A DNA stretch of 64,000 nucleotides from Candidatus Saccharimonadota bacterium (GTDB taxonomy: Bacteria; Patescibacteriota; Saccharimonadia; Saccharimonadales; JACOTW01), in contig JACOTW010000004.1 in NCBI GenBank assembly GCA_016178135.1, positions 2,681-66,680 on the forward strand, read 5' to 3'. How positions within the stretch are numbered: the first letter of the stretch is position 1; the number at the start of each line of letters is the position of its first letter. Under the pieces are notes generated by a model. It was not told the DNA's origin, ran no database searches, and worked only from the letters and a program-made list of their open reading frames with translations. Made by a program: the position numbers and the translations under genes. Positions 1 to 64,000 of the stretch are shown here, one piece after another.

Positions 1-89
1 GTACGCCTCGGCCCGTAAAGTAGCAATATCTTGCCAGCAATGAGTTTATCCTCAAGATTAATATATCTAGCTATTTCCATGATTCCCAT
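1..89 (-). CDS. N-terminal fragment of an ORF running off the window start; possible P-loop/AAA-type ATPase
   Basis: Own translation of the minus strand from the ATG at 89 gives MGIMEIARYINLEDKLIAGKILLLYGPRR..., open to position 1. It is too short for the ORF track. The function guess rests only on the LLLYGPRR lead-in. Confidence 0.3.
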   Translation of the reverse strand, partial: MGIMEIARYINLEDKLIAGKILLLYGPRR

Positions 90-195
90 TATACAGATTG
101 TAGCCCATATGTCAATATTTAGGTTACCCACACTGACTTAAATATGTCTATTTGAGTCATAATAGTTTTTGTAGTTGAACATGTACTAGATCAGA

Positions 196-362
196 TATAG
201 CCCCCGCAAAACAAATTCGTGGGTTTTTGAAGCAATGATCTTTGAGTCAAAAACTGACTTTTCCGAGAGAGACATATCCTTAGATACGTTGAACGAAGAA
301 AGGCGGTTTTGGGCCAAAGAGGGTGATTCGAAAAGTCGGGAATTTGTTTTGCGGGGGCTATA
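196..362 (+). mobile_element. Family A palindromic TIR element (MITE-like), copy A1, subfamily 1, 167 bp
   Basis: It is bounded by TATAGCCCCCGCAAAACAAATTC and GAATTTGTTTTGCGGGGGCTATA, a perfect 23-bp inverted repeat. Seven other copies lie in the window. There is no transposase ORF. Confidence 0.85.
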
Positions 363-387
363 CATACGCGAATCAGGCGGAATGGTT

Positions 388-569
388 TATACTGGACTTA
401 CGCAAAATCCCTCGTTCCCAGGGCGAATCAGCTCGAGCGAAAACAGTTTTATCCGAAGGAGAGGTACCAGGGAGGTACATCGAGAGAGGAAAAGCTGTTT
501 GCAGCCGAGATTAGTCGGTCTGGGGATGAGGGAGCTTTGCGTAAGACCTCATATATTAAGTCCAGTATA
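388..569 (+). mobile_element. Family B palindromic TIR element, copy B1 (variant core; 13-bp insertion in the right TIR)
   Basis: The ends are TATACTGGACTTACGCAAA and TTTGCGTAAG[ACCTCATATATTA]AGTCCAGTATA. It lies 25 bp from A1. Confidence 0.75.
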
Positions 570-596
570 CCAATAATTTTAACCATACATTCATTC

Positions 597-615
597 TACT
601 GGACCCATAGCAAAA
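597..615 (+). repeat. Solo family B TIR fragment
   Basis: TACTGGACCCATAGCAAAA matches the CTGGACCTGTCGCAAA / CTGGACCTATCGCAAA TIR variant of copies B3 and B5. Confidence 0.45.
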
Positions 616-681
616 TATGTGAAAAACAAGCCAATTCCAACATTCCAGGGGCACCCCCTGGAATCATAGGTTAATCATTTA

Positions 682-1434
682 TTATATTTTGTATTTACCA
701 TTCGCTCTACGCCAAAATATATACAAAAGTTCAGAAAGTGAAACAAACGCGCTTTTAATTGGGTTATCGACAAAAGTCCCGCCAGCCACCGATTTCCAAT
801 CATTAATCCTAAATGTTGCCATTTTAAATTTGTTGACCCTTGCTATAGTTAAAACCTCCATATCAAACCCCCAGCCCTGGATGGTCATCTTAGAAAAACA
901 AACTTTTTGAGCTTTTTTTGAGAATAATTTAAAGCCACACTGCGAGTCTTCTATCCAGACTCCACAAAGTATTCTAAATAATAAATTACCAAAGTTAGAG
1001 AGCATTCTTCTTAAAATTCCAGGATGATGTCTACGCAAATTTCTAGTTGCAGCCACCACATCTGTTCCCTCTAGATATGTCTTATAAAATTTTGGAATAT
1101 ATTTTAGCGGAGTTGCCAGATCAGCATCCATAAAAAGTACGGCCTGACCTTTGGCCCTAAGCATTCCTGCCCGAACATCACGACCTTTTCCAACTTTTGC
1201 CCCAGATTTTACGAACACGAAATTACTAAAAAGCTTCGCTTTCTGCTGGACTATTTCATGTGTTTTATCTGGCGAATCAGCAGAAACAACCATAACTTCA
1301 ACGTTTATATGACTCAAAATCTTGTCTTTTTGAATGAATAAAGAAAGCTCGTCCAAAGTTTTACCTATCCTCTTTTCTTCACGATAAGCAGGTATGAGTA
1401 TGGTCAGGTCAGGTTGTTTCGGGGTCTTCTTCAT
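682..1434 (-). CDS. GT2 glycosyltransferase, polyprenyl/dolichyl-phosphate beta-glycosyltransferase-like
   Basis: 250-aa ORF with LTILIPAYREEKRIGKTLDEL and a DAD motif (FMDADLATP), typical of GT-A family 2. It overlaps the downstream GtrA-like gene. Confidence 0.8.
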   Translation of the reverse strand: MKKTPKQPDLTILIPAYREEKRIGKTLDELSLFIQKDKILSHINVEVMVVSADSPDKTHEIVQQKAKLFSNFVFVKSGAKVGKGRDVRAGMLRAKGQAVLFMDADLATPLKYIPKFYKTYLEGTDVVAATRNLRRHHPGILRRMLSNFGNLLFRILCGVWIEDSQCGFKLFSKKAQKVCFSKMTIQGWGFDMEVLTIARVNKFKMATFRINDWKSVAGGTFVDNPIKSAFVSLSELLYIFWRRANGKYKI

Positions 1435-1909
1435 AAAGTTTTTTATCCTTAAAAACCAACAACCTGTATCCGTTATAGTTCCATACCATAGCCAAAATCG
1501 CCCCTATAACCGTACTAACATTTATATCCACAAAATCACGAGATAAGCTAATTCCTGCCACGGCCTTTATGAGATCGATCAAGCCTTGTTCGTGGTTGTC
1601 TATAGCCGAAAGTGTTAAAGCATAGGCGACGTTATGAATTAGGAGCATGCCGGTCAGCGTAACGACTACAAAAAGAGCAATCTGTCTGACAGCCCGAGTG
1701 CTTTTATCGGCAAAAACAAAGTTGCGATTCAGTACAAAACTAAATGCAACCGCACACACCGTAGCAATAATACTAGACATTAGTTTACTTTGATTAAGCA
1801 CGTAAAAAGATGCGTTCAGGATGCTAAAATGTAGCGTTGCGTTAGCAACACCGACAACTATAAATCTCGCTACACGGTGATGTCTTATCTGTTTTAGGAG
1901 TCGCATCAT
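1409..1909 (-). CDS. GtrA-family membrane protein
   Basis: 166 aa with four predicted TM segments and an RFIVVGVANATLHF N-terminus typical of GtrA-like proteins. It is paired with the GT2. Confidence 0.7.
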   Translation of the reverse strand: MMRLLKQIRHHRVARFIVVGVANATLHFSILNASFYVLNQSKLMSSIIATVCAVAFSFVLNRNFVFADKSTRAVRQIALFVVVTLTGMLLIHNVAYALTLSAIDNHEQGLIDLIKAVAGISLSRDFVDINVSTVIGAILAMVWNYNGYRLLVFKDKKLYEEDPETT

Positions 1910-2643
1910 TTTTCTTTACGCAATACCGCAACTACTGAAGTTCCGGCCGGAAATGATATATTTTTATGAGCCCTAGCCTCCACGTAAAGAAGGTTGGTAA
2001 AAAATTGATTAATCCAATTTGGTACGTTAACGTATGAAGTTTCTGAATCAGCCTTGCGTCCTAACAACTTATTTATAAACCGAAAACTAACCACCAACGG
2101 CAGAGAAAAAACTATTGCATAGGACTTTTTCTCTGGCTTAAGACCAGCCTCTTTGGCCACCTGCTTTAAACGACGAGTCGTATAGCGTCGTTTATGATGC
2201 AGGGACACATCATGCTCACTCCACAACCATTGATAAGCAGGAACTGTAATAATAATAGCGCCTGTATCTTTTAGCACTCGCCTCCACTCCTTTAATGCCC
2301 CTACTTGATCTTCAATATGTTCAAGAACATCAAAAGCCCCAACCATATCATAGGTCTTATCTTGGTATGGTAATTTTATATCCTTAACTTTAGTAATGCG
2401 TTTGTAACCACTTTTTTTCATGAAATCTATAGCATCTTGTGAAATATCAACATTATCTACTATGCCCAAACCTTCAAGCATGTCTATGGTACCGCCAGTG
2501 CCGCAGCCAACATTAAGAATCTTTGATTTTTTGCCATGGCCCAGTGCTTTCTGGGCGTATGTCTGAATAATACGCAAACGCCCTAAATGCCACCAATAAG
2601 TTTTTTCACGCTCCGCCATACGAGCATATTCAGTCTTTTTCAT
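1906..2643 (-). CDS. Class I SAM-dependent methyltransferase
   Basis: 245 aa with motif I ILNVGCGTGG and an acidic loop (VDNVDIS). Confidence 0.75.
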   Translation of the reverse strand: MKKTEYARMAEREKTYWWHLGRLRIIQTYAQKALGHGKKSKILNVGCGTGGTIDMLEGLGIVDNVDISQDAIDFMKKSGYKRITKVKDIKLPYQDKTYDMVGAFDVLEHIEDQVGALKEWRRVLKDTGAIIITVPAYQWLWSEHDVSLHHKRRYTTRRLKQVAKEAGLKPEKKSYAIVFSLPLVVSFRFINKLLGRKADSETSYVNVPNWINQFFTNLLYVEARAHKNISFPAGTSVVAVLRKEK

Positions 2644-2757
2644 AATTTATAATTCCCTTGTAATACTAAACACTATTGTACCAACATTTTAAGAAGTTTG
2701 GGAGTAAGTACATAAGTATTTACAAAATAACGATTTTTTGCTATCCTAAAAGAGGTT

Positions 2758-3288
2758 ATGGTAAAAACAAAAAAATCATTTTTAAACAAAGTTATTCTAG
2801 CAGTTGTCGTAGGATTACTTGTAGTTGTCGGGGTTTACGCATACAAAAACCGCTACAAGGAAAAACCTCAAACTGGTAGTCAATACGGACCCACCATGGA
2901 ACAGCAGAAACAAGAAGCCGATATCAATGCCCAGGCCAAAAAACAAGCTATTGAGAACGGTAACGGTTCATCCCAAGGAACAGAAATACCAGCTACTCCA
3001 AATTCTTCAGCTAACATAACTCTGTCAGCCCAAAAAGAATCCAACAACACCGTAACAATATTTACCAAGCTTGCAAAAATCAGTAACGGAACGTGCGAAC
3101 TTGCGGTTACTAACGGTACTAAACAAACCTCACAAACTGCTGAAGTTATTTACCAATCAGAATATTCCAGTTGCGCGGGATTTAGTGTTCCGATTGAAAG
3201 TGTTGGTTTGGGCATTTGGACTATCAAGCTGACCGTTACCTATGGCGGACAGTCAATATCAAACAGTATTACCTATGAGGTAAAATGA
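2758..3288 (+). CDS. Hypothetical membrane-anchored or secreted protein
   Basis: 176 aa with an N-terminal TM segment (VILAVVVGLLVVVGVYAY). Its stop overlaps the next start (ATGA). I recognised no motif. Confidence 0.5.
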   Translation: MVKTKKSFLNKVILAVVVGLLVVVGVYAYKNRYKEKPQTGSQYGPTMEQQKQEADINAQAKKQAIENGNGSSQGTEIPATPNSSANITLSAQKESNNTVTIFTKLAKISNGTCELAVTNGTKQTSQTAEVIYQSEYSSCAGFSVPIESVGLGIWTIKLTVTYGGQSISNSITYEVK

Positions 3289-5369
3289 TGTTGAAAAGAC
3301 TTTGCCTTTTTGCTGTACTAACTATAGTGGTCTCGGCCAGTTCTATTGTCGTTTTGGGGTCAAAAGCTGGTGCCGTCACTGCTACTGGCTGGAAAGCAGG
3401 CAGAATTATTGACGATATGGTCTTCACCAATAAAAATGCCATGAGCCTTAATGAAGTCCAGGATTTCTTGAATCAAAAAGTCGGCACCAACAGGGGCAAT
3501 TCATATTCAGTTCCAGGTGTATGCGATACAAATGGTACAAAAACCTCCGAGCTCGGTGGTGGGATAAGAGCACAATACGGAGCCTCTCGTGGTAATCCTG
3601 CGCCTTTCACCTGTCTCAAAGATTACTGGGAAGTACCCAAAACCGACCCAGCACCGGGCGTACCGGCCAGTAACTATGGTGGTGTGGCGATACCGACTGG
3701 AGCTAAAAGTGCTGCTCAACTTATATGGGAAGCTGGACAGCGCTATAACATCAGCCCTAAAGTCCTTTTGATAATGATCCAGAAAGAATCGGCTGGACCA
3801 CTTATTACGGATGATTGGCCATTTAGATCACAATACACCTATGCTATGGGGGCTCACTGTCCAGATAGTGGCCCAGGTGGCTCTGCTAATTGTGACCAAA
3901 ACTATGCTGGTTTTTCTATGCAAATTAACGAAAGTGCCCGTTTACTCCGCTACTATTTAGACAATATGAGTCAACCTTGGTGGAGCTATAAAAAACCTGG
4001 TATAAATAATATTTTATGGAATGTAGAGCCAACTGGTTGTGGCGGTGCAAACGTTAATATCGAAAACAAATCTACGGCAGCACTTTATACATACACCCCT
4101 TATCAGCCAAACCAAGCAGCTCTAAATAACATGTATGGCACTGGTGATGGTTGTAGTGCCTACGGTAATAGAAACTTCTGGCGAATGTATAACGATTGGT
4201 TCGGTCCTACCTTAGGTAGCCCACCAAATATCAATTGGAATTTTGAAACTCTTGATGGAACCGCTCAAAGTATAAGTACGGTTATAGGCTCAACAGGAAA
4301 CTACCCTTACACATTAACAGTAGGTGGCTGGTTGCATGTGTTTTATTATGATGTAGCTGGCGGTAATTTACGCCACGCTTGGATCGATCCAGCTGGTTGG
4401 CATTTTGAAACCATAGATGGTGCTGGTGGAGCTAATGGGCAAATTGATGCTGATGTTGGCGGAATGTCTAAAGCTATTGTATACAACAATCAGCTATATG
4501 TTATGTATCATGACTTCCAAAACAATAGTTTAAGAATCGCTTCATTAAGCGGAGGCATCTGGACGGCACAAACCCTAGATGGTACAGGTGGTACTAATGG
4601 ACGACTATCCGGCAATATGGGCTTAGATATTACAGCTATAACCAATGGAGATAGTCTACATCTATTTTATTCTGACGCTACCCAAGGCAATTTACGACAT
4701 GCATGGCACGATGGTTCGATATGGCGTTTTGAGAATCTTGATGGTACCCCAGCATCTATTGCTAGTAAAGACGGCAACATAGGTCAAGGCATTAAAGCCG
4801 AATTTATAGGCAATTCTATCCATGCTTTTTATTACGACGGTACTGCTGGTAATCTTAGGCATGCTTGGACTGACGCAAATGGTTGGCACTTTGAAGATTT
4901 AGATGGAAGCGGTAGCTCTGTTTCACGATATAACAGTACCCTAGGCTCCTCCCCTGAATTCGCTATATGGCAAGGCAGTTTGCATGTTTACTACCATGAT
5001 ATAGCCTACGGCACACTTAGGCATGCTTGGACTGACGCAAATGGTTGGCACTTTGAAGATTTAGATGGAAGCGGTAGCTCTGTTTCACGATACATCTCTA
5101 ACGTTGGGCTTCGTAGTAGTATAGTGATTGCTGGTAGCACTATGAATATTTTTTATGATGACGCTCCCACCAGATCCATAAGGCAGGCTTGGTTCGATGC
5201 TTATGGGTGGCATTTTATAAATATTGATGGTGAGTCAAATGCGGTATCTGGTACGGCCGGTCAATTTGGAGAATATTTATCTGCGACGTTGTTCATGCAA
5301 GATGTACAAGTATTTTACTTTAATGCTAGCGATTCCTCACTAAAGCATGCTTGGGGACCCCTGCGTTAA
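3285..5369 (+). CDS. Secreted protein: lysozyme/SLT-like N-terminal region plus about seven beta-propeller-like repeats
   Basis: 694 aa with a signal peptide. The IMIQKESAGP segment resembles the catalytic Glu-Ser region of lytic transglycosylases. The C-terminal half has a ~54-aa repeat, LH.FYYD...GNLRHAW.D..GWHFE.LDG, present about seven times. Confidence 0.6.
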   Translation: MMLKRLCLFAVLTIVVSASSIVVLGSKAGAVTATGWKAGRIIDDMVFTNKNAMSLNEVQDFLNQKVGTNRGNSYSVPGVCDTNGTKTSELGGGIRAQYGASRGNPAPFTCLKDYWEVPKTDPAPGVPASNYGGVAIPTGAKSAAQLIWEAGQRYNISPKVLLIMIQKESAGPLITDDWPFRSQYTYAMGAHCPDSGPGGSANCDQNYAGFSMQINESARLLRYYLDNMSQPWWSYKKPGINNILWNVEPTGCGGANVNIENKSTAALYTYTPYQPNQAALNNMYGTGDGCSAYGNRNFWRMYNDWFGPTLGSPPNINWNFETLDGTAQSISTVIGSTGNYPYTLTVGGWLHVFYYDVAGGNLRHAWIDPAGWHFETIDGAGGANGQIDADVGGMSKAIVYNNQLYVMYHDFQNNSLRIASLSGGIWTAQTLDGTGGTNGRLSGNMGLDITAITNGDSLHLFYSDATQGNLRHAWHDGSIWRFENLDGTPASIASKDGNIGQGIKAEFIGNSIHAFYYDGTAGNLRHAWTDANGWHFEDLDGSGSSVSRYNSTLGSSPEFAIWQGSLHVYYHDIAYGTLRHAWTDANGWHFEDLDGSGSSVSRYISNVGLRSSIVIAGSTMNIFYDDAPTRSIRQAWFDAYGWHFINIDGESNAVSGTAGQFGEYLSATLFMQDVQVFYFNASDSSLKHAWGPLR
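4854..5092 (+). repeat. Exact 77-bp direct repeat pair (4854-4930 and 5016-5092) inside the propeller-repeat CDS
   Basis: CTTAGGCATGCTTGGACTGACGCAAATGGTTGGCACTTTGAAGATTTAGATGGAAGCGGTAGCTCTGTTTCACGATA occurs twice. The offset is 162 bp, one repeat unit. Confidence 0.9.
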
Positions 5370-5383
5370 TCTAGGATACCTAA

Positions 5384-7126
5384 CTAAAATAATCTTTTCA
5401 CGATATGGCTGATTGTAGGGAGTTCTACGACGATAACTTGTTTATTTACCGCGCCTGGTATATTAATAAGCAAACGCGGATCGTCCTCTCTTCTAAAGCT
5501 GGGTATTTCTTTACTGCTCTCTAGGTCAATAATTTTAGATAGTCTGTTATAGCTGACTGGCAAGGCAACAGTAGCCAGACCAGCGCATGTAACGGAAAAC
5601 TTTATGGTCTTTTGTTCAAACTCTTTGCGTGGGAGACTATATATTTGACATGAACCATTAATCACGCTTGTTTGCTTGCCACTAGAATAGTATGAGGTAT
5701 ATAGCTCGAGGGTCTCTTTAGACGTAAAAATATGGCCGTCTTGGTGCACATTAGGTAAATACTCGCCTATTCCTAACAAATCGCCTTCCAGCCCACTGCT
5801 TCTAATAGAATGACGACCGGTAATGAAACTACTACTAAAAAAATCGTACTTAAAGTGATTGGATATCGGTGAAAATACTAAAAAACTACCAAGCCATATA
5901 ATAACAAATATTCTTAAATAAAGTCCTCCCTTGAACTTTGATAATGCCAGTGCTATGAGAAGTATACTAAGTGGTGCAATATAAGATAATAACCTCCACG
6001 GAAACTGTAAAAACTCAAGTGGTGGTAATGCTTGATACACTGGCTTGGCTATTTTGAGTTGAAGCACTATAAGAACTAATAGTGAACCTATAAAAAACAA
6101 TGAACTAGGGTCCAAAAACCTTTTTACAGATACTATACCTTTACGAACCCTAAATATAATAAACGTAAAAATTGCCAGCATGGCTATAGCAACCAATACC
6201 GATATACTCAAATCAATTTGCGTATTTAGTTGTTGCCAATTATTCAACCAAACATATTTACTATCATAAAAATATAATTTAGGGTCCCTGAAGTTCTCGC
6301 TAGCCAAATATCCCGATTGTGTTATTTTGCCCGGATTATAGTCTTTCAAAAAGACTGCTTGCAAAGCAAATTGCGGTACCAATAACAAAATTAACATCCC
6401 CCCTGCGATCACGGCACGTTTCCAGACTAAATTTACTCCTCCTTTTGTAGAAATAAGGAATATACACAGAGCTAAAAATAAAAGAACGGTTCCGAATAAG
6501 GCCGTAACATTATGTGCCTCTACCAACAAAAACATCACCGGAACAATCCAAAGGGTAAATTTTTTGTCCTTAACCAAAATCAAACACCACAACAGTAACC
6601 ATGGTATAAGCATCATTGCCGAAAATTCAGCCATGGCACCCCTAACAAGCCAATTACTAAATGTGTAGTTAGAAAATAATAGTAGTTGCGGTACTATTAG
6701 CAGAACCAGCTTATCGCGGTTACCAAGTTTTCTTACACAAAAACGCATACCATATACACCGACAAGCATGAATAGTGCCATAGAAGATACGATAGCTAAT
6801 TTTATTGATTGTAGAATTATAAAAAGTAGACCAGAAACGTAATAGAACGTCTTATGATAAAAAAGCGGTAGGGGCGTCCCCATGCCATAAGCGTCCGATG
6901 ATGACCAAATAGGCACAAAATCTCCTTGGCGAAAATGATCGGCATAAATATATGTGCGCTCCACAAAAGCTAGCCCCTCATGATTTTGAGGTAAACCAGA
7001 ATGCCGTAAAATGGGTGATAAACACGCAATAATAGCAATAATCGTAACCATAAAAAATACGGCCTCAAAAAGCTTCTGATTTTTATTAAAACGTTTTATT
7101 TTAAATAATTGCTTTATTTGTCCCAT
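5384..7126 (-). CDS. Polytopic integral membrane protein, possible GT-C-type glycosyltransferase or polymerase
   Basis: 580 aa with more than 10 hydrophobic segments followed by a soluble C-terminal domain. It lies in the polysaccharide locus. The function is inferred from topology and context only. Confidence 0.55.
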   Translation of the reverse strand: MGQIKQLFKIKRFNKNQKLFEAVFFMVTIIAIIACLSPILRHSGLPQNHEGLAFVERTYIYADHFRQGDFVPIWSSSDAYGMGTPLPLFYHKTFYYVSGLLFIILQSIKLAIVSSMALFMLVGVYGMRFCVRKLGNRDKLVLLIVPQLLLFSNYTFSNWLVRGAMAEFSAMMLIPWLLLWCLILVKDKKFTLWIVPVMFLLVEAHNVTALFGTVLLFLALCIFLISTKGGVNLVWKRAVIAGGMLILLLVPQFALQAVFLKDYNPGKITQSGYLASENFRDPKLYFYDSKYVWLNNWQQLNTQIDLSISVLVAIAMLAIFTFIIFRVRKGIVSVKRFLDPSSLFFIGSLLVLIVLQLKIAKPVYQALPPLEFLQFPWRLLSYIAPLSILLIALALSKFKGGLYLRIFVIIWLGSFLVFSPISNHFKYDFFSSSFITGRHSIRSSGLEGDLLGIGEYLPNVHQDGHIFTSKETLELYTSYYSSGKQTSVINGSCQIYSLPRKEFEQKTIKFSVTCAGLATVALPVSYNRLSKIIDLESSKEIPSFRREDDPRLLINIPGAVNKQVIVVELPTISHIVKRLF

Positions 7127-7243
7127 ATTGCCCTAATTCATTACAAAGTATACAAGATACTAACACACTGTCAGCAAATTTCTTATGTTAATAATTATAA
7201 CCTCTTGTTTAGTTAATACTTATTACTCTATACTTTTTGTTTA

Positions 7244-9079
7244 GTGACTTTGAATTTTATAACTAAATTATTACAAGAAGGCGAACAAGCGCTAATTAGC
7301 TTATACAAAAAACATAAGTTAGTTTTTATTATCTTATTTTCTTCTGTTGCGGTCGCCTCGCAATGGCAACTTCTTGCTAATTTTGGACGTACTACTACAG
7401 GAGATTTCGATTATTTCGCACAAGCTTATGAAGCTATAAGACAAACAATTGTTAATTATCATCAGTTTCCCTGGATGAATGCTTGGGTAGGTGGTGGAGT
7501 GCCTTTGTATGCTAATCCACAAATTGGTGTTTTTTCTATACAAACAATATTGGTTGTACTATTTGGGACTCTAGCGGGACTAAAACTAAGCCTACTTTTT
7601 TACAGTTTAGCTGGTTTTTGGGCAATGTTTTATCTTTTAAAGATAGTATTCAAAACAAACCTATTGATATGTTTAGCATTATCAACGATATGGATTACGA
7701 ATGGATTTTTCACTGCGCACGCAATTGGCCACTACACCTTTGCCTTGTTTCAATTGTTCCCCCTTCTATTGCTACTAATGGTCAAAATAAAACAAAGACG
7801 TTATTGGCTTTACTTTGGCCTAGTACTTTCTGTGATAGCCCTATCGTCTTTCCATTACGCAGCCATACAATCAATGTTTATATTGGGGTTTGTTGCCTTT
7901 TATCAAATAGTCAGCAATAGTCAGCAATCTAAGGCTTATATGTGGCTCTACCTAAAAGCAGGGGCAGTCTTTTTTGTATTATCTATTCATAGGATTTACT
8001 ACACCTTTGATTACGCTATGGATTTTCCACGAACTTTTAAGGATCCGGTCAATAGATTGGGTGTCATATTAAAAACTTTTGTGATTCCTACAGATCAAAA
8101 TAAATGGTTTTATGACGTATTCCAAAATCCCGTCAAGCCAAACGAAGTCGCCCCTTACTCTTGGGGAGAATATAACGCTTTTGTTGGATATTTTTTCGTC
8201 ATAACTTTTATTGCCAGTATGATAGCGTTGTTATATCTTATTAAAAAAGCTAAGCTCAATACTAAACAAAAAACAACATTGGTACTTCTTGGCTTAGTGC
8301 CAATTACCGTAATATTAGTTGCTTTGGGTGATTTTTTTCCTTTAAGTCCGTATTCTATAATTCACATTCTTCCTGGTATATCAGGAATGCGAATACCTAG
8401 TAGGTGGCTAATTTGGGCAATATTTTCTGCTATCGTGTTTGTAGGTGCAATACATAAATACCTACCAAAACCTTCGTTTCAACCAATCATAGTCATATTA
8501 ATAGTTCTGGGGGGAATTGAAACATTTGCCGTTAGTTTTTCACCACTTAATAGATTCACTATAGGAGTTAATGATTTTAGAAATTCAACTAGCACCTTCC
8601 AGCAGTTTGAAAATTACGACCATTTTAACCCACCAAAAAACCCTGCGCATTATAACCCAAGACTTTCATTGGATAGAAAATACGAGTCCTACGATTACGA
8701 GGCAACCCTGAATAACTACGGAGAGGCGAAAGGCTACGAACCATTGGCCGATACTCGTTTTGAGCCCACATTGCGTTGTGGTATATTGCAGGGCTGTGAA
8801 TTAATAAAAAGTAGAAATGCTAAAATCTTGAAATGGTCTCCAAATGAAATAGTGCTTAAACGTAGTGATGATAAGCCCATAGAGCTCAATATGAATCTAT
8901 CAAATTACTGGACAATTAACGGTAATCGAGAATTTGCTTATCTAAAAACTGTGGATGTCCTGCATCCGTTTATCATTCAGAACAAGTCACAAATCATCAC
9001 GCTTAAAGCAAGACCCAGAACAATTATTGAAGTAGGTATTCGCTCGCTTAAAACCGTAAAGAATAAAGCAATGAATTAG
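7244..9079 (+). CDS. Polytopic integral membrane protein, possible GT-C-type glycosyltransferase
   Basis: 611 aa with a GTG start and many TM segments plus a C-terminal soluble domain. It is divergent from 5384-7126. Confidence 0.55.
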   Translation: MTLNFITKLLQEGEQALISLYKKHKLVFIILFSSVAVASQWQLLANFGRTTTGDFDYFAQAYEAIRQTIVNYHQFPWMNAWVGGGVPLYANPQIGVFSIQTILVVLFGTLAGLKLSLLFYSLAGFWAMFYLLKIVFKTNLLICLALSTIWITNGFFTAHAIGHYTFALFQLFPLLLLLMVKIKQRRYWLYFGLVLSVIALSSFHYAAIQSMFILGFVAFYQIVSNSQQSKAYMWLYLKAGAVFFVLSIHRIYYTFDYAMDFPRTFKDPVNRLGVILKTFVIPTDQNKWFYDVFQNPVKPNEVAPYSWGEYNAFVGYFFVITFIASMIALLYLIKKAKLNTKQKTTLVLLGLVPITVILVALGDFFPLSPYSIIHILPGISGMRIPSRWLIWAIFSAIVFVGAIHKYLPKPSFQPIIVILIVLGGIETFAVSFSPLNRFTIGVNDFRNSTSTFQQFENYDHFNPPKNPAHYNPRLSLDRKYESYDYEATLNNYGEAKGYEPLADTRFEPTLRCGILQGCELIKSRNAKILKWSPNEIVLKRSDDKPIELNMNLSNYWTINGNREFAYLKTVDVLHPFIIQNKSQIITLKARPRTIIEVGIRSLKTVKNKAMN

Positions 9080-9134
9080 CACTTTACTAGCGCATGTATT
9101 TGTTATAGATCTATATATTAGTTAGAATACATTT

Positions 9135-10292
9135 ATGCCAAAAAGGAAATTAAAAGTTTTTGTGGATGCTGAAGTCTTAATCGCTCCACATTTTAGTGGC
9201 ATCGGCCATTACACACTAGAGCTACTAAGAGCTCTGGACGGATTGATAGAAGATCGGTCAGATATAGAAATATCGCTTGGCGTTTATTATAAAAGGGTTG
9301 CCCAGATTAGAGCTTATGGATTCAGGAATTTCAAAATACGCAGATCGCCTTTTCCCTTAAGACTTTCAAACGCAATGAAAATTCGTGGCTGGCAACCATT
9401 CTATGATCTTTTTTTTGGTAAAAAAATCTATTTGTTTCCCAATTACACGTCTTGGCCATTATTATTCTCTAAATCAATTTCCATCGTATATGATCTTTCG
9501 TTTGAGTATTTTCCGCAGTACGTCGAGCCCCGCAATCAAAAATTTCTTAGTGATAATGTCAAAAAATCCGTAAAACGTTCAACAAAAATCATAACCATAT
9601 CAACAAATAGCCAAAAGGAAATCGTGAAATTCTATGGTATACCAAAAGGAAATGTTTCTATTGTATACCCAGGAGTTGACCAAAAAGAATTCTACAGACG
9701 ACCAGATAGCGAGATAAAAGACGTTATGGCACGTTATGGTATTCATGGTAAATATATTTTGTTTGTGGGTAATATCGAGCCAAGAAAGAACCTTAAAGGC
9801 TTGCTACTGGCCTATGAAAAACTAAGTGCCGACAGTCGCAAGCAATATTCACTATTACTTGTAGGTGCCAGAGGTTGGCTAGATGATGAAATCTTTGAAA
9901 TCATTGGACGCTTAAGAAAAAATGGCAACCACATCCAACAACCACTTGAATATGTCAATGACCATGACAGACCAGCAATATTTAGTGGGGCTTCGTTGTT
10001 CGTTTATCCCAGTCTTTATGAGGGTTTTGGTATTCCACCAATTGAAGCCATGGCCTGCGGAGTACCGGTAATTACCAGCAACAACTCATCCTTGCCGGAA
10101 GCCGTTGGCAAAGCGGCCACGATGGTAGATATCAAATCTATAGGTGATCTAGCCAATGCTATGAAATCCGTTTTAGGCAACCCAAAACTACAAGCAAATA
10201 TGATACAAGGCGGTTACCAGCAAGCAGATAAGTTCTCTTGGGACAATGAAGCCAAAAAATTACTGCGAATATTAGAGGATACAAACAATTGA
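9135..10292 (+). CDS. GT4 (GT-B) glycosyltransferase
   Basis: 385 aa with the EGFGIPPIEAMACGVPVITS motif (E-x7-E region) of family 4 transferases. Confidence 0.85.
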   Translation: MPKRKLKVFVDAEVLIAPHFSGIGHYTLELLRALDGLIEDRSDIEISLGVYYKRVAQIRAYGFRNFKIRRSPFPLRLSNAMKIRGWQPFYDLFFGKKIYLFPNYTSWPLLFSKSISIVYDLSFEYFPQYVEPRNQKFLSDNVKKSVKRSTKIITISTNSQKEIVKFYGIPKGNVSIVYPGVDQKEFYRRPDSEIKDVMARYGIHGKYILFVGNIEPRKNLKGLLLAYEKLSADSRKQYSLLLVGARGWLDDEIFEIIGRLRKNGNHIQQPLEYVNDHDRPAIFSGASLFVYPSLYEGFGIPPIEAMACGVPVITSNNSSLPEAVGKAATMVDIKSIGDLANAMKSVLGNPKLQANMIQGGYQQADKFSWDNEAKKLLRILEDTNN

Positions 10293-11623
10293 AAACTATT
10301 TGCTTTGACCTACGAGCCCTACAGATAGGCCATGAAAACCGCGGTATCGGAATGTATATAAAAAGCGTTCTCGAGAACATGCCAATAGATAAAAATAAAT
10401 ATATTTTCTACGCATTCGACAAAAATGATCCTATAAAAACTCTTGATATTAAATTTCAAAACACCTACGAGCTGATCCAAACACCTACAATAAAAACCGC
10501 CCTTGGTTCTCCCCGCGACATAATAGGGCTTATCAAACTTATCAATCATCGTTTTTACCCTCTTAAAAAAATAAATCCTGATGTATTTGTACAGTTTGAT
10601 TTCACACTTGGCATACCTAGGTGGAAAAAGACGAAAACAATAGTTGTTGGTTATGATTTGATACCGTTGATTATGAAGAACGAGTATCTACCCAGTGTAT
10701 CTTTTGCCCTAAAACACTCGGCACCACAACATCAAGGAATGCTGAAACATTTTGTGCGATCAATAGTTTTTAGATTGAAACATAAGTCTTTCGCTATCAA
10801 AAAGCCATCAATCATATTGCGTAAGCCCTTTATTGCCATGGTTCGCTCTATTTATTACCGCTTAAAATATCGGTTGCATTACAAAGTTTTTAAACGTGCT
10901 GACCGAATTGTCGCTATTTCTGAATCAACCGCAGAGGATTTCATCAATATCCTCGGAGTAAGCAGAAAAAAGGTGTCAAGCATTCCTCTTGCCCCAGTAT
11001 TGCCTGACGGCTCTCCGGACTTTTCCATTTCAAGGAAAATTTCTAAACCGTACGTTTTTTATATAGGTGGTACCGACAGCCGCAAAAAAATCCAAGATAT
11101 TATCTATGCTTTTAACATAGCTAAGGGACGCGGAGCGGATATCGCACTAGTACTTGCCGGAAATGAATTCAGTAAATTAGAGAGCCTACCAAACGTAGAG
11201 GGCAGGAACGCGATACTGAAAAGTCCTTACAGGCAAGATATACACCTTGTCGGATTTGTTAGCGACGCTCAAAAGATGGGTCTATATAAATCTGCCCACG
11301 CTTTCATATTCTGCACCATATACGAAGGTTTTGGCTTGCCAATAATAGAGGCTATGAGTGCCTCATGCCCAGTTATTAGCTATAATAATTCATCAATACC
11401 CGAAACTGCCGGTAACGCAGCCCTACTGGTTGACACGGGAGATTACGTAGCCATAGCCAATAAAATAATCGCCCTGGAAGATAAAAAATTAAAACAGGTA
11501 ATTATAGAAAAAGGCATAAAACAAGCAAATAAGTTTAACTGGAAGATTTATGTGACAGAATTTAAAAAAGTTCTGACAGGTATAGCCCCCGCAAAACAAA
11601 TTCGGGGGTTTTGGAGCCGATGA
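10289..11623 (+). CDS. GT4 glycosyltransferase whose last ~13 codons and stop lie inside element A2
   Basis: 444 aa with YEGFGLPIIEAMSASCPVISY. The C-terminus ...VLTG-IAPAKQIRGFWSR* is read from the A2 TIR. Confidence 0.8.
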   Translation: MKTICFDLRALQIGHENRGIGMYIKSVLENMPIDKNKYIFYAFDKNDPIKTLDIKFQNTYELIQTPTIKTALGSPRDIIGLIKLINHRFYPLKKINPDVFVQFDFTLGIPRWKKTKTIVVGYDLIPLIMKNEYLPSVSFALKHSAPQHQGMLKHFVRSIVFRLKHKSFAIKKPSIILRKPFIAMVRSIYYRLKYRLHYKVFKRADRIVAISESTAEDFINILGVSRKKVSSIPLAPVLPDGSPDFSISRKISKPYVFYIGGTDSRKKIQDIIYAFNIAKGRGADIALVLAGNEFSKLESLPNVEGRNAILKSPYRQDIHLVGFVSDAQKMGLYKSAHAFIFCTIYEGFGLPIIEAMSASCPVISYNNSSIPETAGNAALLVDTGDYVAIANKIIALEDKKLKQVIIEKGIKQANKFNWKIYVTEFKKVLTGIAPAKQIRGFWSR

Positions 11624-11747
11624 TCTTCGAGTCAAAAACTGGCTCTTCTGAGGGAAGCATATCATTAGATAAGGTGAGTGAGGAAAGACAGTTTTTGGCC
11701 GGAGAGGGCGGTTCAAAAAGCCGTTAATTTGTTTTGCGGGGGCTATA
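11581..11747 (+). mobile_element. Family A element, copy A2, subfamily 2, 167 bp
   Basis: It has the same TIRs as A1. The core is GGAGCCGATGATCTTCGAGTCAAAAACTGGCTCTTCTGAGGGAAGC... Confidence 0.85.
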
Positions 11748-11764
11748 ATTAGCAAGAGTTATCC

Positions 11765-11799
11765 GGTTTGCCCCCCTAGAGTCACAAGTAGGGCAAGCC
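11765..11799. terminator. Hairpin between convergent genes (possible bidirectional terminator)
   Basis: GGTTTGCCC pairs with GGGCAAGCC (9 bp, one G-U) around a 17-nt loop, followed by AATTTT. The loop is long, so support is weak. Confidence 0.3.
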
Positions 11800-11823
11800 A
11801 ATTTTCCGACAAACCCAGATGTC

Positions 11824-12720
11824 TTATTTTTTAGATTTTATACTTTTCTTATACTTAAACCAATCCACAGTTAGACCGTACAAGGCTCTTTTTAGCCGTC
11901 GTGGCCAAGATTGTTGCATCATACTTAATTGCATTAATAACTCTGTCTTATGCTTCAGATGATCTATTTCTAGTTTCTGCGCTTCTGCCATATTGTTTAA
12001 GACAGTTAATAGCCCGGAATCTTCCGTCCATGATTGCCATTGGTGTTGTTTCAGGGCATGATAGTCAAGTTTGATGACGCGTTCAGCAAATCCTTCAGTT
12101 CTGTGCCAACTTTCTTTTGCTACATAATACTCGTTGAGACCATCAGCTAAAAACAACTTATAATCGTTCTTTGTAAGGATAGGACGCCAATCTTTAGACA
12201 CATGATTTGCCTCAATACAAATAACTTCGGGTCTAAATTTATTCCAATTATTTCCAATTATGACTTGGTATTCAAAACCCTCTACATCTATTTTCAGAAA
12301 ATGAATGTGCTCAACTTTGTGCTCAATAAATATGTCTTTTAGTGGCTTTACGTCTACTGTGTAGTCTATATAGTCATCAATCTCATCGTGCTGCTGCTTC
12401 TGATGAATGTTGAAAGTTGAATGACCCGAGCTGTCTCTGTATTCTCGAAAAACTTCTTTGTAAACCTTATCGCCTATACCAATCTGCAACGTGATGTCCT
12501 TGGGACGATCCTTAATAAGCTGCTCACACAAACTCTTAATAGGCTCTATATTAATGCCATGCCAACCCTTTTCATAAAACAGTTTTGTTACTGAATCAAT
12601 AACTGAATAATTGGCCCCTACATCGACGTAGAATCCCTTTTGAGTATCATGTAGCAGCGCTAGGAGTATTATGTCTTCGTTGTATTGAGCGTATGTGGTT
12701 ATTGCTTTTGGGTCAATCAT
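11824..12720 (-). CDS. FkbM-family methyltransferase
   Basis: 298 aa with FYVDVGANYSVIDS and FLKIDVEGFEYQVI, typical of FkbM-type methyltransferases. Confidence 0.75.
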   Translation of the reverse strand: MIDPKAITTYAQYNEDIILLALLHDTQKGFYVDVGANYSVIDSVTKLFYEKGWHGINIEPIKSLCEQLIKDRPKDITLQIGIGDKVYKEVFREYRDSSGHSTFNIHQKQQHDEIDDYIDYTVDVKPLKDIFIEHKVEHIHFLKIDVEGFEYQVIIGNNWNKFRPEVICIEANHVSKDWRPILTKNDYKLFLADGLNEYYVAKESWHRTEGFAERVIKLDYHALKQHQWQSWTEDSGLLTVLNNMAEAQKLEIDHLKHKTELLMQLSMMQQSWPRRLKRALYGLTVDWFKYKKSIKSKK

Positions 12721-12722
12721 TA

Positions 12723-13709
12723 TTATTTATTTGCCGCCTCTTGGGCAATCCCTATCATCAAAGCAATATCTTCCTCGTATGGTCTAAAGAGTGAGTTGTC
12801 ACTATGATTTAACGAAACATCGACCTTGAAATCCTTATCCCGCTTATCAAAAGAGGCAACAATAAGACCATCTCCACTAAAAGATTCTAATATATTATGA
12901 GATGAAATTATGTAGGCACCATTATCCAATAAAAATTGTTTGCATTTTTGATGAGTCATTGGGTCATGTGAAAAAGTGTAGTGATGAGTTGATATGAAAA
13001 TAAATCTAACTTTATCTTCTTTTATGCTTTCTATCGCACCCTGAAGTGCATTAAGCTCAACCCCCTGTACATCCATGTGCAATATATCAATTTTTTTTAT
13101 ATGCTTCTCTTTTACCAACGAGTCAACCGACCTAATTATGGATTGCTTTTTTTGGCTGGGGTCTGAATCAAGAGTAAACTCTATCTTTTTGCCATCTTCA
13201 TTTCCTGCAGCACTATCAATGAAAGTAATTCTATCTGCAAGACCGTTAATAGCCGCGTTAGCTTCTCCGATTTTCCTGTTTACAGGATCAGGCTCACAAG
13301 CCAGTGCCCTACTATTTTTAAATTGATAGAGTAACCAAAGGCTATAGTAAGACCAGAAACTGCCAAGCTCCAAAATCGTAGGTGCGCCTTTAAGTCTCTT
13401 TAGTACTTCGTAATAAAGTTTTTCTTCTTGTGGTTCATGATGACCGTTCAATTTAGTAATAATTTCTTTCATCCAGTCGCCGTGGTAACCGCCAGAAATA
13501 ACTTTTAACCCATTGTGTAGTATTTGCACCTCTTTGCCCTTGCATACCTCTACATTGCCCGCATATTTAACTTTCGGTATATAGTCACAATCATGGCATG
13601 AAATTGTCATTTCTATTCTTTGCGCAATATCCTTGCGCCAAGGATTTATTGCGTTAAGTTGAGCGATTGGATCAATTGGAGTACGTGATTTGCGCCTAGA
13701 TATTTTCAT
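12723..13709 (-). CDS. FkbM-family methyltransferase
   Basis: 328 aa with ILELGSFWSYYS and ILHMDVQGVELNAL. Confidence 0.7.
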   Translation of the reverse strand: MKISRRKSRTPIDPIAQLNAINPWRKDIAQRIEMTISCHDCDYIPKVKYAGNVEVCKGKEVQILHNGLKVISGGYHGDWMKEIITKLNGHHEPQEEKLYYEVLKRLKGAPTILELGSFWSYYSLWLLYQFKNSRALACEPDPVNRKIGEANAAINGLADRITFIDSAAGNEDGKKIEFTLDSDPSQKKQSIIRSVDSLVKEKHIKKIDILHMDVQGVELNALQGAIESIKEDKVRFIFISTHHYTFSHDPMTHQKCKQFLLDNGAYIISSHNILESFSGDGLIVASFDKRDKDFKVDVSLNHSDNSLFRPYEEDIALMIGIAQEAANK

Positions 13710-14896
13710 TTTATTCCTATACTTAAGTGAATATTAGGCGTTACGATATATGGTGAAATATAATCTTTTTTTATTGAAAAACTTATAGCGTCAGACCACC
13801 AGTCAACGACACTATTACCATCCTCTTTCAATAACGCTAGATCTACTGTGTACTGGCCATCGGATAATATATTCTCAAATATTACTTGAAAATTATATTT
13901 CGATTCTCTGGAAATTTTGGGTATTTTTACTTTTAACATATGGCTGTTTGCCCCAAGAACCGATAGCCCTTCAGCGTTTTTTATCAAAAAACCGAATATT
14001 GGATGAGTTAATTCTAAGCTTGATATGATATTACCTTTTATGGAAACTTCTATATTATTAACACTAACACCTATATCCTGTATTGTCATTGGAGTTTCGC
14101 CCCAACGATTTTGTGATTCAGCGACTGTCGCTACACCTGGATCTCCTCCTATAAATAATTCGGTGTAAGCTTGTGCGATTTGATCTGTATCTCCTTGTGA
14201 TTGAATCATACCACCATCTATCAATAGTGCTTTATTACAAAATTGTCTAATTGCGTTCATGTCGTGACTCACAAACACCACTGTTTTTTTATCTTTTTTC
14301 AGTTTCTTGAAATAATTGAAGCATTTGCGCTGGAAGTCGGCGTCTCCTACAGCTAGAACTTCATCAATAAGTAAAATGTCAGCTTTGGCGCGAATAGCCA
14401 TTGAAAAAGCTAAACGAACTTGCATGCCAGACGAATAGTTTTTGAGCTTTTGATCCATAAATTTTTCCAACTCGGCAAATTCAACTATGTCATCATACTG
14501 ATCGTCAATTTCTTTTTTACTGAAGCCTAGTAGCGCGCCGTTTAGATAAACGTTCTCACGGCCAGTTAGCTCTGGACTAAAACCAACACCTAGTTCAATA
14601 AACGGCACTAGCTTGCCGGTTACCTGAATCGATCCTTTGGTTGGCTGGTAAATGCCTGCTAACATTTTTAAGAGGGTGCTTTTGCCACTACCGTTACGTC
14701 CGACGATGCCAAAAAATTCGCCTTTTTTTACTTCAAAACTTACATTTTTTAGAGCATGTTGAGTTTCATAAGAACGATTTTTACGGATAAGTCTAAATAT
14801 GCCCGTGAAAACGTTTTTTATTGATCCTATCTTTTCGTGCGGTAAACGAAAGTTTTTGGAAACACCACTAACCTTTATAGCAATATCGTCCGACAT
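13706..14896 (-). CDS. wzt: Polysaccharide-export ABC transporter ATP-binding protein (Wzt/TagH-type) with a C-terminal extra domain
   Basis: 396 aa with Walker A GRNGSGKST, signature YSSGMQVRL and Walker B ILLIDEV. A ~150-aa C-terminal domain resembles the glycan-terminus-binding domain of Wzt proteins. Confidence 0.85.
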   Translation of the reverse strand: MSDDIAIKVSGVSKNFRLPHEKIGSIKNVFTGIFRLIRKNRSYETQHALKNVSFEVKKGEFFGIVGRNGSGKSTLLKMLAGIYQPTKGSIQVTGKLVPFIELGVGFSPELTGRENVYLNGALLGFSKKEIDDQYDDIVEFAELEKFMDQKLKNYSSGMQVRLAFSMAIRAKADILLIDEVLAVGDADFQRKCFNYFKKLKKDKKTVVFVSHDMNAIRQFCNKALLIDGGMIQSQGDTDQIAQAYTELFIGGDPGVATVAESQNRWGETPMTIQDIGVSVNNIEVSIKGNIISSLELTHPIFGFLIKNAEGLSVLGANSHMLKVKIPKISRESKYNFQVIFENILSDGQYTVDLALLKEDGNSVVDWWSDAISFSIKKDYISPYIVTPNIHLSIGIK

Positions 14897-14999
14897 CTAT
14901 AGACCCATCCCTTGACAAGTGAATAGAACACATGTTACTATGTACGTACAATGCCTTAGGGCTCCGAGGATCTCGCGCAAGTGGGGTCCGATTTTTTTA

Positions 15000-15401
15000 T
15001 CAGACATTCCGTACTCCGTCCAGTTCTTTATGTAACCTACCTATTACCTTTTCAAATTCTGTTTTACTAATTTTATACATTTTTCTTTGTAGCCTCTTTG
15101 AATCATATAATCTTAACTGGGATATTATAGCCGAATAGTCTTGGTTGTCATGTCTAAGTTGTAGGTAGTGGAGATTTTCGGGTTTTATTTTTGTCGATAA
15201 TGGCACACCCCAAAAGACAAATTTATTAAACTTACGTGCCACCAAAACAGGACGTTCAAAGAGTTCGTTTTTGCCATCCTGTTCAAAACCAACATTCAAC
15301 CCTAGTGAGCACCACCATACTTCAGCATTCTTGCAAAAAGCATTATTTGTATTTTCTTCAATGATTTTCTTGATACCATTCCAGCTGTCAAAATCTTTCA
15401 T
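15000..15401 (-). CDS. PemK/MazF-like toxin-fold protein
   Basis: 133 aa. AEVWWCSLGLNVGFEQDGKNELFERPVLV matches the G.E..G.RP.LV core of PemK/MazF-family proteins. Confidence 0.55.
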   Translation of the reverse strand: MKDFDSWNGIKKIIEENTNNAFCKNAEVWWCSLGLNVGFEQDGKNELFERPVLVARKFNKFVFWGVPLSTKIKPENLHYLQLRHDNQDYSAIISQLRLYDSKRLQRKMYKISKTEFEKVIGRLHKELDGVRNV

Positions 15402-15403
15402 CG

Positions 15404-16027
15404 TTACAGGTTCTCCTTGGGCTTCTTGGGCATGTGCCCGGGTTCGAGGTTGACTTTTGTAGTCTTTTTTGCTATATTTAGCCTATCACCATTGCCAGAT
15501 ACGCCTAAGGTTTCGACCGACCGCCGAGTCTGGCTCTTTTTATACTCTATAGCATTCCTAATCTGTTCCGCCTTAATAATATGTTGATAGAACGGCTGCA
15601 ATAACTGAGAGTACTTGTGGGTCGGTGTAATGATTTTAAGAAGCTTCTTATTATCCAAAAGATACTCCACTAGGCAGGCAAAGTCCCCATCACCCGTCAC
15701 TATGATGGCTCTATCGTAATGCTTGTACTCTATTGCTGCCGCATGCAGGACAAGCTCAGCATCAACGTTACCTTTTACTGTTTCTTTGCCATTCTCAAAA
15801 TAACGCACTGTGGGCTTAAAAATAAGAATAAATCCTGCGCTCTGTAGTTGTGTATAAAGTTTCTGGTTATTTGCAACCAGACCAATAAACATAAAAGCCT
15901 TCTCGATATCATGTTTATTCTTTAGGTAGAGACGTAACTTTTTATAATCTAACCGCCAGCCAAGTGAACGAACCCCTAGGTTTAAGTTCTGGCTATCTAT
16001 GAAGGCGTAATTCTTCCCCTTAGTCAT
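15404..16027 (-). CDS. NYN (LabA-like) domain protein, predicted RNase fold
   Basis: 207 aa with YAFIDSQNLN and IVTGDGDFACLVEYL, typical NYN/LabA motifs. Its start codon overlaps the wzm stop by one base. Confidence 0.7.
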   Translation of the reverse strand: MTKGKNYAFIDSQNLNLGVRSLGWRLDYKKLRLYLKNKHDIEKAFMFIGLVANNQKLYTQLQSAGFILIFKPTVRYFENGKETVKGNVDAELVLHAAAIEYKHYDRAIIVTGDGDFACLVEYLLDNKKLLKIITPTHKYSQLLQPFYQHIIKAEQIRNAIEYKKSQTRRSVETLGVSGNGDRLNIAKKTTKVNLEPGHMPKKPKENL

Positions 16028-16839
16028 TACACATTCTCCGCAAAGCTAGGAGCTTGTTTTTTGAAATATACAGTAGATACAAGAACGACAGTTGCTACGA
16101 TTCCAAGCGGAACCAAGTACGCCAGCTTACTGCCAAAGACCGAGCCAACCGTAGCTGTTTGATTGGTAATCAACCCATACCGAGCATCTTGAATGATTTG
16201 AGCCAGGGGATTTAACATCATTATTTTGCCCAACATCTCGCTCTTGCCACTGACGAACGAAAAAGCGTAAAGAATAGGAGTAGCGTAAAAAGCCGCCTGA
16301 ATTAATACTTCCCATATGTAATTTATATCTCTAAAGCGAACAAAAGCGGCACTCAAGAAAAATCCTATTGCCAATGAAAATATAAAAAGTTCGCCTATTA
16401 GCAAAGGCAGAAAAATCAAATTCTGATTGGGTTCTGCTTTGCCCAGCCACATAAACAACGACACAACTAGAAGATTCAGGGAAAGATTTATTAGTGCCGA
16501 GAAGGAGCTAGCCAATACAATAACATAGCGTGGAAAGTTTACTTTACGCATAATATCGCCCTTACCAACTATAGCGCCGACACTCCCAGTAGTAACTTCC
16601 ACGAAGTAGTTCCATAAAATTATTCCGAGTAATAGGTAAATACCAAAATGCGGAACGTCGCCACCGGTTTTTAGAACCTGAACAAAAACCACGTATAGAA
16701 TCATGAATAAAAACAGTGGCCTTAGTAATGTCCACAGATATCCAAGCACGGAATTTTGGTACCGTAGTTTGAAGTCAGTTTTTACCATCTGCTTGAGTAA
16801 AATTATGGAATATCTGTAGCGTGCGCTTAATTTTTTCAC
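16027..16839 (-). CDS. wzm: ABC-2 type polysaccharide-export permease (Wzm/TagG-type)
   Basis: It has KTDFKLRYQNSVLGYLW and six TM segments. The track ORF extends to a TTG at 16908, but that extension is read from a family B TIR fragment. I prefer the GTG at 16839. The start is uncertain. Confidence 0.75.
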   Translation of the reverse strand: MKKLSARYRYSIILLKQMVKTDFKLRYQNSVLGYLWTLLRPLFLFMILYVVFVQVLKTGGDVPHFGIYLLLGIILWNYFVEVTTGSVGAIVGKGDIMRKVNFPRYVIVLASSFSALINLSLNLLVVSLFMWLGKAEPNQNLIFLPLLIGELFIFSLAIGFFLSAAFVRFRDINYIWEVLIQAAFYATPILYAFSFVSGKSEMLGKIMMLNPLAQIIQDARYGLITNQTATVGSVFGSKLAYLVPLGIVATVVLVSTVYFKKQAPSFAENV

Positions 16840-16860
16840 GTTCTTCCATTTTATAGTTTT

Positions 16861-16893
16861 TACTGGACTTACGCAAAGCTCCCCATTCCCAGC
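16861..16893 (-). repeat. Family B terminal fragment
   Basis: TACTGGACTTACGCAAAGCTCCCCATTCCCAGC matches one end of family B. Confidence 0.6.
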
Positions 16894-16950
16894 AATTTTA
16901 TACAACAACTTAGATTTTGGTTTTTAACAGAGGTAGTGTAGGCTGAAAAT

Positions 16951-18051
16951 ATGCCGAAAATTATGGTAACAGGAGTGAATGGATTTGTGGGCAAGCATCT
17001 GGTCCGTGAACTAGTGGCTCGAAAATGTACGGTTACTGGAGTTGGTCGTGATAAAAACGTCGATAAATCTTTGGAGAATATCGTATCGAACTATTATTCG
17101 TGTGATTTAACTGATAAATCCGCAGTAGCAATACTCCCGCTTGATTCAATTGATGCTGTTATAAACCTGGCTGGCCTGGCAAGAGTCGGAGAGTCTTTTG
17201 ATAAGCCAGATTTTTACAAACATGTTAATGTTGGCGTTTTATCTGTTCTATCGGAACGTCTATTGGCTTTATCTTCTGGGGCTCGTGTGATTGCCGTTAG
17301 CACAGGGGCGGTTTATGATCCTAGGCAACCTATGCCACTTAACGAAGGATCTATTCTACTGGACTTACGCAAAATCGCCCGTTCCCAGGGCAAATCAGCT
17401 CGAGTTGAGAGTGGTTTGACTGAAGGAGAGGTAGCCTTAGCTACATCGAAAGAAGACAGACCGCTACCGCTTGAGATTAGTTGGTCTGGGGATGGGGGAG
17501 CTTTGCGTAAGTCCAGTCTAATAACTTCTGGTTCTCCTTACGCACTTAGTAAGATTGATATGGAAATAGTAGTTTCGGATTTGAGAAGTAGAGGTTTGGA
17601 TTGTATTATAGCGCGACCATTTAATCATATAGGGCCAGGCCAAGACATCGGCTTCTTAGTCCCCGATTTATACACCAAAATCCTAAGGGCTAATCAGTCT
17701 GGTGGCACAATAGCCGTAGGTGACTTAACGACCAGACGGGATTATACCGACGTCCGAGATGTGGTGCGAGCATATGCGGACCTCGCAGTCGCCCCCACAT
17801 TGCAACATGCTGTTTATAACGTTTGTAGTGGCCGTAGCGTGTCAGGGGGAAAGATCCTGGAATTACTACTAAAAGAAACTGGTCAAGTGGGGAAAATTAA
17901 TGTTACCACCGATTCTGCTTTTATAAGGCCGAATGATCCCGAGGACTTATTTGGCAGCAATGAGCGCCTGCATAATGAAACTGGCTGGCAACCAACAATC
18001 CCGCTTGAGCAGACAATTACAGATTTTGTGAACTCTAAAAGCACTTATTAA
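16951..18051 (+). CDS. NAD-dependent sugar-nucleotide reductase/epimerase (extended SDR; Rmd-like by context), carrying in-frame element B2
   Basis: 366 aa with the Rossmann motif VTGVNGFVGKHL, a VSTGAVY segment and the catalytic PYALSK (YxxxK). About 53 codons between them come from the family B element. Confidence 0.7.
   Translation: MPKIMVTGVNGFVGKHLVRELVARKCTVTGVGRDKNVDKSLENIVSNYYSCDLTDKSAVAILPLDSIDAVINLAGLARVGESFDKPDFYKHVNVGVLSVLSERLLALSSGARVIAVSTGAVYDPRQPMPLNEGSILLDLRKIARSQGKSARVESGLTEGEVALATSKEDRPLPLEISWSGDGGALRKSSLITSGSPYALSKIDMEIVVSDLRSRGLDCIIARPFNHIGPGQDIGFLVPDLYTKILRANQSGGTIAVGDLTTRRDYTDVRDVVRAYADLAVAPTLQHAVYNVCSGRSVSGGKILELLLKETGQVGKINVTTDSAFIRPNDPEDLFGSNERLHNETGWQPTIPLEQTITDFVNSKSTY
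17357..17517 (+). mobile_element. Family B element, copy B2, full length, inside a CDS and in frame
   Basis: It runs TACTGGACTTACGCAAAATCGCCCGTTCCCAGGG...GTAGCCTTAGCTAC...GGGGAGCTTTGCGTAAGTCCAGT. The host ORF stays open through it. Confidence 0.85.
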
Positions 18052-19028
18052 CTTTCGAGTTTTAGATCGTGGTCGACCATCATTTTTACCAAACCCGGGA
18101 AGTCTACTTGACGTTTCCAGCCTAGCACTTTCTCGGCCTTAGTTGGGTTGCCGAGTAATATATCCACCTCGGCAGGACGCATGAAAGCAGGGTTTTGTTT
18201 GACGTAAGGCTTCCAATCATCAATGCCAATTTCTTTAAACGCAAGGTCTAGAAATTCACCAATAGTGTGTGTTTCACCTGTTGCTAGCACGTAATCATCT
18301 GGCTTGTCCTGTTGTAGTATCCGCCACATGCCCTCTACGTAATCACCAGCATAGCCCCAATCACGTTTGGGGTCCAAACTACCCAGCTCAATGTAGTCTT
18401 GCTTACCGAGCTTGATCCTTGCAACTGCATTACTAATTTTTCGCGTCACAAATTCTAAGCCTCTGCGCTCGCCCTCGTGATTGAACAAAATGCCACAGCT
18501 GGCGTGCATATCATAACTTTCACGGTAGTTTTTGGTAATCCAGTGGCCATATAGCTTGGCAACACCATACGGGCTTCGTGGATGGAACAGGGAGTCTTCA
18601 TCATAGCCTTTGCCGGGGCGATTGTAATCAAGTCCGCCGAACATTTCCGAGGTAGACGCCTGATAAAACCGCACCGATTTCTCTCCACCACTTAGTCTTA
18701 TGGCTTCTAGCATGTTTAGAACGCCCTTGCCTGTAACGTCAACGGTTAGTTGCGGGTTCTTAAACGAATATCCTACATGGCTTACAGCCGCGAGGTTATA
18801 GACCTCATCTGGCTTAGAAACTTCCATGGCGCGAATCAGAGATGATTGATCTGTTAGATCTGCTTCAATTATTGTGACATATGGAAATTCAGCCTCTGTT
18901 ATTTGGCGGCGTGGGTTATGCTGACCACGAATTATCCCAAAGACTTTGTAGCCTTTTTCATGCAACAGTTTTGCCAAATGCCCGCCATCCTGCCCAGTAA
19001 TACCCGTGATAAGTGCGTTCTTTGCCAT
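18048..19028 (-). CDS. gmd: GDP-mannose 4,6-dehydratase
   Basis: 326 aa. ALITGITGQDGGHLAKLLHEKGYKVFGIIR and SPYGVAKLY are characteristic of Gmd. Confidence 0.9.
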   Translation of the reverse strand: MAKNALITGITGQDGGHLAKLLHEKGYKVFGIIRGQHNPRRQITEAEFPYVTIIEADLTDQSSLIRAMEVSKPDEVYNLAAVSHVGYSFKNPQLTVDVTGKGVLNMLEAIRLSGGEKSVRFYQASTSEMFGGLDYNRPGKGYDEDSLFHPRSPYGVAKLYGHWITKNYRESYDMHASCGILFNHEGERRGLEFVTRKISNAVARIKLGKQDYIELGSLDPKRDWGYAGDYVEGMWRILQQDKPDDYVLATGETHTIGEFLDLAFKEIGIDDWKPYVKQNPAFMRPAEVDILLGNPTKAEKVLGWKRQVDFPGLVKMMVDHDLKLES

Positions 19029-19099
19029 TCCTCTCCCTTTGATTTATGCTGTTGTATATAACCATTCTAACAAACTAGGAATAAACGCGCTGGTGTAAT

Positions 19100-20197
19100 A
19101 TGAAAAAAATCGTTATTGACGCAAGAGAATTCGGAGGCACAGGCGGTGGGACATATCTCAAACATCTTCTTCAAAAACTTCAAGAAATAGACAATAATCA
19201 CAAATATGTGGTGCTACTAAAGCCCAAAGATATGGATAGCTGGAAGCCTGTTAATCGCAAGTTCGAAAAGCTACAATGTAATTACAAAGAGTTTACATTT
19301 GCCGAGCAAATTGGATTATTCAAACAACTTCGTAGTCTAAAAGCTGACCTCGTACACTTCCCTATGACCCAACAACCTGTGCTTTACCGCGGAAAAGTCG
19401 TAACAACAATAAACGATCTTACTACTGTGCGATTCCGTAATCCTAGCAAAAACTGGCTTATTTTTACTATAAAACGTTGGGTATATAAATGGGTTGCCTT
19501 GGTAGCTGCGCGAAAATCTAAAGCATTGTTAACATATACTGAATTCGTCAAAAACGATGTTGCCAAATTTGCCCACGTTAATAGTAGAAAAATTACCGTT
19601 ACTTATTTGGCGGCAGATAAAATTACCGAAGAACCTAGACCCGTAGAAAACTTGGAAAATGTGCAGTTTATTATGTACGTTGGGCGTCCCCAGCCACATA
19701 AAAACCTGGACCGTTTAGTAGAAGCTTTTACGTTGATAAAGCAAACCCACCCCGAGTTGAAATTAGTGCTGGCCGGCAAAAAAGATGTCTTGTACCGTCG
19801 CATAGCCACAAAGATTAAATACCGGAAAATTCCAGATATTATTTTTACTGGGTTTGTCGACGAAGGCCAATTACGTTGGCTGTACGAACATACAGCTTGC
19901 TATGTTTTTCCATCCTTGAGCGAGGGCTTTGGGCTGCCAGGCCTAGAGGCCATGAATCATGGAGCACCAGTAGTATCCAGCAACGCCACTTGTCTGCCAG
20001 AGGTCTATGGCGATGCTGCTGAATATTTCGACCCACTAAATGTTGAAGAAATGGCACAAGCTATAGCCAAAGTTATCGACAAACCAAAACGCCGCGATGA
20101 ATTAGTCGCCTTGGGCAAGAAACAAGCTAATAAATACTCCTGGCAGCGCATGGCCGAACAAACCCTGGCCGTCTACAAAGAAGCCTTAGGCGATTAA
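19100..20197 (+). CDS. GT4 glycosyltransferase
   Basis: 365 aa with SEGFGLPGLEAMNHGAPVVSS. Confidence 0.85.
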   Translation: MKKIVIDAREFGGTGGGTYLKHLLQKLQEIDNNHKYVVLLKPKDMDSWKPVNRKFEKLQCNYKEFTFAEQIGLFKQLRSLKADLVHFPMTQQPVLYRGKVVTTINDLTTVRFRNPSKNWLIFTIKRWVYKWVALVAARKSKALLTYTEFVKNDVAKFAHVNSRKITVTYLAADKITEEPRPVENLENVQFIMYVGRPQPHKNLDRLVEAFTLIKQTHPELKLVLAGKKDVLYRRIATKIKYRKIPDIIFTGFVDEGQLRWLYEHTACYVFPSLSEGFGLPGLEAMNHGAPVVSSNATCLPEVYGDAAEYFDPLNVEEMAQAIAKVIDKPKRRDELVALGKKQANKYSWQRMAEQTLAVYKEALGD

Positions 20198-20763
20198 GAA
20201 CTATGGTCTTTGAGCCATTTGGTAATCTCGTCGATGCCCAGGTGCTCAACAGCGACCTGAACTGCAAAGTCTTCGAGTTCACTTGGTTTGGCGGTAAGTT
20301 TTTTATGATTTCTCACTAAGAAAATTCCAACTATCGTAACGGCAGCCCGTTTATTGCCGTCAACGAAGGGATGATCACCAATTATATTTCGCAGATATAC
20401 CGCTGCTTTTTCTAAAACTGTGGGGTACTGTTCTGAGCCAAAAACTGTTTGCTGTGGGGCAGCCACAACAGACAATAACCGACCCTCGTCTCTAACGCCA
20501 TGAGAGCCCCCAAAATCTTCGATTATCCGGAAGTGCAACTTCAATATCTCTTCAGGGCTTAGATATAGCCCCCGCAAAACAAATTCCCGACTTTTCGAAT
20601 CACCCTCTTTGGCCCAAAACCGCCTTTCCTCGTTCAACGTATCTAAGGATATGTCTCTCTGGGAAAAGTCAGTTTTTGGCTCAAAGATCATTGCTTCAAA
20701 AACCTCAAAGATCATTGCTTCAAAAACCCACGAATTTGTTTTGCGGGGACTATAAGTTATCAT
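20194..20763 (-). CDS. doc: Doc/Fic-family toxin with a 63-codon in-frame family A insertion after codon 3
   Basis: It has the Doc-type Fic motif HPFVDGNKRAA. The N-terminus reads MIT-[YSPRKTNS...EFVLRGL]-YLSPEEILKLH. Its ATG overlaps the antitoxin stop (ATGA). Confidence 0.8.
   Translation of the reverse strand: MITYSPRKTNSWVFEAMIFEVFEAMIFEPKTDFSQRDISLDTLNEERRFWAKEGDSKSREFVLRGLYLSPEEILKLHFRIIEDFGGSHGVRDEGRLLSVVAAPQQTVFGSEQYPTVLEKAAVYLRNIIGDHPFVDGNKRAAVTIVGIFLVRNHKKLTAKPSELEDFAVQVAVEHLGIDEITKWLKDHSS
20564..20754 (-). mobile_element. Family A element, copy A3, subfamily 1, 191 bp (24-bp internal tandem duplication)
   Basis: Both TIRs are present. TCAAAGATCATTGCTTCAAAAACC is duplicated in tandem. 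The copy lies inside doc. Confidence 0.85.
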
Positions 20764-20975
20764 CTATCAGCAAGGTTTTTTAGAGTTTGGCCATATTCTT
20801 TGACAAACTTATTGTAATCTTCCATGAGCTTGTCATGGTCATCCTTTTTTAGGGACTCAACCATAACCTTGACTTCATCCCCATAAGAAATACCTTGGCG
20901 TTTCATCTCCTTTGCAGGGATAGTAACGCCACCGCTTGAACCTATTTTGATGACTTTTTGGATACTTTCAATCAT
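20760..20975 (-). CDS. AbrB/SpoVT-type antitoxin (Phd-role partner of Doc)
   Basis: 71 aa. KIGSSGGVTIPAKEMKRQGISYGDEV is a swapped-hairpin AbrB/MazE-like motif. It is translationally coupled to doc. Confidence 0.7.
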   Translation of the reverse strand: MIESIQKVIKIGSSGGVTIPAKEMKRQGISYGDEVKVMVESLKKDDHDKLMEDYNKFVKEYGQTLKNLADR

Positions 20976-21005
20976 ACAAACATTATAACAATATTATAAT
21001 AAAAG

Positions 21006-23831
21006 TCAATTGTCGGTCTTTTTCGCTATTGCCAAAATTGCCGCAACTACCCCGCCCCCGACGACAAGAACAATTAGTAAATATGGTGGCTGCTGGCTTG
21101 CTTCTGAATTGCTCGGGATAGGTTGCGTAGCGGCTACTGAGTCACTGGCCAAAGCAGGGCTTGCCGTTCGGCTAAGTACTTGGCTGCCACTTACCACATT
21201 TTCAGCTAGAACATTCGGTGTTGTGGCTAAGCCCGGGGTTTGGATTGCCGTAGTAGAGGCGGCTTGTACGACTTCCGCCGTGTTAGTATTTAAAATCTCG
21301 TTACCTGCTACAGTTTCGCCAGGGCTCAAACCATTAAATTTCACAAACTCCAGATCCTCTTGGTTCACTACCTCGATGGGTAGCTGCTCAACCTCTAAAG
21401 TTTGTGGTTTAGAACTAGCGTCCTCTGTCACTGCCAGGGCAAGTAATGCGTCACCCGAAAAATAACTGTTTGGGATTGTAATGCTGCCGTTGCTCCCAGG
21501 GACGCTCACTATCGGCAGGCCGGTTTCTGGGTCTTTGATAACCACAAATATTTCGCCGTCGGGGTCCCAAGTAACTTCGATCTCTCCGTTTGCGGTCACC
21601 TTGGCTTGCAGATTAGTGGGTAGCTCGGGCGAAGTGTAGTCAGGTAGCGGGCCGTCATACTGCTCGACAGTCAGTGGCAATGTTGTTCTTGCCTGTTCTT
21701 CTTCGCCAGCGTAGGCTGCGACTTGCACAAAGTTATCTGTGGTCGGTACGGTAAAAGTATGTTCTATATTTGGCGACTCGGTTTCTTTGTCCCAGGTACC
21801 ATCACCATTGAAATCCCATTTATACTCATCGGCCGTAATCGGACTCTCGGAAACATCAAGCGTGATCGGCACATTGGTACGAGCTTTAATCTGGTCGCTT
21901 ACCCCTAGTACTTGGTTTGGTCCCAAAATCTCCAGCGCGTCTTTGTACGCCAAAGCTATTTGTTTTGGCTGATGATTTAGTACCCGCCAAAGCATGTCGG
22001 TGTAATCCGCCTTACCAAACACGTCATATTTCAGGTAAAGCCCGCCAGTGGCCTTGGCAAAATATTCCAAGCGCTTCTCGGCCGCCGGTTTATCGGTAAC
22101 CGTAGCCGTTAGCCCATGCGGTATAACTACCGTGACGTCCGTACGTTGTGTTTGAGCGACTTTTATTGCATCGTCAAAGGTTCGGGTGATGTTGTGGACA
22201 AAGCCCGGGCTGGCCATATTTAGGCTGCAGGTTTCTTCGGTGATAGCTAGCCAGACTTTGTCACAAAGCTCTGGGTGCTTATAACTCAGGGCACTTACCT
22301 GCTCTGGGTTGGTATAACAGTTGGGTGGGTTCGGCAGATTAAATTGAGTCCAGATGCTGGCGTTGCAGATATTATAAGTGAAGCTTTCTTTGAACGGACG
22401 ATCGGTAATCAGCACGATGTGTTTTATGGCTTTTGGATCCCAGTAGGTACCCAGACTGGTTTTTTCTACCATTATCCCGTGAGGATCAGGGACATCAGCT
22501 CCGCCTCCGCTAGTTGCGTCGCCCCAGGCTAACTTATTTATCAAATTTGATGTGAGGGGCGTGGAGTAAATTGGACTGTTTACTGGTTGATATGGCGCGG
22601 GCTGTTGCCCGATAACGTATCTGGGTAACATCGTGCCATACTGGTCAAGTTCATTATAGTAGGCAAATCCGTATCGAACGCCGTTAAAGAATCCTTGCAT
22701 GGGACCGGTTACGCTATCTGTTTGGGTGCGTAATGTGCCCATAACATCGTTGACGTTATAGCTCACGTCTATGAGAAACATAACGTCAATCGGTTTGGTA
22801 TTTGGAACGTACGGTACTGTCTGCGTTGGCCCGGCTCCTTTATCTATGCCGCCCCGCGACTTATTAAGCGCATATAGTGTAGGCGACATCAGCTGAACTA
22901 TTTCACTCGCCGCCTGGGGCACACCAAAACTCGGGTAGCGCGAATGACCTGCACCAAGTGACTTTCCCTCTGAAGCCCAATCAACGAGCCCACCGGCAAA
23001 TGTTTTTGTCCCGGTACAAATAAAGTCGTCATCAAAACACCAACTCTGCACTCTTTTTTTCATATCATCCGGAATATAGGGTTTGCGCGGATCAAGCATC
23101 CCGGTTTTATATAGAGGTGCATGCCCTCGTCTCCATGGTTGCTCCTGATAATTTCCTTGTGAATCTTTGTATGAAGCATTGTATTTAGGGTCGCCGAAAA
23201 ACGCCACTCCCGCGATGCTCTTACGTTCATCTTCAGTCAGCTTGAACAAACCATTGCCCACAACCTCAGCTCCTTGGGAATAGCCGCCCAGTACAATCTG
23301 CTGGTTCGGACAACGTGCAGCTTCATCTCGCACAAATCCAGAAACCTCGCTTACTCCACCATATACACTGTCCCGATATTCGCCTGGAATAACGCTCCAT
23401 TCAGAGTTCAGCGTGTTTCGGTCTATAAATTGCGGTGCTGGCGCAAAAGCATGAACTGCTTTATATCCGACTGGGCTATATTTGTTTGGAAAATCATGTA
23501 CAGATACAGCTTTGTAGGTTACGTGCGGGTAATCCTGGTCAAGAATGTTCTGAAACTTTTGAAAAAATGTTCCAGCCTCCGGTTCACTCCCTAGGAATGG
23601 CGGCTCGAAAGGCTCATCTAGATTTAGACCTGCGTTATTGGAAGAAGAACCTCTTGCAAAAATCAATAGCACATCCGAACACTCTGTTGACCAGTTATCG
23701 ACTTTTTTGGCTTGTACGCTAGCAGTTAAAATGAGCAAAAAGAGCATAAGAAAAAGAACTGATAAGGGGCGTAAAGCTCTATGAACGAGCTGCGAAATAG
23801 AGTTCTTGTTTTCTCTCATTATATGACCCAT
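21006..23831 (-). CDS. Large secreted, C-terminally anchored multidomain protein (cutinase-like hydrolase + vWA-like + PKD-like)
   Basis: 941 aa with a signal peptide. GGYSQGA is a cutinase-type nucleophile elbow. MFLIDVSYNV resembles a vWA MIDAS motif. YKWDFNGDGTWD is PKD-like. A C-terminal TM segment (LLIVLVVGGGVVAAILAIA) follows. Confidence 0.6.
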   Translation of the reverse strand: MGHIMRENKNSISQLVHRALRPLSVLFLMLFLLILTASVQAKKVDNWSTECSDVLLIFARGSSSNNAGLNLDEPFEPPFLGSEPEAGTFFQKFQNILDQDYPHVTYKAVSVHDFPNKYSPVGYKAVHAFAPAPQFIDRNTLNSEWSVIPGEYRDSVYGGVSEVSGFVRDEAARCPNQQIVLGGYSQGAEVVGNGLFKLTEDERKSIAGVAFFGDPKYNASYKDSQGNYQEQPWRRGHAPLYKTGMLDPRKPYIPDDMKKRVQSWCFDDDFICTGTKTFAGGLVDWASEGKSLGAGHSRYPSFGVPQAASEIVQLMSPTLYALNKSRGGIDKGAGPTQTVPYVPNTKPIDVMFLIDVSYNVNDVMGTLRTQTDSVTGPMQGFFNGVRYGFAYYNELDQYGTMLPRYVIGQQPAPYQPVNSPIYSTPLTSNLINKLAWGDATSGGGADVPDPHGIMVEKTSLGTYWDPKAIKHIVLITDRPFKESFTYNICNASIWTQFNLPNPPNCYTNPEQVSALSYKHPELCDKVWLAITEETCSLNMASPGFVHNITRTFDDAIKVAQTQRTDVTVVIPHGLTATVTDKPAAEKRLEYFAKATGGLYLKYDVFGKADYTDMLWRVLNHQPKQIALAYKDALEILGPNQVLGVSDQIKARTNVPITLDVSESPITADEYKWDFNGDGTWDKETESPNIEHTFTVPTTDNFVQVAAYAGEEEQARTTLPLTVEQYDGPLPDYTSPELPTNLQAKVTANGEIEVTWDPDGEIFVVIKDPETGLPIVSVPGSNGSITIPNSYFSGDALLALAVTEDASSKPQTLEVEQLPIEVVNQEDLEFVKFNGLSPGETVAGNEILNTNTAEVVQAASTTAIQTPGLATTPNVLAENVVSGSQVLSRTASPALASDSVAATQPIPSNSEASQQPPYLLIVLVVGGGVVAAILAIAKKTDN

Positions 23832-24216
23832 TAATACTCAGCCCCTTTACCGAGCACTCTAAGCTAACTGTTTTGTTGCCACTCGTTGACTCAGACTCTT
23901 TAGTCGAAACGGCTGGACACTCAGATTGTTTAAGAATCTCCTCTATTTTTGCAATATCAATGCTTTCAACTCTAAATGTCCTACTTTTATGAAAGCACCA
24001 GCTTTCCGATTCTACAGGACAGGCACGGCCGGCAATGCCGCGGTTCTCGGAGTCGCTAATCTGTTGCCAGTCCGAAGGGAATTGCATCTTGTTGAAAACC
24101 CGCTCCACGTCAGAAAAGTTTGGATGCTGTGTCCTAAAAGGATAGATGGCCAGGTTTATATAACCTAAAGCCAGCATGCCAACCACGACCAGCCCGATAA
24201 TTATTTTCTTCTTCAC
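23779..24216 (-). CDS. Hypothetical membrane-anchored protein
   Basis: 145 aa with an N-terminal TM segment. I recognised no motif. Its 3' end overlaps the next ORF start by 53 nt. Confidence 0.4.
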   Translation of the reverse strand: MKKKIIIGLVVVGMLALGYINLAIYPFRTQHPNFSDVERVFNKMQFPSDWQQISDSENRGIAGRACPVESESWCFHKSRTFRVESIDIAKIEEILKQSECPAVSTKESESTSGNKTVSLECSVKGLSINGSYNERKQELYFAARS

Positions 24217-24275
24217 AGCTCCCCCTAATTCCTAGGCCTATTCTACCTTCTAAAATAAACTCCAACAACTAAATT

Positions 24276-25016
24276 TTACACTACCAACAGAAAATAGAAG
24301 GTTGCGACCACACTTCCAACCAGGCTAGAAAGGCGGTCAACAAATCCGCCGTGGCCCGGAATATTATTACTCCAGTCTTTGATGCCCAACTTCCTTTTTA
24401 CATAACTATTAGCCAGATCACCAGTGGCCGCACCAACTCCGATTGGTATAAAAATCCAAAGGTGAACCACTGATTGCACAAAAATATTCACAAGCAACAC
24501 ACCAATACCAGCCCCGATAATCTGCCCGGCGACTCCCTCCCAGCTTTTGTTCGGGTTCAACGCCCTTGGTAACTTATTCTTGCCTAGATAGTTTCCAAAA
24601 AAGAAAGCCGTCACGTCTGATAAAACAGAAGCAAAGCTAATGGTAATAAGTAGCCTTATGAACTCGTCTGCGAAGCGGATATTTAATAAGGAAAAGTGAA
24701 CCAACCCTATGGTGAGAAATAAAAAGTACACCGCTGGTGTCAATTTGTCTTTGGCCTTTTCGGTTATCCGTACAACTTCAATGAAGCTGGCTAAAAACAG
24801 ACCGATTAAAATTAATGAGCGCAAGGGATTGCTCGCATAAAGCACGCCAAGGAAAACTACAAAAATCGGTATCCAGAACAGTATCTTTACAAACAAGCTG
24901 GAGCGTAAGAATTTGGATAGATCAAACTTGAATAATGGAATAGTTAGGGCAAGCCCTAGGATCATAAGACGTCCAAAAAGTAGTACGATCGAATGCAGCG
25001 GAATATAGCTATCCAC
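24276..25016 (-). CDS. cdsA: Phosphatidate cytidylyltransferase
   Basis: 246 aa with the signature SYVKRKLGIKDWSNNIPGHGGFVDRLSS. Confidence 0.8.
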   Translation of the reverse strand: MDSYIPLHSIVLLFGRLMILGLALTIPLFKFDLSKFLRSSLFVKILFWIPIFVVFLGVLYASNPLRSLILIGLFLASFIEVVRITEKAKDKLTPAVYFLFLTIGLVHFSLLNIRFADEFIRLLITISFASVLSDVTAFFFGNYLGKNKLPRALNPNKSWEGVAGQIIGAGIGVLLVNIFVQSVVHLWIFIPIGVGAATGDLANSYVKRKLGIKDWSNNIPGHGGFVDRLSSLVGSVVATFYFLLVV

Positions 25017-25584
25017 TCTGAGCCCTCTCAGACAGCATGACTCTGATATTGTTGCGGTGTGTCCAGACAGTCACAAATGCAAGCACCAGGTAAAAATAGG
25101 TGTACTTTGGATATAATGCCAGACAAAAGAGCGGCAGACTCCAGGCTGCAGTGATTGAAGAGGGGGCCGATTTTCTAAAGAAATAGAAGCTGACTAAATA
25201 CACAGCTGGCGCCAAACAGCCAATGACTGGGTTAATAACCAGTGTTACCCCTAGGCCAGTGGCTATGCCTTTGCCGCCCTTAAACTTCAGCCAAATCGGG
25301 AAAATATGTCCCAAAATGGCGAACAGGGCTACAATCATCACCAGGTTTGTATCCAGATATTTTGTGGCTAACAATGTGGGTGCAGTGCCTTTCAGTACAT
25401 CTCCAGGCAAGACCATAAAACCAGCCTTCCAGCCCAAAACCCTGACGGTATTAGCAAAACCAATATTGCCACTACCGTGTTTCTGTATATCAATACCGTA
25501 CATTTTGCCAACTATTTTTGCAAAAGGCACTGATCCACATAAGTAAGCAAGGGCTACTAGCCACCAAAATGTTGTGTCCATCAA
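25009..25584 (-). CDS. plsY: Glycerol-3-phosphate acyltransferase PlsY
   Basis: 191 aa with the GSGNIGFANTVR motif and multiple TM segments. Confidence 0.85.
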   Translation of the reverse strand: MMDTTFWWLVALAYLCGSVPFAKIVGKMYGIDIQKHGSGNIGFANTVRVLGWKAGFMVLPGDVLKGTAPTLLATKYLDTNLVMIVALFAILGHIFPIWLKFKGGKGIATGLGVTLVINPVIGCLAPAVYLVSFYFFRKSAPSSITAAWSLPLFCLALYPKYTYFYLVLAFVTVWTHRNNIRVMLSERAQSG

Positions 25585-25633
25585 TTCAAGTATATGCTAA
25601 ACTCTTATTAGTAGTCTATAGGAGGGGCAAAAT

Positions 25634-26308
25634 ATGTTAGCGGCTTTGGGGTTTACCACTACTGGAATTCTGTTTGGCATCTTTGCCTACCGTTTAAGGG
25701 TCTTACAACAAAAACAAAACTTATCCGTTATCAATAATTTTGCCGCTGCATATATTCTACTTGGTTTGGCTTTCTTAATTTGGGGTGCTGTGAGTATAGT
25801 TGGTGATTTAGATTTATTGGCTCTATCTGTTATTGCTGGTGATGCCTTACTCTTGGCTGCCACTATACTGATGTCGAACATACTGTTCGCCAAACACCGA
25901 CGCAAACACCTTTTTGTCTACGGGCTAGCTGCTGCTGGCGTCTCTCTGTTTTTAGTCCGAGCCTTTTTCTTTTATCCCATGCCATTCATGACTGATGGGA
26001 TTCTATTCTTTAATTCTCAGCGGCTAGTATCGTTTACTATTACTTTTGCCTTTTTAATGATATGGCTGCCAGTTAATTTGCGCATGGCAACAATGCTGAC
26101 ACAAAAAACACCTTCACTGGCAAAGCTTTATTCTTATATGTACACCACAGCTACTCTGGCCGCTGTCATATTCATACTGGCCAAGGCACCTATGACTGTA
26201 GCCCTATCCTTCACAGCTATCTCGGTTTCTTTCTTGATGCTTATAATTTCTAATGAGTTTCTCATAACTATGAAAGGTGCTCATGGAAGACAACGAACAG
26301 AATCATAA
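25634..26308 (+). CDS. Hypothetical polytopic membrane protein
   Basis: 224 aa with about 7 hydrophobic segments and no recognised motif. Confidence 0.45.
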   Translation: MLAALGFTTTGILFGIFAYRLRVLQQKQNLSVINNFAAAYILLGLAFLIWGAVSIVGDLDLLALSVIAGDALLLAATILMSNILFAKHRRKHLFVYGLAAAGVSLFLVRAFFFYPMPFMTDGILFFNSQRLVSFTITFAFLMIWLPVNLRMATMLTQKTPSLAKLYSYMYTTATLAAVIFILAKAPMTVALSFTAISVSFLMLIISNEFLITMKGAHGRQRTES

Positions 26309-26747
26309 TTATCCACCCACCCCTGTTGTCCAGCCACAAGCCGTTTACCCAACGGCGACTGTCGGGGTTTTTGCCGACCAACCTTCACCATCTGTAGCTT
26401 CAGCGGAGTCCAACCAACTACAGGATAGCTCCACAGGGACTTCAAAGACCACTAACTATACAAGCTTCGTAATACTTGCGCTGCTTGTACTCACGTTTTT
26501 TACTCCGCTTGGAGCGTCTTTATTTTTGCCCCTGGTAGTGGTCGCGATATTCTACGCCTATAACCATACCAGACAGTCTGTGCAGACGAGCACAACACCG
26601 GCCAGCACCGGAAAAGTTGTAGTACACACCATATTTAAACTGATAATGGTCGCTTGTATGATTTTTGGTCTTGGTATTTTGGCGCTTACTGGAATCTTAT
26701 TTCTGTTAGTTAGTACCGGCTGGGGCGATTTTCGTATGGGCTCGTAA
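26283..26747 (+). CDS. Hypothetical membrane protein
   Basis: The ATG at 26283 is preferred; the track starts at a GTG at 26277. It has a P/Q/S-rich N-terminus followed by three TM segments. Confidence 0.4.
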   Translation: MEDNEQNHNYPPTPVVQPQAVYPTATVGVFADQPSPSVASAESNQLQDSSTGTSKTTNYTSFVILALLVLTFFTPLGASLFLPLVVVAIFYAYNHTRQSVQTSTTPASTGKVVVHTIFKLIMVACMIFGLGILALTGILFLLVSTGWGDFRMGS

Positions 26748-26754
26748 TCGTTAG

Positions 26755-27642
26755 ATGGGCTCCAGTAAAACTATCAAGGAAGCTGTCGCAGCTGCGAGTT
26801 ACTTTATTGATCTTGCCCGCCCCTACAATGCTCCTGCGGCACTATTGCCGTTTTTTATAAGTTACTTCTTTTATGATCCCGTCGTTAATTGGCAGGATAT
26901 TATAGTTGGCTTTCTATTAATCGTCATACTACATTCTGTCTTTACAATTCAGAACGATATTCTTGATCTGGAAATAGATAAATCTAACCATAGATCAACG
27001 CCCTTGACTAATGGTTTGGTTAGCTCGCAGTCATTACGGCAAACTATGATTAATCTTTACATTGTGTCCGTGTTTATAGCTTCGTTTGGCTCCAATAAAG
27101 AACTAAACATTGGATTTGTGCTGCTCTACTCTGCATTGGCCTGGGCTTATAACTCTCCTCCGATTCAAGCCTCTAGACGGCCAATACTCTCTATCACACT
27201 TTTAGGATTTTTATATTCTGCTTTGCTGTTAGCATTTGGTTTTTTACTAAGTGGGCGAGGAATTAATGTTTTAATCTTGGTGCTTTTCATGCTTGCTCGC
27301 ATGTCGATATCAATTTTGAAAGATTTTAAAGACGCGCCCGGAGATAAGAAAAACAACAAACGAACTTTTTATTTGGTTTATGGGCAAACTGCCACTAAGA
27401 CCTTTAGTTTACTCATGGCAGCTATATGTTATCCGCTAATCATCTGGCTAATTGTAAGCCACTTAGAGCTTGGTGGGCTAGCGATTTCCGCTCTGGTATT
27501 TATTGGTTTTGTAAATATCTACAATAGGTTATTACTCCTAAAAACTGATTCAGAAAGTCAGCTTGCTAAGATATTCAGAAAAAGCTTTTGGCTTGAAAAT
27601 TATTATGAGACTATGGTCCTGGTATGTTTGGTGATTTATTAA
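26755..27642 (+). CDS. UbiA-family prenyltransferase
   Basis: 295 aa with NDILDLEIDKSN (NDxxDxxxD), a second acidic motif KDFKDAPGDKKNNKRT, and about 8 TM segments. Confidence 0.75.
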   Translation: MGSSKTIKEAVAAASYFIDLARPYNAPAALLPFFISYFFYDPVVNWQDIIVGFLLIVILHSVFTIQNDILDLEIDKSNHRSTPLTNGLVSSQSLRQTMINLYIVSVFIASFGSNKELNIGFVLLYSALAWAYNSPPIQASRRPILSITLLGFLYSALLLAFGFLLSGRGINVLILVLFMLARMSISILKDFKDAPGDKKNNKRTFYLVYGQTATKTFSLLMAAICYPLIIWLIVSHLELGGLAISALVFIGFVNIYNRLLLLKTDSESQLAKIFRKSFWLENYYETMVLVCLVIY

Positions 27643-28331
27643 GGATAGTTGGGGACTACGTTTTAATTCTAGCTTTGATCCTTCTATTTATGTTGCCATT
27701 TTATCTTGTCTATTATCTTAGGCGTAATAGGGATGGCGAGGTAAAATTAAACCTAAGTCGCCACTTAGAGAACTTTTTTCTTAGCCGCCAGGCAAATTAC
27801 CTGATCTTCTTTTGGGCTATGGGCGAAGCATTGATTTGGTTTGTCATTCCAGAGTTTTTACTACTACTCATGGTCTTTATGAGGATTAGGAGAAAACGAG
27901 AATTGCTGGTATATGACCTAGGCGGTACTATGGCCGGGACAATCGTCGCTTTTTTTATTCATGCCTCACCAGCCACTATCGCGGGCTTACCCTACGTCCA
28001 GCCAGCAATGGTCGAGCAGACTATGGCTTGGTATGACAAGCTCGGCGTATGGGGATTAATCTACCAGCCTTTTTCTGGTGTGCCGTACAAGGTTTTTACG
28101 TTGACAGCTACAGCCGCAGGATTGTCACTAGTAACGTTTGTAGTTATTGCCGTGCTCGTTAGGATGAGTCGCTATTTGGTGGCATTTGGGTTGTTTGTCG
28201 CACTTTATCCTGGCCTACACAGACTAGTTTCACGAAATTACGTAAAGCTTTTCTTGGTTGCCGTGTTTATTTTCTCTCTACTGCTACTCAGGGTCTCCAA
28301 CATATTTGGACCTGGTTACCAAGTTCACTAG
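27624..28331 (+). CDS. Hypothetical membrane protein
   Basis: 235 aa, multi-TM. It overlaps the 3' end of the UbiA gene. Confidence 0.45.
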   Translation: MFGDLLRIVGDYVLILALILLFMLPFYLVYYLRRNRDGEVKLNLSRHLENFFLSRQANYLIFFWAMGEALIWFVIPEFLLLLMVFMRIRRKRELLVYDLGGTMAGTIVAFFIHASPATIAGLPYVQPAMVEQTMAWYDKLGVWGLIYQPFSGVPYKVFTLTATAAGLSLVTFVVIAVLVRMSRYLVAFGLFVALYPGLHRLVSRNYVKLFLVAVFIFSLLLLRVSNIFGPGYQVH

Positions 28332-28390
28332 TCGTTTTATTTTGTTCCTTCGGAGATAGCGTCATTAATCGGGGATGATGCCCCGGGTAT

Positions 28391-28579
28391 TATAGCCCCC
28401 GCAAAACAAATTCGTGGGTTTTTGAAGCAATGATCTTTGAGTCAAAAACTGACTTTTCCGAGAGAGACATATCCTTAGATACGTTGAACGAGGAAAGGCG
28501 GTTTTGGGCCAAAGAGGGTGATTCGAAAAGCCAAAGAGGGTGATTCGAAAAGTCGGGAATTTGTTTTGCGGGGGCTGTA
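28391..28579 (+). mobile_element. Family A element, copy A4, subfamily 1, 189 bp (22-bp internal tandem duplication)
   Basis: CCAAAGAGGGTGATTCGAAAAG is duplicated. The right TIR ends CTGTA and runs directly into a family B half element. Confidence 0.85.
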
Positions 28580-28663
28580 GCTAAGGCTACCTCTTCTTCA
28601 GTCAAACCACTCCCAACTCGAGCTGATTTGCCCTGGGAACGGGCGATTTTGGGTAAGTCCAGT
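28577..28663 (-). repeat. Family B half element (from the central palindrome to one TIR)
   Basis: GTAGCTAAGGCTACCTCTTCTTCAGTCAAACCACTCCCAACTCGAGCTGATTTGCCCTGGGAACGGGCGATTTTGGGTAAGTCCAGT is the reverse complement of the left half of B2. Confidence 0.8.
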
Positions 28664-28762
28664 TTATTCTCAATAGGTGCATTGACTAATGTAATGTAAA
28701 ACCCCACCCCGTAATAGCCCTCCATTATTATAAATACCCAGCTATAGCTTATTATATATAAT

Positions 28763-29335
28763 ATGCCGATTAGAAATAAAACTAGTGAAATTATCGATTT
28801 GTTTGTTGTTGGTGTCGCTACCGCTGGCGTAGTTGGCCTAACCATCATGGCGCCGAATAGTTTAGTGGCGCTAGAGAAGATATTGGACAATTTTCTAACC
28901 GGACGGGACAAAAAGCATGAAGCAAAAAGGATAGCTAAGTACCTGAAGCAGCGCAAGCTGGTTTCTGTAGAGGAACAAGTGGATGGTGATTATCGAGTAA
29001 CTTTGACAGATGGCGGCTCAAAACGAAGCCAAATTGCTTCTTTCGAACGTCTTGAACTTCCTAACATTAGGTGGGATGGCAAGTGGCGTATTGTAACATT
29101 TGATATCCCTGAACAGCACAAACAAGTTAGGGATTATTTATCCAGACATATGAAAAGGGTTGGGTTCAAGCAGCTGCAACGTAGTGTATTTGTTTATCCA
29201 TATGGTGTGGAGGAGTTTGTGGCAATCTTGTTCGATATTTATCCAGAAGTAAAAAAATACTTCGTCTATGCCGTGGCCGAAGATGTGAGTAATCACAATC
29301 AGCTAGTCAAACAATTCAAAAACATCCTCAGATAG
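28763..29335 (+). CDS. PaaX-like (winged-helix plus Cas2-like fold) putative regulator
   Basis: 190 aa. WDGKWRIVTFDIPEQHKQVRDYLSRHMKRVGFKQLQRSVFVYP resembles the PaaX-family C-terminal pattern. The start is uncertain. Confidence 0.5.
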   Translation: MPIRNKTSEIIDLFVVGVATAGVVGLTIMAPNSLVALEKILDNFLTGRDKKHEAKRIAKYLKQRKLVSVEEQVDGDYRVTLTDGGSKRSQIASFERLELPNIRWDGKWRIVTFDIPEQHKQVRDYLSRHMKRVGFKQLQRSVFVYPYGVEEFVAILFDIYPEVKKYFVYAVAEDVSNHNQLVKQFKNILR

Positions 29336-29346
29336 TTGTTATATAT

Positions 29347-29366
29347 AACGCGCTATAGCGTTTTTT
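29347..29366 (+). terminator. Weak intrinsic terminator between convergent genes
   Basis: AACGC-GCTATA-GCGTT forms a 5-bp stem followed by TTTT. Confidence 0.35.
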
Positions 29367-29403
29367 ATATATATGTTTATTCATTATGGGGGTTTGGTGG
29401 AAA

Positions 29404-30036
29404 TTATTCTTCTGGGTTATTTTCAGAAGTGTTGGCCTCAGAAGATTTGATTTCGGGGGTGGTCGCTCCGGGGATGTTGGCCTCAGGGATGTTGGTTTCG
29501 AATGTGTTATTTTCGGAGGTGTTGGTAACTTCATCTACAGGTTTGTCTTTGGTACTAGAATCTTCATTTGCAGAATGGCCTTCACCGCCGGGTTTTAGGA
29601 CGATATGGCGGTCGCGGCCTTCACCTACTGATTCCGTTTCAAGGCCCTGTCCACTGGCTAGTTTGTGTACTACACGACGGTCAGCAGCATTCATGGGGGG
29701 CAAATTCATAGGCTTACCCGACTTCTTCACGGCGTTAACCCATTCCATGGCACGGTCTTCCAGGCGACTGGCGCGTTGCTTTTTATAATCTGCTACGTCT
29801 ATATTGACGCGAGTAAATTCAAATTCGTTACTTCTAAGCGCATTACTGACCATAAATTGCAGAGCACGCACCGTCTCACCACGCTGACCAATCAAAAATC
29901 CGTTCAAATGAGTACTCGGAACATTCAGTTCGATAACTTCATTATCTTCTGTAGTAGCATAAACATCCGTGTTCAGCCCAAAAAAAGACAATAGATCTTC
30001 AAGATATTTTTTGGCGTACTGAATAGATTCTTCCAT
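29404..30036 (-). CDS. jag: Jag/KhpB RNA-binding protein (Jag-N, KH, R3H) with a low-complexity C-terminal tail
   Basis: 210 aa in the conserved position after yidC. GFLIGQRGETVRALQ is KH-like and the NAADRRVVHKL segment is R3H-like. The tail SENNTFETNIPEANIPGATTPEIKSSEANTSENNPEE is encoded by ~15-bp periodic repeats. Confidence 0.8.
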   Translation of the reverse strand: MEESIQYAKKYLEDLLSFFGLNTDVYATTEDNEVIELNVPSTHLNGFLIGQRGETVRALQFMVSNALRSNEFEFTRVNIDVADYKKQRASRLEDRAMEWVNAVKKSGKPMNLPPMNAADRRVVHKLASGQGLETESVGEGRDRHIVLKPGGEGHSANEDSSTKDKPVDEVTNTSENNTFETNIPEANIPGATTPEIKSSEANTSENNPEE

Positions 30037-30992
30037 TACTTTTTCCTCCGCTTCTTTTTATAGGATGCTTTGGTTTTGTTGGGGTTTGTTGGTTTTTTAA
30101 TAACAACTTCACCATCAATAATATTTTTCTTGGGTGGCTGATCAGCTATTGCTTCCAGTTCTGTTTCGTCCTGCTTGAGCACACTAGATTGTTGGATGAA
30201 CGCAGTTAGGCCACTAATTAGCCAATACAAGCTAAGGGCTGAAGCAATATTGACGGTAAAGATAAAAATCATACCTGGTATAAGATATTTAGTATTCCGG
30301 CCGATAGCCGCATTAACTTCGGCCTGATCAGCCTCCTTGCCACCACCGGCATCTTTGAGTATTTGGCGTAATTTACGTCCATCTTTATTCTGTGGCATAA
30401 GTTGCTTGCTCTGATAATACTGGGCTACAGCACTGCCAATTACAATGAACATAGCCGGCCAGTATATACCACCATTCCCGAGTGCCGCTCTTTTAAGATC
30501 TATAACCCCAAATAGTGAGGCATCAAAACGGTTTATATCAACTGCCAGATCTTTCATCCAACCAAAATTATGTAACCAAGAATAAGAGAAGTCGATAATA
30601 GCTTGTGGATCATCAATAACCCGACGTAGTCCACTATAAAGCGCAATAAGAATAGGAATTTGCAAGATCAGAATACCGATTGATGAAAATGGACTAATCT
30701 GACGCTCTTTGTAAAGTTCCATGAGCATCATTGATTCTTTCTGACGATTACCCTTGGTGGCCTGTTTGATACGTTTTAACTCCGGCTGCAGTTCCCGCAT
30801 AGCCTTGGCGTGATGCAGTTGCTTCCTGATCAGTGGCCACATCAAAAGACGCACAACAATAGTGAATATAATAATAGCTAGGCCAAAATTATGTCCTGGC
30901 AGTATGGCATAGATAAAAACCAGCAGGTTGAAAATCGGTTGAATAATAAGAGTATTAAAAAAAGATGCGAACATAATTTCCCTTTCTTGCAT
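30036..30992 (-). CDS. yidC: Membrane protein insertase YidC
   Basis: 318 aa in the rnpA-yidC-jag order, multi-TM with a basic C-terminal tail KKKRRKK. The start may be the internal M at 30974. Confidence 0.85.
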   Translation of the reverse strand: MQEREIMFASFFNTLIIQPIFNLLVFIYAILPGHNFGLAIIIFTIVVRLLMWPLIRKQLHHAKAMRELQPELKRIKQATKGNRQKESMMLMELYKERQISPFSSIGILILQIPILIALYSGLRRVIDDPQAIIDFSYSWLHNFGWMKDLAVDINRFDASLFGVIDLKRAALGNGGIYWPAMFIVIGSAVAQYYQSKQLMPQNKDGRKLRQILKDAGGGKEADQAEVNAAIGRNTKYLIPGMIFIFTVNIASALSLYWLISGLTAFIQQSSVLKQDETELEAIADQPPKKNIIDGEVVIKKPTNPNKTKASYKKKRRKK

Positions 30993-31515
30993 CTATAATA
31001 TCACGCCTGTTGGGGAAAAAGCGTGAAAGCCCTATATATAGCCCCCGCAAAACAAATTCACGGCTTTTTGAACCGCCCTCTTCGGTCAAAAGCTGTTTTT
31101 CCTCACTCACCTTATCTAAGGATATGCTTCCCTCGGAAAAGCCAGTTTTTGACTCGAAGATCATCGGCTCCAAAACCACGTTGGCCTGCTTTAGCTGTGC
31201 CCTAACCAATCTATCAAGATCATCGAACGAAAGTTCAGCGACTTGCTCATGAAAAACGGTTATTACCAAATCGTATGGTTCAATTATTTTAGACTCGTAT
31301 TGACGAACGGCCTCATATAAACGACGACGAATACGATTACGCGTAACTGCCGATTTATTAACTTTTTTACTAACCACTATTGCTAAACGATATGTTTGCC
31401 GTCGATCATTGTGGGTATATTTTAGTGATGTCAGTGGACCACGTACAGTTTGCCCATGCCTGTAAACGTACTTTAGCGATCCGTAGCCATGAAAACGATG
31501 TTTGCGGCTAATCAT
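30955..31515 (-). CDS. rnpA: RNase P protein component, C-terminally extended by read-through into truncated element A5
   Basis: The first ~115 aa (RLAIVVSKKVNKSAVTRNRIRRRLYEA) look like a normal RnpA. A further 71 aa (LEPMIFESKTGFSEGS...EFVLRGLY...) are read from the family A element and the yidC leader. Confidence 0.8.
   Translation of the reverse strand: MISRKHRFHGYGSLKYVYRHGQTVRGPLTSLKYTHNDRRQTYRLAIVVSKKVNKSAVTRNRIRRRLYEAVRQYESKIIEPYDLVITVFHEQVAELSFDDLDRLVRAQLKQANVVLEPMIFESKTGFSEGSISLDKVSEEKQLLTEEGGSKSREFVLRGLYIGLSRFFPNRRDIIDARKGNYVRIFF
31037..31177 (-). mobile_element. Family A element, copy A5, subfamily 2, truncated (one TIR missing)
   Basis: One TIR is intact at 31037. The copy ends at ...GGCTCCAAAACC, about 25 bp short of the other TIR, where it is fused to rnpA coding sequence. 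Confidence 0.8.
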
Positions 31516-31583
31516 AAATACAGATTACAGGAAATATATGACAGATGACAGAAATTTATCATATTCAGATTTTGGGCGAATTA

Positions 31584-31721
31584 TTACGCAGACAAACGGT
31601 TGCGACCTTTTAGTCGGCGACGAGCTAAAACAGCACGACCAGCCTTGGTAGCCATTCGTTTCATAAAACCATGCTCACGAGCACGTTTGCGTTTTTTTGG
31701 TTGGTAGGTTCTTTTTGGCAT
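31584..31721 (-). CDS. rpmH: 50S ribosomal protein L34
   Basis: Own translation gives [45 protein letters not shown] (45 aa). It is below the ORF-track length cutoff and sits in the canonical position upstream of rnpA. Confidence 0.92.
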
Positions 31722-31760
31722 AGACTACAATTATCGCATAAAATCCTTGTTTTTCCAAGG

Positions 31761-31804
31761 AAACATTTTCGCTCGAGATAATTCACTCTGGGAACAGACG
31801 GTTT
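31761..31804 (-). repeat. Family B partial (variant half)
   Basis: AAACATTTTCGCTCGAGATAATTCACTCTGGGAACAGACGG matches the variant half seen at 51760-51800 and 53487-53515. Confidence 0.55.
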
Positions 31805-31968
31805 TACTGGACCTGTCGCAAAGCTCCCCCCATCCCGAGACCAATTCATCTCGGCTGGTAGCGGTCTGTCTTCTCTCGATGTAGCTAAGGCTACCTCCCC
31901 TTCAGTCAAACCACTCCCAACTCGAGCTGATTTAGCCTGGGAACGGGCGATTTTGCGATAGGTCCAGT
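31805..31968 (-). mobile_element. Family B element, copy B3 (TIR variant CTGGACCTGTCGCAAA), in the rpmH-dnaA spacer
   Basis: It runs TACTGGACCTGTCGCAAAGCTCCCCCCATCCCGAGACC...GTAGCTAAGGCTAC...GGGCGATTTTGCGATAGGTCCAGT. Confidence 0.8.
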
Positions 31969-32047
31969 TTATGTAAGTCGAGTTTACTCTTATTTGTTGG
32001 GCTTAATGAGTGAAATTAACAATATTTACCCCTCTATTATTTAGTGG

Positions 32048-32173
32048 TTATCCACGACTATATAACCATTTTCCACAGTTTTGCAGGGACGGTTTTTGGG
32101 TGTGTACAACTTTCTATCTGTTCGGGGTAGGTATCGTGATTGTAGGCTTTATTCTTTATAAAGTTGTGGAAAA
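32048..32173. promoter_or_regulatory. DnaA-box cluster upstream of dnaA (candidate oriC part or dnaA autoregulation)
   Basis: TTATCCACG lies at 32048-32056, TTTTCCACA at 32069-32077 and TGTGGAAAA at 32165-32173. Each has 1 mismatch to TTATCCACA. Confidence 0.55.
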
Positions 32174-32231
32174 GTCCTGGGTTATTGACTATACTGATTA
32201 TTGGCAAGATTGAGAAGTGTGAGGGAAACAT

Positions 32232-33599
32232 ATGCAGGATAGTTTGTGGCAAGCAGTGCTCGGCGAAATTGAACTTACTGTTTCAAGGGGTAGTTTTGTT
32301 ACGTGGTTTAAAAATACTCGTTTGCTACGACATAAAGACAACATTTTGGTGATTGGTGTGCAAAACGTCTTTGTTAAACAACAATTAGAAAGAAAATATA
32401 ATCAACTAATTGCCGATACACTTAAAAAGAACGGCGCGGAGCCAGAACGCATTGAATATAAGATTTACTCTGGGGCAACACTCCATAAAAAAACTGATGA
32501 TGACCCGATAGTCCTAGAATCCGCACAGTCTGGAGCTCGAACAGCTAATCGTCCCTCGCCAACAACACTAACTCATACTTATAGACAGGGACTCAATGAA
32601 CGTTACACGTTTGAAAACTTCGTAGTTGGGTCTGGTAATGAATTAGCCTATGCCGCTTGTCAAGCCATAGCTAGTAACCCTGGTACAAAATATAATCCTC
32701 TTTTTGTATATGGTGGGGTTGGTATCGGGAAAACTCATTTGATTCAGGCAGTCGGTAACGCCATAGCATCTAATAATCCTGGAGCGCATGTAGTTTATAT
32801 ATCTACCGAGCAATTTGTACAAGAATTTCTAGACGCTATACGTTACAAGAAAAATACTGATTTTGCGGGATATTACCGTAGTGCCGATGTTTTGATTGTT
32901 GATGATGTTCAAATTATAGCCGGAAAAGAAAAGACTCAAGAAGAATTTTTCCATACATTCAACGCCCTACATCAAGCCAATAAGCAAATAATAATTAGTA
33001 GTGATAGACCACCTAAAGATATACCAACACTAGAGGAACGCCTACGTAGTAGATTTGCATGGGGGATGAGTATAGATATGCAGACTCCGGATTTTGAAAC
33101 GCGCTGTGCTATTGTCCAGACCAAGGCCCACGCCCACTCTATAGACCTACCGCAGCCAGTAGTCGAGTTTCTGGCCAATCTTATTCAGACCAATATTCGA
33201 GAGCTTGAAGGGGCGCTAAATCAATTATTAGCATTTTGTGAAATGCGCGAACTAGATCCAGATATTAGTATAGCTATTGGTTTACTTGGTTCTGCAAAAA
33301 ATCGTCCAAAACACATTAACCCCAAACAAATTGTTGAACGTACCGCCAAATATTTTCATATACCGCTTGATGAAATTGTTGGCCCTAAGCGCGACAAAGA
33401 CATAGTAGTGCCACGTCAGATAGCAATGCACATATTACGAAGTGAGCTACATCTAAGTTTCCCTAAAATAGCCAGGGAGTTGGGCCGCAAAGACCATACA
33501 ACTGCTATTCATTCTGTAGAAAAAATAGATAAAGAGATGGCTCTAGATGCTGATATACGTTTAGCCATTAGTGAGATAAGGGCACACCTTTATGCATAA
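32232..33599 (+). CDS. dnaA: Chromosomal replication initiator DnaA
   Basis: 455 aa with Walker A GGVGIGKTHL, Walker B LIVDDVQ and a C-terminal DNA-binding signature KDHTTAIHSVEKI. Confidence 0.95.
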   Translation: MQDSLWQAVLGEIELTVSRGSFVTWFKNTRLLRHKDNILVIGVQNVFVKQQLERKYNQLIADTLKKNGAEPERIEYKIYSGATLHKKTDDDPIVLESAQSGARTANRPSPTTLTHTYRQGLNERYTFENFVVGSGNELAYAACQAIASNPGTKYNPLFVYGGVGIGKTHLIQAVGNAIASNNPGAHVVYISTEQFVQEFLDAIRYKKNTDFAGYYRSADVLIVDDVQIIAGKEKTQEEFFHTFNALHQANKQIIISSDRPPKDIPTLEERLRSRFAWGMSIDMQTPDFETRCAIVQTKAHAHSIDLPQPVVEFLANLIQTNIRELEGALNQLLAFCEMRELDPDISIAIGLLGSAKNRPKHINPKQIVERTAKYFHIPLDEIVGPKRDKDIVVPRQIAMHILRSELHLSFPKIARELGRKDHTTAIHSVEKIDKEMALDADIRLAISEIRAHLYA

Positions 33600-33689
33600 A
33601 AGCCAAATCCAAAACTCATCATCACACGTGGTTGGTTGTGTACGAGTTGTGCAAAAATACAAGGTAAACCTGTGCGTAACTGGGGGTGA

Positions 33690-33890
33690 TTTTACACGGA
33701 TGGGTTTTGGACTTTTGGTTACTGGGTATAAAACTATGGACTTTCCATTTTTTATACATTTTTTATACACCAACATTCCCACATATTTAGTACGGCTAGT
33801 TCTTGATGTGCGGTTAGGTTTTTACACACTTTCCACAATACCTATTAAAGAAACTACTAATTAAGATATTTAAATAAAAGGAGTATTTAT
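33690..33890. promoter_or_regulatory. Candidate oriC: relaxed DnaA-box cluster plus an AT-rich stretch in the dnaA-dnaN spacer
   Basis: The 9-mers are TTTTACACG 33690, TTTATACAT 33751, TTATACACC 33763, TTCCCACAT 33776, TTTTACACA 33820 and CTTTCCACA 33829. The AT-rich run AATTAAGATATTTAAATAAAA follows. Confidence 0.45.
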
Positions 33891-34985
33891 ATGAAATTAC
33901 AAGTAACCCAGGAAAACCTATCTCGTGCCCTTAATACTGTTGCTCGTATAGCAACCACTCGTGGCACCCTCCCTATTTTATCGAATGTACTACTTAAGGT
34001 TATTGATAATCGTCTAAGTATATCCGCTACTAACCTCGATATAGCCATGACTAATTTTATTGGTTCAAAAGTTAGTAAAGAAGGAGCTATTACTGTTCCG
34101 GCTAGGTTAATGCAGGATTTTGTAAGTAGTTTACCTAGTGACATAATTAGTCTTGAATTAGATAATAATAAATTAAAAATATCTTCAGGAAAGTATCAAT
34201 CAGTAATTAATGGTATTAGTGCTGAAGATTTTCCGATTATGCCGGCCATCACCGAAGGTAAAAACTGGGTGATACCAGCACCAATACTTAAAAAAGGACT
34301 GCAACAAGTCATTATAGCAGCATCTTCAGATGAAGCTCGTCCAGTGCTAACAGGCGTATATCTACACACCTTTAATAACAGTCTTTATGCCGTAGCTACC
34401 GATAGTTATCGTTTGGCAGAGAAGAATCTAATAAACACAAAAGAAACCATAGATTTACTAATCCCCTGCTCTGCTATGCAGGACTTGCTAAGGATTATTG
34501 GTGATTTTGATGGAGATATTGAGGTTACCAGTGATGATCAACAAGTTCTTTTTCGGGTTGGTGAAATTGAGCTTATTACCCGACTAATAGAAGGTAAATA
34601 CCCAGATTACCGGAAACTTATCCCCGAAAAATTTGCGGTAACAGCTACCTTGCCACACAGTGAACTACTTAATATCACTAAAGTATCGAGTCTGTTTGCC
34701 CGCGAAAGTGCCGGTAGTATTACTATAAATGTTGATGATAAAGATCAACAAATCAACATCCATTCTATAGCCTCCCAGCTTGGAGAAAATACTGCCGCAG
34801 CTGAAGCAAAAGTAACTGGCGATGGCAATATAACACTTAACTCTCGTTATTTATTAGATGCTTTGCATATAATTGGCAGTGAAAACGTAAGCTTGTCTTT
34901 TAATGGCAAACTTGAACCAAGTGTATTGCGCGAATCAGGAAAAACCACCGATTATACTCATATAATCATGCCCCTAAAAAGCTAA
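33891..34985 (+). CDS. dnaN: DNA polymerase III beta sliding clamp
   Basis: 364 aa in the position after dnaA. The N-terminus is MKLQVTQENLSRALNTVARIATTRGTLPILSNVLL. Confidence 0.9.
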   Translation: MKLQVTQENLSRALNTVARIATTRGTLPILSNVLLKVIDNRLSISATNLDIAMTNFIGSKVSKEGAITVPARLMQDFVSSLPSDIISLELDNNKLKISSGKYQSVINGISAEDFPIMPAITEGKNWVIPAPILKKGLQQVIIAASSDEARPVLTGVYLHTFNNSLYAVATDSYRLAEKNLINTKETIDLLIPCSAMQDLLRIIGDFDGDIEVTSDDQQVLFRVGEIELITRLIEGKYPDYRKLIPEKFAVTATLPHSELLNITKVSSLFARESAGSITINVDDKDQQINIHSIASQLGENTAAAEAKVTGDGNITLNSRYLLDALHIIGSENVSLSFNGKLEPSVLRESGKTTDYTHIIMPLKS

Positions 34986-35000
34986 GCTACAATTAGAAGC

Positions 35001-36059
35001 ATGATAACGGACATCAGGTTACAAAACTTTCGTTCATACAAAGACGAGTCTTTTGAACTTGGTTTGGGTGTGAATATTATTGTGGGGCCTAATACCAGCG
35101 GTAAAACTAACTTGCTCGAAGCTATACAAATACTCTGTAACGGGAGTTCTTATAGAGCCAAAGATAACCAATTAGTTAGATATAAAAAACCATGGGCAAG
35201 GCTAGATGCTCATACCAAAAATGGTCAACGAACAGTCAAATTAGAACGGAGTGGAGATGGGGTTAAAAAATCATTCGAGATTGATAAACAGATTTTTGTA
35301 AGATTGGGTTTTGTAAAGACCTTGCCAGTAGTTTTATTTGAACCCAACGACCTACAGCTTTTTCATGGCTCGCCAGAGCTACGGCGTAATTTTATGGACG
35401 ATTTACTAGAGCAAACAATTCCTGATTTTGGGCAAGTCAGGCGTCAATATCGTAGAGTGTTGACGCAACGCAATTCGTTATTAAAACGTGCCCAAAACAC
35501 CACACAGCAACAACTATTTGTTTGGGATGTGCGTTTAAGTGATTTGGGCGGCCGAATCGCGACTTACCGGCAACAACTAGTGCAAAACCTAAACGAAAAA
35601 ATGAGCGAGCTTTATAGTACAATCGCAAACTCAAAGACTCAAATAGAAGTTAACTATGATTCAGCTTGCTCTGTTGATAATTACAGTACCTCACTGCTTA
35701 AAAAATTAGAGGCTAGTACTAATTTGGATTTTGTCCGAGGCTTTACGTCACATGGCCCGCACCGTGACGACTTCAAGATACTATTAAACAACCATCCAGC
35801 CGAAGATTCAGCTTCTCGTGGTGAAACTCGCACACTACTACTGGCACTCAAAATAGTTGAATTAAGCCTAATAGAAGTTGCTCGTAATAAAAAACCAATC
35901 TTACTACTGGATGATGTGTTTAGTGAGCTGGACGGCAAACGCCGCCGTTCTCTAACCGAGTTTCTAGACAGCTACCAAACCTTCATCACCACCACCGACG
36001 CCGACGTAGTGGTCCAGCATTTTCTAAACAACTGCACCATCATCCCCACCAACAATTAA
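35001..36059 (+). CDS. recF: DNA replication and repair protein RecF
   Basis: 352 aa with Walker A GPNTSGKTNLLEAI, an SRGETRTLLLALK signature-like motif and Walker B LLLDDVFSELD. Confidence 0.9.
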   Translation: MITDIRLQNFRSYKDESFELGLGVNIIVGPNTSGKTNLLEAIQILCNGSSYRAKDNQLVRYKKPWARLDAHTKNGQRTVKLERSGDGVKKSFEIDKQIFVRLGFVKTLPVVLFEPNDLQLFHGSPELRRNFMDDLLEQTIPDFGQVRRQYRRVLTQRNSLLKRAQNTTQQQLFVWDVRLSDLGGRIATYRQQLVQNLNEKMSELYSTIANSKTQIEVNYDSACSVDNYSTSLLKKLEASTNLDFVRGFTSHGPHRDDFKILLNNHPAEDSASRGETRTLLLALKIVELSLIEVARNKKPILLLDDVFSELDGKRRRSLTEFLDSYQTFITTTDADVVVQHFLNNCTIIPTNN

Positions 36060-36093
36060 ACCAACTCACGTGAATTTTAATGATGGGCTGGGA

Positions 36094-36510
36094 TTAATGG
36101 TTTTGGGTGGGCAGGATGTGCAGTTGTTTGCCGAGGATTTCTTCAAAAACCACAAAGTCTTTATCAAGAGTCACCAGAGGCAAGCCGGTTTCCTTGGCTA
36201 GGGCGGCGATCCAAAGGTCATTATGCGACAATGCCCGCCCGCGTCGCTCGGCGTAAACGTAGAGTTCTGCGTAATGGGCGGCCGTTTCAACTCGAGCCAA
36301 TTCAACGCGCACATACGGCTGGGACAGAAACTGTTCCAGTGTTTGTTCATTATGCTCCCGACGCGAACCCTTAAGGTATCCGTACTTTAGTTCGCCAATA
36401 ACTACAAAAGGCATGACAAGCTCCTTAGCCGAATTGATTACCTCCACTACCGTTTTATTGCCTTCTAGAAGCGCATTGTAGGCAACTGTGTCCAGAATCA
36501 CTTGCGCCAC
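36094..36510 (-). CDS. vapC: PIN-domain toxin VapC
   Basis: 138 aa with acidic residues in VILDT and LVTLDKDF. It overlaps the upstream antitoxin gene by 13 nt. Confidence 0.8.
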   Translation of the reverse strand: MAQVILDTVAYNALLEGNKTVVEVINSAKELVMPFVVIGELKYGYLKGSRREHNEQTLEQFLSQPYVRVELARVETAAHYAELYVYAERRGRALSHNDLWIAALAKETGLPLVTLDKDFVVFEEILGKQLHILPTQNH

Positions 36511-36770
36511 TCTCTCTCGGCCATATAGCGCTTTTGCAAACGGTCTTCTTCATCAAGTACTGCAATAGTCTCATTATCTACACCGCGTCCAATAAACCAG
36601 TCCAACATCTCACTCAAACTCTCATTTGTATTATTTGGGAGATGATTATGGGCAACCAGATCACCCAAAACAATTTGGTTCAAGCTTTTGCCAGTGATCT
36701 TTGCCCTTTTTCTTAGAGCCTTATCTAGGGCTGGGGGGATATTTCGTAATGTATATTGTATTGTAGGCAT
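36498..36770 (-). CDS. vapB: Antitoxin (FitA/VapB-like, RHH-type N-terminus)
   Basis: 90 aa. IQYTLRNIPPALDKALRKRAKITGKSLNQIV resembles RHH/FitA-type antitoxins. Confidence 0.6.
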   Translation of the reverse strand: MPTIQYTLRNIPPALDKALRKRAKITGKSLNQIVLGDLVAHNHLPNNTNESLSEMLDWFIGRGVDNETIAVLDEEDRLQKRYMAEREWRK

Positions 36771-36797
36771 GCCTACAATATACGCCTACATGCCTAC
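36762..36797. promoter_or_regulatory. Palindromic operator candidate at the vapB start
   Basis: TGTAGGCATGCCTACA is a perfect 16-bp palindrome overlapping the ATG at 36770. GCCTACATGCCTAC (36784-36797) repeats the half-site. Confidence 0.45.
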
Positions 36798-36858
36798 GCT
36801 GTCAATAACTCATAACCACCCCATAGTTATTCGGCACCTAACTAAAACTTGCAATATA

Positions 36859-37482
36859 TCAAAACGAAAATGGTTTGTTGATATAGATAATTTCCATATT
36901 ATCAGGGTTATAACCCTTAAATCGTATCCAATCAATAGCCTGTTGTTTGCCACTTTCTGAATAATACGTTATGACAATCGCTAAAGCCTGTGGATTATCA
37001 GGCTCTTTTTTGGATTTTCCGTAGTCTATGCGATACTCTTGATCAATAAGTGGCAGGTTAGTAATGATTGGAAATTTAGCTTGAAGTTCTTGGGATGCTT
37101 GGTCCATGCTTTTGCCTGTGATTCCCTCGCCCTTCAATGCATCCTCCGGATGGGTATCAAACCAGTTATTGGTACTAAGAGAACTGGGATCCAGAACGAC
37201 ACCAACATAGACATCCTGATTTTTGGATATAGTTATAGATTTTGATCCTGTGGTAAAACCATCATGACTAACTTTAATGGTATATGAGCCAGGGCGAACT
37301 TTTTTAGTGCCCTCTTTGATTCCTTTATCGTTGAGCTTAATGGTTGAGCCGGAGGGGGACACCTCTATTGTTATTTTTGCCGTCATGCGCGATCGATTAA
37401 TACCTGAAAAGATCAGTAATACTGCGGTGGCTATAAATACAACGATAGCTATAAACAAAAATCTCCTAGGTATATTATTCAT
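36859..37482 (-). CDS. Membrane-anchored PEGA-domain protein
   Basis: 207 aa with an N-terminal TM segment. SGSTIKLNDKGIKEGTKKVRPGSYTIKVSHDGF is a PEGA-like pattern. Confidence 0.5.
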   Translation of the reverse strand: MNNIPRRFLFIAIVVFIATAVLLIFSGINRSRMTAKITIEVSPSGSTIKLNDKGIKEGTKKVRPGSYTIKVSHDGFTTGSKSITISKNQDVYVGVVLDPSSLSTNNWFDTHPEDALKGEGITGKSMDQASQELQAKFPIITNLPLIDQEYRIDYGKSKKEPDNPQALAIVITYYSESGKQQAIDWIRFKGYNPDNMEIIYINKPFSF

Positions 37483-37486
37483 AAAT

Positions 37487-38758
37487 TTACTTTATCCTCG
37501 CGACTATATAATCACCGGCTCTACCATTATATGTAATTGAGGCAATTGCAGACGAAGCTTGTGGAACATGACCACCAAGAGAGGCAGATACTGAATCGCC
37601 CTTATAGCCCTGTTGACTGCCTGTAAAAATAAACGTATGTCCAATACCGGATCCCTTGCTATATATCAGTATATCTCCTGGCTGAAGCTGGGAAGTATCA
37701 CCAATATTTTCAATAATATAATACTTTTCCGTGTGATTTCTGACGTAGTTTTCCTGGATACTGGTACCTCGCTTTGGGTAGTTTGGATCAGCGCCAGTAG
37801 CGATCATCACAGTAGAAGTAAATACGCCACAATCACTATAGGGTTGGCTACCAGTACTGCCATTGTATTGTGGCATAGCGGTACGGTATTCTGGCTTGGC
37901 ATCATTTTGATCTGGGCCATGTCCTCCGGTTTCCCAAGCAAAATTTAGGGCAGTCTGCACGATACTGCCGGTAACCACCCCACCTGAACACTGTGTTGAA
38001 GAGTTGATGGCCGAGGTTGATGGTGGCGTACTGCTAGTAGGTGTGGGATATTTACCTCCGCCACTGGTAAAACCGCTAGATATCAGACTGTATACATTTT
38101 GCATATAATTCTGGGTTTCCGGTGGCGCCACGGATATAGGGGAAGTATCAGTAGTCTTTTTTGATACATTACCTCCCCCCCAGTTATAAACAGCTGCCTG
38201 AAAAATTAACGTTCCTCTGGCAAAAGGTGTGTTTATATCTCCTAAGGGGGTGTTAGTATCAACACCATTTGCGGCTGCCATATTGGCGGCGGCAAAAGCT
38301 GAATCGTAGATGTTCATCACATCGGCTTGACCATCGTTATTACCGTCAACCTTATAAGCCGCCCATGTACCAGGCATAAACTGGAATGGCCCACTTGCTC
38401 CTTTAGGTGATGTTGCCCAGCGCGAATCAAAAGGTGCCCAGTTATTGGCATGCTCCGACAGGAATAAGGACGCAATATAAGTAGGATTGGTTTTGTATGC
38501 GGCGGCGGCCTGGGCGAACAGTGTTTTGTGAGGCTCGGGAATAGCTCCCGATAGCTTACTGGTATCAACATCTACCATACAGCCCGTAGAGGTTTCTTCG
38601 ATATCGAAATAATATACGCCACTATTTAAGACGCGTTTTTGTTCAGGGCTTAGTGCTAAAACCGACAAGCCAGTTTGAGTGAAGCAAAATATAAATATAA
38701 TAGAAAACCAAAAAAGTTTTCTTGGGATACTATTCATAATTAGCCGTTTCTTTGCCAT
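37487..38758 (-). CDS. Secreted bifunctional peptidoglycan hydrolase (SLT lytic transglycosylase + NlpC/P60- or CHAP-like), VirB1-role
   Basis: ASGPFQFMPGTWAAY is an SLT motif. The C-terminal DCGVFTS (Cys) and GIGHTFIFTG (His) resemble a cysteine peptidase. The start is either 38758 or 38737; the track ORF to 38887 overlaps the upstream gene. Confidence 0.75.
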   Translation of the reverse strand: MAKKRLIMNSIPRKLFWFSIIFIFCFTQTGLSVLALSPEQKRVLNSGVYYFDIEETSTGCMVDVDTSKLSGAIPEPHKTLFAQAAAAYKTNPTYIASLFLSEHANNWAPFDSRWATSPKGASGPFQFMPGTWAAYKVDGNNDGQADVMNIYDSAFAAANMAAANGVDTNTPLGDINTPFARGTLIFQAAVYNWGGGNVSKKTTDTSPISVAPPETQNYMQNVYSLISSGFTSGGGKYPTPTSSTPPSTSAINSSTQCSGGVVTGSIVQTALNFAWETGGHGPDQNDAKPEYRTAMPQYNGSTGSQPYSDCGVFTSTVMIATGADPNYPKRGTSIQENYVRNHTEKYYIIENIGDTSQLQPGDILIYSKGSGIGHTFIFTGSQQGYKGDSVSASLGGHVPQASSAIASITYNGRAGDYIVARIK

Positions 38759-41093
38759 TAAATCCAATCGATGAACACGCTTGTCCGTTACCGGCATAGC
38801 AATCAGTAAGTGTGGATATGGAAGAATCAAAGACAAATATTGTGGTTCTTGCCCAGTTCTCATCACTAAAGTCATTACATTTCGCATTTATATAATTATC
38901 ATCAACAGGATTTATCTCCTCGGTCTTAACGGCATCCCATCCTTCAGGACCACGACTAATATCAACACCAAAACAATTCTTGGCCCTGTCAATGTACTGA
39001 TGTTTTTCGAATAATGGCGCCACAGTATTGGCATTATCGTAGGGATCTTCATATTTAGTATTATTGAGAATTTGTCGGGGTATCCCATACTCTGGAAAGC
39101 CCCAGTCATATGGTTGTTCGGTGGCTTTTACTTTGGGTGTCCATACCGAAAACAAATTAGATACTAGCTTTAAGGGGTTTAATATACTAACGGCTAAGTC
39201 GGATATATTGTTAATTGGGTTTTTGCTTGGCATCCGCATGGCTTTAGCTGTCAATGATCGGTAATCGTTCGGGTCAAATGTTCGGGTAAAAAAGCTCTTT
39301 TCTTGAAAATCGCTTAGATCCTGCTCGTTAAGTTCTTTGTTTATAGCGAGACTATCCGCTTTACTAAGCTCAACACCTCCCATTGATATAGCATTTAGAT
39401 TGCTAGATGCCCTGGCACCATAAGCAAGAAGATTCCCTCCTTGAGGTCCAGAAAAATATTTTACTGGGTCTTGGGTCAAGTGATCTATGGCGCCTTTTTC
39501 GATAAAATGTATAGCTGCTGAGATGGCAACCGTCGATACGGCAGCTTGGCTAGATTTTGCAGCCCAACCTCCAGGGCCTACGGCCAACAAGACCAGACCG
39601 GCAATGCCTTGAACGGCAAAACCAAGGGGACTGCATACGGCACCACTAACTCGATTATCGCCGATTCCATTAACAGTACTTACCACAGCGCTACTGGTAG
39701 TATTGATAGAAAATGCCTGTTTGTAGCCATCTTCAATATCTTCACCCTGACCGGGACCTTCTGTGGCCATGGCATTAAGTACCTTCCCTTCCCATACGGT
39801 TTTGCCATTCTCATCTTTGAGGCTCTCGGTAATATCTCCTATCTGATTCAAAGAAGGGACATCATTGTACTGTGTCTGGGAGCCTAATGCCTGCTTATCT
39901 GTGGACGCTATCATAGCCGGCACCACCACATTAGCATAATTTACTAGCGGTATAGCTTTTGAGATGCTCTTAACAACACAAAGACCAGCCGCTACGAATA
40001 GAGTGGCGTTTACTGCCTTTCTGTAGGGCGATACTGCCTCGTTTATACTGGTTTTGGCCTCCTCGTATTTAGTCTTTAGTTTTGCGCGCTTAGTTTCTTG
40101 GCGGCTTGTTTCTCTGGCAAGTCGAGCACTTCTAATGGATAATTTATTTTCTATGCCAGATGTTATTTTGCGCAAGGGGTGGAATAGACTGGGTAGATTA
40201 AAGTATTTTGACATAACACGTTTATTCATACCGTTAAGAATTTTACCGTCTTCTATATGTTCTAAGCTGGTAAAGGTCATTTGTCTCACACTACGATCGC
40301 TGTAATCACGCCAATTGATACTAAATTTATGGCCACCAGCATTCTCAACCGCACTCCCTGGTATTTTATGATCTTCAGCTATGGCGCGAATGGCTTCGGT
40401 TCGTGACATGCCTTGATATTTTGGATGTTTTGATATGTCTATTGATTGAGAAAGAGGCCGGCCAGTCTTTGGGTCTCTCTGAAACTCCACCCCAATATTC
40501 TTGAGTTGAGCTTCTACTCTCTTATAGACTCGGTTACCAGCATAGCCTACGCGAGTTTGTCCAACATCAGTAGTTAATCCTCCGCGGTAATGGATAAAAT
40601 GTTTCTTCAGGCGAGTTGAGATTGAACTGTCTGTTCCTCGGGAGAACTTACTAAGAATTTGTCCCAAATGGATTAGCTGAAAAGGTCCTTGTAAAATACT
40701 AAAAATTGCAAAAGTGGCGATTGCCCCGCCTAGACCTCCGCCAACAAGCCAACGTCCCTTACCGCCAATAGCCCCAACAATCTTGCCCGGCACATTATTG
40801 CCAGATCCAGAGGGGATTTTACCTGCCTGATGAGCCAGCTCGTTTACTAAGCCTAACTCTTTAGCGGAGGTGGTGTCTAGTGCATCGGAGGCACCGGATA
40901 TTCCGGATTCCGCGTTAGCTAGTTGTTCTGGGGTCTTGCCACGGCTAGGATGGTTTGGCGGCAGGTCGTTGTTACCGGCACTTGGAGCGGCAAAAGAATC
41001 CTCCAAATTATCAGCATCGGGCTTGTACCAACCTAGGTTGCCGTCATCGTAAGGACTATCCTGATCTGGTTTGTTATCAAGTTTAAGAGCCAT
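38730..41093 (-). CDS. Large membrane protein of the T4SS locus, function unknown
   Basis: 787 aa with an acidic or disordered N-terminus, TM segments near residues 115-135 and 355-395, and a Gly/Ala-rich hydrophobic region. I recognised no motif. Confidence 0.5.
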   Translation of the reverse strand: MALKLDNKPDQDSPYDDGNLGWYKPDADNLEDSFAAPSAGNNDLPPNHPSRGKTPEQLANAESGISGASDALDTTSAKELGLVNELAHQAGKIPSGSGNNVPGKIVGAIGGKGRWLVGGGLGGAIATFAIFSILQGPFQLIHLGQILSKFSRGTDSSISTRLKKHFIHYRGGLTTDVGQTRVGYAGNRVYKRVEAQLKNIGVEFQRDPKTGRPLSQSIDISKHPKYQGMSRTEAIRAIAEDHKIPGSAVENAGGHKFSINWRDYSDRSVRQMTFTSLEHIEDGKILNGMNKRVMSKYFNLPSLFHPLRKITSGIENKLSIRSARLARETSRQETKRAKLKTKYEEAKTSINEAVSPYRKAVNATLFVAAGLCVVKSISKAIPLVNYANVVVPAMIASTDKQALGSQTQYNDVPSLNQIGDITESLKDENGKTVWEGKVLNAMATEGPGQGEDIEDGYKQAFSINTTSSAVVSTVNGIGDNRVSGAVCSPLGFAVQGIAGLVLLAVGPGGWAAKSSQAAVSTVAISAAIHFIEKGAIDHLTQDPVKYFSGPQGGNLLAYGARASSNLNAISMGGVELSKADSLAINKELNEQDLSDFQEKSFFTRTFDPNDYRSLTAKAMRMPSKNPINNISDLAVSILNPLKLVSNLFSVWTPKVKATEQPYDWGFPEYGIPRQILNNTKYEDPYDNANTVAPLFEKHQYIDRAKNCFGVDISRGPEGWDAVKTEEINPVDDNYINAKCNDFSDENWARTTIFVFDSSISTLTDCYAGNGQACSSIGFNGKETANYE

Positions 41094-41115
41094 TCACCTA
41101 CCTTATGTCTATCAT

Positions 41116-41274
41116 ACACGAATTTCGCACTTTTCCATCGCTCCAGATGACACCTGACAGGCTACAGTCGCTCATTCCTCACTCAACATAACAATGGTTA
41201 TGTCTCCCTCGGATTGAACAACCGTAACCAGCCAGTTGCCACCTGGCATCAATGGCTAAGTGCGAAACTCGTGT
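41116..41274 (+). mobile_element. Family C palindromic TIR element, copy C1, 159 bp
   Basis: It is bounded by ACACGAATTTCGCACTTTTCCATCGC and GGCTAAGTGCGAAACTCGTGT. It fills the virB4-downstream gene spacer and abuts the virB4 stop. Confidence 0.8.
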
Positions 41275-43187
41275 CATACACCAGGAGTTAGTCGGTTGCT
41301 AAGATCAATAGTGCCTTGTGGTTGATCAATAGCCTCCTGTCGCTCTATTTGTCGGACTTGTTCAGGATTGGTAGTAATTAGTCCGGTTTCTGTTGGGCTG
41401 GCGGTAATTTGGATATGAACGTGGTTTTGACCGGCAAAGAATAAGCCCTGTCCTACCGGAAATTGACTAAGCCGTTTTTTTTCCTCACTGGTTAACTTAA
41501 ACACATCCGCCAGTACGTCTACGGCCGATGGAGACTGCTTGAGGAGTATTTGCATTGAAGCATTAGCCACAATTGCCCGTCCCATACGGCTACCCATAAA
41601 ATCTTCTACGTCTTGGGTTATGGTTGTAATGCCCAGATTGTATTTTCGTGATCTTTTAGCTAGAGAGAATAAGAAATTAGCCGAATCTTCATACTTCATA
41701 AGTTGCCAGGCTTCATCAACCACCAAGATGCGTTTTTTCTTTTCGGCTTTCGTCTTATTCCAGATAAAATTCAAGACTATATACATGGCTACCGGACGGA
41801 GTTCGTCTTCTAGGTCACGAATATTGAAAACAACCATAGGATTATTTATGTCTATATTGGATTGTTGAGAAAAAATACCGGCAAAGGTACCCGTAGTGTA
41901 TTTTCGCAAACGTTGAGCCAGCTGCGGGCCCGTTCCTCCCATATGAAGTAATGTATCGTAGAGATCGTTTATTGTGGGCGGTTGGGACCTGTGCGTTAAC
42001 GGATCATTGGTGATACCGGCCTTGGCGTAGGTTTCAATAAGCGCCGCGTCTAAATCGGCCTCTTCTACGGGGGATAGAGCGGGCATGGCAGCTGCGGTAC
42101 CGCCCATCATTTGGGCTTGAGCACCGCCCATCATTAAGCGTAATAGACCATGTAGTGTAATAAGATTGCTTCTAAGAGCATTGTCGGCTTCTTCGGTATC
42201 AACGACTTGAGGCAAATCGAAAGGATTAATTCGCGTGGCAGAGCTTAGGCTCAAACGCACATAAGCACCGCCCACGGCTTCAGCCATGCGCTGGTATTCA
42301 TTTTCTGGGTCAATAATAAACACGTCAATGCCAAACATCATGCTACGTAAAACCTCGAGTTTGACAGTAAACGATTTACCAGCACCGGCTTTGGCAAAAA
42401 CCACCGAGTTACCATTTTCCAGCGTAAAGCGATCAAAAATAACCAACCCAGAATTATGCATATTAATGCCGTACAAAATACCGTTATCCTGACTTAGATC
42501 GGCTGATGTGAACGGGAAACTAGTACTAAGTGCTCCGGTAGAGAAATTGCGTTTGATTTGCAACTGGTCGGTAAATTGCGGGACAGTGCTATTAAAGCCT
42601 TGTTCTTGTTGAGAAGAGGCTGCTTTGGAATAAATCAGTTGTTGTCCCAAAATCGATTCTATTTTATGGGAAACAAACTCGAGCTCATCAATATTGTTGG
42701 CATAAATTGTGAAGTACAATCCAAAACGGAAAAAACGTTCCTCGCCAACCTGTAATTTGTCCCGCATTTCCTCGGCATCTGTGATAGCCGCCTGTTTGCC
42801 TGGATCGCGAACTCGACCTTTTTCGGAATCAATCATGATGCCCGCTTCCAGCTGACCGACCTTCTTACGTAAATTTTCTAATACTACCTGGCTCTCAACA
42901 GGATATATGACCATCGACAAATCGATTATTTCGTCAATATTAACCATGCTACTCAACCATCCGGTAAATATCTGTCGGGGGTATCCATAAACATAATATG
43001 TTCTGGCGTAGCGGGTGCCGAGCTGGAAGTGTGTGCCAAAAAACTCTATTGAACTTGGGGCAATAAAATCACGTAGAGCGGTAATGCCTTTTTGGAAAGC
43101 AGTATTGACTTCCACTTCTTCTCTGGCACGTTGTTGCTGGGCAAGAGTTACTGGATCTAGCGGTGGCTTCTTTTTAAATAAGGCCAT
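41274..43187 (-). CDS. virB4: VirB4/TrbE/PrgJ-type T4SS ATPase
   Basis: 637 aa with Walker A AKAGAGKSF and Walker B ILVVDEAWQL. The YARTYYVYGYPRQIFTGWL region is typical of VirB4-family proteins. Confidence 0.85.
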   Translation of the reverse strand: MALFKKKPPLDPVTLAQQQRAREEVEVNTAFQKGITALRDFIAPSSIEFFGTHFQLGTRYARTYYVYGYPRQIFTGWLSSMVNIDEIIDLSMVIYPVESQVVLENLRKKVGQLEAGIMIDSEKGRVRDPGKQAAITDAEEMRDKLQVGEERFFRFGLYFTIYANNIDELEFVSHKIESILGQQLIYSKAASSQQEQGFNSTVPQFTDQLQIKRNFSTGALSTSFPFTSADLSQDNGILYGINMHNSGLVIFDRFTLENGNSVVFAKAGAGKSFTVKLEVLRSMMFGIDVFIIDPENEYQRMAEAVGGAYVRLSLSSATRINPFDLPQVVDTEEADNALRSNLITLHGLLRLMMGGAQAQMMGGTAAAMPALSPVEEADLDAALIETYAKAGITNDPLTHRSQPPTINDLYDTLLHMGGTGPQLAQRLRKYTTGTFAGIFSQQSNIDINNPMVVFNIRDLEDELRPVAMYIVLNFIWNKTKAEKKKRILVVDEAWQLMKYEDSANFLFSLAKRSRKYNLGITTITQDVEDFMGSRMGRAIVANASMQILLKQSPSAVDVLADVFKLTSEEKKRLSQFPVGQGLFFAGQNHVHIQITASPTETGLITTNPEQVRQIERQEAIDQPQGTIDLSNRLTPGV

Positions 43188-43230
43188 TAAACGTCTCCCC
43201 TGGAGTTATTTCTGACATCTGATCCACACA

Positions 43231-43397
43231 TATAGCCCCCGCAAAACAAATTCGGGGGTTTTGGAGCCGATGATCTTCGAGTCAAAAACTGGCTTTTCCG
43301 AGGGAAGCATATCATTAGATAAGGTGAGTGAGGAAAGACAGCTTTTGACCGGAGAGGGCGGTTCAAAAAGCCGTGAATTTGTTTTGCGGGGGCTATA
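43231..43397 (+). mobile_element. Family A element, copy A6, subfamily 2, 167 bp, inside the T4SS operon
   Basis: Both TIRs are intact. It lies between 43477-44388 and virB4. Confidence 0.85.
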
Positions 43398-43476
43398 GTT
43401 ACGAATTTTATACCTAGTCGTTTATACCAGATTGCAGCTGAATGAGCGAAACTTGTGATAGGTAGTGGGTCGTGAT

Positions 43477-44388
43477 TCACTGTAATTCCTTGTCTAGGTT
43501 GGGCTGTGGGGCTAGCCCTTCGCCCTTTACTACTACGGGTGCCGTGAGGTCATCAAAATTCTTGAGTTGTTGGCGCGTTGCAGTTTCTGGGTTGTAGGTA
43601 TCATAAAACAGCTCAATCAATTCCTGGGTATCTAGCGGAATACCCTGGATTCCGCATTGTTGCATACCACCCAGCACAGACTGTACGCGATTACGTAGTT
43701 CGTCTTTGGCCTTGTTGAGATCGGCCTCATTGATCACTACATGTTGTTCTTTGGAATTAAATAGACTGGCTAGTCCAGAAAAGAAATTTTTACTGGAAGT
43801 TAGGGCGCGCTGCACATCAAGAGTTGAATAATAAGGGATAATTATATAAAAGCGCTTGTCCATGATGTTGGTTTGTTGGGCTAGATCACTCATAAACGTC
43901 AGATAATCTTCCATGAGAAGTGCCAAGAGCATATTGTCATGTTCAGAACGTATTTTATCAAGTTTTTCAATGTATGGACCTAAATCAACCTTTTGCGAAC
44001 GAATAAATATCTGGATCGGAAAATATAAAGAATTCAAAAAACCCTGATAGCTGTACTCAACGGCTTCACGTTCCTGGGGGCTCATAAGGTCAAAATTGAT
44101 AGATTTTACCATTACGACCGACCTGAATGAGCCATCATTCATTATTACAATACCATCACGGATTTCGGCTATTTGCAGGCTGTTTTGGGTACTGTTTGGA
44201 TTGGTTTTGACGGGTACGGTCTGTCGCGTTACTGGCGATCCACCAATCATGGGGGTTTGTTGGGAATTTGCCGCTGACAGGGGTGGATAGCCAGCACCGC
44301 CAGCAACCGCCGGCTGCGGCCCATAGGGCCCATAACCGTTTTCCGGAAGTTGTGGCGTCTGTGATTGATTATATGAATTTGGGTCCAT
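43477..44388 (-). CDS. Hypothetical T4SS-locus protein (P/Q/G-rich N-terminus)
   Basis: The ATG at 44388 (MDPNSYNQSQ...) is preferred. The track ORF start at 44550 lies inside element C4. The core reads DGSFRSVVMVKSINFDLMSPQEREAVEYSYQGFLNSL. Confidence 0.5.
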   Translation of the reverse strand: MDPNSYNQSQTPQLPENGYGPYGPQPAVAGGAGYPPLSAANSQQTPMIGGSPVTRQTVPVKTNPNSTQNSLQIAEIRDGIVIMNDGSFRSVVMVKSINFDLMSPQEREAVEYSYQGFLNSLYFPIQIFIRSQKVDLGPYIEKLDKIRSEHDNMLLALLMEDYLTFMSDLAQQTNIMDKRFYIIIPYYSTLDVQRALTSSKNFFSGLASLFNSKEQHVVINEADLNKAKDELRNRVQSVLGGMQQCGIQGIPLDTQELIELFYDTYNPETATRQQLKNFDDLTAPVVVKGEGLAPQPNLDKELQ

Positions 44389-44435
44389 TAGCAAATTTGT
44401 CCACCCTTTAATTTGTGGTCGTGTATAGATTGAAT

Positions 44436-44590
44436 AGGACTTTCGCACTTTTTCATCGCAACAGACCACAGCTGATTGACTACAAATTGTCTGTATTTTC
44501 TCGGTGTACCTATTGGTACTCCTCAAGAATCCAAACAGTTTTCGTACCAATCATCTCTACTCTGTTATCAATGCAAAAGTGCGAAAGTTC
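44436..44590 (+). mobile_element. Family C element, copy C4 (divergent core)
   Basis: Its ends are GGACTTTCGCACTTTTTCATCGC and GCAAAAGTGCGAAAGTTC. Confidence 0.65.
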
Positions 44591-44657
44591 TATTAAAGTA
44601 TAGCCGAAACAAACGTAACCGGAAAGCCCGTGGGGAATTTTGTGACTCTTACACTTA

Positions 44658-44800
44658 ATCACGAGTTTCGGACTTAGCCGTCGATGCCAGGTTGCACCAA
44701 ACCGAGCGAAAACAGTTTTATCTGGCGGAGAGGTAGCTGTAGCTATAGTCCCCGCATATGCGGGATGAACTGGGGCGATGGAAAAGTCCGAAACTCGTGT
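44658..44800 (-). mobile_element. Family C element, copy C3, chimeric (interior carries family B and family A fragments)
   Basis: The ends are ATCACGAGTTTCGGACTTAGCCGTCGATGCCAGG and GCGATGGAAAAGTCCGAAACTCGTGT. The interior GAGCGAAAACAGTTTTATC is identical to 435-453 of B1. CTATAGTCCCCGCA is a family A TIR stub. Confidence 0.7.
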
Positions 44801-44803
44801 TAA

Positions 44804-45892
44804 TTACCGAAGGGATATTACTACTTCATCTTGGGGTGGTTCTTTTTTGTTGGCTTTATCAGCCTGACGAGCTATGGTTGCTATGTTTAGGTCGTCATTG
44901 TTGGCAAATTCTATTATGGATGAGTTGGTAACGGTGCCAGAAGCGGTCTTGGATGGCTTATTTTGTTCAGAAAGGGGTTTTATAGTGCGCATGTGCCCAT
45001 AGGCAGGGCTGGGCTTACTGTTCATATGAATCTTCTCAAGAATTTTTTGGTCGTCGGCCGTAGGTTGAGCTTGGGTGTGTGATGCAGCATCGTCAGCCCC
45101 AGGAATGACTACCTGCGACTTTTGAAAAACAGCCTGTCCTGCAGGGATTTTGGCGGTGCTTGCAGGGTCGCCACGCATAAACCAGTAGTCTGGCGGTGGG
45201 CCGTTGGCAATGGGATTATTGTTGTTTTGTAGTTGAGTAAATTGTTTCATTTGGTCGGTGATTTGCTGTTTATGTGTCTGTGCCGAGGCGGCAATCATCT
45301 GATCAAAATGTTGTGCAGTTGGACTGGTATGTTCGTCTAATATGTCATCAGTGTCATGGATATCCACAGCTACGACATTTCGTGGCAAGCTAGATAAGGC
45401 AACAAGCCGATCAGATTCCCCGATGATCGTTTCATAGCCTGGCTGGCTATATAGATTTACATTAACATTTTTAACAGCCCAACCGCGACTATCAATGGTG
45501 TTGGCAAGAGCCTCTAGGCGACTGCGAACTTCTGTTTCGGAAAAATTTTTAGACAGTATTCTTTCAATTTTTTTCGGGACGGTTATAGTTACCATTTCTT
45601 TAACGCCACTTTGATTCCAGATGCGACGGTGAGGTTTTAACATAAAGCGAATCTTAGCTAGTGCCCAAATCTCTGTTGGCTGATCTCGACTCCATGGCCA
45701 GGCAAAAAAACCAGTAATTATTATAAAGGGTAGAAATATAAACGTTATATAGCCAACACCTCTACTGATAGCCAAAAAGCTCAAATAAGCACAAATAGCG
45801 GCGATTGCCGCGTAAATAAACTGCTTAAGTGTTAGTGGCCCGAGAAATTTGTCCTCTGCCTCAATATCTTGTAGTACTTTATATGTTGCCAT
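44804..45892 (-). CDS. PrgI-family / VirB3-like T4SS membrane protein
   Basis: 362 aa. The N-terminus MATYKVLQDIEAEDKFLGPLTLKQFIYAAIAAICAYL followed by two TM segments matches the PrgI-family pattern. Confidence 0.55.
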   Translation of the reverse strand: MATYKVLQDIEAEDKFLGPLTLKQFIYAAIAAICAYLSFLAISRGVGYITFIFLPFIIITGFFAWPWSRDQPTEIWALAKIRFMLKPHRRIWNQSGVKEMVTITVPKKIERILSKNFSETEVRSRLEALANTIDSRGWAVKNVNVNLYSQPGYETIIGESDRLVALSSLPRNVVAVDIHDTDDILDEHTSPTAQHFDQMIAASAQTHKQQITDQMKQFTQLQNNNNPIANGPPPDYWFMRGDPASTAKIPAGQAVFQKSQVVIPGADDAASHTQAQPTADDQKILEKIHMNSKPSPAYGHMRTIKPLSEQNKPSKTASGTVTNSSIIEFANNDDLNIATIARQADKANKKEPPQDEVVISLR

Positions 45893-45898
45893 ATGTAT

Positions 45899-48547
45899 TT
45901 ATCCCTGGGAACCAGTATAGCCCCTTGGCGGAATAATGATACCACTACCGTTGCCGCCACTACCGCCGCCACCATTAGGGGGTTGTGTGGGTGGATGTAC
46001 TGTTTCATAAAAGCGTATAGCGGCATCTCGCACTTCAACAGGGGCATTACTGACGCCACCGTAACCCGATACTTGTGGTTCTGTTCCTTCGCCTGATCCA
46101 GGAATAATTTGTGGTCTACCTTGGGCTTGATTGGGATTAAGTGAACCAGCAATGCTTTTAAGTCTATTTTGTGTATCTCGTAATTGCCCAACTGACCGCC
46201 CATTAAAATCACCACCCTGAACTATCGCATCGTCGCTTACGTTAGCATCATAGTTTGCAAGCGTTGCAGAAACCCTCGTGTAACCGTCAGACATCGCATT
46301 ATATGTAGAAACATCTTGTTTGCTCATACCATAAGTATCAATGTTGTGGGAAACTTCCTTGGTCATGCCTACCACATCTGTTTTCCAGCCCCAGTTTCCG
46401 TTACTATCTGACTTAAAAGCACTGTACTTAGAATAAAGTGACTGGCCCTGATGTCTGAAGCCAACACCTTTCATCATGCCAGTACCTTCTTGGTTGGTAA
46501 ATCCGTGCTCGGCAATAATGTCACCGTACTGACTTTCGATCCTTCGCATCTGCGTGGGCTCAAATCCAGTTTTCTTCCACTCATAATAAAGAGCATCTTG
46601 GGCGGCGGACGTATCTCCACCATACAAGCTCATTGATTTGGCGTGTGCCATTTTACCCGTCTTATAATCGCCGTAAATCGATGATGCACCAGCAACCGCA
46701 TGACCGTTCTCCATATCCATTCTTCGATACCAGCCTGCTTCATTACCCGAAGAGCCATCATCCCAAGCTATAAACAAATCACGAATATTGCTATCATCGC
46801 CTGTGGCAATTTGAGATTGAAGCATCTCCGAACGTTGTTTGTTGAACCCAGAACGACGTGCTTGGAGGTTGCCATAATTCATACCTCTTGCAATCAGTCT
46901 TTCCCGACGAGACGCGCCGTTGGCTAGCCCTGCTGCAACGCCACGTTCACGTTGCCGAGTTGTTTTATCTGCTACATTGTACTTAGTACGGTTTCTTAGG
47001 CTGTTTGGATCGTTGACGTTGCCCTTAATGGCTTCGGAACCTCGGTTGCCAAATCCACTAATGGTCGTATAAAGACTGCCGATTGCCCCGCCGGCGAATT
47101 TGAAAGCAAAAGGAATCAACACGAGGGGCAGGAATTGTAGTACAAACGCTATTAGGGCGGCCAAGATGCTTGAAAAACTTTGGGCGGTTTGCTGGAGTAA
47201 AGGCTCGTTATTAGTAACCCCGTTAGCTTTCATGATAGTTACGGTCATGATGTCGGCTATCGCGAAAATGCCGATTACTATTGGATAAACCAGGAGCGAT
47301 TTAAATAATAACTCCCACCATTTTTTAAAGTATTTTTCAGTATTAGGCAAACAATACAATGCAAATGCCACGGGGCTGATGAGCACTAGGAACAATATCA
47401 AGCCGTTTCTAATGACTAGAGTTACAAACGCACCAATCAACCCAAGAACGGCAGGTAGCAATACAAACAAACCCACAAAGGATGCCGCCGCCCCTAAAGC
47501 TCCGGTTGAAAATAAAATACCACTTGCACCACCCAAATATGCCGCTATCAGTCCCGTCCCCGCCCCTCCTGCTATCCCAGCTATTTGAATACCACTTGGG
47601 CTGAATTTGAATTGGGCCGATTCTTTTATTGGCGCTATCATGAGCTGCCCCAGTCCACCCCCAATAACGTTGGTTATATCAACCAAAAGGGCAACAATAT
47701 AAACTGACAGATTGATCAAAATAGCCGCGGCTAGCAATCTGGGCATCATTTTTTTGACAGTGTAGGCATCAATTAGCCCGCCTCCGATAGCCTGCCCAAA
47801 AACCAGTACCAACAACGCTATGATCAATAGAATATTGCCGTAAATGCGAAAACTGGACCATATCTTGTACGAATCATTATTAGGATCCGTACTGATGGGT
47901 GGCGTTTTGAGCATTGGCTCTACAAGGTTACTGAACAGCCAATCCGAAAAGTCCGCAACTCCGTTAAAAACAGGACATAAAATCCAGTTCAACGTAGCAC
48001 CCGATGCTTCACAGGTCGCATTACTATCACCATTTTGATCACTACTTGCGGTACCGGCGGTAGTTGTGGGCAAGAATCCAACTGTTGCCTCGCCTGAATC
48101 CAGGTAATCCACCAGTGCACGGCTAAGCTCATTTGTGCAATCGCCAGGAGGAGTAAATTTACCGGATGTTATAGGGGTAGGCGTAGGATTAGCAGTAGCT
48201 AATGTTAACCAAGGAATAGAATTATAGGCTACGTCATTTATAACAAAACCTATACCGCGCTCACCCTTACATTTACTATTGGCCTGAGGAAAGGTCATAA
48301 CACCTTCAAAGTTTACGTCTCCCTTTTGTTGGGCCTCCGCCGGCGTTAGGCTCTTATCCTGAAGTACATTACCCTTAAAATTTGTAATTTGTCCGGTTCC
48401 AGTATTAGTTGCCTGGATCGTTAGATTATCTACCCAATGAAAAATCCAAGTTTTATTGGATATATGTGTCGCCGATACTTTAATTGGTATAAAAACAGAA
48501 AGAGCGAGTATAAACAACAGTGTCAGGACCGAAATTTTTTTCATCAA
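45899..48547 (-). CDS. VirB6/TrbL-like polytopic T4SS channel protein
   Basis: 882 aa with a signal peptide, an extracytoplasmic N-domain, about 8 TM segments (residues ~230-500), a soluble C-domain and a Gly-rich tail. Confidence 0.6.
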   Translation of the reverse strand: MMKKISVLTLLFILALSVFIPIKVSATHISNKTWIFHWVDNLTIQATNTGTGQITNFKGNVLQDKSLTPAEAQQKGDVNFEGVMTFPQANSKCKGERGIGFVINDVAYNSIPWLTLATANPTPTPITSGKFTPPGDCTNELSRALVDYLDSGEATVGFLPTTTAGTASSDQNGDSNATCEASGATLNWILCPVFNGVADFSDWLFSNLVEPMLKTPPISTDPNNDSYKIWSSFRIYGNILLIIALLVLVFGQAIGGGLIDAYTVKKMMPRLLAAAILINLSVYIVALLVDITNVIGGGLGQLMIAPIKESAQFKFSPSGIQIAGIAGGAGTGLIAAYLGGASGILFSTGALGAAASFVGLFVLLPAVLGLIGAFVTLVIRNGLILFLVLISPVAFALYCLPNTEKYFKKWWELLFKSLLVYPIVIGIFAIADIMTVTIMKANGVTNNEPLLQQTAQSFSSILAALIAFVLQFLPLVLIPFAFKFAGGAIGSLYTTISGFGNRGSEAIKGNVNDPNSLRNRTKYNVADKTTRQRERGVAAGLANGASRRERLIARGMNYGNLQARRSGFNKQRSEMLQSQIATGDDSNIRDLFIAWDDGSSGNEAGWYRRMDMENGHAVAGASSIYGDYKTGKMAHAKSMSLYGGDTSAAQDALYYEWKKTGFEPTQMRRIESQYGDIIAEHGFTNQEGTGMMKGVGFRHQGQSLYSKYSAFKSDSNGNWGWKTDVVGMTKEVSHNIDTYGMSKQDVSTYNAMSDGYTRVSATLANYDANVSDDAIVQGGDFNGRSVGQLRDTQNRLKSIAGSLNPNQAQGRPQIIPGSGEGTEPQVSGYGGVSNAPVEVRDAAIRFYETVHPPTQPPNGGGGSGGNGSGIIIPPRGYTGSQG

Positions 48548-48673
48548 TTTCTATTGTATAAGCAGATTAAATAAATCGCTATACTGGATTTATGCAAAAT
48601 CGCTCATTCCTAGAGTAAATCGGTCATCAATGTCTAAGGTGTGCAATGCGTGTACGATAAGCTGCGCATTAGT

Positions 48674-48829
48674 TATAGTCCCCGCAAAACAAATTCGTGG
48701 GTTTTTGAAGCAATGATCTTTGAGCCAAAAACTGACTTTTCCGAGAGAGACATATCCTTAGATACGTTGAACGAGGAAAGGCGGTTTTGGGCCAAAGAGG
48801 GTGATTCGAAAATCAAAAACGAGGCTATA
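48674..48829 (+). mobile_element. Family A element, copy A7, subfamily 1, with a degenerate right TIR
   Basis: The left TIR is TATAGTCCCCGCAAAACAAATTC. The right end is reduced to AATCAAAAACGAGGCTATA. It ends 10 bp before the first pilin ATG, in a divergent promoter region. Confidence 0.75.
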
Positions 48830-48839
48830 GTTATAGAAA

Positions 48840-49451
48840 ATGTATTATAAAAAAACTAAAACACCCCCCCGTCTTACCAAAAACATTTTTCATGTAACAA
48901 TTTTGTTCGTTGTTTTTATTATCTCTCTGCTTGCGGTGAATTATGTAAGTAGCGTGCGAGTATTTGCGGCCGCCAGGTGCTATGAAGCAGTCCCCAATAG
49001 CCAAGTTACTGACTGTAGTAATTACGAGGCTAATTTTTTCCCGGGGGGCCAGATGCCTACGGAGGGATGCTACGTTATCGAAACAGATATACAGGAGGTT
49101 TCGTGTGGTCGTTCACCTTTTTTTAATACAGGGGCTCCAGAGGCTAACGGTGATGAGTGTGGGGCACCAGGTGATGCGGTTAAGGTGTCTATAAATGTTG
49201 GTTGCCGTGGTCAAGGTAACCCCATCGTCGACATGCTGTTCGCATTTATCCGGTTCTTGTCTGCCGGTGTGGGAATAGTCGTTATAGGCTCAATCGTGGT
49301 AGCCGGCATCCAGTACACTACCTCGCAAGGCGATCCTAATGCTACGGCTAAAGCGCTTGGGCGAATCAATAGCTCGGGCATTGCCCTACTTATTTATATT
49401 TTTGCGGCGGCACTTTTGAACTTTATAATACCAGCGGGAATATTTAAATGA
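48840..49451 (+). CDS. VirB2/TrbC-like pilin paralog 1 (long N-terminal domain)
   Basis: 203 aa. The C-terminal module is GVGIVVIGSIVVAGIQYTTSQGDPNATAKALGRI plus a second TM segment. Confidence 0.6.
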   Translation: MYYKKTKTPPRLTKNIFHVTILFVVFIISLLAVNYVSSVRVFAAARCYEAVPNSQVTDCSNYEANFFPGGQMPTEGCYVIETDIQEVSCGRSPFFNTGAPEANGDECGAPGDAVKVSINVGCRGQGNPIVDMLFAFIRFLSAGVGIVVIGSIVVAGIQYTTSQGDPNATAKALGRINSSGIALLIYIFAAALLNFIIPAGIFK

Positions 49452-49807
49452 TCCAAGGTCTATTAATACGTTTTGCGGCCAGTTGTGATGGAGGTGGATT
49501 TTTTGGCCTGCCAAAATGGTACAAATATTTAGATGGTGTTCCTCAATCAAGTGGTTGTGTTCCCAAGATCAGTGGCATTAGTGATGTGTGGTTGATCGTA
49601 GCCGCGATAATAGAGATATTGTTGCGTATCGCGGCATTGGTGGCGATTGGATTTGTAGTCTGGGGTGGTATTCAGTTTATCAGTAGTCAGGGCGAGCCTG
49701 ACAAAACCAGCAAAGCGCGTAATATTATTATTAATGCCCTTGTCGGACTGGTTATTACCATTGGTGCGTCTACAGTAGTATCATTTGTAGCCGGGAGTAT
49801 TAATTAA
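49448..49807 (+). CDS. VirB2/TrbC-like pilin paralog 2
   Basis: 119 aa with the module GFVVWGGIQFISSQGEPDKTSKARNIIINALVGLVI. Confidence 0.6.
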   Translation: MIQGLLIRFAASCDGGGFFGLPKWYKYLDGVPQSSGCVPKISGISDVWLIVAAIIEILLRIAALVAIGFVVWGGIQFISSQGEPDKTSKARNIIINALVGLVITIGASTVVSFVAGSIN

Positions 49808-49809
49808 AA

Positions 49810-50136
49810 ATGGACTTTTTAACTCAAAAACTACTTTATCTGGCAGCAGCAATACCTTGCCCTGCCGACAACCCAAGCGTTGACGGTTTCGAGACAGGCT
49901 TACCTTCCACTTGTGCCGATTCGAATGCCCTTAGAAGTATTTTGCAAATTGTCTTTGGTGTTATTGCGGTTACGACGGTTATATTTATTATCATCAGTGC
50001 CATTCGCTATTCGACCAGTATTGGCAACCCTCAAGCTACCGAAAAAATCCGTAATTCCATTGTTTTCGCGGCGATTGGCCTGGCTATTGCTATGTCGGCT
50101 GAAATCATTGTAACGTTTGTATTGGGACGGGTATAA
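49810..50136 (+). CDS. VirB2/TrbC-like pilin paralog 3
   Basis: 108 aa with the module IIISAIRYSTSIGNPQATEKIRNSIVFAAIGLAI. Confidence 0.6.
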   Translation: MDFLTQKLLYLAAAIPCPADNPSVDGFETGLPSTCADSNALRSILQIVFGVIAVTTVIFIIISAIRYSTSIGNPQATEKIRNSIVFAAIGLAIAMSAEIIVTFVLGRV

Positions 50137-50137
50137 C

Positions 50138-50545
50138 ATGCGAGCGATTTTTGTGGCAATACTTTTCATCACTACTTTGCTTTTTGGATTTGGAATGGTT
50201 AACAGGACTTGGGCGGTAGACGTTACCAACCCCGCTTGCGTGGATCAAGACGGACATCCATTGCCGGCAGATAGATTACCACTTGTTTGTAGGCCTGACC
50301 CTCCAAAAAATGCGTTGTTTGGTCCTGACGGTATTCTGACAACCGCTGTAAATATTTTATCTCTAGTAGCCGGTATCGCGGCTGTATTTGTTATTATGAT
50401 AGGTGGCGTTAAAATGATTACTAGCACCGGAGATAGTAATTCGGTCAAAGAGTCTCGCAACACCGTGCTTTATGCTGTTATTAGTCTGGCCATTGTAGTA
50501 TCGGCCCAGATTATCGTAAGATTTATATTAACTAAGCTTGAATAG
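50138..50545 (+). CDS. VirB2/TrbC-like pilin paralog 4
   Basis: The ATG at 50138 gives the signal peptide MRAIFVAILFITTLLFGFGMVNRTWA. The module is VIMIGGVKMITSTGDSNSVKESRNTVLYAVISLAI. Confidence 0.65.
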   Translation: MRAIFVAILFITTLLFGFGMVNRTWAVDVTNPACVDQDGHPLPADRLPLVCRPDPPKNALFGPDGILTTAVNILSLVAGIAAVFVIMIGGVKMITSTGDSNSVKESRNTVLYAVISLAIVVSAQIIVRFILTKLE

Positions 50546-50558
50546 GCAATATCATAAA

Positions 50559-51113
50559 ATGAATCAAATTATCAAACGAATAACTGGACTGGGTGGCTTA
50601 CGCAAAACTTCCCCATCTCCAGATCAACCAATCTTGGCTGGTAGTGGCCTGTCTTCTGGCGATGTAGCTATGGCTTCTTCGGTCAAGCCACTCCCAATTC
50701 GAGCTGATTTAGCCTGGGAACGGGCGATTTTGCGTAAGTCCAGTCTACTGATAAGTTGTCTGGTGATTCTTGGAGGATTTTTCGCTTCCGCGCCACCCGC
50801 TTTTGCCCTATTTGAAAACGCCGCCAAAGAGGCCTGTAGTGGCGTGACCCTTAATGAAAACACGACTGATTGCCCGGACAGTTCAGGCAAAGTTAATAAT
50901 TTGCTTACGACAGTTATAAATATATTTTCCGTGGCTATAGGTTTTATCGCAGTAATTATGATTATTATTTCTGGACTTCGTTATGTTACTTCTGCTGGCG
51001 ACAGTAATGCCACATCCGGAGCCAAGAACACCCTGTTATATGCCGTTGTAGGCTTGGTAATAGTGGTGTTGGCGCAGGTTATTGTTCGATTTGTGCTTAG
51101 TAAGACTGGTTGA
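50559..51113 (+). CDS. VirB2/TrbC-like pilin paralog 5, with family B element B4 in frame inside the signal peptide
   Basis: The ATG at 50559 gives MNQIIKRI-[54 element-derived aa]-LISCLVILGGFFASAPPAFA. The module is MIIISGLRYVTSAGDSNATSGAKNTLLYAVVGLVI. Confidence 0.6.
   Translation: MNQIIKRITGLGGLRKTSPSPDQPILAGSGLSSGDVAMASSVKPLPIRADLAWERAILRKSSLLISCLVILGGFFASAPPAFALFENAAKEACSGVTLNENTTDCPDSSGKVNNLLTTVINIFSVAIGFIAVIMIIISGLRYVTSAGDSNATSGAKNTLLYAVVGLVIVVLAQVIVRFVLSKTG
50583..50744 (-). mobile_element. Family B element, copy B4, inside a CDS and in frame
   Basis: It runs ACTGGAC[TGGGTGGC]TTACGCAAAACTTCCCCATCTCCAGATC...GTAGCTATGGCTTC...GGGCGATTTTGCGTAAGTCCAGT. One TIR carries an 8-bp insertion. 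Confidence 0.8.
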
Positions 51114-51168
51114 AAATATTAAGGCGAGTGTGGTATAAATAAATAAGAATTCTAAGAAAGGCAATTAA

Positions 51169-51594
51169 ATGATCAAAATTATCAAAAAACTACTAATGAG
51201 CGTTTCAATGAGTGTCCTGTTCGCTGTACCGGTTTTGGCAACTCCGGCAATTGTCCATGCTGCAACAAATCTTACAAATAAAGTTAACTGTGGCGTTGAG
51301 CTCAATGTTGACCCAAATTGTGATCAAGCTCCGGATGATGCTGGATCAACCCAAGCAGTTAATGACATAGTCAAACTAGTCATTAACCTATTCTCAATAA
51401 TCGTTGGTGTTATTTCGGTTATCATGATTATTATCGGAGGTCTTAAATACATTACTTCCGGAGGCGATTCTGCCAACGTTACTGGCGCCAAAAACACCAT
51501 ACTTTATGCTGTTATCGGTTTGGTAGTCGTTGCTCTTGCTCAATTTATCGTTCGTTTCGTACTTGCCAAAGTAAGTCCAGCTACTGGTCCGTAA
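51169..51594 (+). CDS. VirB2/TrbC-like pilin paralog 6
   Basis: 141 aa with the signal peptide MIKIIKKLLMSVSMSVLFAVPVLATPAIVHA. The module is VIMIIIGGLKYITSGGDSANVTGAKNTILYAVIGLVV. Confidence 0.65.
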   Translation: MIKIIKKLLMSVSMSVLFAVPVLATPAIVHAATNLTNKVNCGVELNVDPNCDQAPDDAGSTQAVNDIVKLVINLFSIIVGVISVIMIIIGGLKYITSGGDSANVTGAKNTILYAVIGLVVVALAQFIVRFVLAKVSPATGP

Positions 51595-51603
51595 GACCCA
51601 GCC

Positions 51604-51859
51604 CGGATTTACGTAAAAAGCTCCCTTGTCCCCCAGACTGAATCGGCTCGAGCTATACTGGACCTGTCGCAAAGCTTCCCCATCCCCAGACCAAATAATC
51701 TCGGCTGGTAGCAGTCTGTCTTCTCTCGATGTAGCTATGGCTACCTCTCCTTCAGACAAAACAGTTTTCGCTCGAGATAATTCACTCTGGGAACGGACGA
51801 GTTTTCGTAAGTCCAGTCGAGCTGATTTAGCCTGGGAACGGGCGATTATCGCGTAAGTT
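51604..51859 (-). repeat. Cluster of family B sequences: partial + full copy B5 (51654-51817) + partial
   Basis: The full copy runs TATACTGGACCTGTCGCAAAGCTTCCCCATCCCCAGACC...GTAGCTATGGCTAC...GAGTTTTCGTAAGTCCAGT. It is flanked by GGATTTACGTAAAAAGCTCCCTTGTCCCCCAGAC... and CGAGCTGATTTAGCCTGGGAACGGGCGATTATCGCGTAAGTT. Confidence 0.75.
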
Positions 51860-52327
51860 CTATAAAATTTGGATCTTTTTTACGGTATCTTGTTTGACTT
51901 TTGTGAATGAAATAGTCAAAACCCCATCTTTTAGAACGGCTTCAATTTCATCTTCTTTAACTGGTACTGGCAAAGATATACTGCGAGAGAACTCGCCCCA
52001 ATAACATTCCTGAACAAAATAGTTTTCTACATCTTCTTCGTTGCCAGCGGAAAGTGTACCGCGAATGCTTAGAGTATTGTCGGCAATGCTGACATCCAGG
52101 TCGCTTTTGTTAACTCCGGCAGTTCGTGCCTTTACAACAAGCTTCTCTTTGGTTTCATACACATCAATAGCCAGCTGACCTGGTATGGCGTCTTCTTCGT
52201 CCCATTCTTCGGCCGGCATTGATGTTGCTTGGGCATCATCAGTTGCTATCGGTCCGTCATCACCAAGAAAGGCGGCCGTTAGCTCGTCTTCCATCAATAA
52301 ATCTTCGTCGTGGCCTCTTCGAGCCAT
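51860..52327 (-). CDS. Hsp20/alpha-crystallin small heat-shock protein
   Basis: The ATG at 52327 is preceded by GGAGGG. The alpha-crystallin core reads IDVYETKEKLVVKARTAGVNKSDLDVSIADNTLSIRG...AVLKDGVLTISF. The track start at 52462 is a TTG inside element A8. Confidence 0.85.
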   Translation of the reverse strand: MARRGHDEDLLMEDELTAAFLGDDGPIATDDAQATSMPAEEWDEEDAIPGQLAIDVYETKEKLVVKARTAGVNKSDLDVSIADNTLSIRGTLSAGNEEDVENYFVQECYWGEFSRSISLPVPVKEDEIEAVLKDGVLTISFTKVKQDTVKKIQIL

Positions 52328-52448
52328 AGTTGCTACCCTCCATATCGGTTTAATAGACTTTTTTGGAGATTTGTAATTTTTGTTATTCATTAGTATAACG
52401 TATCTTTTGGAATAGAAGCAAATACCTCTGGAATATTTACAACATAAA

Positions 52449-52576
52449 TATAGCCCCTGCAAAACAAATTCGGGGGTTTTGTCAGGCTCTTAGGATATGC
52501 CTCAGTCGTTTAGGCAGCTTTTGGATTACTTGGATCATCAGACTGAAAAATGCCATTTTGTTTTGGGATGGCTATA
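52449..52576. mobile_element. Family A-related element, copy A8, divergent short form (128 bp)
   Basis: Its ends are TATAGCCCCTGCAAAACAAATTCGGGGGTTTTG and TTTTGTTTTGGGATGGCTATA. It lies in the hsp20/comF divergent promoter region. A family C TIR-like stub (GCGCAAAACTCGTGTT) follows at 52578-52593. Confidence 0.65.
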
Positions 52577-52604
52577 GGCGCAAAACTCGTGTTAAATTGT
52601 ATCC

Positions 52605-53279
52605 ATGCCTTTACTGGATAGAATTCTGTCTGTTATAGCTCCGCATGCTTGTCTTGTGTGTGGGGATGAAGGGTCTTTGCTTTGCGTTTGGTGCCGACCG
52701 GATGCTTGCTCTGTCGTGCCAGAGGTGTGTTATGGTTGCCACAAACTAAGTATGGATAGCGCAGTATGTGAATCGTGTAGACACAAGAGCCCGCTAAGGC
52801 ATGTCTGGATACGCACAGACTACAAGACGACAGCTAAACAGCTTATACAGTTGTTTAAATTTGAACGAACCCAAGCCGTGGCCCCGATATTAGCAGCACT
52901 AACAGGAGAGTCGCTCCCCTATCTACCAGAAAACACACTGATTACTCATATACCTGCTGCCACAAGTCGCGTACGAGACAGAGGCTATGATCAAGCAAAA
53001 TTACTCGCCAGATATCTTGCAGGTAGTCAGGGGCTACCATACGTTACTGTGCTGGCTCGTTCAGGACAAGCGCGCCAAGTAGGCTCAAGCCGTTCGGTAC
53101 GTTTAAGACAAATAGAAGGAGTTTTTCGTCCAGTTAGAGGATATCTAATCAAAGGAGCGGAAGTTTTATTGGTTGATGACGTCATGACTACCGGAGCAAC
53201 ATTAGAGGAGGCGGCCAGAACACTCAAAAAAGCTGGCGCCAAGCGCGTCAACGCAGTAGTTTTCGCTCATAAACAATAA
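52605..53279 (+). CDS. comFC: ComF-family phosphoribosyltransferase-like protein
   Basis: 224 aa with N-terminal Cys pairs (CLVCGDEGSLLCVWC) and the PRTase motif VLLVDDVMTTGATL. Confidence 0.8.
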   Translation: MPLLDRILSVIAPHACLVCGDEGSLLCVWCRPDACSVVPEVCYGCHKLSMDSAVCESCRHKSPLRHVWIRTDYKTTAKQLIQLFKFERTQAVAPILAALTGESLPYLPENTLITHIPAATSRVRDRGYDQAKLLARYLAGSQGLPYVTVLARSGQARQVGSSRSVRLRQIEGVFRPVRGYLIKGAEVLLVDDVMTTGATLEEAARTLKKAGAKRVNAVVFAHKQ

Positions 53280-53309
53280 CAGGTCTTTAAGGGATTTTAA
53301 GCATATTCT

Positions 53310-53400
53310 TGGCGGAGGAGGCGAGATTCGAACTCGCGATACCGCATGACGATATACTGCTTTTCGAGAGCAGCGCCTTCAACCACTCGGCCACTCCTCC
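53310..53400 (-). tRNA. tRNA-Ser (anticodon CGA)
   Basis: Hand-folded. Acceptor stem GGAGGAG/CTCCTCC, anticodon stem CTGCT/AGCAG with loop CTCGAAA, a long variable arm, T-arm GCGAG-TTCGAAT-CTCGC, and an encoded CCA. Confidence 0.9.
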
Positions 53401-53416
53401 ATGCCCATTAATTCTA

Positions 53417-53533
53417 TCAGCTACAAACAGTTTTTCTTCACTCTATGTAGCTATGGCTACCTCTCCTTCAGTCAAACCACTATCAGCTCGAGATAATTCA
53501 CTTTGGGAACGGACGATTTTGTGTAAATCGAGT
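53417..53533 (-). repeat. Family B partial copy B6 (one terminus missing next to the tRNA)
   Basis: It reads ...CTCTATGTAGCTATGGCTACCTCTCCTTCAGTCAAACCACTATCAGCTCGAGATAATTCACTTTGGGAACGGACGATTTTGTGTAAATCGAGT. It abuts the GNAT stop codon. Confidence 0.7.
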
Positions 53534-53962
53534 TTATCTCTCAAACTTCAGATAACCTTCTGGTGTATAGCCAGTCTTTAAAAAGTTGTTGTTTATTAGG
53601 GTTCGTTGAGCGGCAGAATTGTCAGACGTTGTTGAGGCAGACAGTTTTCCTAAGTTGTTTACAAAGGGGTCCTTGAGAATATTGGCAACCACGTAATCAC
53701 CAATACCTTGCCGTCTTTCAGATGGCTTAACGGCAAAATCCAGATAGCCATCATTTTGTTCGTCGACATCAATAGTTACAACTGCCACGATATTATCGCC
53801 ATCAAGGGCTACCCATCCCTGAAACCTGCTTCCCAAATAACCAAAATCAAAAGAAGACAATTGGGGCACCTTAAAAAGAGTACTAGCCGCATCAGTATTA
53901 AACCATTCGCTAATTTGACTCAAATGGCTAGGTTCAAGCTTTTTAATGGTAATTGTGTCCAT
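53534..53962 (-). CDS. GNAT-family N-acetyltransferase
   Basis: The ATG at 53962 (MDTITIKKLEP...) is preferred. RRQGIGDYVVANIL is a motif-A-like segment. The track start (GTG at 54034) lies inside element C2. Confidence 0.65.
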   Translation of the reverse strand: MDTITIKKLEPSHLSQISEWFNTDAASTLFKVPQLSSFDFGYLGSRFQGWVALDGDNIVAVVTIDVDEQNDGYLDFAVKPSERRQGIGDYVVANILKDPFVNNLGKLSASTTSDNSAAQRTLINNNFLKTGYTPEGYLKFER

Positions 53963-53973
53963 ATTCTGACTAT

Positions 53974-54134
53974 ACCACGAGTTTCGCACTTTTTCATCGC
54001 TCCAGATGACACCTGACAGGCTACAGCCACTCACTCCTCACTCAACATAACAATAGCCCAAGCTTCCCTCGGATTGAACAACTGTAACCAGCCAGCTACC
54101 ACCTGGCATCAATGGCTAAGTGCGAAACTCATGT
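53974..54134 (+). mobile_element. Family C element, copy C2, 161 bp
   Basis: It is near-identical to C1: ACCACGAGTTTCGCACTTTTTCATCGCTCCAGATGACACCTGACAGGCTACAG...GGCATCAATGGCTAAGTGCGAAACTCATGT. Confidence 0.8.
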
Positions 54135-54186
54135 ACAACAGCAATTTGGTACAGCATTATTAACGAAGGTAGAACCGCAATGATAG

Positions 54187-54792
54187 CTAATAACTTTGAA
54201 TACTTTTGAATAAATCCGCAGTCTCTGATAGTTCAGGGCAAGCCTTTTCGAGGTAGAGGTACAAAGTTTGTCCGTTGTTAAGCTGAACTTTGTGTTTAAG
54301 CTCATTATCGACATCACTTGCTGGAAATTGGTTATGAACTAACTTAATGCCTCTCGAGCATGCTTGCAATTTTGGTACGGTCGCAAATAAGCTTGCTTGA
54401 GTTCTTGCGGTATACAATGCCTCCGTGCCTCGAACAGGGTAAGTACTAATACTAAGTTCGCCTTGCGAGTTGGTTATATCGCCCTTGTCGTATAGGTATG
54501 TTAAAGGTAATGCTACCCCTGGGTTAGGTAAATATAACTTACTTTCAGGAAAATATATATCACCGGTTCGTGGTTCAACAGGAGCATCCTTTTTTAAGCC
54601 TCTAACAGCTAAAAGTATCAGTTCCCTAATCTGTACCAAACCTGCCTGACTGGCCGCATCATTGTAATAACGAACTTTATATATTCCTAAAACTGTTCCA
54701 ATGACTACGAGAACTGCTATCACTATTAAAACGGCAGTAGTAATCAGTTTCTTTTCGGTCTTCCCGGTAGCTTTTTTTGATTTTTTTGTCAT
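54187..54792 (-). CDS. Hypothetical membrane-anchored protein
   Basis: The ATG at 54792 follows AAGGA. It has a basic N-terminus, one TM segment and no recognised motif. Confidence 0.4.
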   Translation of the reverse strand: MTKKSKKATGKTEKKLITTAVLIVIAVLVVIGTVLGIYKVRYYNDAASQAGLVQIRELILLAVRGLKKDAPVEPRTGDIYFPESKLYLPNPGVALPLTYLYDKGDITNSQGELSISTYPVRGTEALYTARTQASLFATVPKLQACSRGIKLVHNQFPASDVDNELKHKVQLNNGQTLYLYLEKACPELSETADLFKSIQSY

Positions 54793-54864
54793 AAAATCCT
54801 TGATTATTATATTAAGCAAAACTATACATTTTAAGTATTAGAAACACAATAAACATTAACGAAT

Positions 54865-54941
54865 TGGTACACCCGGCAGGATTTGAACCTACGACCTTTG
54901 GCTCCGCAAGCCAACGCTCTATCCAGCTGAGCTACGGGTGC
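54865..54941 (-). tRNA. tRNA-Arg (anticodon read as GCG)
   Basis: Hand-folded. Acceptor GCACCCG/CGGGTGT (G1-U72), D-arm GCTC...GAGC, anticodon stem TTGGC/GCCAA with loop TTGCGGA, T-arm GTAGG-TTCAAAT-CCTGC, and an encoded CCA. Confidence 0.85.
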
Positions 54942-55011
54942 ATATTTCCTAATAATGACGTGATTACTAATTTAACAGAAAACAGGGGTAAAGCCAAGTG
55001 GGCGATAGAGA

Positions 55012-55809
55012 TTAGAAGCGAACTTTGCGCATTAAGTTATCAATAACGTCGAGTTGACGTTCTTCATGTGGCAAATAAGTACTTAATATGTCCACTATTT
55101 GATCCTCTTGTTCAGGCGGATAATAGATTGATGCACCAGGTACAAAACGCTTAATAGGCATAAAGACAATAGACGAAATAGCTCCCTCTGCTACGATCGA
55201 GAAAGACTTAAACGATTCGTATGGATAAAATTTCTGGCCAATACCAACCCCCTGGCTACTTATAGCATATGATAGAGTACGTGGTTTTCTGGCGCCAAAA
55301 ATACCAAAAATAATAGCTACAAGTACCACCATGCCGGTAGAAATTTTATCTCTAGTAAAAAGAAACACCACTAAAGCCACGACAGTCGTACCGCCAAATA
55401 AGCTCACATACCATCTGTTATTTTTTTCATGAGCAATAAATTCTGATGCCGACCAGCTTATTTCATCTGAAACAGGATTTTCATACGTGAATGACGGATC
55501 TGACATATTGGATTCGGGTGAAACTTCTTGTTCTTGGGGTAAGTCAGCTCGAGCAACAACAGCTTCATTTGAACGAGTTGTATTTGTAGGCACATCGGTC
55601 GAAAGAGAACTGTTTGTAGCCGAGGTAGTTTGGGTTGGGGGTGGAGGAGCTTCGTGCGTATATGGCACAGGCACCTGTTCTATTGGCTGAACAATTTTAG
55701 TCGATTCATTGTTTTGTTGTGCGTTGTCGGCTTGAGAGGGAGGAGTATTGGTTGAATTTTCAGGTTGGATAAGTTGCCCTGGCTGATTTTGATTACTCCC
55801 ATTTTCCAT
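55012..55809 (-). CDS. Hypothetical membrane protein with a low-complexity N-terminus
   Basis: 265 aa with a Q/N/P/T-rich first ~100 aa, two TM segments and a C-terminal globular part. I recognised no motif. Confidence 0.4.
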   Translation of the reverse strand: MENGSNQNQPGQLIQPENSTNTPPSQADNAQQNNESTKIVQPIEQVPVPYTHEAPPPPTQTTSATNSSLSTDVPTNTTRSNEAVVARADLPQEQEVSPESNMSDPSFTYENPVSDEISWSASEFIAHEKNNRWYVSLFGGTTVVALVVFLFTRDKISTGMVVLVAIIFGIFGARKPRTLSYAISSQGVGIGQKFYPYESFKSFSIVAEGAISSIVFMPIKRFVPGASIYYPPEQEDQIVDILSTYLPHEERQLDVIDNLMRKVRF

Positions 55810-55833
55810 AAGCGTATTGTAGCATAAGGTAGT

Positions 55834-55922
55834 TATACTGGACCTGTCGCAAAATCCCTAATTCACTGTCTCTACGGATATGCTTCTCTTGCGAAATGAC
55901 AATTTTTGATTCGTAAATCCAT
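55834..55922 (+). repeat. Short family B derivative (B7, ~89 bp)
   Basis: Its ends are TATACTGGACCTGTCGCAAAATCCC and TTTGATTCGTAAATCCAT. It lies 25 bp upstream of the 55809 start codon. Confidence 0.5.
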
Positions 55923-55984
55923 GGCCTAAAAAAGATATGTTTTGTTTTGGGATTGCTATATCTGTTATAATTGCACTCTGTTAC

Positions 55985-56077
55985 GGAGGAGTACCCAAGT
56001 GGCTGAAGGGGATGGTTTGCTAAATCATTAGGGGGGAGCAATCTCCCGCGAGAGTTCGAATCTCTCCTCCTCCGCCA
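55985..56077 (+). tRNA. tRNA-Ser (anticodon GCU)
   Basis: Hand-folded. Acceptor GGAGGAG/CTCCTCC, anticodon stem ATGGT/ATCAT with loop TTGCTAA, a long variable arm, T-arm GAGAG-TTCGAAT-CTCTC, and CCA. Confidence 0.9.
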
Positions 56078-56245
56078 TAATCCAGGATACAGACCTGGCG
56101 ATTTTTCTTATCGCATCGGCAAAATGGAAGATATTTTGGCGGGTTGTTATGAGGGTGGCAAGACGAGCGAAATCATAGACTCCCAGTGCCCAATAAGATG
56201 TATAATGTGATAGTAGCCACTCGTCATTAATGCTAAGGAGAAGTA

Positions 56246-56434
56246 ATGAAAATCAATGGAATCACAAAAGTTATATTTGTTATTTTTGTAATTGTAGTTG
56301 CAATTTTTGGCTCGCTTGTCGCGCTTGACGTTATGGCAGTAGAGACATTCAAGGATAGTACTCTAAAAGTTGGAGTTGTGAGTTTGATTATGATTGCAAC
56401 TTCGGCTGTAATTTCGCTCGTAACCAGAAAATAG
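56246..56434 (+). CDS. Small two-TM membrane protein (hypothetical)
   Basis: 62 aa with a strong SD (AAGGAGAAGTAATG) and two hydrophobic segments. It lies between two tRNA genes. Confidence 0.4.
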   Translation: MKINGITKVIFVIFVIVVAIFGSLVALDVMAVETFKDSTLKVGVVSLIMIATSAVISLVTRK

Positions 56435-56443
56435 AGTAAATAG

Positions 56444-56533
<90 letters not shown>

Positions 56534-56567
56534 AACATAAACCCCGTTTCATACGGGGTTTATGTTT
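56534..56567 (+). terminator. Long hairpin immediately after tRNA-Ser(UGA)
   Basis: AAACATAAACCCCG-TTTCATA-CGGGGTTTATGTTT forms a 14-bp perfect stem. Confidence 0.55.
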
Positions 56568-56671
56568 GGCTAAATGGTTGTGAATTCGAACGACAATGCC
56601 CTGTGGGCATTGACCGCCTTTAGCCCCGTAAGGGGTTTCCTTGGCAAAAGTATATTTCTTTTGCCGGAAAG

Positions 56672-56693
56672 TCGAATCCCTCCCTCTCCGCCA
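56672..56693 (+). repeat. Direct repeat of the 3' end of tRNA-Ser(UGA) (att-like scar)
   Basis: TCGAATCCCTCCCTCTCCGCCA is identical to 56512-56533, 160 bp upstream. Confidence 0.85.
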
Positions 56694-56753
56694 GATAAAA
56701 AGTGGAACTTTTACAGAGGTCAGCGTAGGGGCAAGAACAATCAAAGAGGACAA

Positions 56754-56773
56754 AAGGCTCCGTTAGGAGCCTT
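56754..56773. terminator. Bidirectional hairpin terminator downstream of the recombinase gene
   Basis: AAGGCTCC-GTTA-GGAGCCTT forms an 8-bp stem. It is flanked by CAAAA upstream and AATTTT downstream. Confidence 0.55.
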
Positions 56774-56879
56774 AATTTTGTCTCAAGGGTCTAGTTTAGC
56801 CTGACCCCACCTGGGACTGGAACTACCGGGTAACTCCTTAAAGCCCAAAGTTTCTGGAACTTTACTCCTTGGTTACTTT

Positions 56880-58154
56880 TTAGATCTGAGTGGTTAGTTC
56901 TTTGTCTTTAAGATAAATCGTTTGATTAAGACAGGCTATTAGATCTCGTTTTTCGCTCCTGGTGCCTTCTGTAAGAACATATTTAGCGAAGTTATGTAGG
57001 CTAATCTCAGGCTGACCCTCGCTGTCGTTGAATCCTAGTACGGCAGATGATAAGCGCCTGAATCTATCAAGCTCAGCCCTTAATCCTTCTTTAGCTTCAA
57101 TTTCTTCGATTGTTATCTTAGCCAGTAGTCTAACAAAGGCTTCGGCCAAGCTTTCTTCCCGGATATAAGCTTGCGGACAGTCAAAGTTCCTTGATTGGGT
57201 GCAGTGATAGTACACATACCGACTAGCAGTTCCGTTTTTATGCTTTTTAAGCTTCTCTTGAGCTGTAACGCCGGATTCGCATCCACCGCATCTAAGCAGT
57301 TTAGTGAAGTCAAACTGTTTGGTGCCTGGCTTACTCTTTGGGTTCACTTCCATTTGCTTTTGAACAGCGTCAAATAGCTCTCTTGAAATTATCGGTGTAT
57401 ACGAGCCTTTGTACCATTTGCCGCTGCCCATCGGGAACTCGAAGATGCCACAGTAGTAAGGGTTATTCAGCATGCGGTAGACACCGCTCAGAGTCAGAAG
57501 CTTGCCGCTTTTGGTTCTAAAGCCTGTTTCCTTCATCCAATCATAGATTTCTCGACCGCTAGCTCCGGCGGCCATTTTCTCAAAGGCTTGTTTTATCGCA
57601 GGCGCTCTGGCCTCGTCAACAAATACCTTCTTCATACCTTTGCCCGAATAATGATCGTTAAGATAGCCTAACGGCGTCATATTAGGCCTAAAGCCAAGCT
57701 CACACTTGGTTTTCATACCTCGTTTAACATTGATGCCTCTATTGTCATTCTCTAGCTTGGCTTGAGAGCACAGAATCATTAGTAAAAACTTGTCATTTGG
57801 TGAATTAGTGAATACCTGACCATGTGTTCTGATCTCAACCAACCTGCCTTGATCCATTAAGTCCACCAGGACACCTAAGTCGCCAGCATTTCGTGAGAGC
57901 CTATCTGGTGCCCAGCTTAGTATGCCAGTGAACAAGCCTCTCCGCACGTCAGCTATTATCCCCTCGAAAACCGGCCTTTGTCCTGATTGTTTAGCAGAGT
58001 GGCTCTCTTTCCTGATCTCGGTGGCCCGAAGCCCTTGCTTTTCGGCTTGGATCGCCATTTCTTTTAGTTGCGAGTCAATTGAGAGGGCTTGTCTCTCGTC
58101 ATCTTCACTTGATTTTCTTGCATAAAGACAGTATTCAACTCGTTCTGCCTTTAT
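56880..58154 (-). CDS. Large serine recombinase (resolvase domain + recombinase + zinc-ribbon); no canonical start codon upstream of the catalytic motif
   Basis: The track ORF starts at ATG 58058. The frame is open up to a stop at 58248-58250 and encodes ...KAERVEYCLYARKSSEDDERQALSIDSQLKEM..., the catalytic Ser region. No ATG, GTG or TTG occurs in that stretch. Downstream motifs include DRLSRN and CGGCESG...YYHC. Confidence 0.75.
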   Translation of the reverse strand: MKAERVEYCLYARKSSEDDERQALSIDSQLKEMAIQAEKQGLRATEIRKESHSAKQSGQRPVFEGIIADVRRGLFTGILSWAPDRLSRNAGDLGVLVDLMDQGRLVEIRTHGQVFTNSPNDKFLLMILCSQAKLENDNRGINVKRGMKTKCELGFRPNMTPLGYLNDHYSGKGMKKVFVDEARAPAIKQAFEKMAAGASGREIYDWMKETGFRTKSGKLLTLSGVYRMLNNPYYCGIFEFPMGSGKWYKGSYTPIISRELFDAVQKQMEVNPKSKPGTKQFDFTKLLRCGGCESGVTAQEKLKKHKNGTASRYVYYHCTQSRNFDCPQAYIREESLAEAFVRLLAKITIEEIEAKEGLRAELDRFRRLSSAVLGFNDSEGQPEISLHNFAKYVLTEGTRSEKRDLIACLNQTIYLKDKELTTQI

Positions 58155-58301
58155 ATCGATGCCCTGGACTGGTTTGCCATTGGCAATTGGAAGGCTGAGG
58201 TATTGGTGAGCTGTATTTCTGATGGGTTCATCAAGGACAAAGGTACTCTACAGGGGGTGGAAGTCTAGCCCAAATCCAAAGAGACTTTGAGAAAATAAAT
58301 A

Positions 58302-59204
58302 TTAGGCCTTATTGGTGCAAAATGCTTCAACAATCGCCATTCTTACATACAGCCCATGTTCATTTTGGATAAAGTAGTGAGCTTGAGGCAAGTTGTCTAC
58401 GGCAACAGCAATCTCATCTATCCGTGGCAGTGGATTCAGGATAATACAGTCTTCGCTTAAAGTCTTAGCATTGATCTCGGTAATTATATATTTACGAATA
58501 ATTTTCTGGGAGAATGTCCCTGACGGATTTACGGGTGGGAAACCAGCACTGTAGAGCACTTGCTCTTTGCCCAAGTCAGTCTTTTCTAGGCGCATCAGTA
58601 CGTTTTTCTTTTCGAAGGCTTCTTTATATTTGCGCTCTAGTACTAACTCGTCTGGGGCAATTTCATTAACAGTATTACCTGAGAATTTAGCCAACAGCAG
58701 TATGAGCGAATGCACTGAACGAGAGTATTTTAAGTCGCCGATTATAGTAATCGTTAGATTATCAAGGCGACCAAATTTTGACCAAATTGCGTAAGCATCA
58801 ATCAGCGCTTGTGTTGGGTGCTCATCATTTCCATTGCCGCAGTTAATTACTGGGTACTTAGTATAAGGAGTGATTTGATCAAAAATAGCACTATTGGGGT
58901 GTCGAATGAAATAAAAGTCTACGTATGCATTCATTGTGCGGATAGTATCAGCAATACTTTCTGACCAACCCTCTGAAACGCTTGGTTTTGTTTCATCAAG
59001 CAGGATAGTTTTATAACCTAATTTCCAAGAAGCCGCCTCAAAACCCACACGGGTACGGGTCGACGGTGTAAAAAAGAGCAGACCGCCCATCTTTAAAGTA
59101 TTGATTTTATATGCAGTTAGCTGGTCGTTGCGAAATTTTTCTGCCCGTCTAAACAGATCCAGTACTTCTTTTTTGGTGATATCTTTTATGCTAAGAAAAT
59201 TCAT
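58302..59204 (-). CDS. Aspartate/ornithine carbamoyltransferase-family protein (PyrB-like)
   Basis: 300 aa with STRTR (carbamoyl-phosphate site), HPTQ and NPLPRIDEI, which resembles the HPLPRxxEI motif of ATCases. Confidence 0.75.
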   Translation of the reverse strand: MNFLSIKDITKKEVLDLFRRAEKFRNDQLTAYKINTLKMGGLLFFTPSTRTRVGFEAASWKLGYKTILLDETKPSVSEGWSESIADTIRTMNAYVDFYFIRHPNSAIFDQITPYTKYPVINCGNGNDEHPTQALIDAYAIWSKFGRLDNLTITIIGDLKYSRSVHSLILLLAKFSGNTVNEIAPDELVLERKYKEAFEKKNVLMRLEKTDLGKEQVLYSAGFPPVNPSGTFSQKIIRKYIITEINAKTLSEDCIILNPLPRIDEIAVAVDNLPQAHYFIQNEHGLYVRMAIVEAFCTNKA

Positions 59205-59391
59205 GGCTAGTTAAACTTATTATACCGAGTGAATGGACTATACAATAACGTAGAATAATTTTTTTGCATAAGTACTTTCTAGGTATACAATGAAAATTAG
59301 ACAAACTGCTCCGTGGCCACTGTATCCTTAGGCAGGAAATATCGCTAGCTGGTAATGCTTGTCTATCAGAGAGTAAAGGAAATATTTAGCG

Positions 59392-60096
59392 ATGAGTATA
59401 GAGACCGAAAGATTATTACCTCGTCATGATAATCCACATCAGCTAGGGAGGGCTGTACTGGACCTCATACAATCTCGTCGCAGCTTACGTGAGGGCTTTA
59501 TTGACAAACCTATCCCAACTGAAGTTATTGATGAGATAATCCAAAGTGGCCTAAGAGCACCCTCGTCCAAGAATGCACAACCTTGGCGAGTTCACGTACT
59601 CGAACGCGGTGAACGACTAGCTGGTATTGCTGACACTGTTCAATTTGCTAAGAACGCCAGAGACTACGCACCTATAGATCCTGCAACAGGTCAATTGCGC
59701 CAATGGGAGTCAACAGTGGCCGAATCTGCCCAAGTACTCCGCGCGGTAGGGGTCGGCTTGTTTGTTGAGAATCGGGGGGCTTTTAGTGGTGGGCGCCAAT
59801 CGGTGGCTAATGCTAACAATTCTGTTCGTGGTAATGGAATTGTAGGGTATAGCTTTGAGATGATCGGATTAGGAGCTATGGTCGAAAATATGTGGTTGAG
59901 TGCGCATGCTCAAGGCTTAGGCGGTGTTTTCATGGGTGATGTGCTAGTTGCCGAAGAAGAAATTCAAGCAGAGTTAGCCTTTAGCGGAGATTTGGTTGGA
60001 GTTTTGGCGTTGGGTTATACCGATTTACAGCCATTCGAGAAAGCCTTAAAAGCTGATACGGTTGTTTATCATGATCCCAGCAAGGGAGCCCTGTAG
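59392..60096 (+). CDS. Nitroreductase-family flavoprotein
   Basis: 234 aa. RRSLREGF...LRAPSSKNAQPWRVHVL is typical of the nitroreductase fold. Confidence 0.75.
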   Translation: MSIETERLLPRHDNPHQLGRAVLDLIQSRRSLREGFIDKPIPTEVIDEIIQSGLRAPSSKNAQPWRVHVLERGERLAGIADTVQFAKNARDYAPIDPATGQLRQWESTVAESAQVLRAVGVGLFVENRGAFSGGRQSVANANNSVRGNGIVGYSFEMIGLGAMVENMWLSAHAQGLGGVFMGDVLVAEEEIQAELAFSGDLVGVLALGYTDLQPFEKALKADTVVYHDPSKGAL

Positions 60097-60100
60097 AACT

Positions 60101-61306
60101 ATGGCACAAAATGGATTCGAACAGACGGGTTTAACTAATTTTGCTGATGTCGCGGCGGCACAACAGCTAAAAGTCGAACTAATTACAGAGGGATTATTTA
60201 TTGACCCAGAGACTCAAAGGGCACTTGTCGAATCTGACGATACTCCATTAACAATGGCTGACTATGCATCAACATCCGGAGTTACCCTCAAATTACCTGG
60301 CGATGTATGGGTGAATGCACCTATTAATGAATTTAATCCTAACTTTGTAGAAGCTCCTCTAAGCCATTTAATAATTGAGGATGGAAAGACATATGTTGTA
60401 AATGGGGGTGATTCTCAAGAAGTTGAGTTTATACCAGTACCCTCCTATAACGACAAAAAACTTGAAGACGGTAGTCCGGTTAAATGGATAGCTATCACTC
60501 ATTCAGATAGAGTACGATTGTCTCCTGTTAAGGGGTGCACTGTGCAGTGCGATTTCTGCGATATCCCATTTGATCGTAGAGAGGGTGAACCCCGTTATGG
60601 TGGTAGAAAGTTAATAGGTAATATATTAGAGGCAGCTGGCGTGGCTTTAAGCGATCCTGTATTACCGGCTCAACACGTTCTGATTTCGGGAGGCACTCCG
60701 AGCAAGAGGGACTACGGTTACGAAAATGAAGTCTATGAACGAGTGGTGACTGAAAATCCTGGGGTAGATGTCGATATCATGATGGTGCCCATGCCTGGGC
60801 TGTTAGATGTTAAGCACTTAGGCAAGCTTGGTGTCCATGGGCTGAGTATTAATCTTGAGCTTTGGAATAAAGAAATAGCTGTTCGAACTATGCGAAGCAA
60901 AGTTAAATCATCCCGTGAGCTATACTTTGATTTCATTGAAGAAGCAACTGAAGAATTTGGTCCTGGTAGAGTTCGGTCACTCCTTATGGTCGGTATTGAA
61001 CCCATTGAGGACACTTTAAGAGGTGTTGAGGCACTTGCTCAGCGTGGCTGTGATCCAGTTTTAAGTCCATTTCGCCCCGACCCAATGACTCCATTAAGAG
61101 ACATGGCGCCACCGACCTCTGCTCATCTCCTTGAAGTCTGGCAAAGAAGTCAGGAAATTGTTGCAAGGTACGACGGTGTAAAGCTTGGCCCACGCTGTAT
61201 CCCGTGTATGCACAACACCTTAACTTTTCCAGATGGAACTGAGGATTATTACCATTCAAAACAGACTCCTCGAGATTTGATCACTACCCAACATGATCAA
61301 ATCTAA
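60101..61306 (+). CDS. Radical SAM enzyme
   Basis: The ATG at 60101 is preferred; the track TTG at 60062 overlaps the previous gene. It has the CxxxCxxC cluster GCTVQCDFCDI, a glycine-rich ISGGTPS motif and an extra CIPC pair near the C-terminus. Confidence 0.75.
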   Translation: MAQNGFEQTGLTNFADVAAAQQLKVELITEGLFIDPETQRALVESDDTPLTMADYASTSGVTLKLPGDVWVNAPINEFNPNFVEAPLSHLIIEDGKTYVVNGGDSQEVEFIPVPSYNDKKLEDGSPVKWIAITHSDRVRLSPVKGCTVQCDFCDIPFDRREGEPRYGGRKLIGNILEAAGVALSDPVLPAQHVLISGGTPSKRDYGYENEVYERVVTENPGVDVDIMMVPMPGLLDVKHLGKLGVHGLSINLELWNKEIAVRTMRSKVKSSRELYFDFIEEATEEFGPGRVRSLLMVGIEPIEDTLRGVEALAQRGCDPVLSPFRPDPMTPLRDMAPPTSAHLLEVWQRSQEIVARYDGVKLGPRCIPCMHNTLTFPDGTEDYYHSKQTPRDLITTQHDQI

Positions 61307-62633
61307 ACTTTCGCCAACCTTGGAAACTGATGAGTACAGCTACTTCTTTACGATGCTTTCCGATAGATTTATCCCACTCAATAAAAAGTGGCAGAATAGT
61401 TTAGAAAAGCGGTTCAAGAAACCTTTTAAACCTATCTACATCCTGCCCTTTTACCATAATCACTATTTTGAAGAGGAAAATTATATCGTTCTAAACGAAT
61501 GGCTGGAAGATATCCATAAAAAGATGGGTCGTAAGGATATCATGAACTTAATTTATCCAGAAGATATCAATAAACAATTTTCCCAGTCGGAATTTATAGA
61601 GAATCTAACAAAAAAACTCATTAAAAAGCAGGGCAAAGTTTTTGTCTTGAGTTTTACTAGTGTTTGGCTCGATATCGACAATCCTAACGTAGTAGTACTT
61701 GGCCCGGAAGGCTCTGTAGCATCTCGTTATGATGCCAAGATAGAGCATATTAGAACCTTTAAAAAACTAGGAATGGATACGATTCAATCGACTGTCTATA
61801 AAAGTATTGAGGAGCTACGTAAGAAACAGACTGAGTATCCTTTTTTTATTTCAGCAATGTATTCTTCGGGCGGTATTGAAAGCAGAGCCATCTTCACGTC
61901 CGAAGACCTAGAAGCCTATTACTCTAAATTGAGACCTATTAATCAAGCAGAGCCTCTTATCGCTGCACGGTTTGTTGATGATATTGTACTAGCCCCGAAT
62001 TCAAACGCCATAGTAACCGGCCTAAATAAGACAACTATGGTATGTGTTTCCGACCAAATTTTGCGGAACAATCAATATATGGGCAACATCTACCCTTCGC
62101 AAGCATCTAAGGCTCATCAAAAACAGATCCACGAAATGACAATCAAAGTAGGAGATTACTTGTCGGGGCAAGGCTTTAAGGGTTTATTTGGTCTGGATTT
62201 CTTAATTACCAAGTCTGGCCATTGTTATCCAATTGACCTAAACCCAAGACGACAAGGCGGGTACTATTGCAACGTTATGTCGTCTCCGTTTGACTTAATT
62301 GATTTAGAACTTGCAGTAATACTCAATGAACCATTGCCAAAATTTTCATATAGCGACTTTCAGGTTGGCTATTGTTGGGCACATAGTAAACTCACACCCT
62401 ATTTCCCAAACATGAAGATTAGGGACGAAATTAATGAAGGCGATCCGATCGAGCCGTTTAAAAAGCTGGGAGCGACCTTTAAGGCGATCTATTACCCAAA
62501 AGGTTATACCTTAATGGTTGGTAACCCAGGTTTTTATCTTACAAGCGGAACGTCCTATCAAGAAGTGAAGCTAAGACTTTACGAGGAGACCGAAAAGTTA
62601 ATCTCAAAAAACTATGAACTGTACGAAGGATAA
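61293..62633 (+). CDS. ATP-grasp-fold ligase-like protein
   Basis: 446 aa. GFKGLFGLDFLITKSGHCYPIDLNPRRQGG matches the ATP-grasp C-terminal pattern (G.D.....g....EiNPR). Its start overlaps the radical SAM stop region. Confidence 0.6.
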   Translation: MIKSKLSPTLETDEYSYFFTMLSDRFIPLNKKWQNSLEKRFKKPFKPIYILPFYHNHYFEEENYIVLNEWLEDIHKKMGRKDIMNLIYPEDINKQFSQSEFIENLTKKLIKKQGKVFVLSFTSVWLDIDNPNVVVLGPEGSVASRYDAKIEHIRTFKKLGMDTIQSTVYKSIEELRKKQTEYPFFISAMYSSGGIESRAIFTSEDLEAYYSKLRPINQAEPLIAARFVDDIVLAPNSNAIVTGLNKTTMVCVSDQILRNNQYMGNIYPSQASKAHQKQIHEMTIKVGDYLSGQGFKGLFGLDFLITKSGHCYPIDLNPRRQGGYYCNVMSSPFDLIDLELAVILNEPLPKFSYSDFQVGYCWAHSKLTPYFPNMKIRDEINEGDPIEPFKKLGATFKAIYYPKGYTLMVGNPGFYLTSGTSYQEVKLRLYEETEKLISKNYELYEG

Positions 62634-62735
62634 GTATCGGTTTGTAGCTTACAAATTTGTCACCCTCCCAATATAATGAACACACTGTCTCATCAATTGA
62701 ACAGTATAATCATATAAATAAGGAGATGTTAGTAT

Positions 62736-63718
62736 ATGCCAGTAGGATATCATGTTACCCCATAAATTAAAGCAACAATAATTCAAAAAGTACGCCATGA
62801 AGGTATGAGTGTCAGCGATGCAGCTCAGTTATACAAAGCTAGCCCCAAATCTATCTATCGTTGGTTACGCGAAGGCGTAGTAGATGGTGACCGTAACCTC
62901 ATACTTGAACTTAATCGTCTGAAAAAAGAGAACGAACAATTGTATAAGTTGCTCGGTAGAGCAACTGCAGAAATACAAGGCCCAAAAAGTTAGCCATTCT
63001 GGATGAGGTCGAACCAGGATGGCGCAAACACTTTGCGGTTGTGCTGGGTGTATCCAGGACAAGTTGGTACGTTAGACCAAACAAACAGACCAGCAAAGAC
63101 AAGGCTGAGGTGAAGCAGTTACAAGCCGCCCATCTGCAACATCCGTTTTACGGCGTCTACCGCTTGGCCCTACATCTCGGCTGGAACCAAAAGAAAGCTA
63201 GGAGGATACGTATTCTCGTTGGCGTACACATCTCACGTCCTGGAAAAAAGTACAAATACGGCAGATCAGCTACTGCAGAGATATCTGCTCCGCAGAACAT
63301 CTTGCACAGATATGCCCAGTTCAAAGATGAACTACGCCCATAAGACGGTATGGACTACAGCGATATGGTTAACGCTGAAGCCTGGATGCAAGACTTTACC
63401 CATCTATGGTTCCAGCAAAATCATCTATACCTAGCAGTTGTTATGAGCCTTAAAACTAGAGAAGTAGTGGGCTGGAGGCTTGGACTCCGCCATACTTCCG
63501 AGCTAACCCACGAAACACTCACCGACGCATTGAGTCGACATACCTCCCTAGCTATTCTTCATAGCGATCAAGGTAGCGAATATCTTAGCTACAAACACCA
63601 ATTGCTCTGCCAGTACATGGAGATACAGCTTAGTTGCTCAAACAAGAGCAGTCCCTGGCAAAATGGCTTCATGGAACGTTGATTTGGAGGCTTCAAGCGT
63701 GAATTTAAAGCCAGTTAA
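62736..63718 (+). mobile_element. Decayed IS3-family insertion sequence (orfA/orfB with a -1 frameshift architecture, three in-frame stops, 3' truncated)
   Basis: orfA starts at ATG 62736 after AAGGAG, has an in-frame TAA at 62763 and carries the HTH MSVSDAAQLYKASPKSIYRWL. orfB is in the -1 frame from about 62984 across CCCAAAAAG. It has the rve core HSDQGSEYLS, an in-frame TAA at 63341 and a TGA at 63680, and ends early. Confidence 0.8.
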
Positions 63719-63756
63719 TTCGGCTTCGGCTTGGAGTAGACAGCCCCTGTAGATTT

Positions 63757-64000
63757 TTATAAATTAGGGGGAAGTTCCTCTATGGGTTGTTCAGGTTGTT
63801 CAGGTTGGAGATTATGGAACTTTGGACGAGTCCAGTATAAATACAATAATACTGCGCCACCAAGTACAATGAAGACAACGCTAAAGCTCAAGAGTACGTT
63901 ATCTATAGAATTAGCAATAGATTTGCCCAAGCCAATAAGAGCGGATTGCAAATCAGGATTGGCATTTTTGATGAGATCTTTATTGGAACCGACCCAGTAC
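63757..64000 (-). CDS. 3' part of an ORF entering from beyond the window end; hypothetical membrane protein
   Basis: The frame is open from 63999 down to the stop at 63757. It has one TM segment (VLLSFSVVFIVLGGAVLLYLY) and a PEQPEQP tail. Confidence 0.4.
   Translation of the reverse strand, partial: YWVGSNKDLIKNANPDLQSALIGLGKSIANSIDNVLLSFSVVFIVLGGAVLLYLYWTRPKFHNLQPEQPEQPIEELPPNL

Follow-up and report, generated by a model that had tools for sequence, protein, structure and literature searches.

What becomes of a toxin-antitoxin module when a repeat element comes to lie, in frame, after the third codon of its toxin gene, and why should the reading frame survive such an event at all? This question is raised by a doc gene on the minus strand of the window (the whole 64-kb stretch of DNA that was analysed), where a 189-aa ORF (20194..20763) reads MIT-YSPRKTNSWVFEAMIFEVFEAMIFEPKTDFSQRDISLDTLNEERRFWAKEGDSKSREFVLRGL-YLSPEE... 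and, after the intervening segment, continues as YLSPEEILKLH..., which is a normal Doc N-terminus. The first-pass annotation of this DNA proposed that the segment is a copy of a repeat, called family A, and that deleting it together with one TA would restore the N-terminus MITYLSPEE. Both proposals stand, the first by alignment of the family and the second by comparison with an uninterrupted allele found in a related genome (L015).

Apart from the insertion, nothing is unusual about the gene pair, a Doc module whose antitoxin is of the AbrB type. The upstream partner of doc (20760..20975, minus strand) is recognized from its ORF and its profile matches as a 71-aa antitoxin of the AbrB/MazE/SpoVT type, which is also the name given by NCBI; its scores are just under the cut-off for PF04014 (22.5 bits) and under the cut-off for the TIGR02609 doc_partner profile (29.7 bits). 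The same antitoxin and doc pair is present in the related loci L015, L016 and L017. The TGA of the antitoxin gene and the ATG of doc overlap as ATGA (20760..20763), which agrees with the first-pass annotation, and coupling between the two genes thus appears to be kept as far as the sequence can tell. The Doc (Fic-fold) core, comprising residues 67-189 and the stop codon (20194..20563, minus strand), matches PF02661 with 67.7 bits (cut-off 24) and TIGR01550 DOC_P1 with 68.5 bits (cut-off 38.65), is supported by AlphaFold modelling, and retains an intact HPFVDGNKR sequence, again as first noted, that conforms to the Doc motif HxFx(D/N)(A/G)NKR.

Expression of the pair could be driven by a candidate sigma-70-type promoter (20982..21009, minus strand) that comprises TTGACT, a 16-nt spacer and TG-TATAAT, and that agrees with 11 of 12 consensus positions in addition to carrying the TG extension, by consensus match only. 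Because 6 nt separate the end of the -10 box from the antitoxin ATG, this arrangement suggests that the operon mRNA is leaderless. From this promoter to doc, a terminator scan predicted nothing except one weak site on the opposite strand.

The inserted element, copy c3 of family A, occupies 20564..20754 (minus strand) when both flanking TA dinucleotides are included, and it encodes Doc residues 4-66 in frame. Its ends in doc read TATAG...CTATA, and the insertion point is the TA of codon 4 (TAT), which has been duplicated. The 191 nt bounded by the two TAs correspond to a net insertion of 189 nt, or 63 codons, as had been counted before. Upstream of the insertion lie only the start codon and codons 2-3 of doc (ATG ATA ACT; 20755..20763, minus strand), which are identical in the empty-site ortholog of L015. 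The terminal inverted repeat (TIR) nearer the mRNA 5' end, TATAGTCCCCGCAAAACAAATTC (20732..20754, minus strand), pairs in the predicted RNA with positions 20564-20586, where the family alignment and the same predicted pairing place the mRNA-3' TIR, GAATTTGTTTTGCGGGGGCTATA (minus strand, given as the doc strand). Between them is a 24-nt tandem duplication of CTCAAAGATCATTGCTTCAAAAAC (20680..20727, minus strand; units 20680-20703 and 20704-20727), which adds eight codons, so that VFEAMIFE is encoded twice. This duplication, which the first-pass annotation had also recognized, is missing in L017 and in every other family A copy.

A canonical family A copy measures 167 nt with both TAs, for a net insertion of 165 nt or 55 codons, and consists of 23-nt TIRs (TATAGCCCCCGCAAAACAAATTC) surrounding an interior that is an imperfect palindrome. 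Eight copies are located within the 64-kb window (196-362, 11581-11747, 20564-20754, 28391-28579, 31037-31177, 43231-43397, 48674-48812 and 52449-52576), in which a 37-mer from the doc copy has no expectation by chance. More copies are found in L004, L017, L019 and L020, with identities of 79-100%. Wherever the ends are intact, TA dinucleotides flank the copies, as is true for seven of the eight in the window and for the full-length insertion sequences described below. An Rfam gathering scan of the whole window returned four tRNAs only and nothing in the element, and a 25-mer internal to the element had no match among the JGI metagenome contigs scanned.

Evidence that doc was interrupted, rather than built with a long N-terminus, comes from its orthologs. 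Most of the >1,000 Doc homologs returned by a protein search came from Saccharibacteria-like sources, and among the best 119 homologs, which were aligned, every ortholog (119/119) has just 2-5 residues ahead of the conserved Tyr. An N-terminal extension shared by all orthologs and unrelated to the repeat, which would have spoken against an insertion, is therefore not what the family displays. Within the same best 119, the closest orthologs, P0002 and P0003, are 126 aa in length, which equals 189 minus 63, are 86-87% identical to the window protein, and begin with MITYLNLEE and MINYLSLEE, respectively.

The gene for P0002 (126 aa, 86% identity) resides in L015, which at the insertion place reads ATGATAACTTATCTAAACCTTGAA, and removal of the element and one TA from the window doc yields ATGATAACTTATCTAAGCCCTGAA. 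The L015 empty site is ATGATAACTTA followed directly by TCTAA, with a single TA, and an element-free doc junction in the window would be ATGATAACTTA followed directly by TCTAAGCC. Expressed as a comparison of alleles, the filled site ACTTA[TAG...CTA]TATCTAA in the window corresponds to the empty ACTTATCTAA in L015; over a longer span, the P0002 DNA GATAGATGATAACTTATCTAAACC corresponds to GATAGATGATAACTTA[TAGTCC...GGCTA]TATCTAAGCC in the window, which makes this an exact empty site with one TA.

What kind of element is this? We scanned one representative genome per bacterial species for the 20-nt core of the TIR, TAGYCCCCGCAAAACAAATT, and recovered 14 loci, all from Patescibacteria (Saccharibacteria, Minisyncoccia, Kuenenbacteria, CPR3 and others). 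Six of these 14 loci (L002, L003, L005, L008, L012 and L014) contain elements of ~1.1 kb bounded by the same TIRs and TA. One of them, L014:6668-7696, encodes an IS630-family transposase as judged by NF033545 (185.8 bits, cut-off 100), PF13358 DDE_3 and HTH/winged-helix domains. Elements of the IS630/Tc1-mariner type insert at TA and duplicate it, as is established for RUP and IS630-Spn1 (PMC2229807). Because family A shares its TIRs and TA with the ~1.1-kb elements, one of which encodes such a transposase, family A is a non-autonomous miniature inverted-repeat transposable element (MITE) of an IS630/Tc1-mariner-type insertion sequence. The scan also revealed a 167-nt copy that is 97.6% identical in L004, another Saccharibacteria metagenome-assembled genome (MAG), and in L006 a 165-nt MITE that has its ends in common with family A and a different interior. 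A tblastn search with the L014 transposase found no match in the window, L004 and L017-L020, which total ~150 kb, too small a part of the genome for this to be informative. Among the papers searched, none treats miniature inverted-repeat transposable elements together with Saccharibacteria; family A itself appears to be undescribed, although the kind of element is well known.

Two further versions of the filled gene, in L017 and L018, were identified within the 90% cluster of the NCBI Doc protein, and their loci were retrieved. L017 (GCA_040960765.1, 654-kb contig JBFOMR010000010.1) is ~98% identical to the window and has the canonical 165-nt element without the duplication, yielding a 181-aa ORF from the original ATG. 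L018 (GCA_016196105.1) is 100% identical to the window across 20 kb except for indels at two sites, both of which are repeat copies. At doc it is without window positions 20704-20797, a 94-nt deletion whose junction joins AAGTTTGTCAAA to GTTTTTGAAGC and that takes away the final 12 codons of the antitoxin gene together with the doc start, the first TIR and one duplicated unit. The product is an in-frame fusion of 228 aa that runs from antitoxin residues 1-59 through the element into Doc. Because the same filled site occurs in both L017 and L018, the insertion predates the split of these strains, and the sequence comparison shows that the MITE transposed into doc in an ancestor that at least three closely related Candidatus Saccharibacteria genomes have in common.

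Both the 24-nt duplication and the deletion in L018, which are known from short-read MAG assemblies, appear to be slippage-type rearrangements at the doc site, and one end of each coincides with the inner edge of the TIR. Their junctions resemble each other over no more than 14 nt, and imperfectly, so that a k-mer assembly artefact is a less likely origin. All three filled alleles keep the Doc frame, through the 165-nt insertion, the additional 24 nt and, relative to the canonical form, a 71-nt deletion that fuses doc to the antitoxin gene; the chance that the 24-nt gain and the deletion would both keep the frame is ~1 in 9. In the doc core, the window and L017 differ by three synonymous and three non-synonymous substitutions, giving a dN/dS since insertion of 0.30 that is based on six substitutions (binomial P ~0.14), and comparisons with more distant orthologs give 0.13-0.23. 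Frame retention and dN/dS, neither of which is significant, are at most a hint in the sequences of continued selection for a translated Doc.

The survival of the frame is better understood from the element family than from doc. In copies c1, c3 and c6, three of the six frames (+0, -0 and -1) are free of stop codons; frame 2 always opens with the TAG that belongs to the TIR itself. Three or more open frames were obtained in 15, 18 and 35 of 20,000 shuffles under whole-element, TIR-fixed and hairpin-preserving schemes, respectively (P 0.0008-0.0018). Because the net length is a multiple of three and half of the frames are stop-free, an insertion at a TA inside a gene has about an even chance of leaving an open ORF. 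The later slippage duplication of 24 nt is also a multiple of three.

Other host genes illustrate the same property. The products of rnpA, a GT4 glycosyltransferase gene and VanY end in C-terminal tails encoded by family A copies, a cytidylyltransferase is read through a copy near its end (121 + 55 + 8 aa), and the N-terminus annotated for a DHH phosphoesterase comes from another copy. All genic copies in the ~150 kb examined are at gene extremities, with one at a 5' end (doc) and four at 3' ends. A protein database search with the three open-frame peptides of both subfamilies, concatenated, found three proteins at E <= 0.001; this search under-counts in-frame hosts, given that the Doc protein itself was not returned. 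Host genes fused in frame to MITEs are already well known from RPE, ERIC, YPAL and the 107-bp Correia subtype (PMC2229807, PMC10969869). These data show that frame survival reflects the element family and not doc, and because in-frame survival is a family-wide property, the case of doc is much less coincidental, and less special, than it would seem by itself.

If the interrupted gene is translated from its original start codon, what would be made? An AlphaFold2 run with a 120-sequence alignment modelled the Doc core with pLDDT of about 90-97 (residues 100-189), and the best Foldseek match of this core is P1 Doc (3K33_A; target-normalised TM-score 0.85, rmsd 2.3 A, 122 columns). Residues 1-66 received pLDDT values of 41-63, which are not confident, with two tentative helices. 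A structural prediction of the insert relative to the Fic fold, as the first-pass annotation had suggested, thus gives an intact core, and the product, if made, is predicted to be a normal Doc core with a 63-residue N-terminal appendage that has no confidently predicted structure. The element peptide was also inspected for the Fic inhibitory-helix motif [ST]xxxE[GN]; SWVFEA and SKSREF each fit it by half, AlphaFold gave no confident docking, and this candidate was rejected.

At the level of the mRNA, the element is predicted to fold into a hairpin with a minimum free energy of -87.2 kcal/mol (z = -7.8), whose 23-bp basal TIR stem starts 9 nt downstream of the doc AUG (stem start +10). Of the AUG itself, the minimum-energy fold places the A in a 4-bp helix and the U and G in an 8-nt internal loop that separates this helix from the TIR stem. 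Predictions for the other alleles are -87.5 kcal/mol for the canonical form, -56.1 kcal/mol for L018, from which the TIR stem is lost, and -21.9 kcal/mol for the empty site, where the only structure around the AUG is a native 7-bp hairpin. Two further candidates were tried and rejected for this region. The hairpin is not an intrinsic terminator, as the stem is not followed by a U-run and no terminator was predicted there in the scan; and the only Shine-Dalgarno candidate for an internal start downstream of the element is a GAGG located 24 nt from the nearest in-frame UUG.

With these observations in place, we consider it probable, though well short of assured, that the insertion is tolerated and attenuates the toxin, with a main effect that, judging from the predicted hairpin, would be exerted at the RNA level. 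The course of events began when an IS630-type MITE landed in the TA of doc codon 4 and duplicated it, and its continuation is a proposal. In the operon mRNA, the TIRs would pair into a long hairpin near the doc AUG, and coupled re-initiation would be impeded. If Correia elements, whose TIR stems are cleaved in mRNAs by RNase III (PMC10969869), are taken as a guide, the hairpin should also be an RNase III site, and a cut there would separate the doc start codon from the rest of the gene but spare the antitoxin cistron. The outcome would be a normal amount of antitoxin and little or no toxin. Because loss of the toxin should cost nothing while antitoxin is present, the insertion would be harmless, and so could have persisted. 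The doc copy is one among several gene-end insertions of family A in a compact genome and would be no dedicated regulator of the toxin-antitoxin system.

Three considerations make attenuation the most likely outcome in our view. First, a stable stem near the start codon should lower re-initiation and is suited to RNase III. Second, the otherwise identical genome L018 carries an allele without an intact antitoxin C-terminus. In the P1 system, helices of Phd complete the Doc fold (PMC2686095), and the antitoxin C-terminus is the neutralising part in Phd; if Doc were fully active, a population with the L018 allele should not survive. Third, the lineage has a rare Ala after the NKR motif, a position that is Thr or Ser in 116 of the 119 aligned orthologs (the best 119 of >1,000), with the change from Thr to Ala being found in three. 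One point tempers the expected mechanism: a ribosome that finishes at the overlapping UGA would have opened the first base pairs of the stem, and coupled re-initiation may still work. A tblastn search with an approximate E. coli Rnc query found no match to an RNase III gene in the ~150 kb sampled, which is too small a share of the genome for this result to carry weight.

Among the rival explanations, the one that survives best holds that the insertion is simply tolerated in the manner of Rickettsia palindromic elements (RPEs), such that Doc is made from the coupled AUG, its 63-residue floppy tail is harmless and the module is essentially unchanged. We consider this unlikely, although it merits serious attention. 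The preservation of the frame in three alleles and the dN/dS value noted above are consistent with it, as are the intact HPFVDGNKR, the confident prediction of the core and its match to P1 Doc, and the location of the site at the extreme N-terminus, outside the fold. Moreover, family A copies extend further genes that are presumably essential, rnpA among them, and Rickettsia proteins that contain RPEs keep their activity (PMC2229807). However, a harmless tail does not readily accommodate the very stable hairpin predicted at the start codon, nor the L018 allele that lacks the antitoxin C-terminus in an otherwise identical genome, and the small number of substitutions behind the dN/dS value weakens that argument. 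Furthermore, the appendage would be located on the side of Doc where Phd supplies the missing Fic helices (PMC2686095), and could impede binding of the antitoxin.

A more ambitious proposal, which we regard as improbable, is that in ultra-compact Saccharibacteria genomes evolution has made the MITE families A (165 nt) and B (162 nt) 'translation-proof', with lengths of 3n and several stop-free frames that let them colonise genes, and that the doc copy is a genuine switch. In such a switch, the hairpin would uncouple toxin synthesis from antitoxin synthesis, or the peptide would fill the groove of Doc in which the antitoxin completes the Fic fold. If the switch were real, a two-gene module would have been converted into a self-restrained toxin, and the antitoxin-element-Doc fusion of L018 would be its single-chain end point.

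It is quite improbable that translation begins within the element, for example at Met17 or Met25, with loss of coupling and production of a shorter extended Doc. The NCBI annotation (P0001) does begin at Met17, giving a 173-aa protein, and an in-frame ATG is present within the duplicated unit. However, the ATGs of the element are located inside the predicted hairpin and are preceded by no Shine-Dalgarno-like sequence, the gene call in L017 uses the original ATG, and the original ATGA overlap is intact.

The first-pass annotation had also raised the prospect that the element is removed or bypassed at the level of RNA or translation, whether by splicing, by processing and religation or by translational hopping, to give a normal 126-aa Doc. 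This prospect found no support and can be given almost no weight: direct TA repeats bound the element and the hairpin would bring its ends together, which makes bypass a formal possibility only, whereas the Rfam scan found no match in the element (four tRNAs being the only hits in the window), the shared IS630 TIRs and the TA duplication mark it as a DNA transposon rather than an intron, the MITE hairpins that are known undergo cleavage and not religation (PMC10969869), and other family A copies either become part of a protein or terminate it. Misplacement of a repeat into doc during assembly is scarcely credible either, for although the window belongs to a MAG, repeat copies are found at contig ends in other MAGs, and the window and L018 differ at repeat copies only, identical junctions are present in three independent assemblies, including the 654-kb contig of a strain that is ~2% different, and both the TA duplication and the empty site are exact.

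The preferred reading, in which a tolerated MITE attenuates its host toxin, can be placed among several known systems, although family A is not a sequence member of the RUP, RPE or Correia families. The MITEs represented by RUP are likewise short, non-autonomous and multicopy, have TIRs that match those of an IS630 element, and insert at and duplicate TA (PMC2229807); RUP-like IS630 MITEs thus have the same mechanism of origin as family A. The two differ in that RUP is 107 nt and is described from intergenic regions or IS elements, whereas family A is 165 nt and repeatedly contributes codons to the ends of protein genes, and in that the host phylum is different (Saccharibacteria/Patescibacteria) and the sequences are unrelated.

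Similarly, RPEs are palindromic repeats of ~150 bp that have open frames and form in-frame fusions with conserved protein genes in a small, compact genome (PMC2229807, PMC10969869). Family A has a clear IS630 parent family and TA duplication, which are not general for RPEs, and in the ~150 kb examined it is found at gene ends and not inside folds; no sequence relationship between the two is expected. The Correia/NEMIS elements of Neisseria share with family A the duplication of TA, TIRs that start with TATAG, and long TIR stems when co-transcribed, and the 107-bp Correia subtype has ORFs that are fused to host ORFs (PMC10969869, PMC2229807). However, Correia elements are associated with RNase III cleavage, promoters and IHF sites, whereas for family A a stem is predicted, and its sequence and host are unrelated. 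Compared with P1 Phd-Doc, the window pair has the same HxFxDGNKR motif, a fold that matches 3K33_A, and a small, translationally overlapping antitoxin gene upstream. The P1 antitoxin is of the Phd/YefM type and that of the window is of the AbrB/MazE/SpoVT type, and the window Doc has in addition a 63-residue N-terminal extension encoded by a transposon, which is absent from the 119 aligned orthologs (the best 119 of >1,000).

For those who annotate such genomes, elements of this kind explain odd N- and C-terminal extensions and conflicting start codons, as exemplified by the 173, 181 and 189 aa assigned to doc. More broadly, the case documents IS630-derived MITEs in bacteria of the Candidate Phyla Radiation, and it reveals a family that behaves like the Rickettsia palindromic elements in that it survives in coding sequence through a length and frames that are compatible with translation. 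The doc locus is also a natural experiment in which four alleles (empty, +165 nt, +189 nt and an antitoxin-toxin fusion) exist in closely related genomes, and these alleles bear on how well Doc tolerates an N-terminal extension and a structured mRNA 5' region, as well as on the decay of toxin-antitoxin systems.

The doc gene (20194-20763, minus strand), which carries copy c3 of the IS630-type MITE family A, appears in public databases under three differing annotations. For the genome of the window, the start was called at Met17 within the element, giving a product of 173 aa (NCBI protein P0001), and the recorded call in the ~98% identical locus L017 (GCA_040960765.1) begins at the true ATG and yields 181 aa. 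The third is a 228-aa fusion that NCBI lists as a Doc toxin (P0122), from locus L018 of a sister MAG (GCA_016196105.1, L018:10001-10687), whose assembly has a 94-nt deletion at doc and is elsewhere 100% identical to the window. The assembled allele corresponds to window positions 20194-20975 minus 20704-20797; its reading frame continues from antitoxin residues 1-59 through the element into Doc. The fusion could be a natural single-chain antitoxin-toxin, or it could mark a module that is decaying. Gene callers are misled by the MITE copies in these genomes.

Upstream of the antitoxin gene, a sequence match to a near-consensus promoter (TTGACT, 16 nt, TG-TATAAT; 20982-21009, minus strand) stops 6 nt short of the antitoxin ATG, and no Shine-Dalgarno sequence lies between the two. 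Judging from this arrangement, the antitoxin-doc operon mRNA is probably leaderless. Within Doc itself, residue 140 (20344-20346), directly after the NKR catalytic motif, is Ala, and the same position is Thr in 104 and Ser in 12 of 119 Doc orthologs. Ala is found in the L017 protein as well, and therefore the change arose on the insertion-bearing branch.

The repeat copies may also be sites of rearrangement. Family A copy c4 (28391-28579) adjoins a copy of a second repeat family, B, and has its own internal tandem duplication of 22 nt, a length not divisible by three; L018 lacks 114 nt (28531-28644) across the junction between these two elements. Furthermore, one TIR is missing from family A copies c5 and c7 and from the L018 doc copy. 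Together, the c4 duplication, the L018 loss and the one-TIR copies suggest that the hairpins of these elements provoke slippage and deletion there.

Family A copies encode the termini of multiple proteins. The final 14 codons of a GT4 glycosyltransferase ORF (10289-11623, plus strand) come from an element at 11581-11747, the final 55 codons of a VanY carboxypeptidase are likewise encoded by family A, and a cytidylyltransferase ORF continues through its copy (121 + 55 + 8 aa). Loci with such termini outside the window include L019:10001-10939 and L020:10001-10561. In rnpA, which encodes the RNase P protein (30955-31515, minus strand), the family A copy (31037-31177) is positioned immediately ahead of the native stop (...QANVI*). 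The L017 counterpart (L017:3266-3852) retains the whole element, and its protein stops 12 codons into it, at 126 aa. In the window, the ORF passes through the element to reach 186 aa because a 26-nt deletion that takes out one TIR alters the frame.

Arguably more striking than the doc insertion is a family B copy (17358-17517) located mid-gene and in frame within an NAD-dependent epimerase/dehydratase gene (16951-18051, plus strand). Its TIRs are CTGGACTTACGCAAA...TTTGCGTAAGTCCAG, with TCTA on the flanks, and the gene gains a net 162 nt, or 54 codons. The catalytic YxxxK (SPYALSK) lies 8 residues after the insert. L017 has an empty site at the matching position (GGATCTATTCTA|ATAACTTCT), and its protein is 312 aa versus 366 aa in the window. 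This insertion is polymorphic and truly internal, and it resembles those of Rickettsia palindromic elements (RPEs). Further family B copies in the window lie at 387-548, 28586-28666, 31828-31970, 50601-50747, 51668-51820 and 53394-53536.

Beyond these close relatives, one and the same 20-nt TIR core is found in IS630-family insertion sequences at six Patescibacteria loci (L002, L003, L005, L008, L012 and L014). Many of the core matches are at contig ends. Elements with this core occur in Saccharibacteria, Minisyncoccia, Kuenenbacteria and CPR3. Its identity across several differing classes suggests that a single IS lineage has spread horizontally across the radiation.

Follow-up and report, generated by a model that had tools for sequence, protein, structure and literature searches.

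The rnpA gene of this Saccharibacteria lineage raises the question of how an essential RNase P subunit came to be encoded by an ORF that does not end where the protein should. In the window (the whole 64-kb stretch of DNA analysed here), the rnpA ORF occupies positions 30955-31515 on the minus strand and encodes 186 aa, whereas RnpA usually has about 110-140 aa and the best 120 homologues have 110-139 aa. The original prediction was that rnpA had lost its native stop and had been extended by 71 codons through a truncated repeat into the leader of yidC, so that the protein would carry a repeat-derived tail. The present analysis favours a two-step structural origin, with a probability of about 0.9. 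In the first step, a transposon-derived repeat would have displaced the native stop a short distance, and in the second, the absence of 26 nt from one end of that repeat would have shifted the reading frame into a long open stretch. Whether the second step took place in a genome or in an assembly is a separate matter, and the tail itself can be judged either way.

The first 113 residues of the ORF have the features of RnpA. PF00825 (Ribonuclease_P) matches residues 4-111 (profile positions 3-108/109, E 6e-19) with a score of 68.5 bits against a cut-off of 22.3, and the RNR-motif residues R59, N60, R61, R63 and R64 are invariant across 74 aligned sequences. In an AlphaFold2 model based on RnpA homologues, residues 1-113 have pLDDT >90 and include helices at 11-20, 56-71 and 97-110; the RnpA domain ends near residue 113. 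The gene order rpmH-rnpA-yidC-jag beside dnaA is that conserved for RnpA (Table 1), and the ORF is identical to NCBI protein MBI1857036.1, which is encoded on an 88.8-kb MAG contig. A search of positions 30700-32300 against Rfam gave zero matches up to E = 1.

Table 1. Positions of genes, repeat copies and junction features in the window
Feature	Position	Strand	Basis or remark
jag/khpB	29404-30036	-	gene row on minus strand
yidC	30036..30974	-	PF02096; likely start ATG 30974 (312 aa); longest ORF starts 30992
72-codon tail of rnpA ORF plus TAA stop	30955..31173	-	translation; 46 codons from element, 26 codons from rnpA-yidC spacer and first yidC bases
Putative ancestral rnpA stop, TAG of GTT ATA TAG	31032..31034	-	TA duplication and orthologue ends; out of frame in window
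Truncated family-A copy in rnpA (element position 27 to end, plus TA)	31033..31177	-	repeat families and alignment
Surviving yidC-side TIR of rnpA copy, partner TIR absent	31037..31059	+	TIR scan
In-element TGA that ends RnpA in relatives with intact element	31161..31163	-	relatives' RnpA end ...QANVIAPAKQIRGFWSR*; out of frame in window
rnpA core, codons 1-114, RnpA fold	31174..31515	-	PF00825, AlphaFold2 pLDDT and RNR motif
Junction lacking 26 nt (TA target copy and outer TIR, TATAGCCCCCGCAAAACAAATTCGGG)	31177..31178	.	alignment of window with L001, L002 and L003
rpmH (ribosomal protein L34, 45 aa)	31584..31721	-	ORF call; PF00468 on identical gene in L001/L003; opens the rpmH-rnpA-yidC-jag row
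dnaA	32232-33599		divergent from rpmH-rnpA-yidC-jag
Canonical A2 copy	196..362	+	identical in both MAGs
Intact A1 copy	11581..11747	+	gives glycosyltransferase gene its last 13 codons and stop
A2 copy c20k	20564..20754	-	24-nt tandem duplication at inner TIR boundary; sister MAG lacks 94 nt
A2 copy c28k	28391..28579	+	22-nt tandem duplication at inner TIR boundary; sister MAG lacks 114 nt
Closest intact sibling copy, subfamily A1	43231..43397	+	
A2 copy c48k	48674..48812	+	lacks right TIR and 58 nt of flank; sister MAG has both plus a 12-nt duplication

Beyond the core, the character of the sequence changes. The RnpA sequence, ...LVRAQLKQANVV, ends at residue 114 and is followed in the ORF by 72 further residues, of which 46 (LEPMIFESK...EFVLRGLY) are read from a repeat element and 26 lie beyond it. 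The extension that had been predicted is thus present in the sequence, although its counts of 71 codons in all and 25 residues after the element were each one short. The tail includes the peptide TGFSEGSISLDK and closes at a TAA at 30955-30957; the whole excess over the usual RnpA length is repeat and spacer. The tail is predicted to be disordered, with pLDDT <50 across most of it (residues 136-175 and 182-186) and secondary structure absent throughout in the AlphaFold2 model. After the conserved KQA, a sample of 73 of 1,936 RnpA homologues has 3-28 residues (median 12) versus 75 in the window, and no member of that sample has a tail of more than 28 residues. On this sample, an ancestral long tail was rejected, and orthologues with the same extension but no similarity to the repeat were found nowhere among the homologues examined.

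The element belongs to a repeat, here termed family A, with eight copies in the 64-kb window that form two subfamilies (A1 and A2) about 80% alike. The tail DNA at 31033-31177 is 93-95% identical to 43257-43397 and 11607-11747 and about 80% identical to the second subfamily, and a further comparison gave 97.9% for 43257-43397; the chance expectation for a 51-mer is 0 matches. The tail is repeat-derived, as had been proposed. A canonical copy measures about 167 nt from TA to TA, has ends reading TA-TAGCCCCCGCAAAACAAATTC... and lies between unrelated flanks. Its TIRs are perfect over 23-24 nt and extend to about 27 nt, and every copy reads TA-TAG...CTA-TA, which marks a TA target-site duplication. 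A TIR scan that allowed up to four mismatches detected 13 family-A TIRs in the window. Besides the one in rnpA, the unpartnered TIRs were those at 48674-48696 and 52449-52471, the partner of the latter being too degenerate to match. Folding of an intact element gives a near-perfect hairpin (-96 kcal/mol, z = -11), whose stem is unbroken over its first 24 bp, the part made up by the two TIRs.

A tblastn search of the 64-kb window gave no match to a transposase, and an autonomous partner is absent from it. The same 23-nt TIR occurs in MAGs of other Patescibacteria, and in a contig of a Kuenenbacteria MAG (L020) it marks the left terminus of a roughly 1.1-kb element, which encodes a winged-helix HTH ORF (HTH_29, PF13551) and a DDE_3 transposase (PF13358, E 7e-19), with the same TA duplication at its ends. 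Since the TIR is common to this transposase-bearing element and the copies share the TA duplication, family A can be assigned as a MITE of an IS630-family insertion sequence. The transposase ORF of the Kuenenbacteria element ends ...EFVLR* inside the right TIR. In most family-A copies, genic or not, one forward and usually two reverse frames are open, and this is explained by the TIR encoding the transposase C-terminus EFVLR, which the palindromic symmetry of the element mirrors.

The position of the native stop can be reconstructed from relatives. Two assemblies (L001, GCA_040960765.1, and L002) contain a strain 98.7% identical across the locus, with an intact element at the same site, after ...GCCAACGT. 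Their RnpA has 126 aa and ends IAPAKQIRGFWSR*, stopping 13 codons into the element, and the glycosyltransferase ORF at the A1 copy in the window ends with the same 13-residue tail and the same stop (11621-11623). Once the element and one TA are removed, the window reads GCC AAC GTT ATA TAG, which suggests a native RnpA of 115 aa ending ...QANVI-TAG. This reconstruction follows from the TA duplication found at all copies and at the insertion sequence in the Kuenenbacteria contig, and it fits the shortest orthologues in the sample of 73, which have 114 aa and end in QII, NII or KII. All close relatives have the element at this site. Only L022 lacks it there: its RnpA is 80% identical, its rnpA-yidC spacer of 52 nt contains no element, and it is too distant to provide an empty site at the level of single bases.

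Because the relatives with an intact element end RnpA at the in-element TGA, the native stop appears to have been displaced by the insertion of the MITE itself and not by its truncation. In this first step, a MITE of about 170 nt would have landed in the TA of ...GTT ATA TAG, two codons ahead of the rnpA stop, in an ancestor of this Saccharibacteria lineage. The in-element TGA, 13 codons on, would have taken over from the native stop, a state kept in the 98.7%-identical strain. The native stop is gone, as had been proposed. The original prediction read the junction as a deletion or fusion event; the deletion is present in the sequence, but the stop would have been displaced earlier, by the insertion.

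The second step concerns the rnpA side of the element, where about 25 bp of the TIR had been described as missing. Compared with L001 and L002, the loss is exactly 26 nt. The junction in the window reads ...GCCAACGT|GGTTTTGGAGCC, where the intact sequence is ...GCCAACGT-TATAGCCCCCGCAAAACAAATTCGGG-GGTTTTGGAGCC and the intact-element junction begins ...GCCAACGT|TATAGCCCCC; microhomology is absent at the shortened junction. The absence of the TA and the outer TIR is plain in this assembly, and its authenticity is judged indirectly below. As 26 is not a multiple of 3, the loss moves the frame past the TGA and into the only stop-free forward frame of the element, so that the ORF crosses the element and the spacer and stops 20 nt inside yidC. 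The 72-codon read-through depends only on this frame-changing loss. Whereas the 13-codon fusion of rnpA with the element is reproducible (in L001 and L002), the 72-codon fusion occurs only in this assembly.

The extent of the overlap with yidC depends on where that gene begins, for which 30992 and 30974 had been considered. The YidC orthologue in L022 begins MFASFF, has an in-frame TAG four codons upstream and aligns from residue 7 of the longest ORF in the window, which makes the ATG at 30974 the likely start. The extended rnpA ORF overlaps yidC by 20 nt from this start; the 38 nt given originally holds for the longest ORF, from 30992. On either count the ORF runs across the yidC start region, as had been foreseen. 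If the sequence is true, ribosomes reading through would move beyond the yidC start before terminating 20 nt further on, which might either aid or hinder initiation.

A second MAG of the same strain bears directly on the junction. The sister MAG JACPYE (contig JACPYE010000004.1, GCA_016196105.1) shows 0 SNPs over window positions 1-55794 and four indels. Each of these affects one end of a family-A copy and breaks 26-29 nt from the terminus. At rnpA, where the window lacks 26 nt, the sister lacks 97 nt, which cuts RnpA after residue 89 and removes helices 90-110. The other three indels, at 20.7 kb (c20k), 28.5 kb (c28k) and 48.8 kb (c48k), combine deletions and short tandem duplications as listed in Table 1, the alternative forms mapping to window positions 20704-20797, 28531-28644 and 48812. 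The four other family-A copies are canonical and identical in both MAGs, and the copies in four other assemblies (L001, L002, L016 and L023) are canonical as well. Both MAGs lack the rnpA-side TIR and have the inner breakpoint and three element SNPs in common. Public MAGs of this strain hold rnpA models of 110, 126 and 186 aa, of which the 110-aa and 186-aa versions are named RnpA by NCBI.

The provenance of the two MAGs is relevant to how such differences may have arisen. He et al. 2021 include JACPYE in their supplementary files as a Saccharibacteria MAG, with groundwater site Pr1 as its origin. In the tree of that study it has a sister MAG at zero distance, from site Pr7; this sister is probably the source of the window, which would place both in the same study. 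In that work, each filter was given its own MEGAHIT assembly, and the IDBA-UD scaffolder served to join the resulting contigs (He et al. 2021). SRR12113416 and SRR12113417 (PRJNA640378) contain the strain at 100% identity. Exact-protein look-ups with the 186-aa ORF and with L34 returned no Logan contig over the junction, and the Logan contigs of the strain end within TIRs; JGI metagenome contigs were scanned with an rnpA anchor and again with the element core, and neither scan gave a hit. Neither a single k-mer size nor the length of shared repeat accounted for the breakpoints and the sizes of the indels. The sizes (26, 94, 97, 97 and 114 nt lost; 12, 22 and 24 nt duplicated) yield no consistent k, and length is not predictive, since the two ends that share 101 nt of exact repeat with sibling copies are fine and ends that share 69-97 nt are aberrant.

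On balance, as weighed from the assemblies, a mis-join at the end of the repeat is slightly likelier than a true sequence to explain the 26-nt loss, and we place its chances just short of even. In that case, the true RnpA would end 13 codons into the element. A mis-join is likely at this junction because rnpA as it stands in the sister would leave an essential protein without helices 90-110. Moreover, the window and the sister disagree only at the ends of the most similar repeats, and a deletion in one MAG is paired with a 12-24-nt tandem duplication in the other at the same boundary, as is typical of mis-merged contig ends. At c48k, the window itself lacks a TIR and 58 nt of real flank, the scaffolder was run on the contigs of a different assembler, and the copies in the four other assemblies are all canonical. 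An error at 31170-31200, which had been named beforehand as the alternative to a genuine read-through, is thus a live explanation and perhaps the likeliest, the sister having a different, 97-nt deletion there. However, a De Bruijn assembler does not make up junction k-mers, which would leave the scaffolding step as the source of a mis-join. The four aberrant ends are also the same in both independent assemblies, and the other ends of the eight copies are identical, which points to a locus-specific cause. Nor does shared repeat length predict which ends are aberrant. The TIR loss, inner breakpoint and three SNPs found in both MAGs would also fit a real 26-nt deletion in both populations. Such a deletion, recent and genuine, is a serious possibility, although appreciably below an even chance; a 186-aa RnpA would then be made with its core intact and its disordered tail tolerated or degraded. 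The junction stands in a deposited assembly whose ORF NCBI accepted as RnpA (MBI1857036.1), the TIR is absent with the same inner breakpoint in both MAGs of the strain, and the ends that are aberrant in both assemblies are not those with the longest shared repeats. The modelled core fold is untouched, and a gene joined to a MITE by an indel has a direct precedent in the enhC-QMITE2 fusion of Coxiella burnetii Dugway (+33 residues; PMC5896051). On the other hand, this allele is found in one assembly only and a SNP-free sister carries another, the junction lacks microhomology, and the part that was lost, a TA target copy with a TIR, is repeated at every copy end. Furthermore, a junk tail on a highly expressed essential protein, overlapping the start of the essential yidC, should face negative selection, and tails of this kind are absent from the sampled homologues.

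The regularity of the breakpoints raises the question of whether the inner TIR edge of the MITE could be a genuine breakage hot spot, with the losses and duplications being real alleles that coexist or arise quickly. This is consistent with eight non-canonical states at four loci in two MAGs, all broken 26-29 nt from the end, against 0 SNPs in about 56 kb. It also agrees with deletions whose inner end is constant and whose outer end varies (0, 40, 58, 65 and 71 nt of flank), and with the stability of the near-perfect hairpin and its uninterrupted 24-bp TIR stem. Cleavage where the perfect TIR stem meets the imperfect hairpin core, or aberrant transposase action, would be possible mechanisms. 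Nevertheless, we know of no mechanism that breaks a Tc1/IS630-type TIR at its inner edge, the RnpA fold is destroyed by one of the alleles, copies are canonical in four other assemblies, and mis-merged contig ends give the same pattern more cheaply, which makes a hot spot unlikely. Scarcely credible is a tail with a function of its own, either as a lineage-specific C-terminal domain of RnpA inherited from an ancestor or as an evolved device that couples translation of yidC. In its favour, the frame stays open over 72 codons, where a stop-free run of 71 codons has a probability of about 0.02 at the composition of the window, and the ORF ends close enough to the yidC start for its geometry to be compatible with coupling. 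Yet the openness is explained by the palindromy of the element and EFVLR in its TIR, the same frame is open at non-coding family-A copies, the tail is predicted to be disordered and is absent from the homologue sample, and RnpA of the nearest relatives ends 13 codons into the element. The idea that the left-TIR hairpin (GCCCCCG...CGGGGGUUUU, -13.1 kcal/mol) was an rnpA-yidC terminator whose loss was adaptive found no support: its z is only -1.65, and a terminator scan gave six identical sites for the window and L001, none of them the TIR.

Whether the 26-nt loss is real or a mis-join, the tail is concluded to be a non-functional by-product and neither an evolved domain nor a regulatory device, because the open frame is generic to the element, disorder is predicted, the sequence differs between twin assemblies and sampled homologues lack it. 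Nothing suggests that an essential RNase P subunit carries the tail functionally. The preferred two-step origin has different consequences depending on the status of its second step. If the junction is real, the long tail would be a tolerated or mildly harmful lesion that leaves the RnpA core intact. The locus would then be a small example of MITEs reshaping the 3' ends of essential genes in tiny, tightly packed CPR genomes, and a natural test of the tolerance for a junk tail on RnpA and an overlap with the yidC start. Should it be a mis-join, the slightly likelier case, a single repeat end would be the cause of three rnpA gene models in public MAGs, and MITE ends would have to be considered unreliable in scaffolded short-read MAGs. 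Were the breakage hot spot true, one-sided deletions and short duplications would outpace point mutation (four loci versus 0 SNPs across two groundwater sites), and gene ends, including the 3' end of the essential rnpA, would be remodelled repeatedly.

Family A resembles known IS630-family (Tc1/mariner superfamily) insertion sequences and their MITEs in its TA duplication, its TIRs of about 25 nt and a TIR shared with a DDE_3 element, and its copies in the window are likewise short, transposase-free and many. It differs in an interior that is an almost perfect palindrome over the whole length, and in the lack of an autonomous partner in the 64-kb window. In the literature searched, no paper dealt with MITEs in Saccharibacteria. 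The Rickettsia palindromic elements (RPEs) are palindromic repeats with stop-free frames that can lie within protein-coding genes and be translated as extra peptide segments, and their insertions are in-frame, internal and conserved across species. In contrast, the rnpA tail is terminal, made by a frameshift and not conserved even between twin assemblies. The discrepancies between these assemblies are like the local scaffolding errors of short-read MAGs in that they occur only at the ends of near-identical repeats, with tens of bases deleted or tandemly duplicated at the joins, within sequence that is otherwise 100% identical; unlike what is expected of such errors, no single k-mer size gives the indel sizes and the same ends fail in both assemblies.

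The closest parallel is provided by QMITE1 and QMITE2 of Coxiella burnetii, which lie across the 3' ends of functional genes and provide these with their final codons and stop (PMC5896051). In the Dugway strain, an indel links enhC to a QMITE2 copy and results in a 33-residue C-terminal extension, and the stable stem of the MITEs has been discussed as a possible RNase III substrate in this species (PMC5896051). The intact element in the rnpA of the relatives similarly gives its gene the last codons and the stop. However, the element families and the host phylum are different, and the Coxiella cases come from finished genomes of cultured strains, whereas the 72-codon case in rnpA, from an uncultured groundwater episymbiont, is a single MAG junction contradicted by its twin. 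The robust result is therefore the more modest one, namely that an IS630-type MITE family spread in Patescibacteria supplies stops and short tails to host genes. As an effect of a MITE on the 3' end of a gene this is ordinary, and represents a further instance, in a CPR bacterium, of the phenomenon already known from the QMITEs.

Family-A copies supply coding sequence at the end of one ORF and at the start of another. The GT4-type glycosyltransferase ORF takes its C-terminal tail, GIAPAKQIRGFWSR*, from the element in which it terminates, and the 13 element-encoded residues and TGA are identical to the RnpA ending in the related strain; the native end of this ORF is inferred to be ...TGN-TAG. 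In the Fic-domain ORF, the first ~65 residues are read from a family-A copy in its open frame, with the Fic domain itself lying at residues 67-149, and a short ORF upstream terminates in ATGA, overlapping the Fic start. A 94-nt deletion in the sister MAG (JACPYE) joins this short upstream ORF and the Fic ORF into a single ORF of 228 aa.

Genes overlapping family-A copies and other repeats and gene clusters in the window
Feature	Position	Strand or orientation	Remarks
GT4-type glycosyltransferase ORF	10289-11623	+	terminates within intact family-A copy 11581-11747
Fic-domain ORF	20194-20763	-	overlaps family-A element at 20564-20754
Second repeat family copies	387-548, 17354-17514, 28576-28666, 31802-31972, 50594-50756, 51668-51834, 53394-53536	both
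Third repeat family, ~165 nt	41114-41283, 53972-54143		weaker match 44435-44513
Direct repeat, 92 nt	4854-5107		92% identical, spacing 162 nt; within 694-aa ORF 3285-5369
Conjugation / type IV secretion-like gene cluster	38730-51113		Pfam marks
Three direct repeats	56056-56701		each ends TCGAATCCCTCC...CCGCCA

In L002 (GCA_040960095.1), a 2.3-kb contig of the related strain, the intact element behind rnpA is followed not by yidC but by unrelated repeat-rich sequence (~1530-2273). Either the contig is chimeric, with its join at the MITE, or the genome is truly rearranged here. In the other assembly of this 98.7%-identical strain (L001, 8780-9700) a cutinase gene lies within ~1 kb after PaaX, whereas in the window (20.7-28.6 kb) the two genes are ~7.7 kb apart and the interval is bounded by two inverted family-A copies, at 20.6 kb and 28.4 kb. 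The wider gap with these copies at its edges suggests an insertion or rearrangement bounded by MITEs.

The second repeat family is more divergent (75-97% identity), with one copy immediately upstream of rpmH and another adjoining the family-A copy at 28.5 kb. Copies of the third family, the best two of which are 90-94% identical to each other, lie on the flanks of the type IV secretion-like cluster. This cluster, assigned through the Pfam marks of the sister contig, which is identical here, contains a TraG/VirB4-like P-loop ATPase, TraC-like, PrgI and TrbL_3 genes and six T4SS_pilin paralogues. The 92-nt direct repeat is probably an internal protein repeat, and the three direct repeats look like tRNA gene 3' ends with encoded CCA.

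Positions 1-55794 of the window carry zero SNPs across ~56 kb relative to JACPYE010000004.1 (L003, L004, L011 and L024). The two MAGs probably stem from separate groundwater sites in California (Pr7 Lower Lake and Pr1 Calistoga), and species overlap between groundwater sites was small in the source study (He et al. 2021). The SNP-free pair could represent one clone present at both sites or carry-over between samples.

The 23-nt TIR is exactly kept in MAGs labelled Saccharibacteria, Minisyncoccia, Kuenenbacteria and other Patescibacteria (contig matches L013-L021). One of these, L016, from a MAG of a different species cluster, carries an A2 copy that differs from the window copies at only a few positions, which is a hint that the element has recently spread horizontally.
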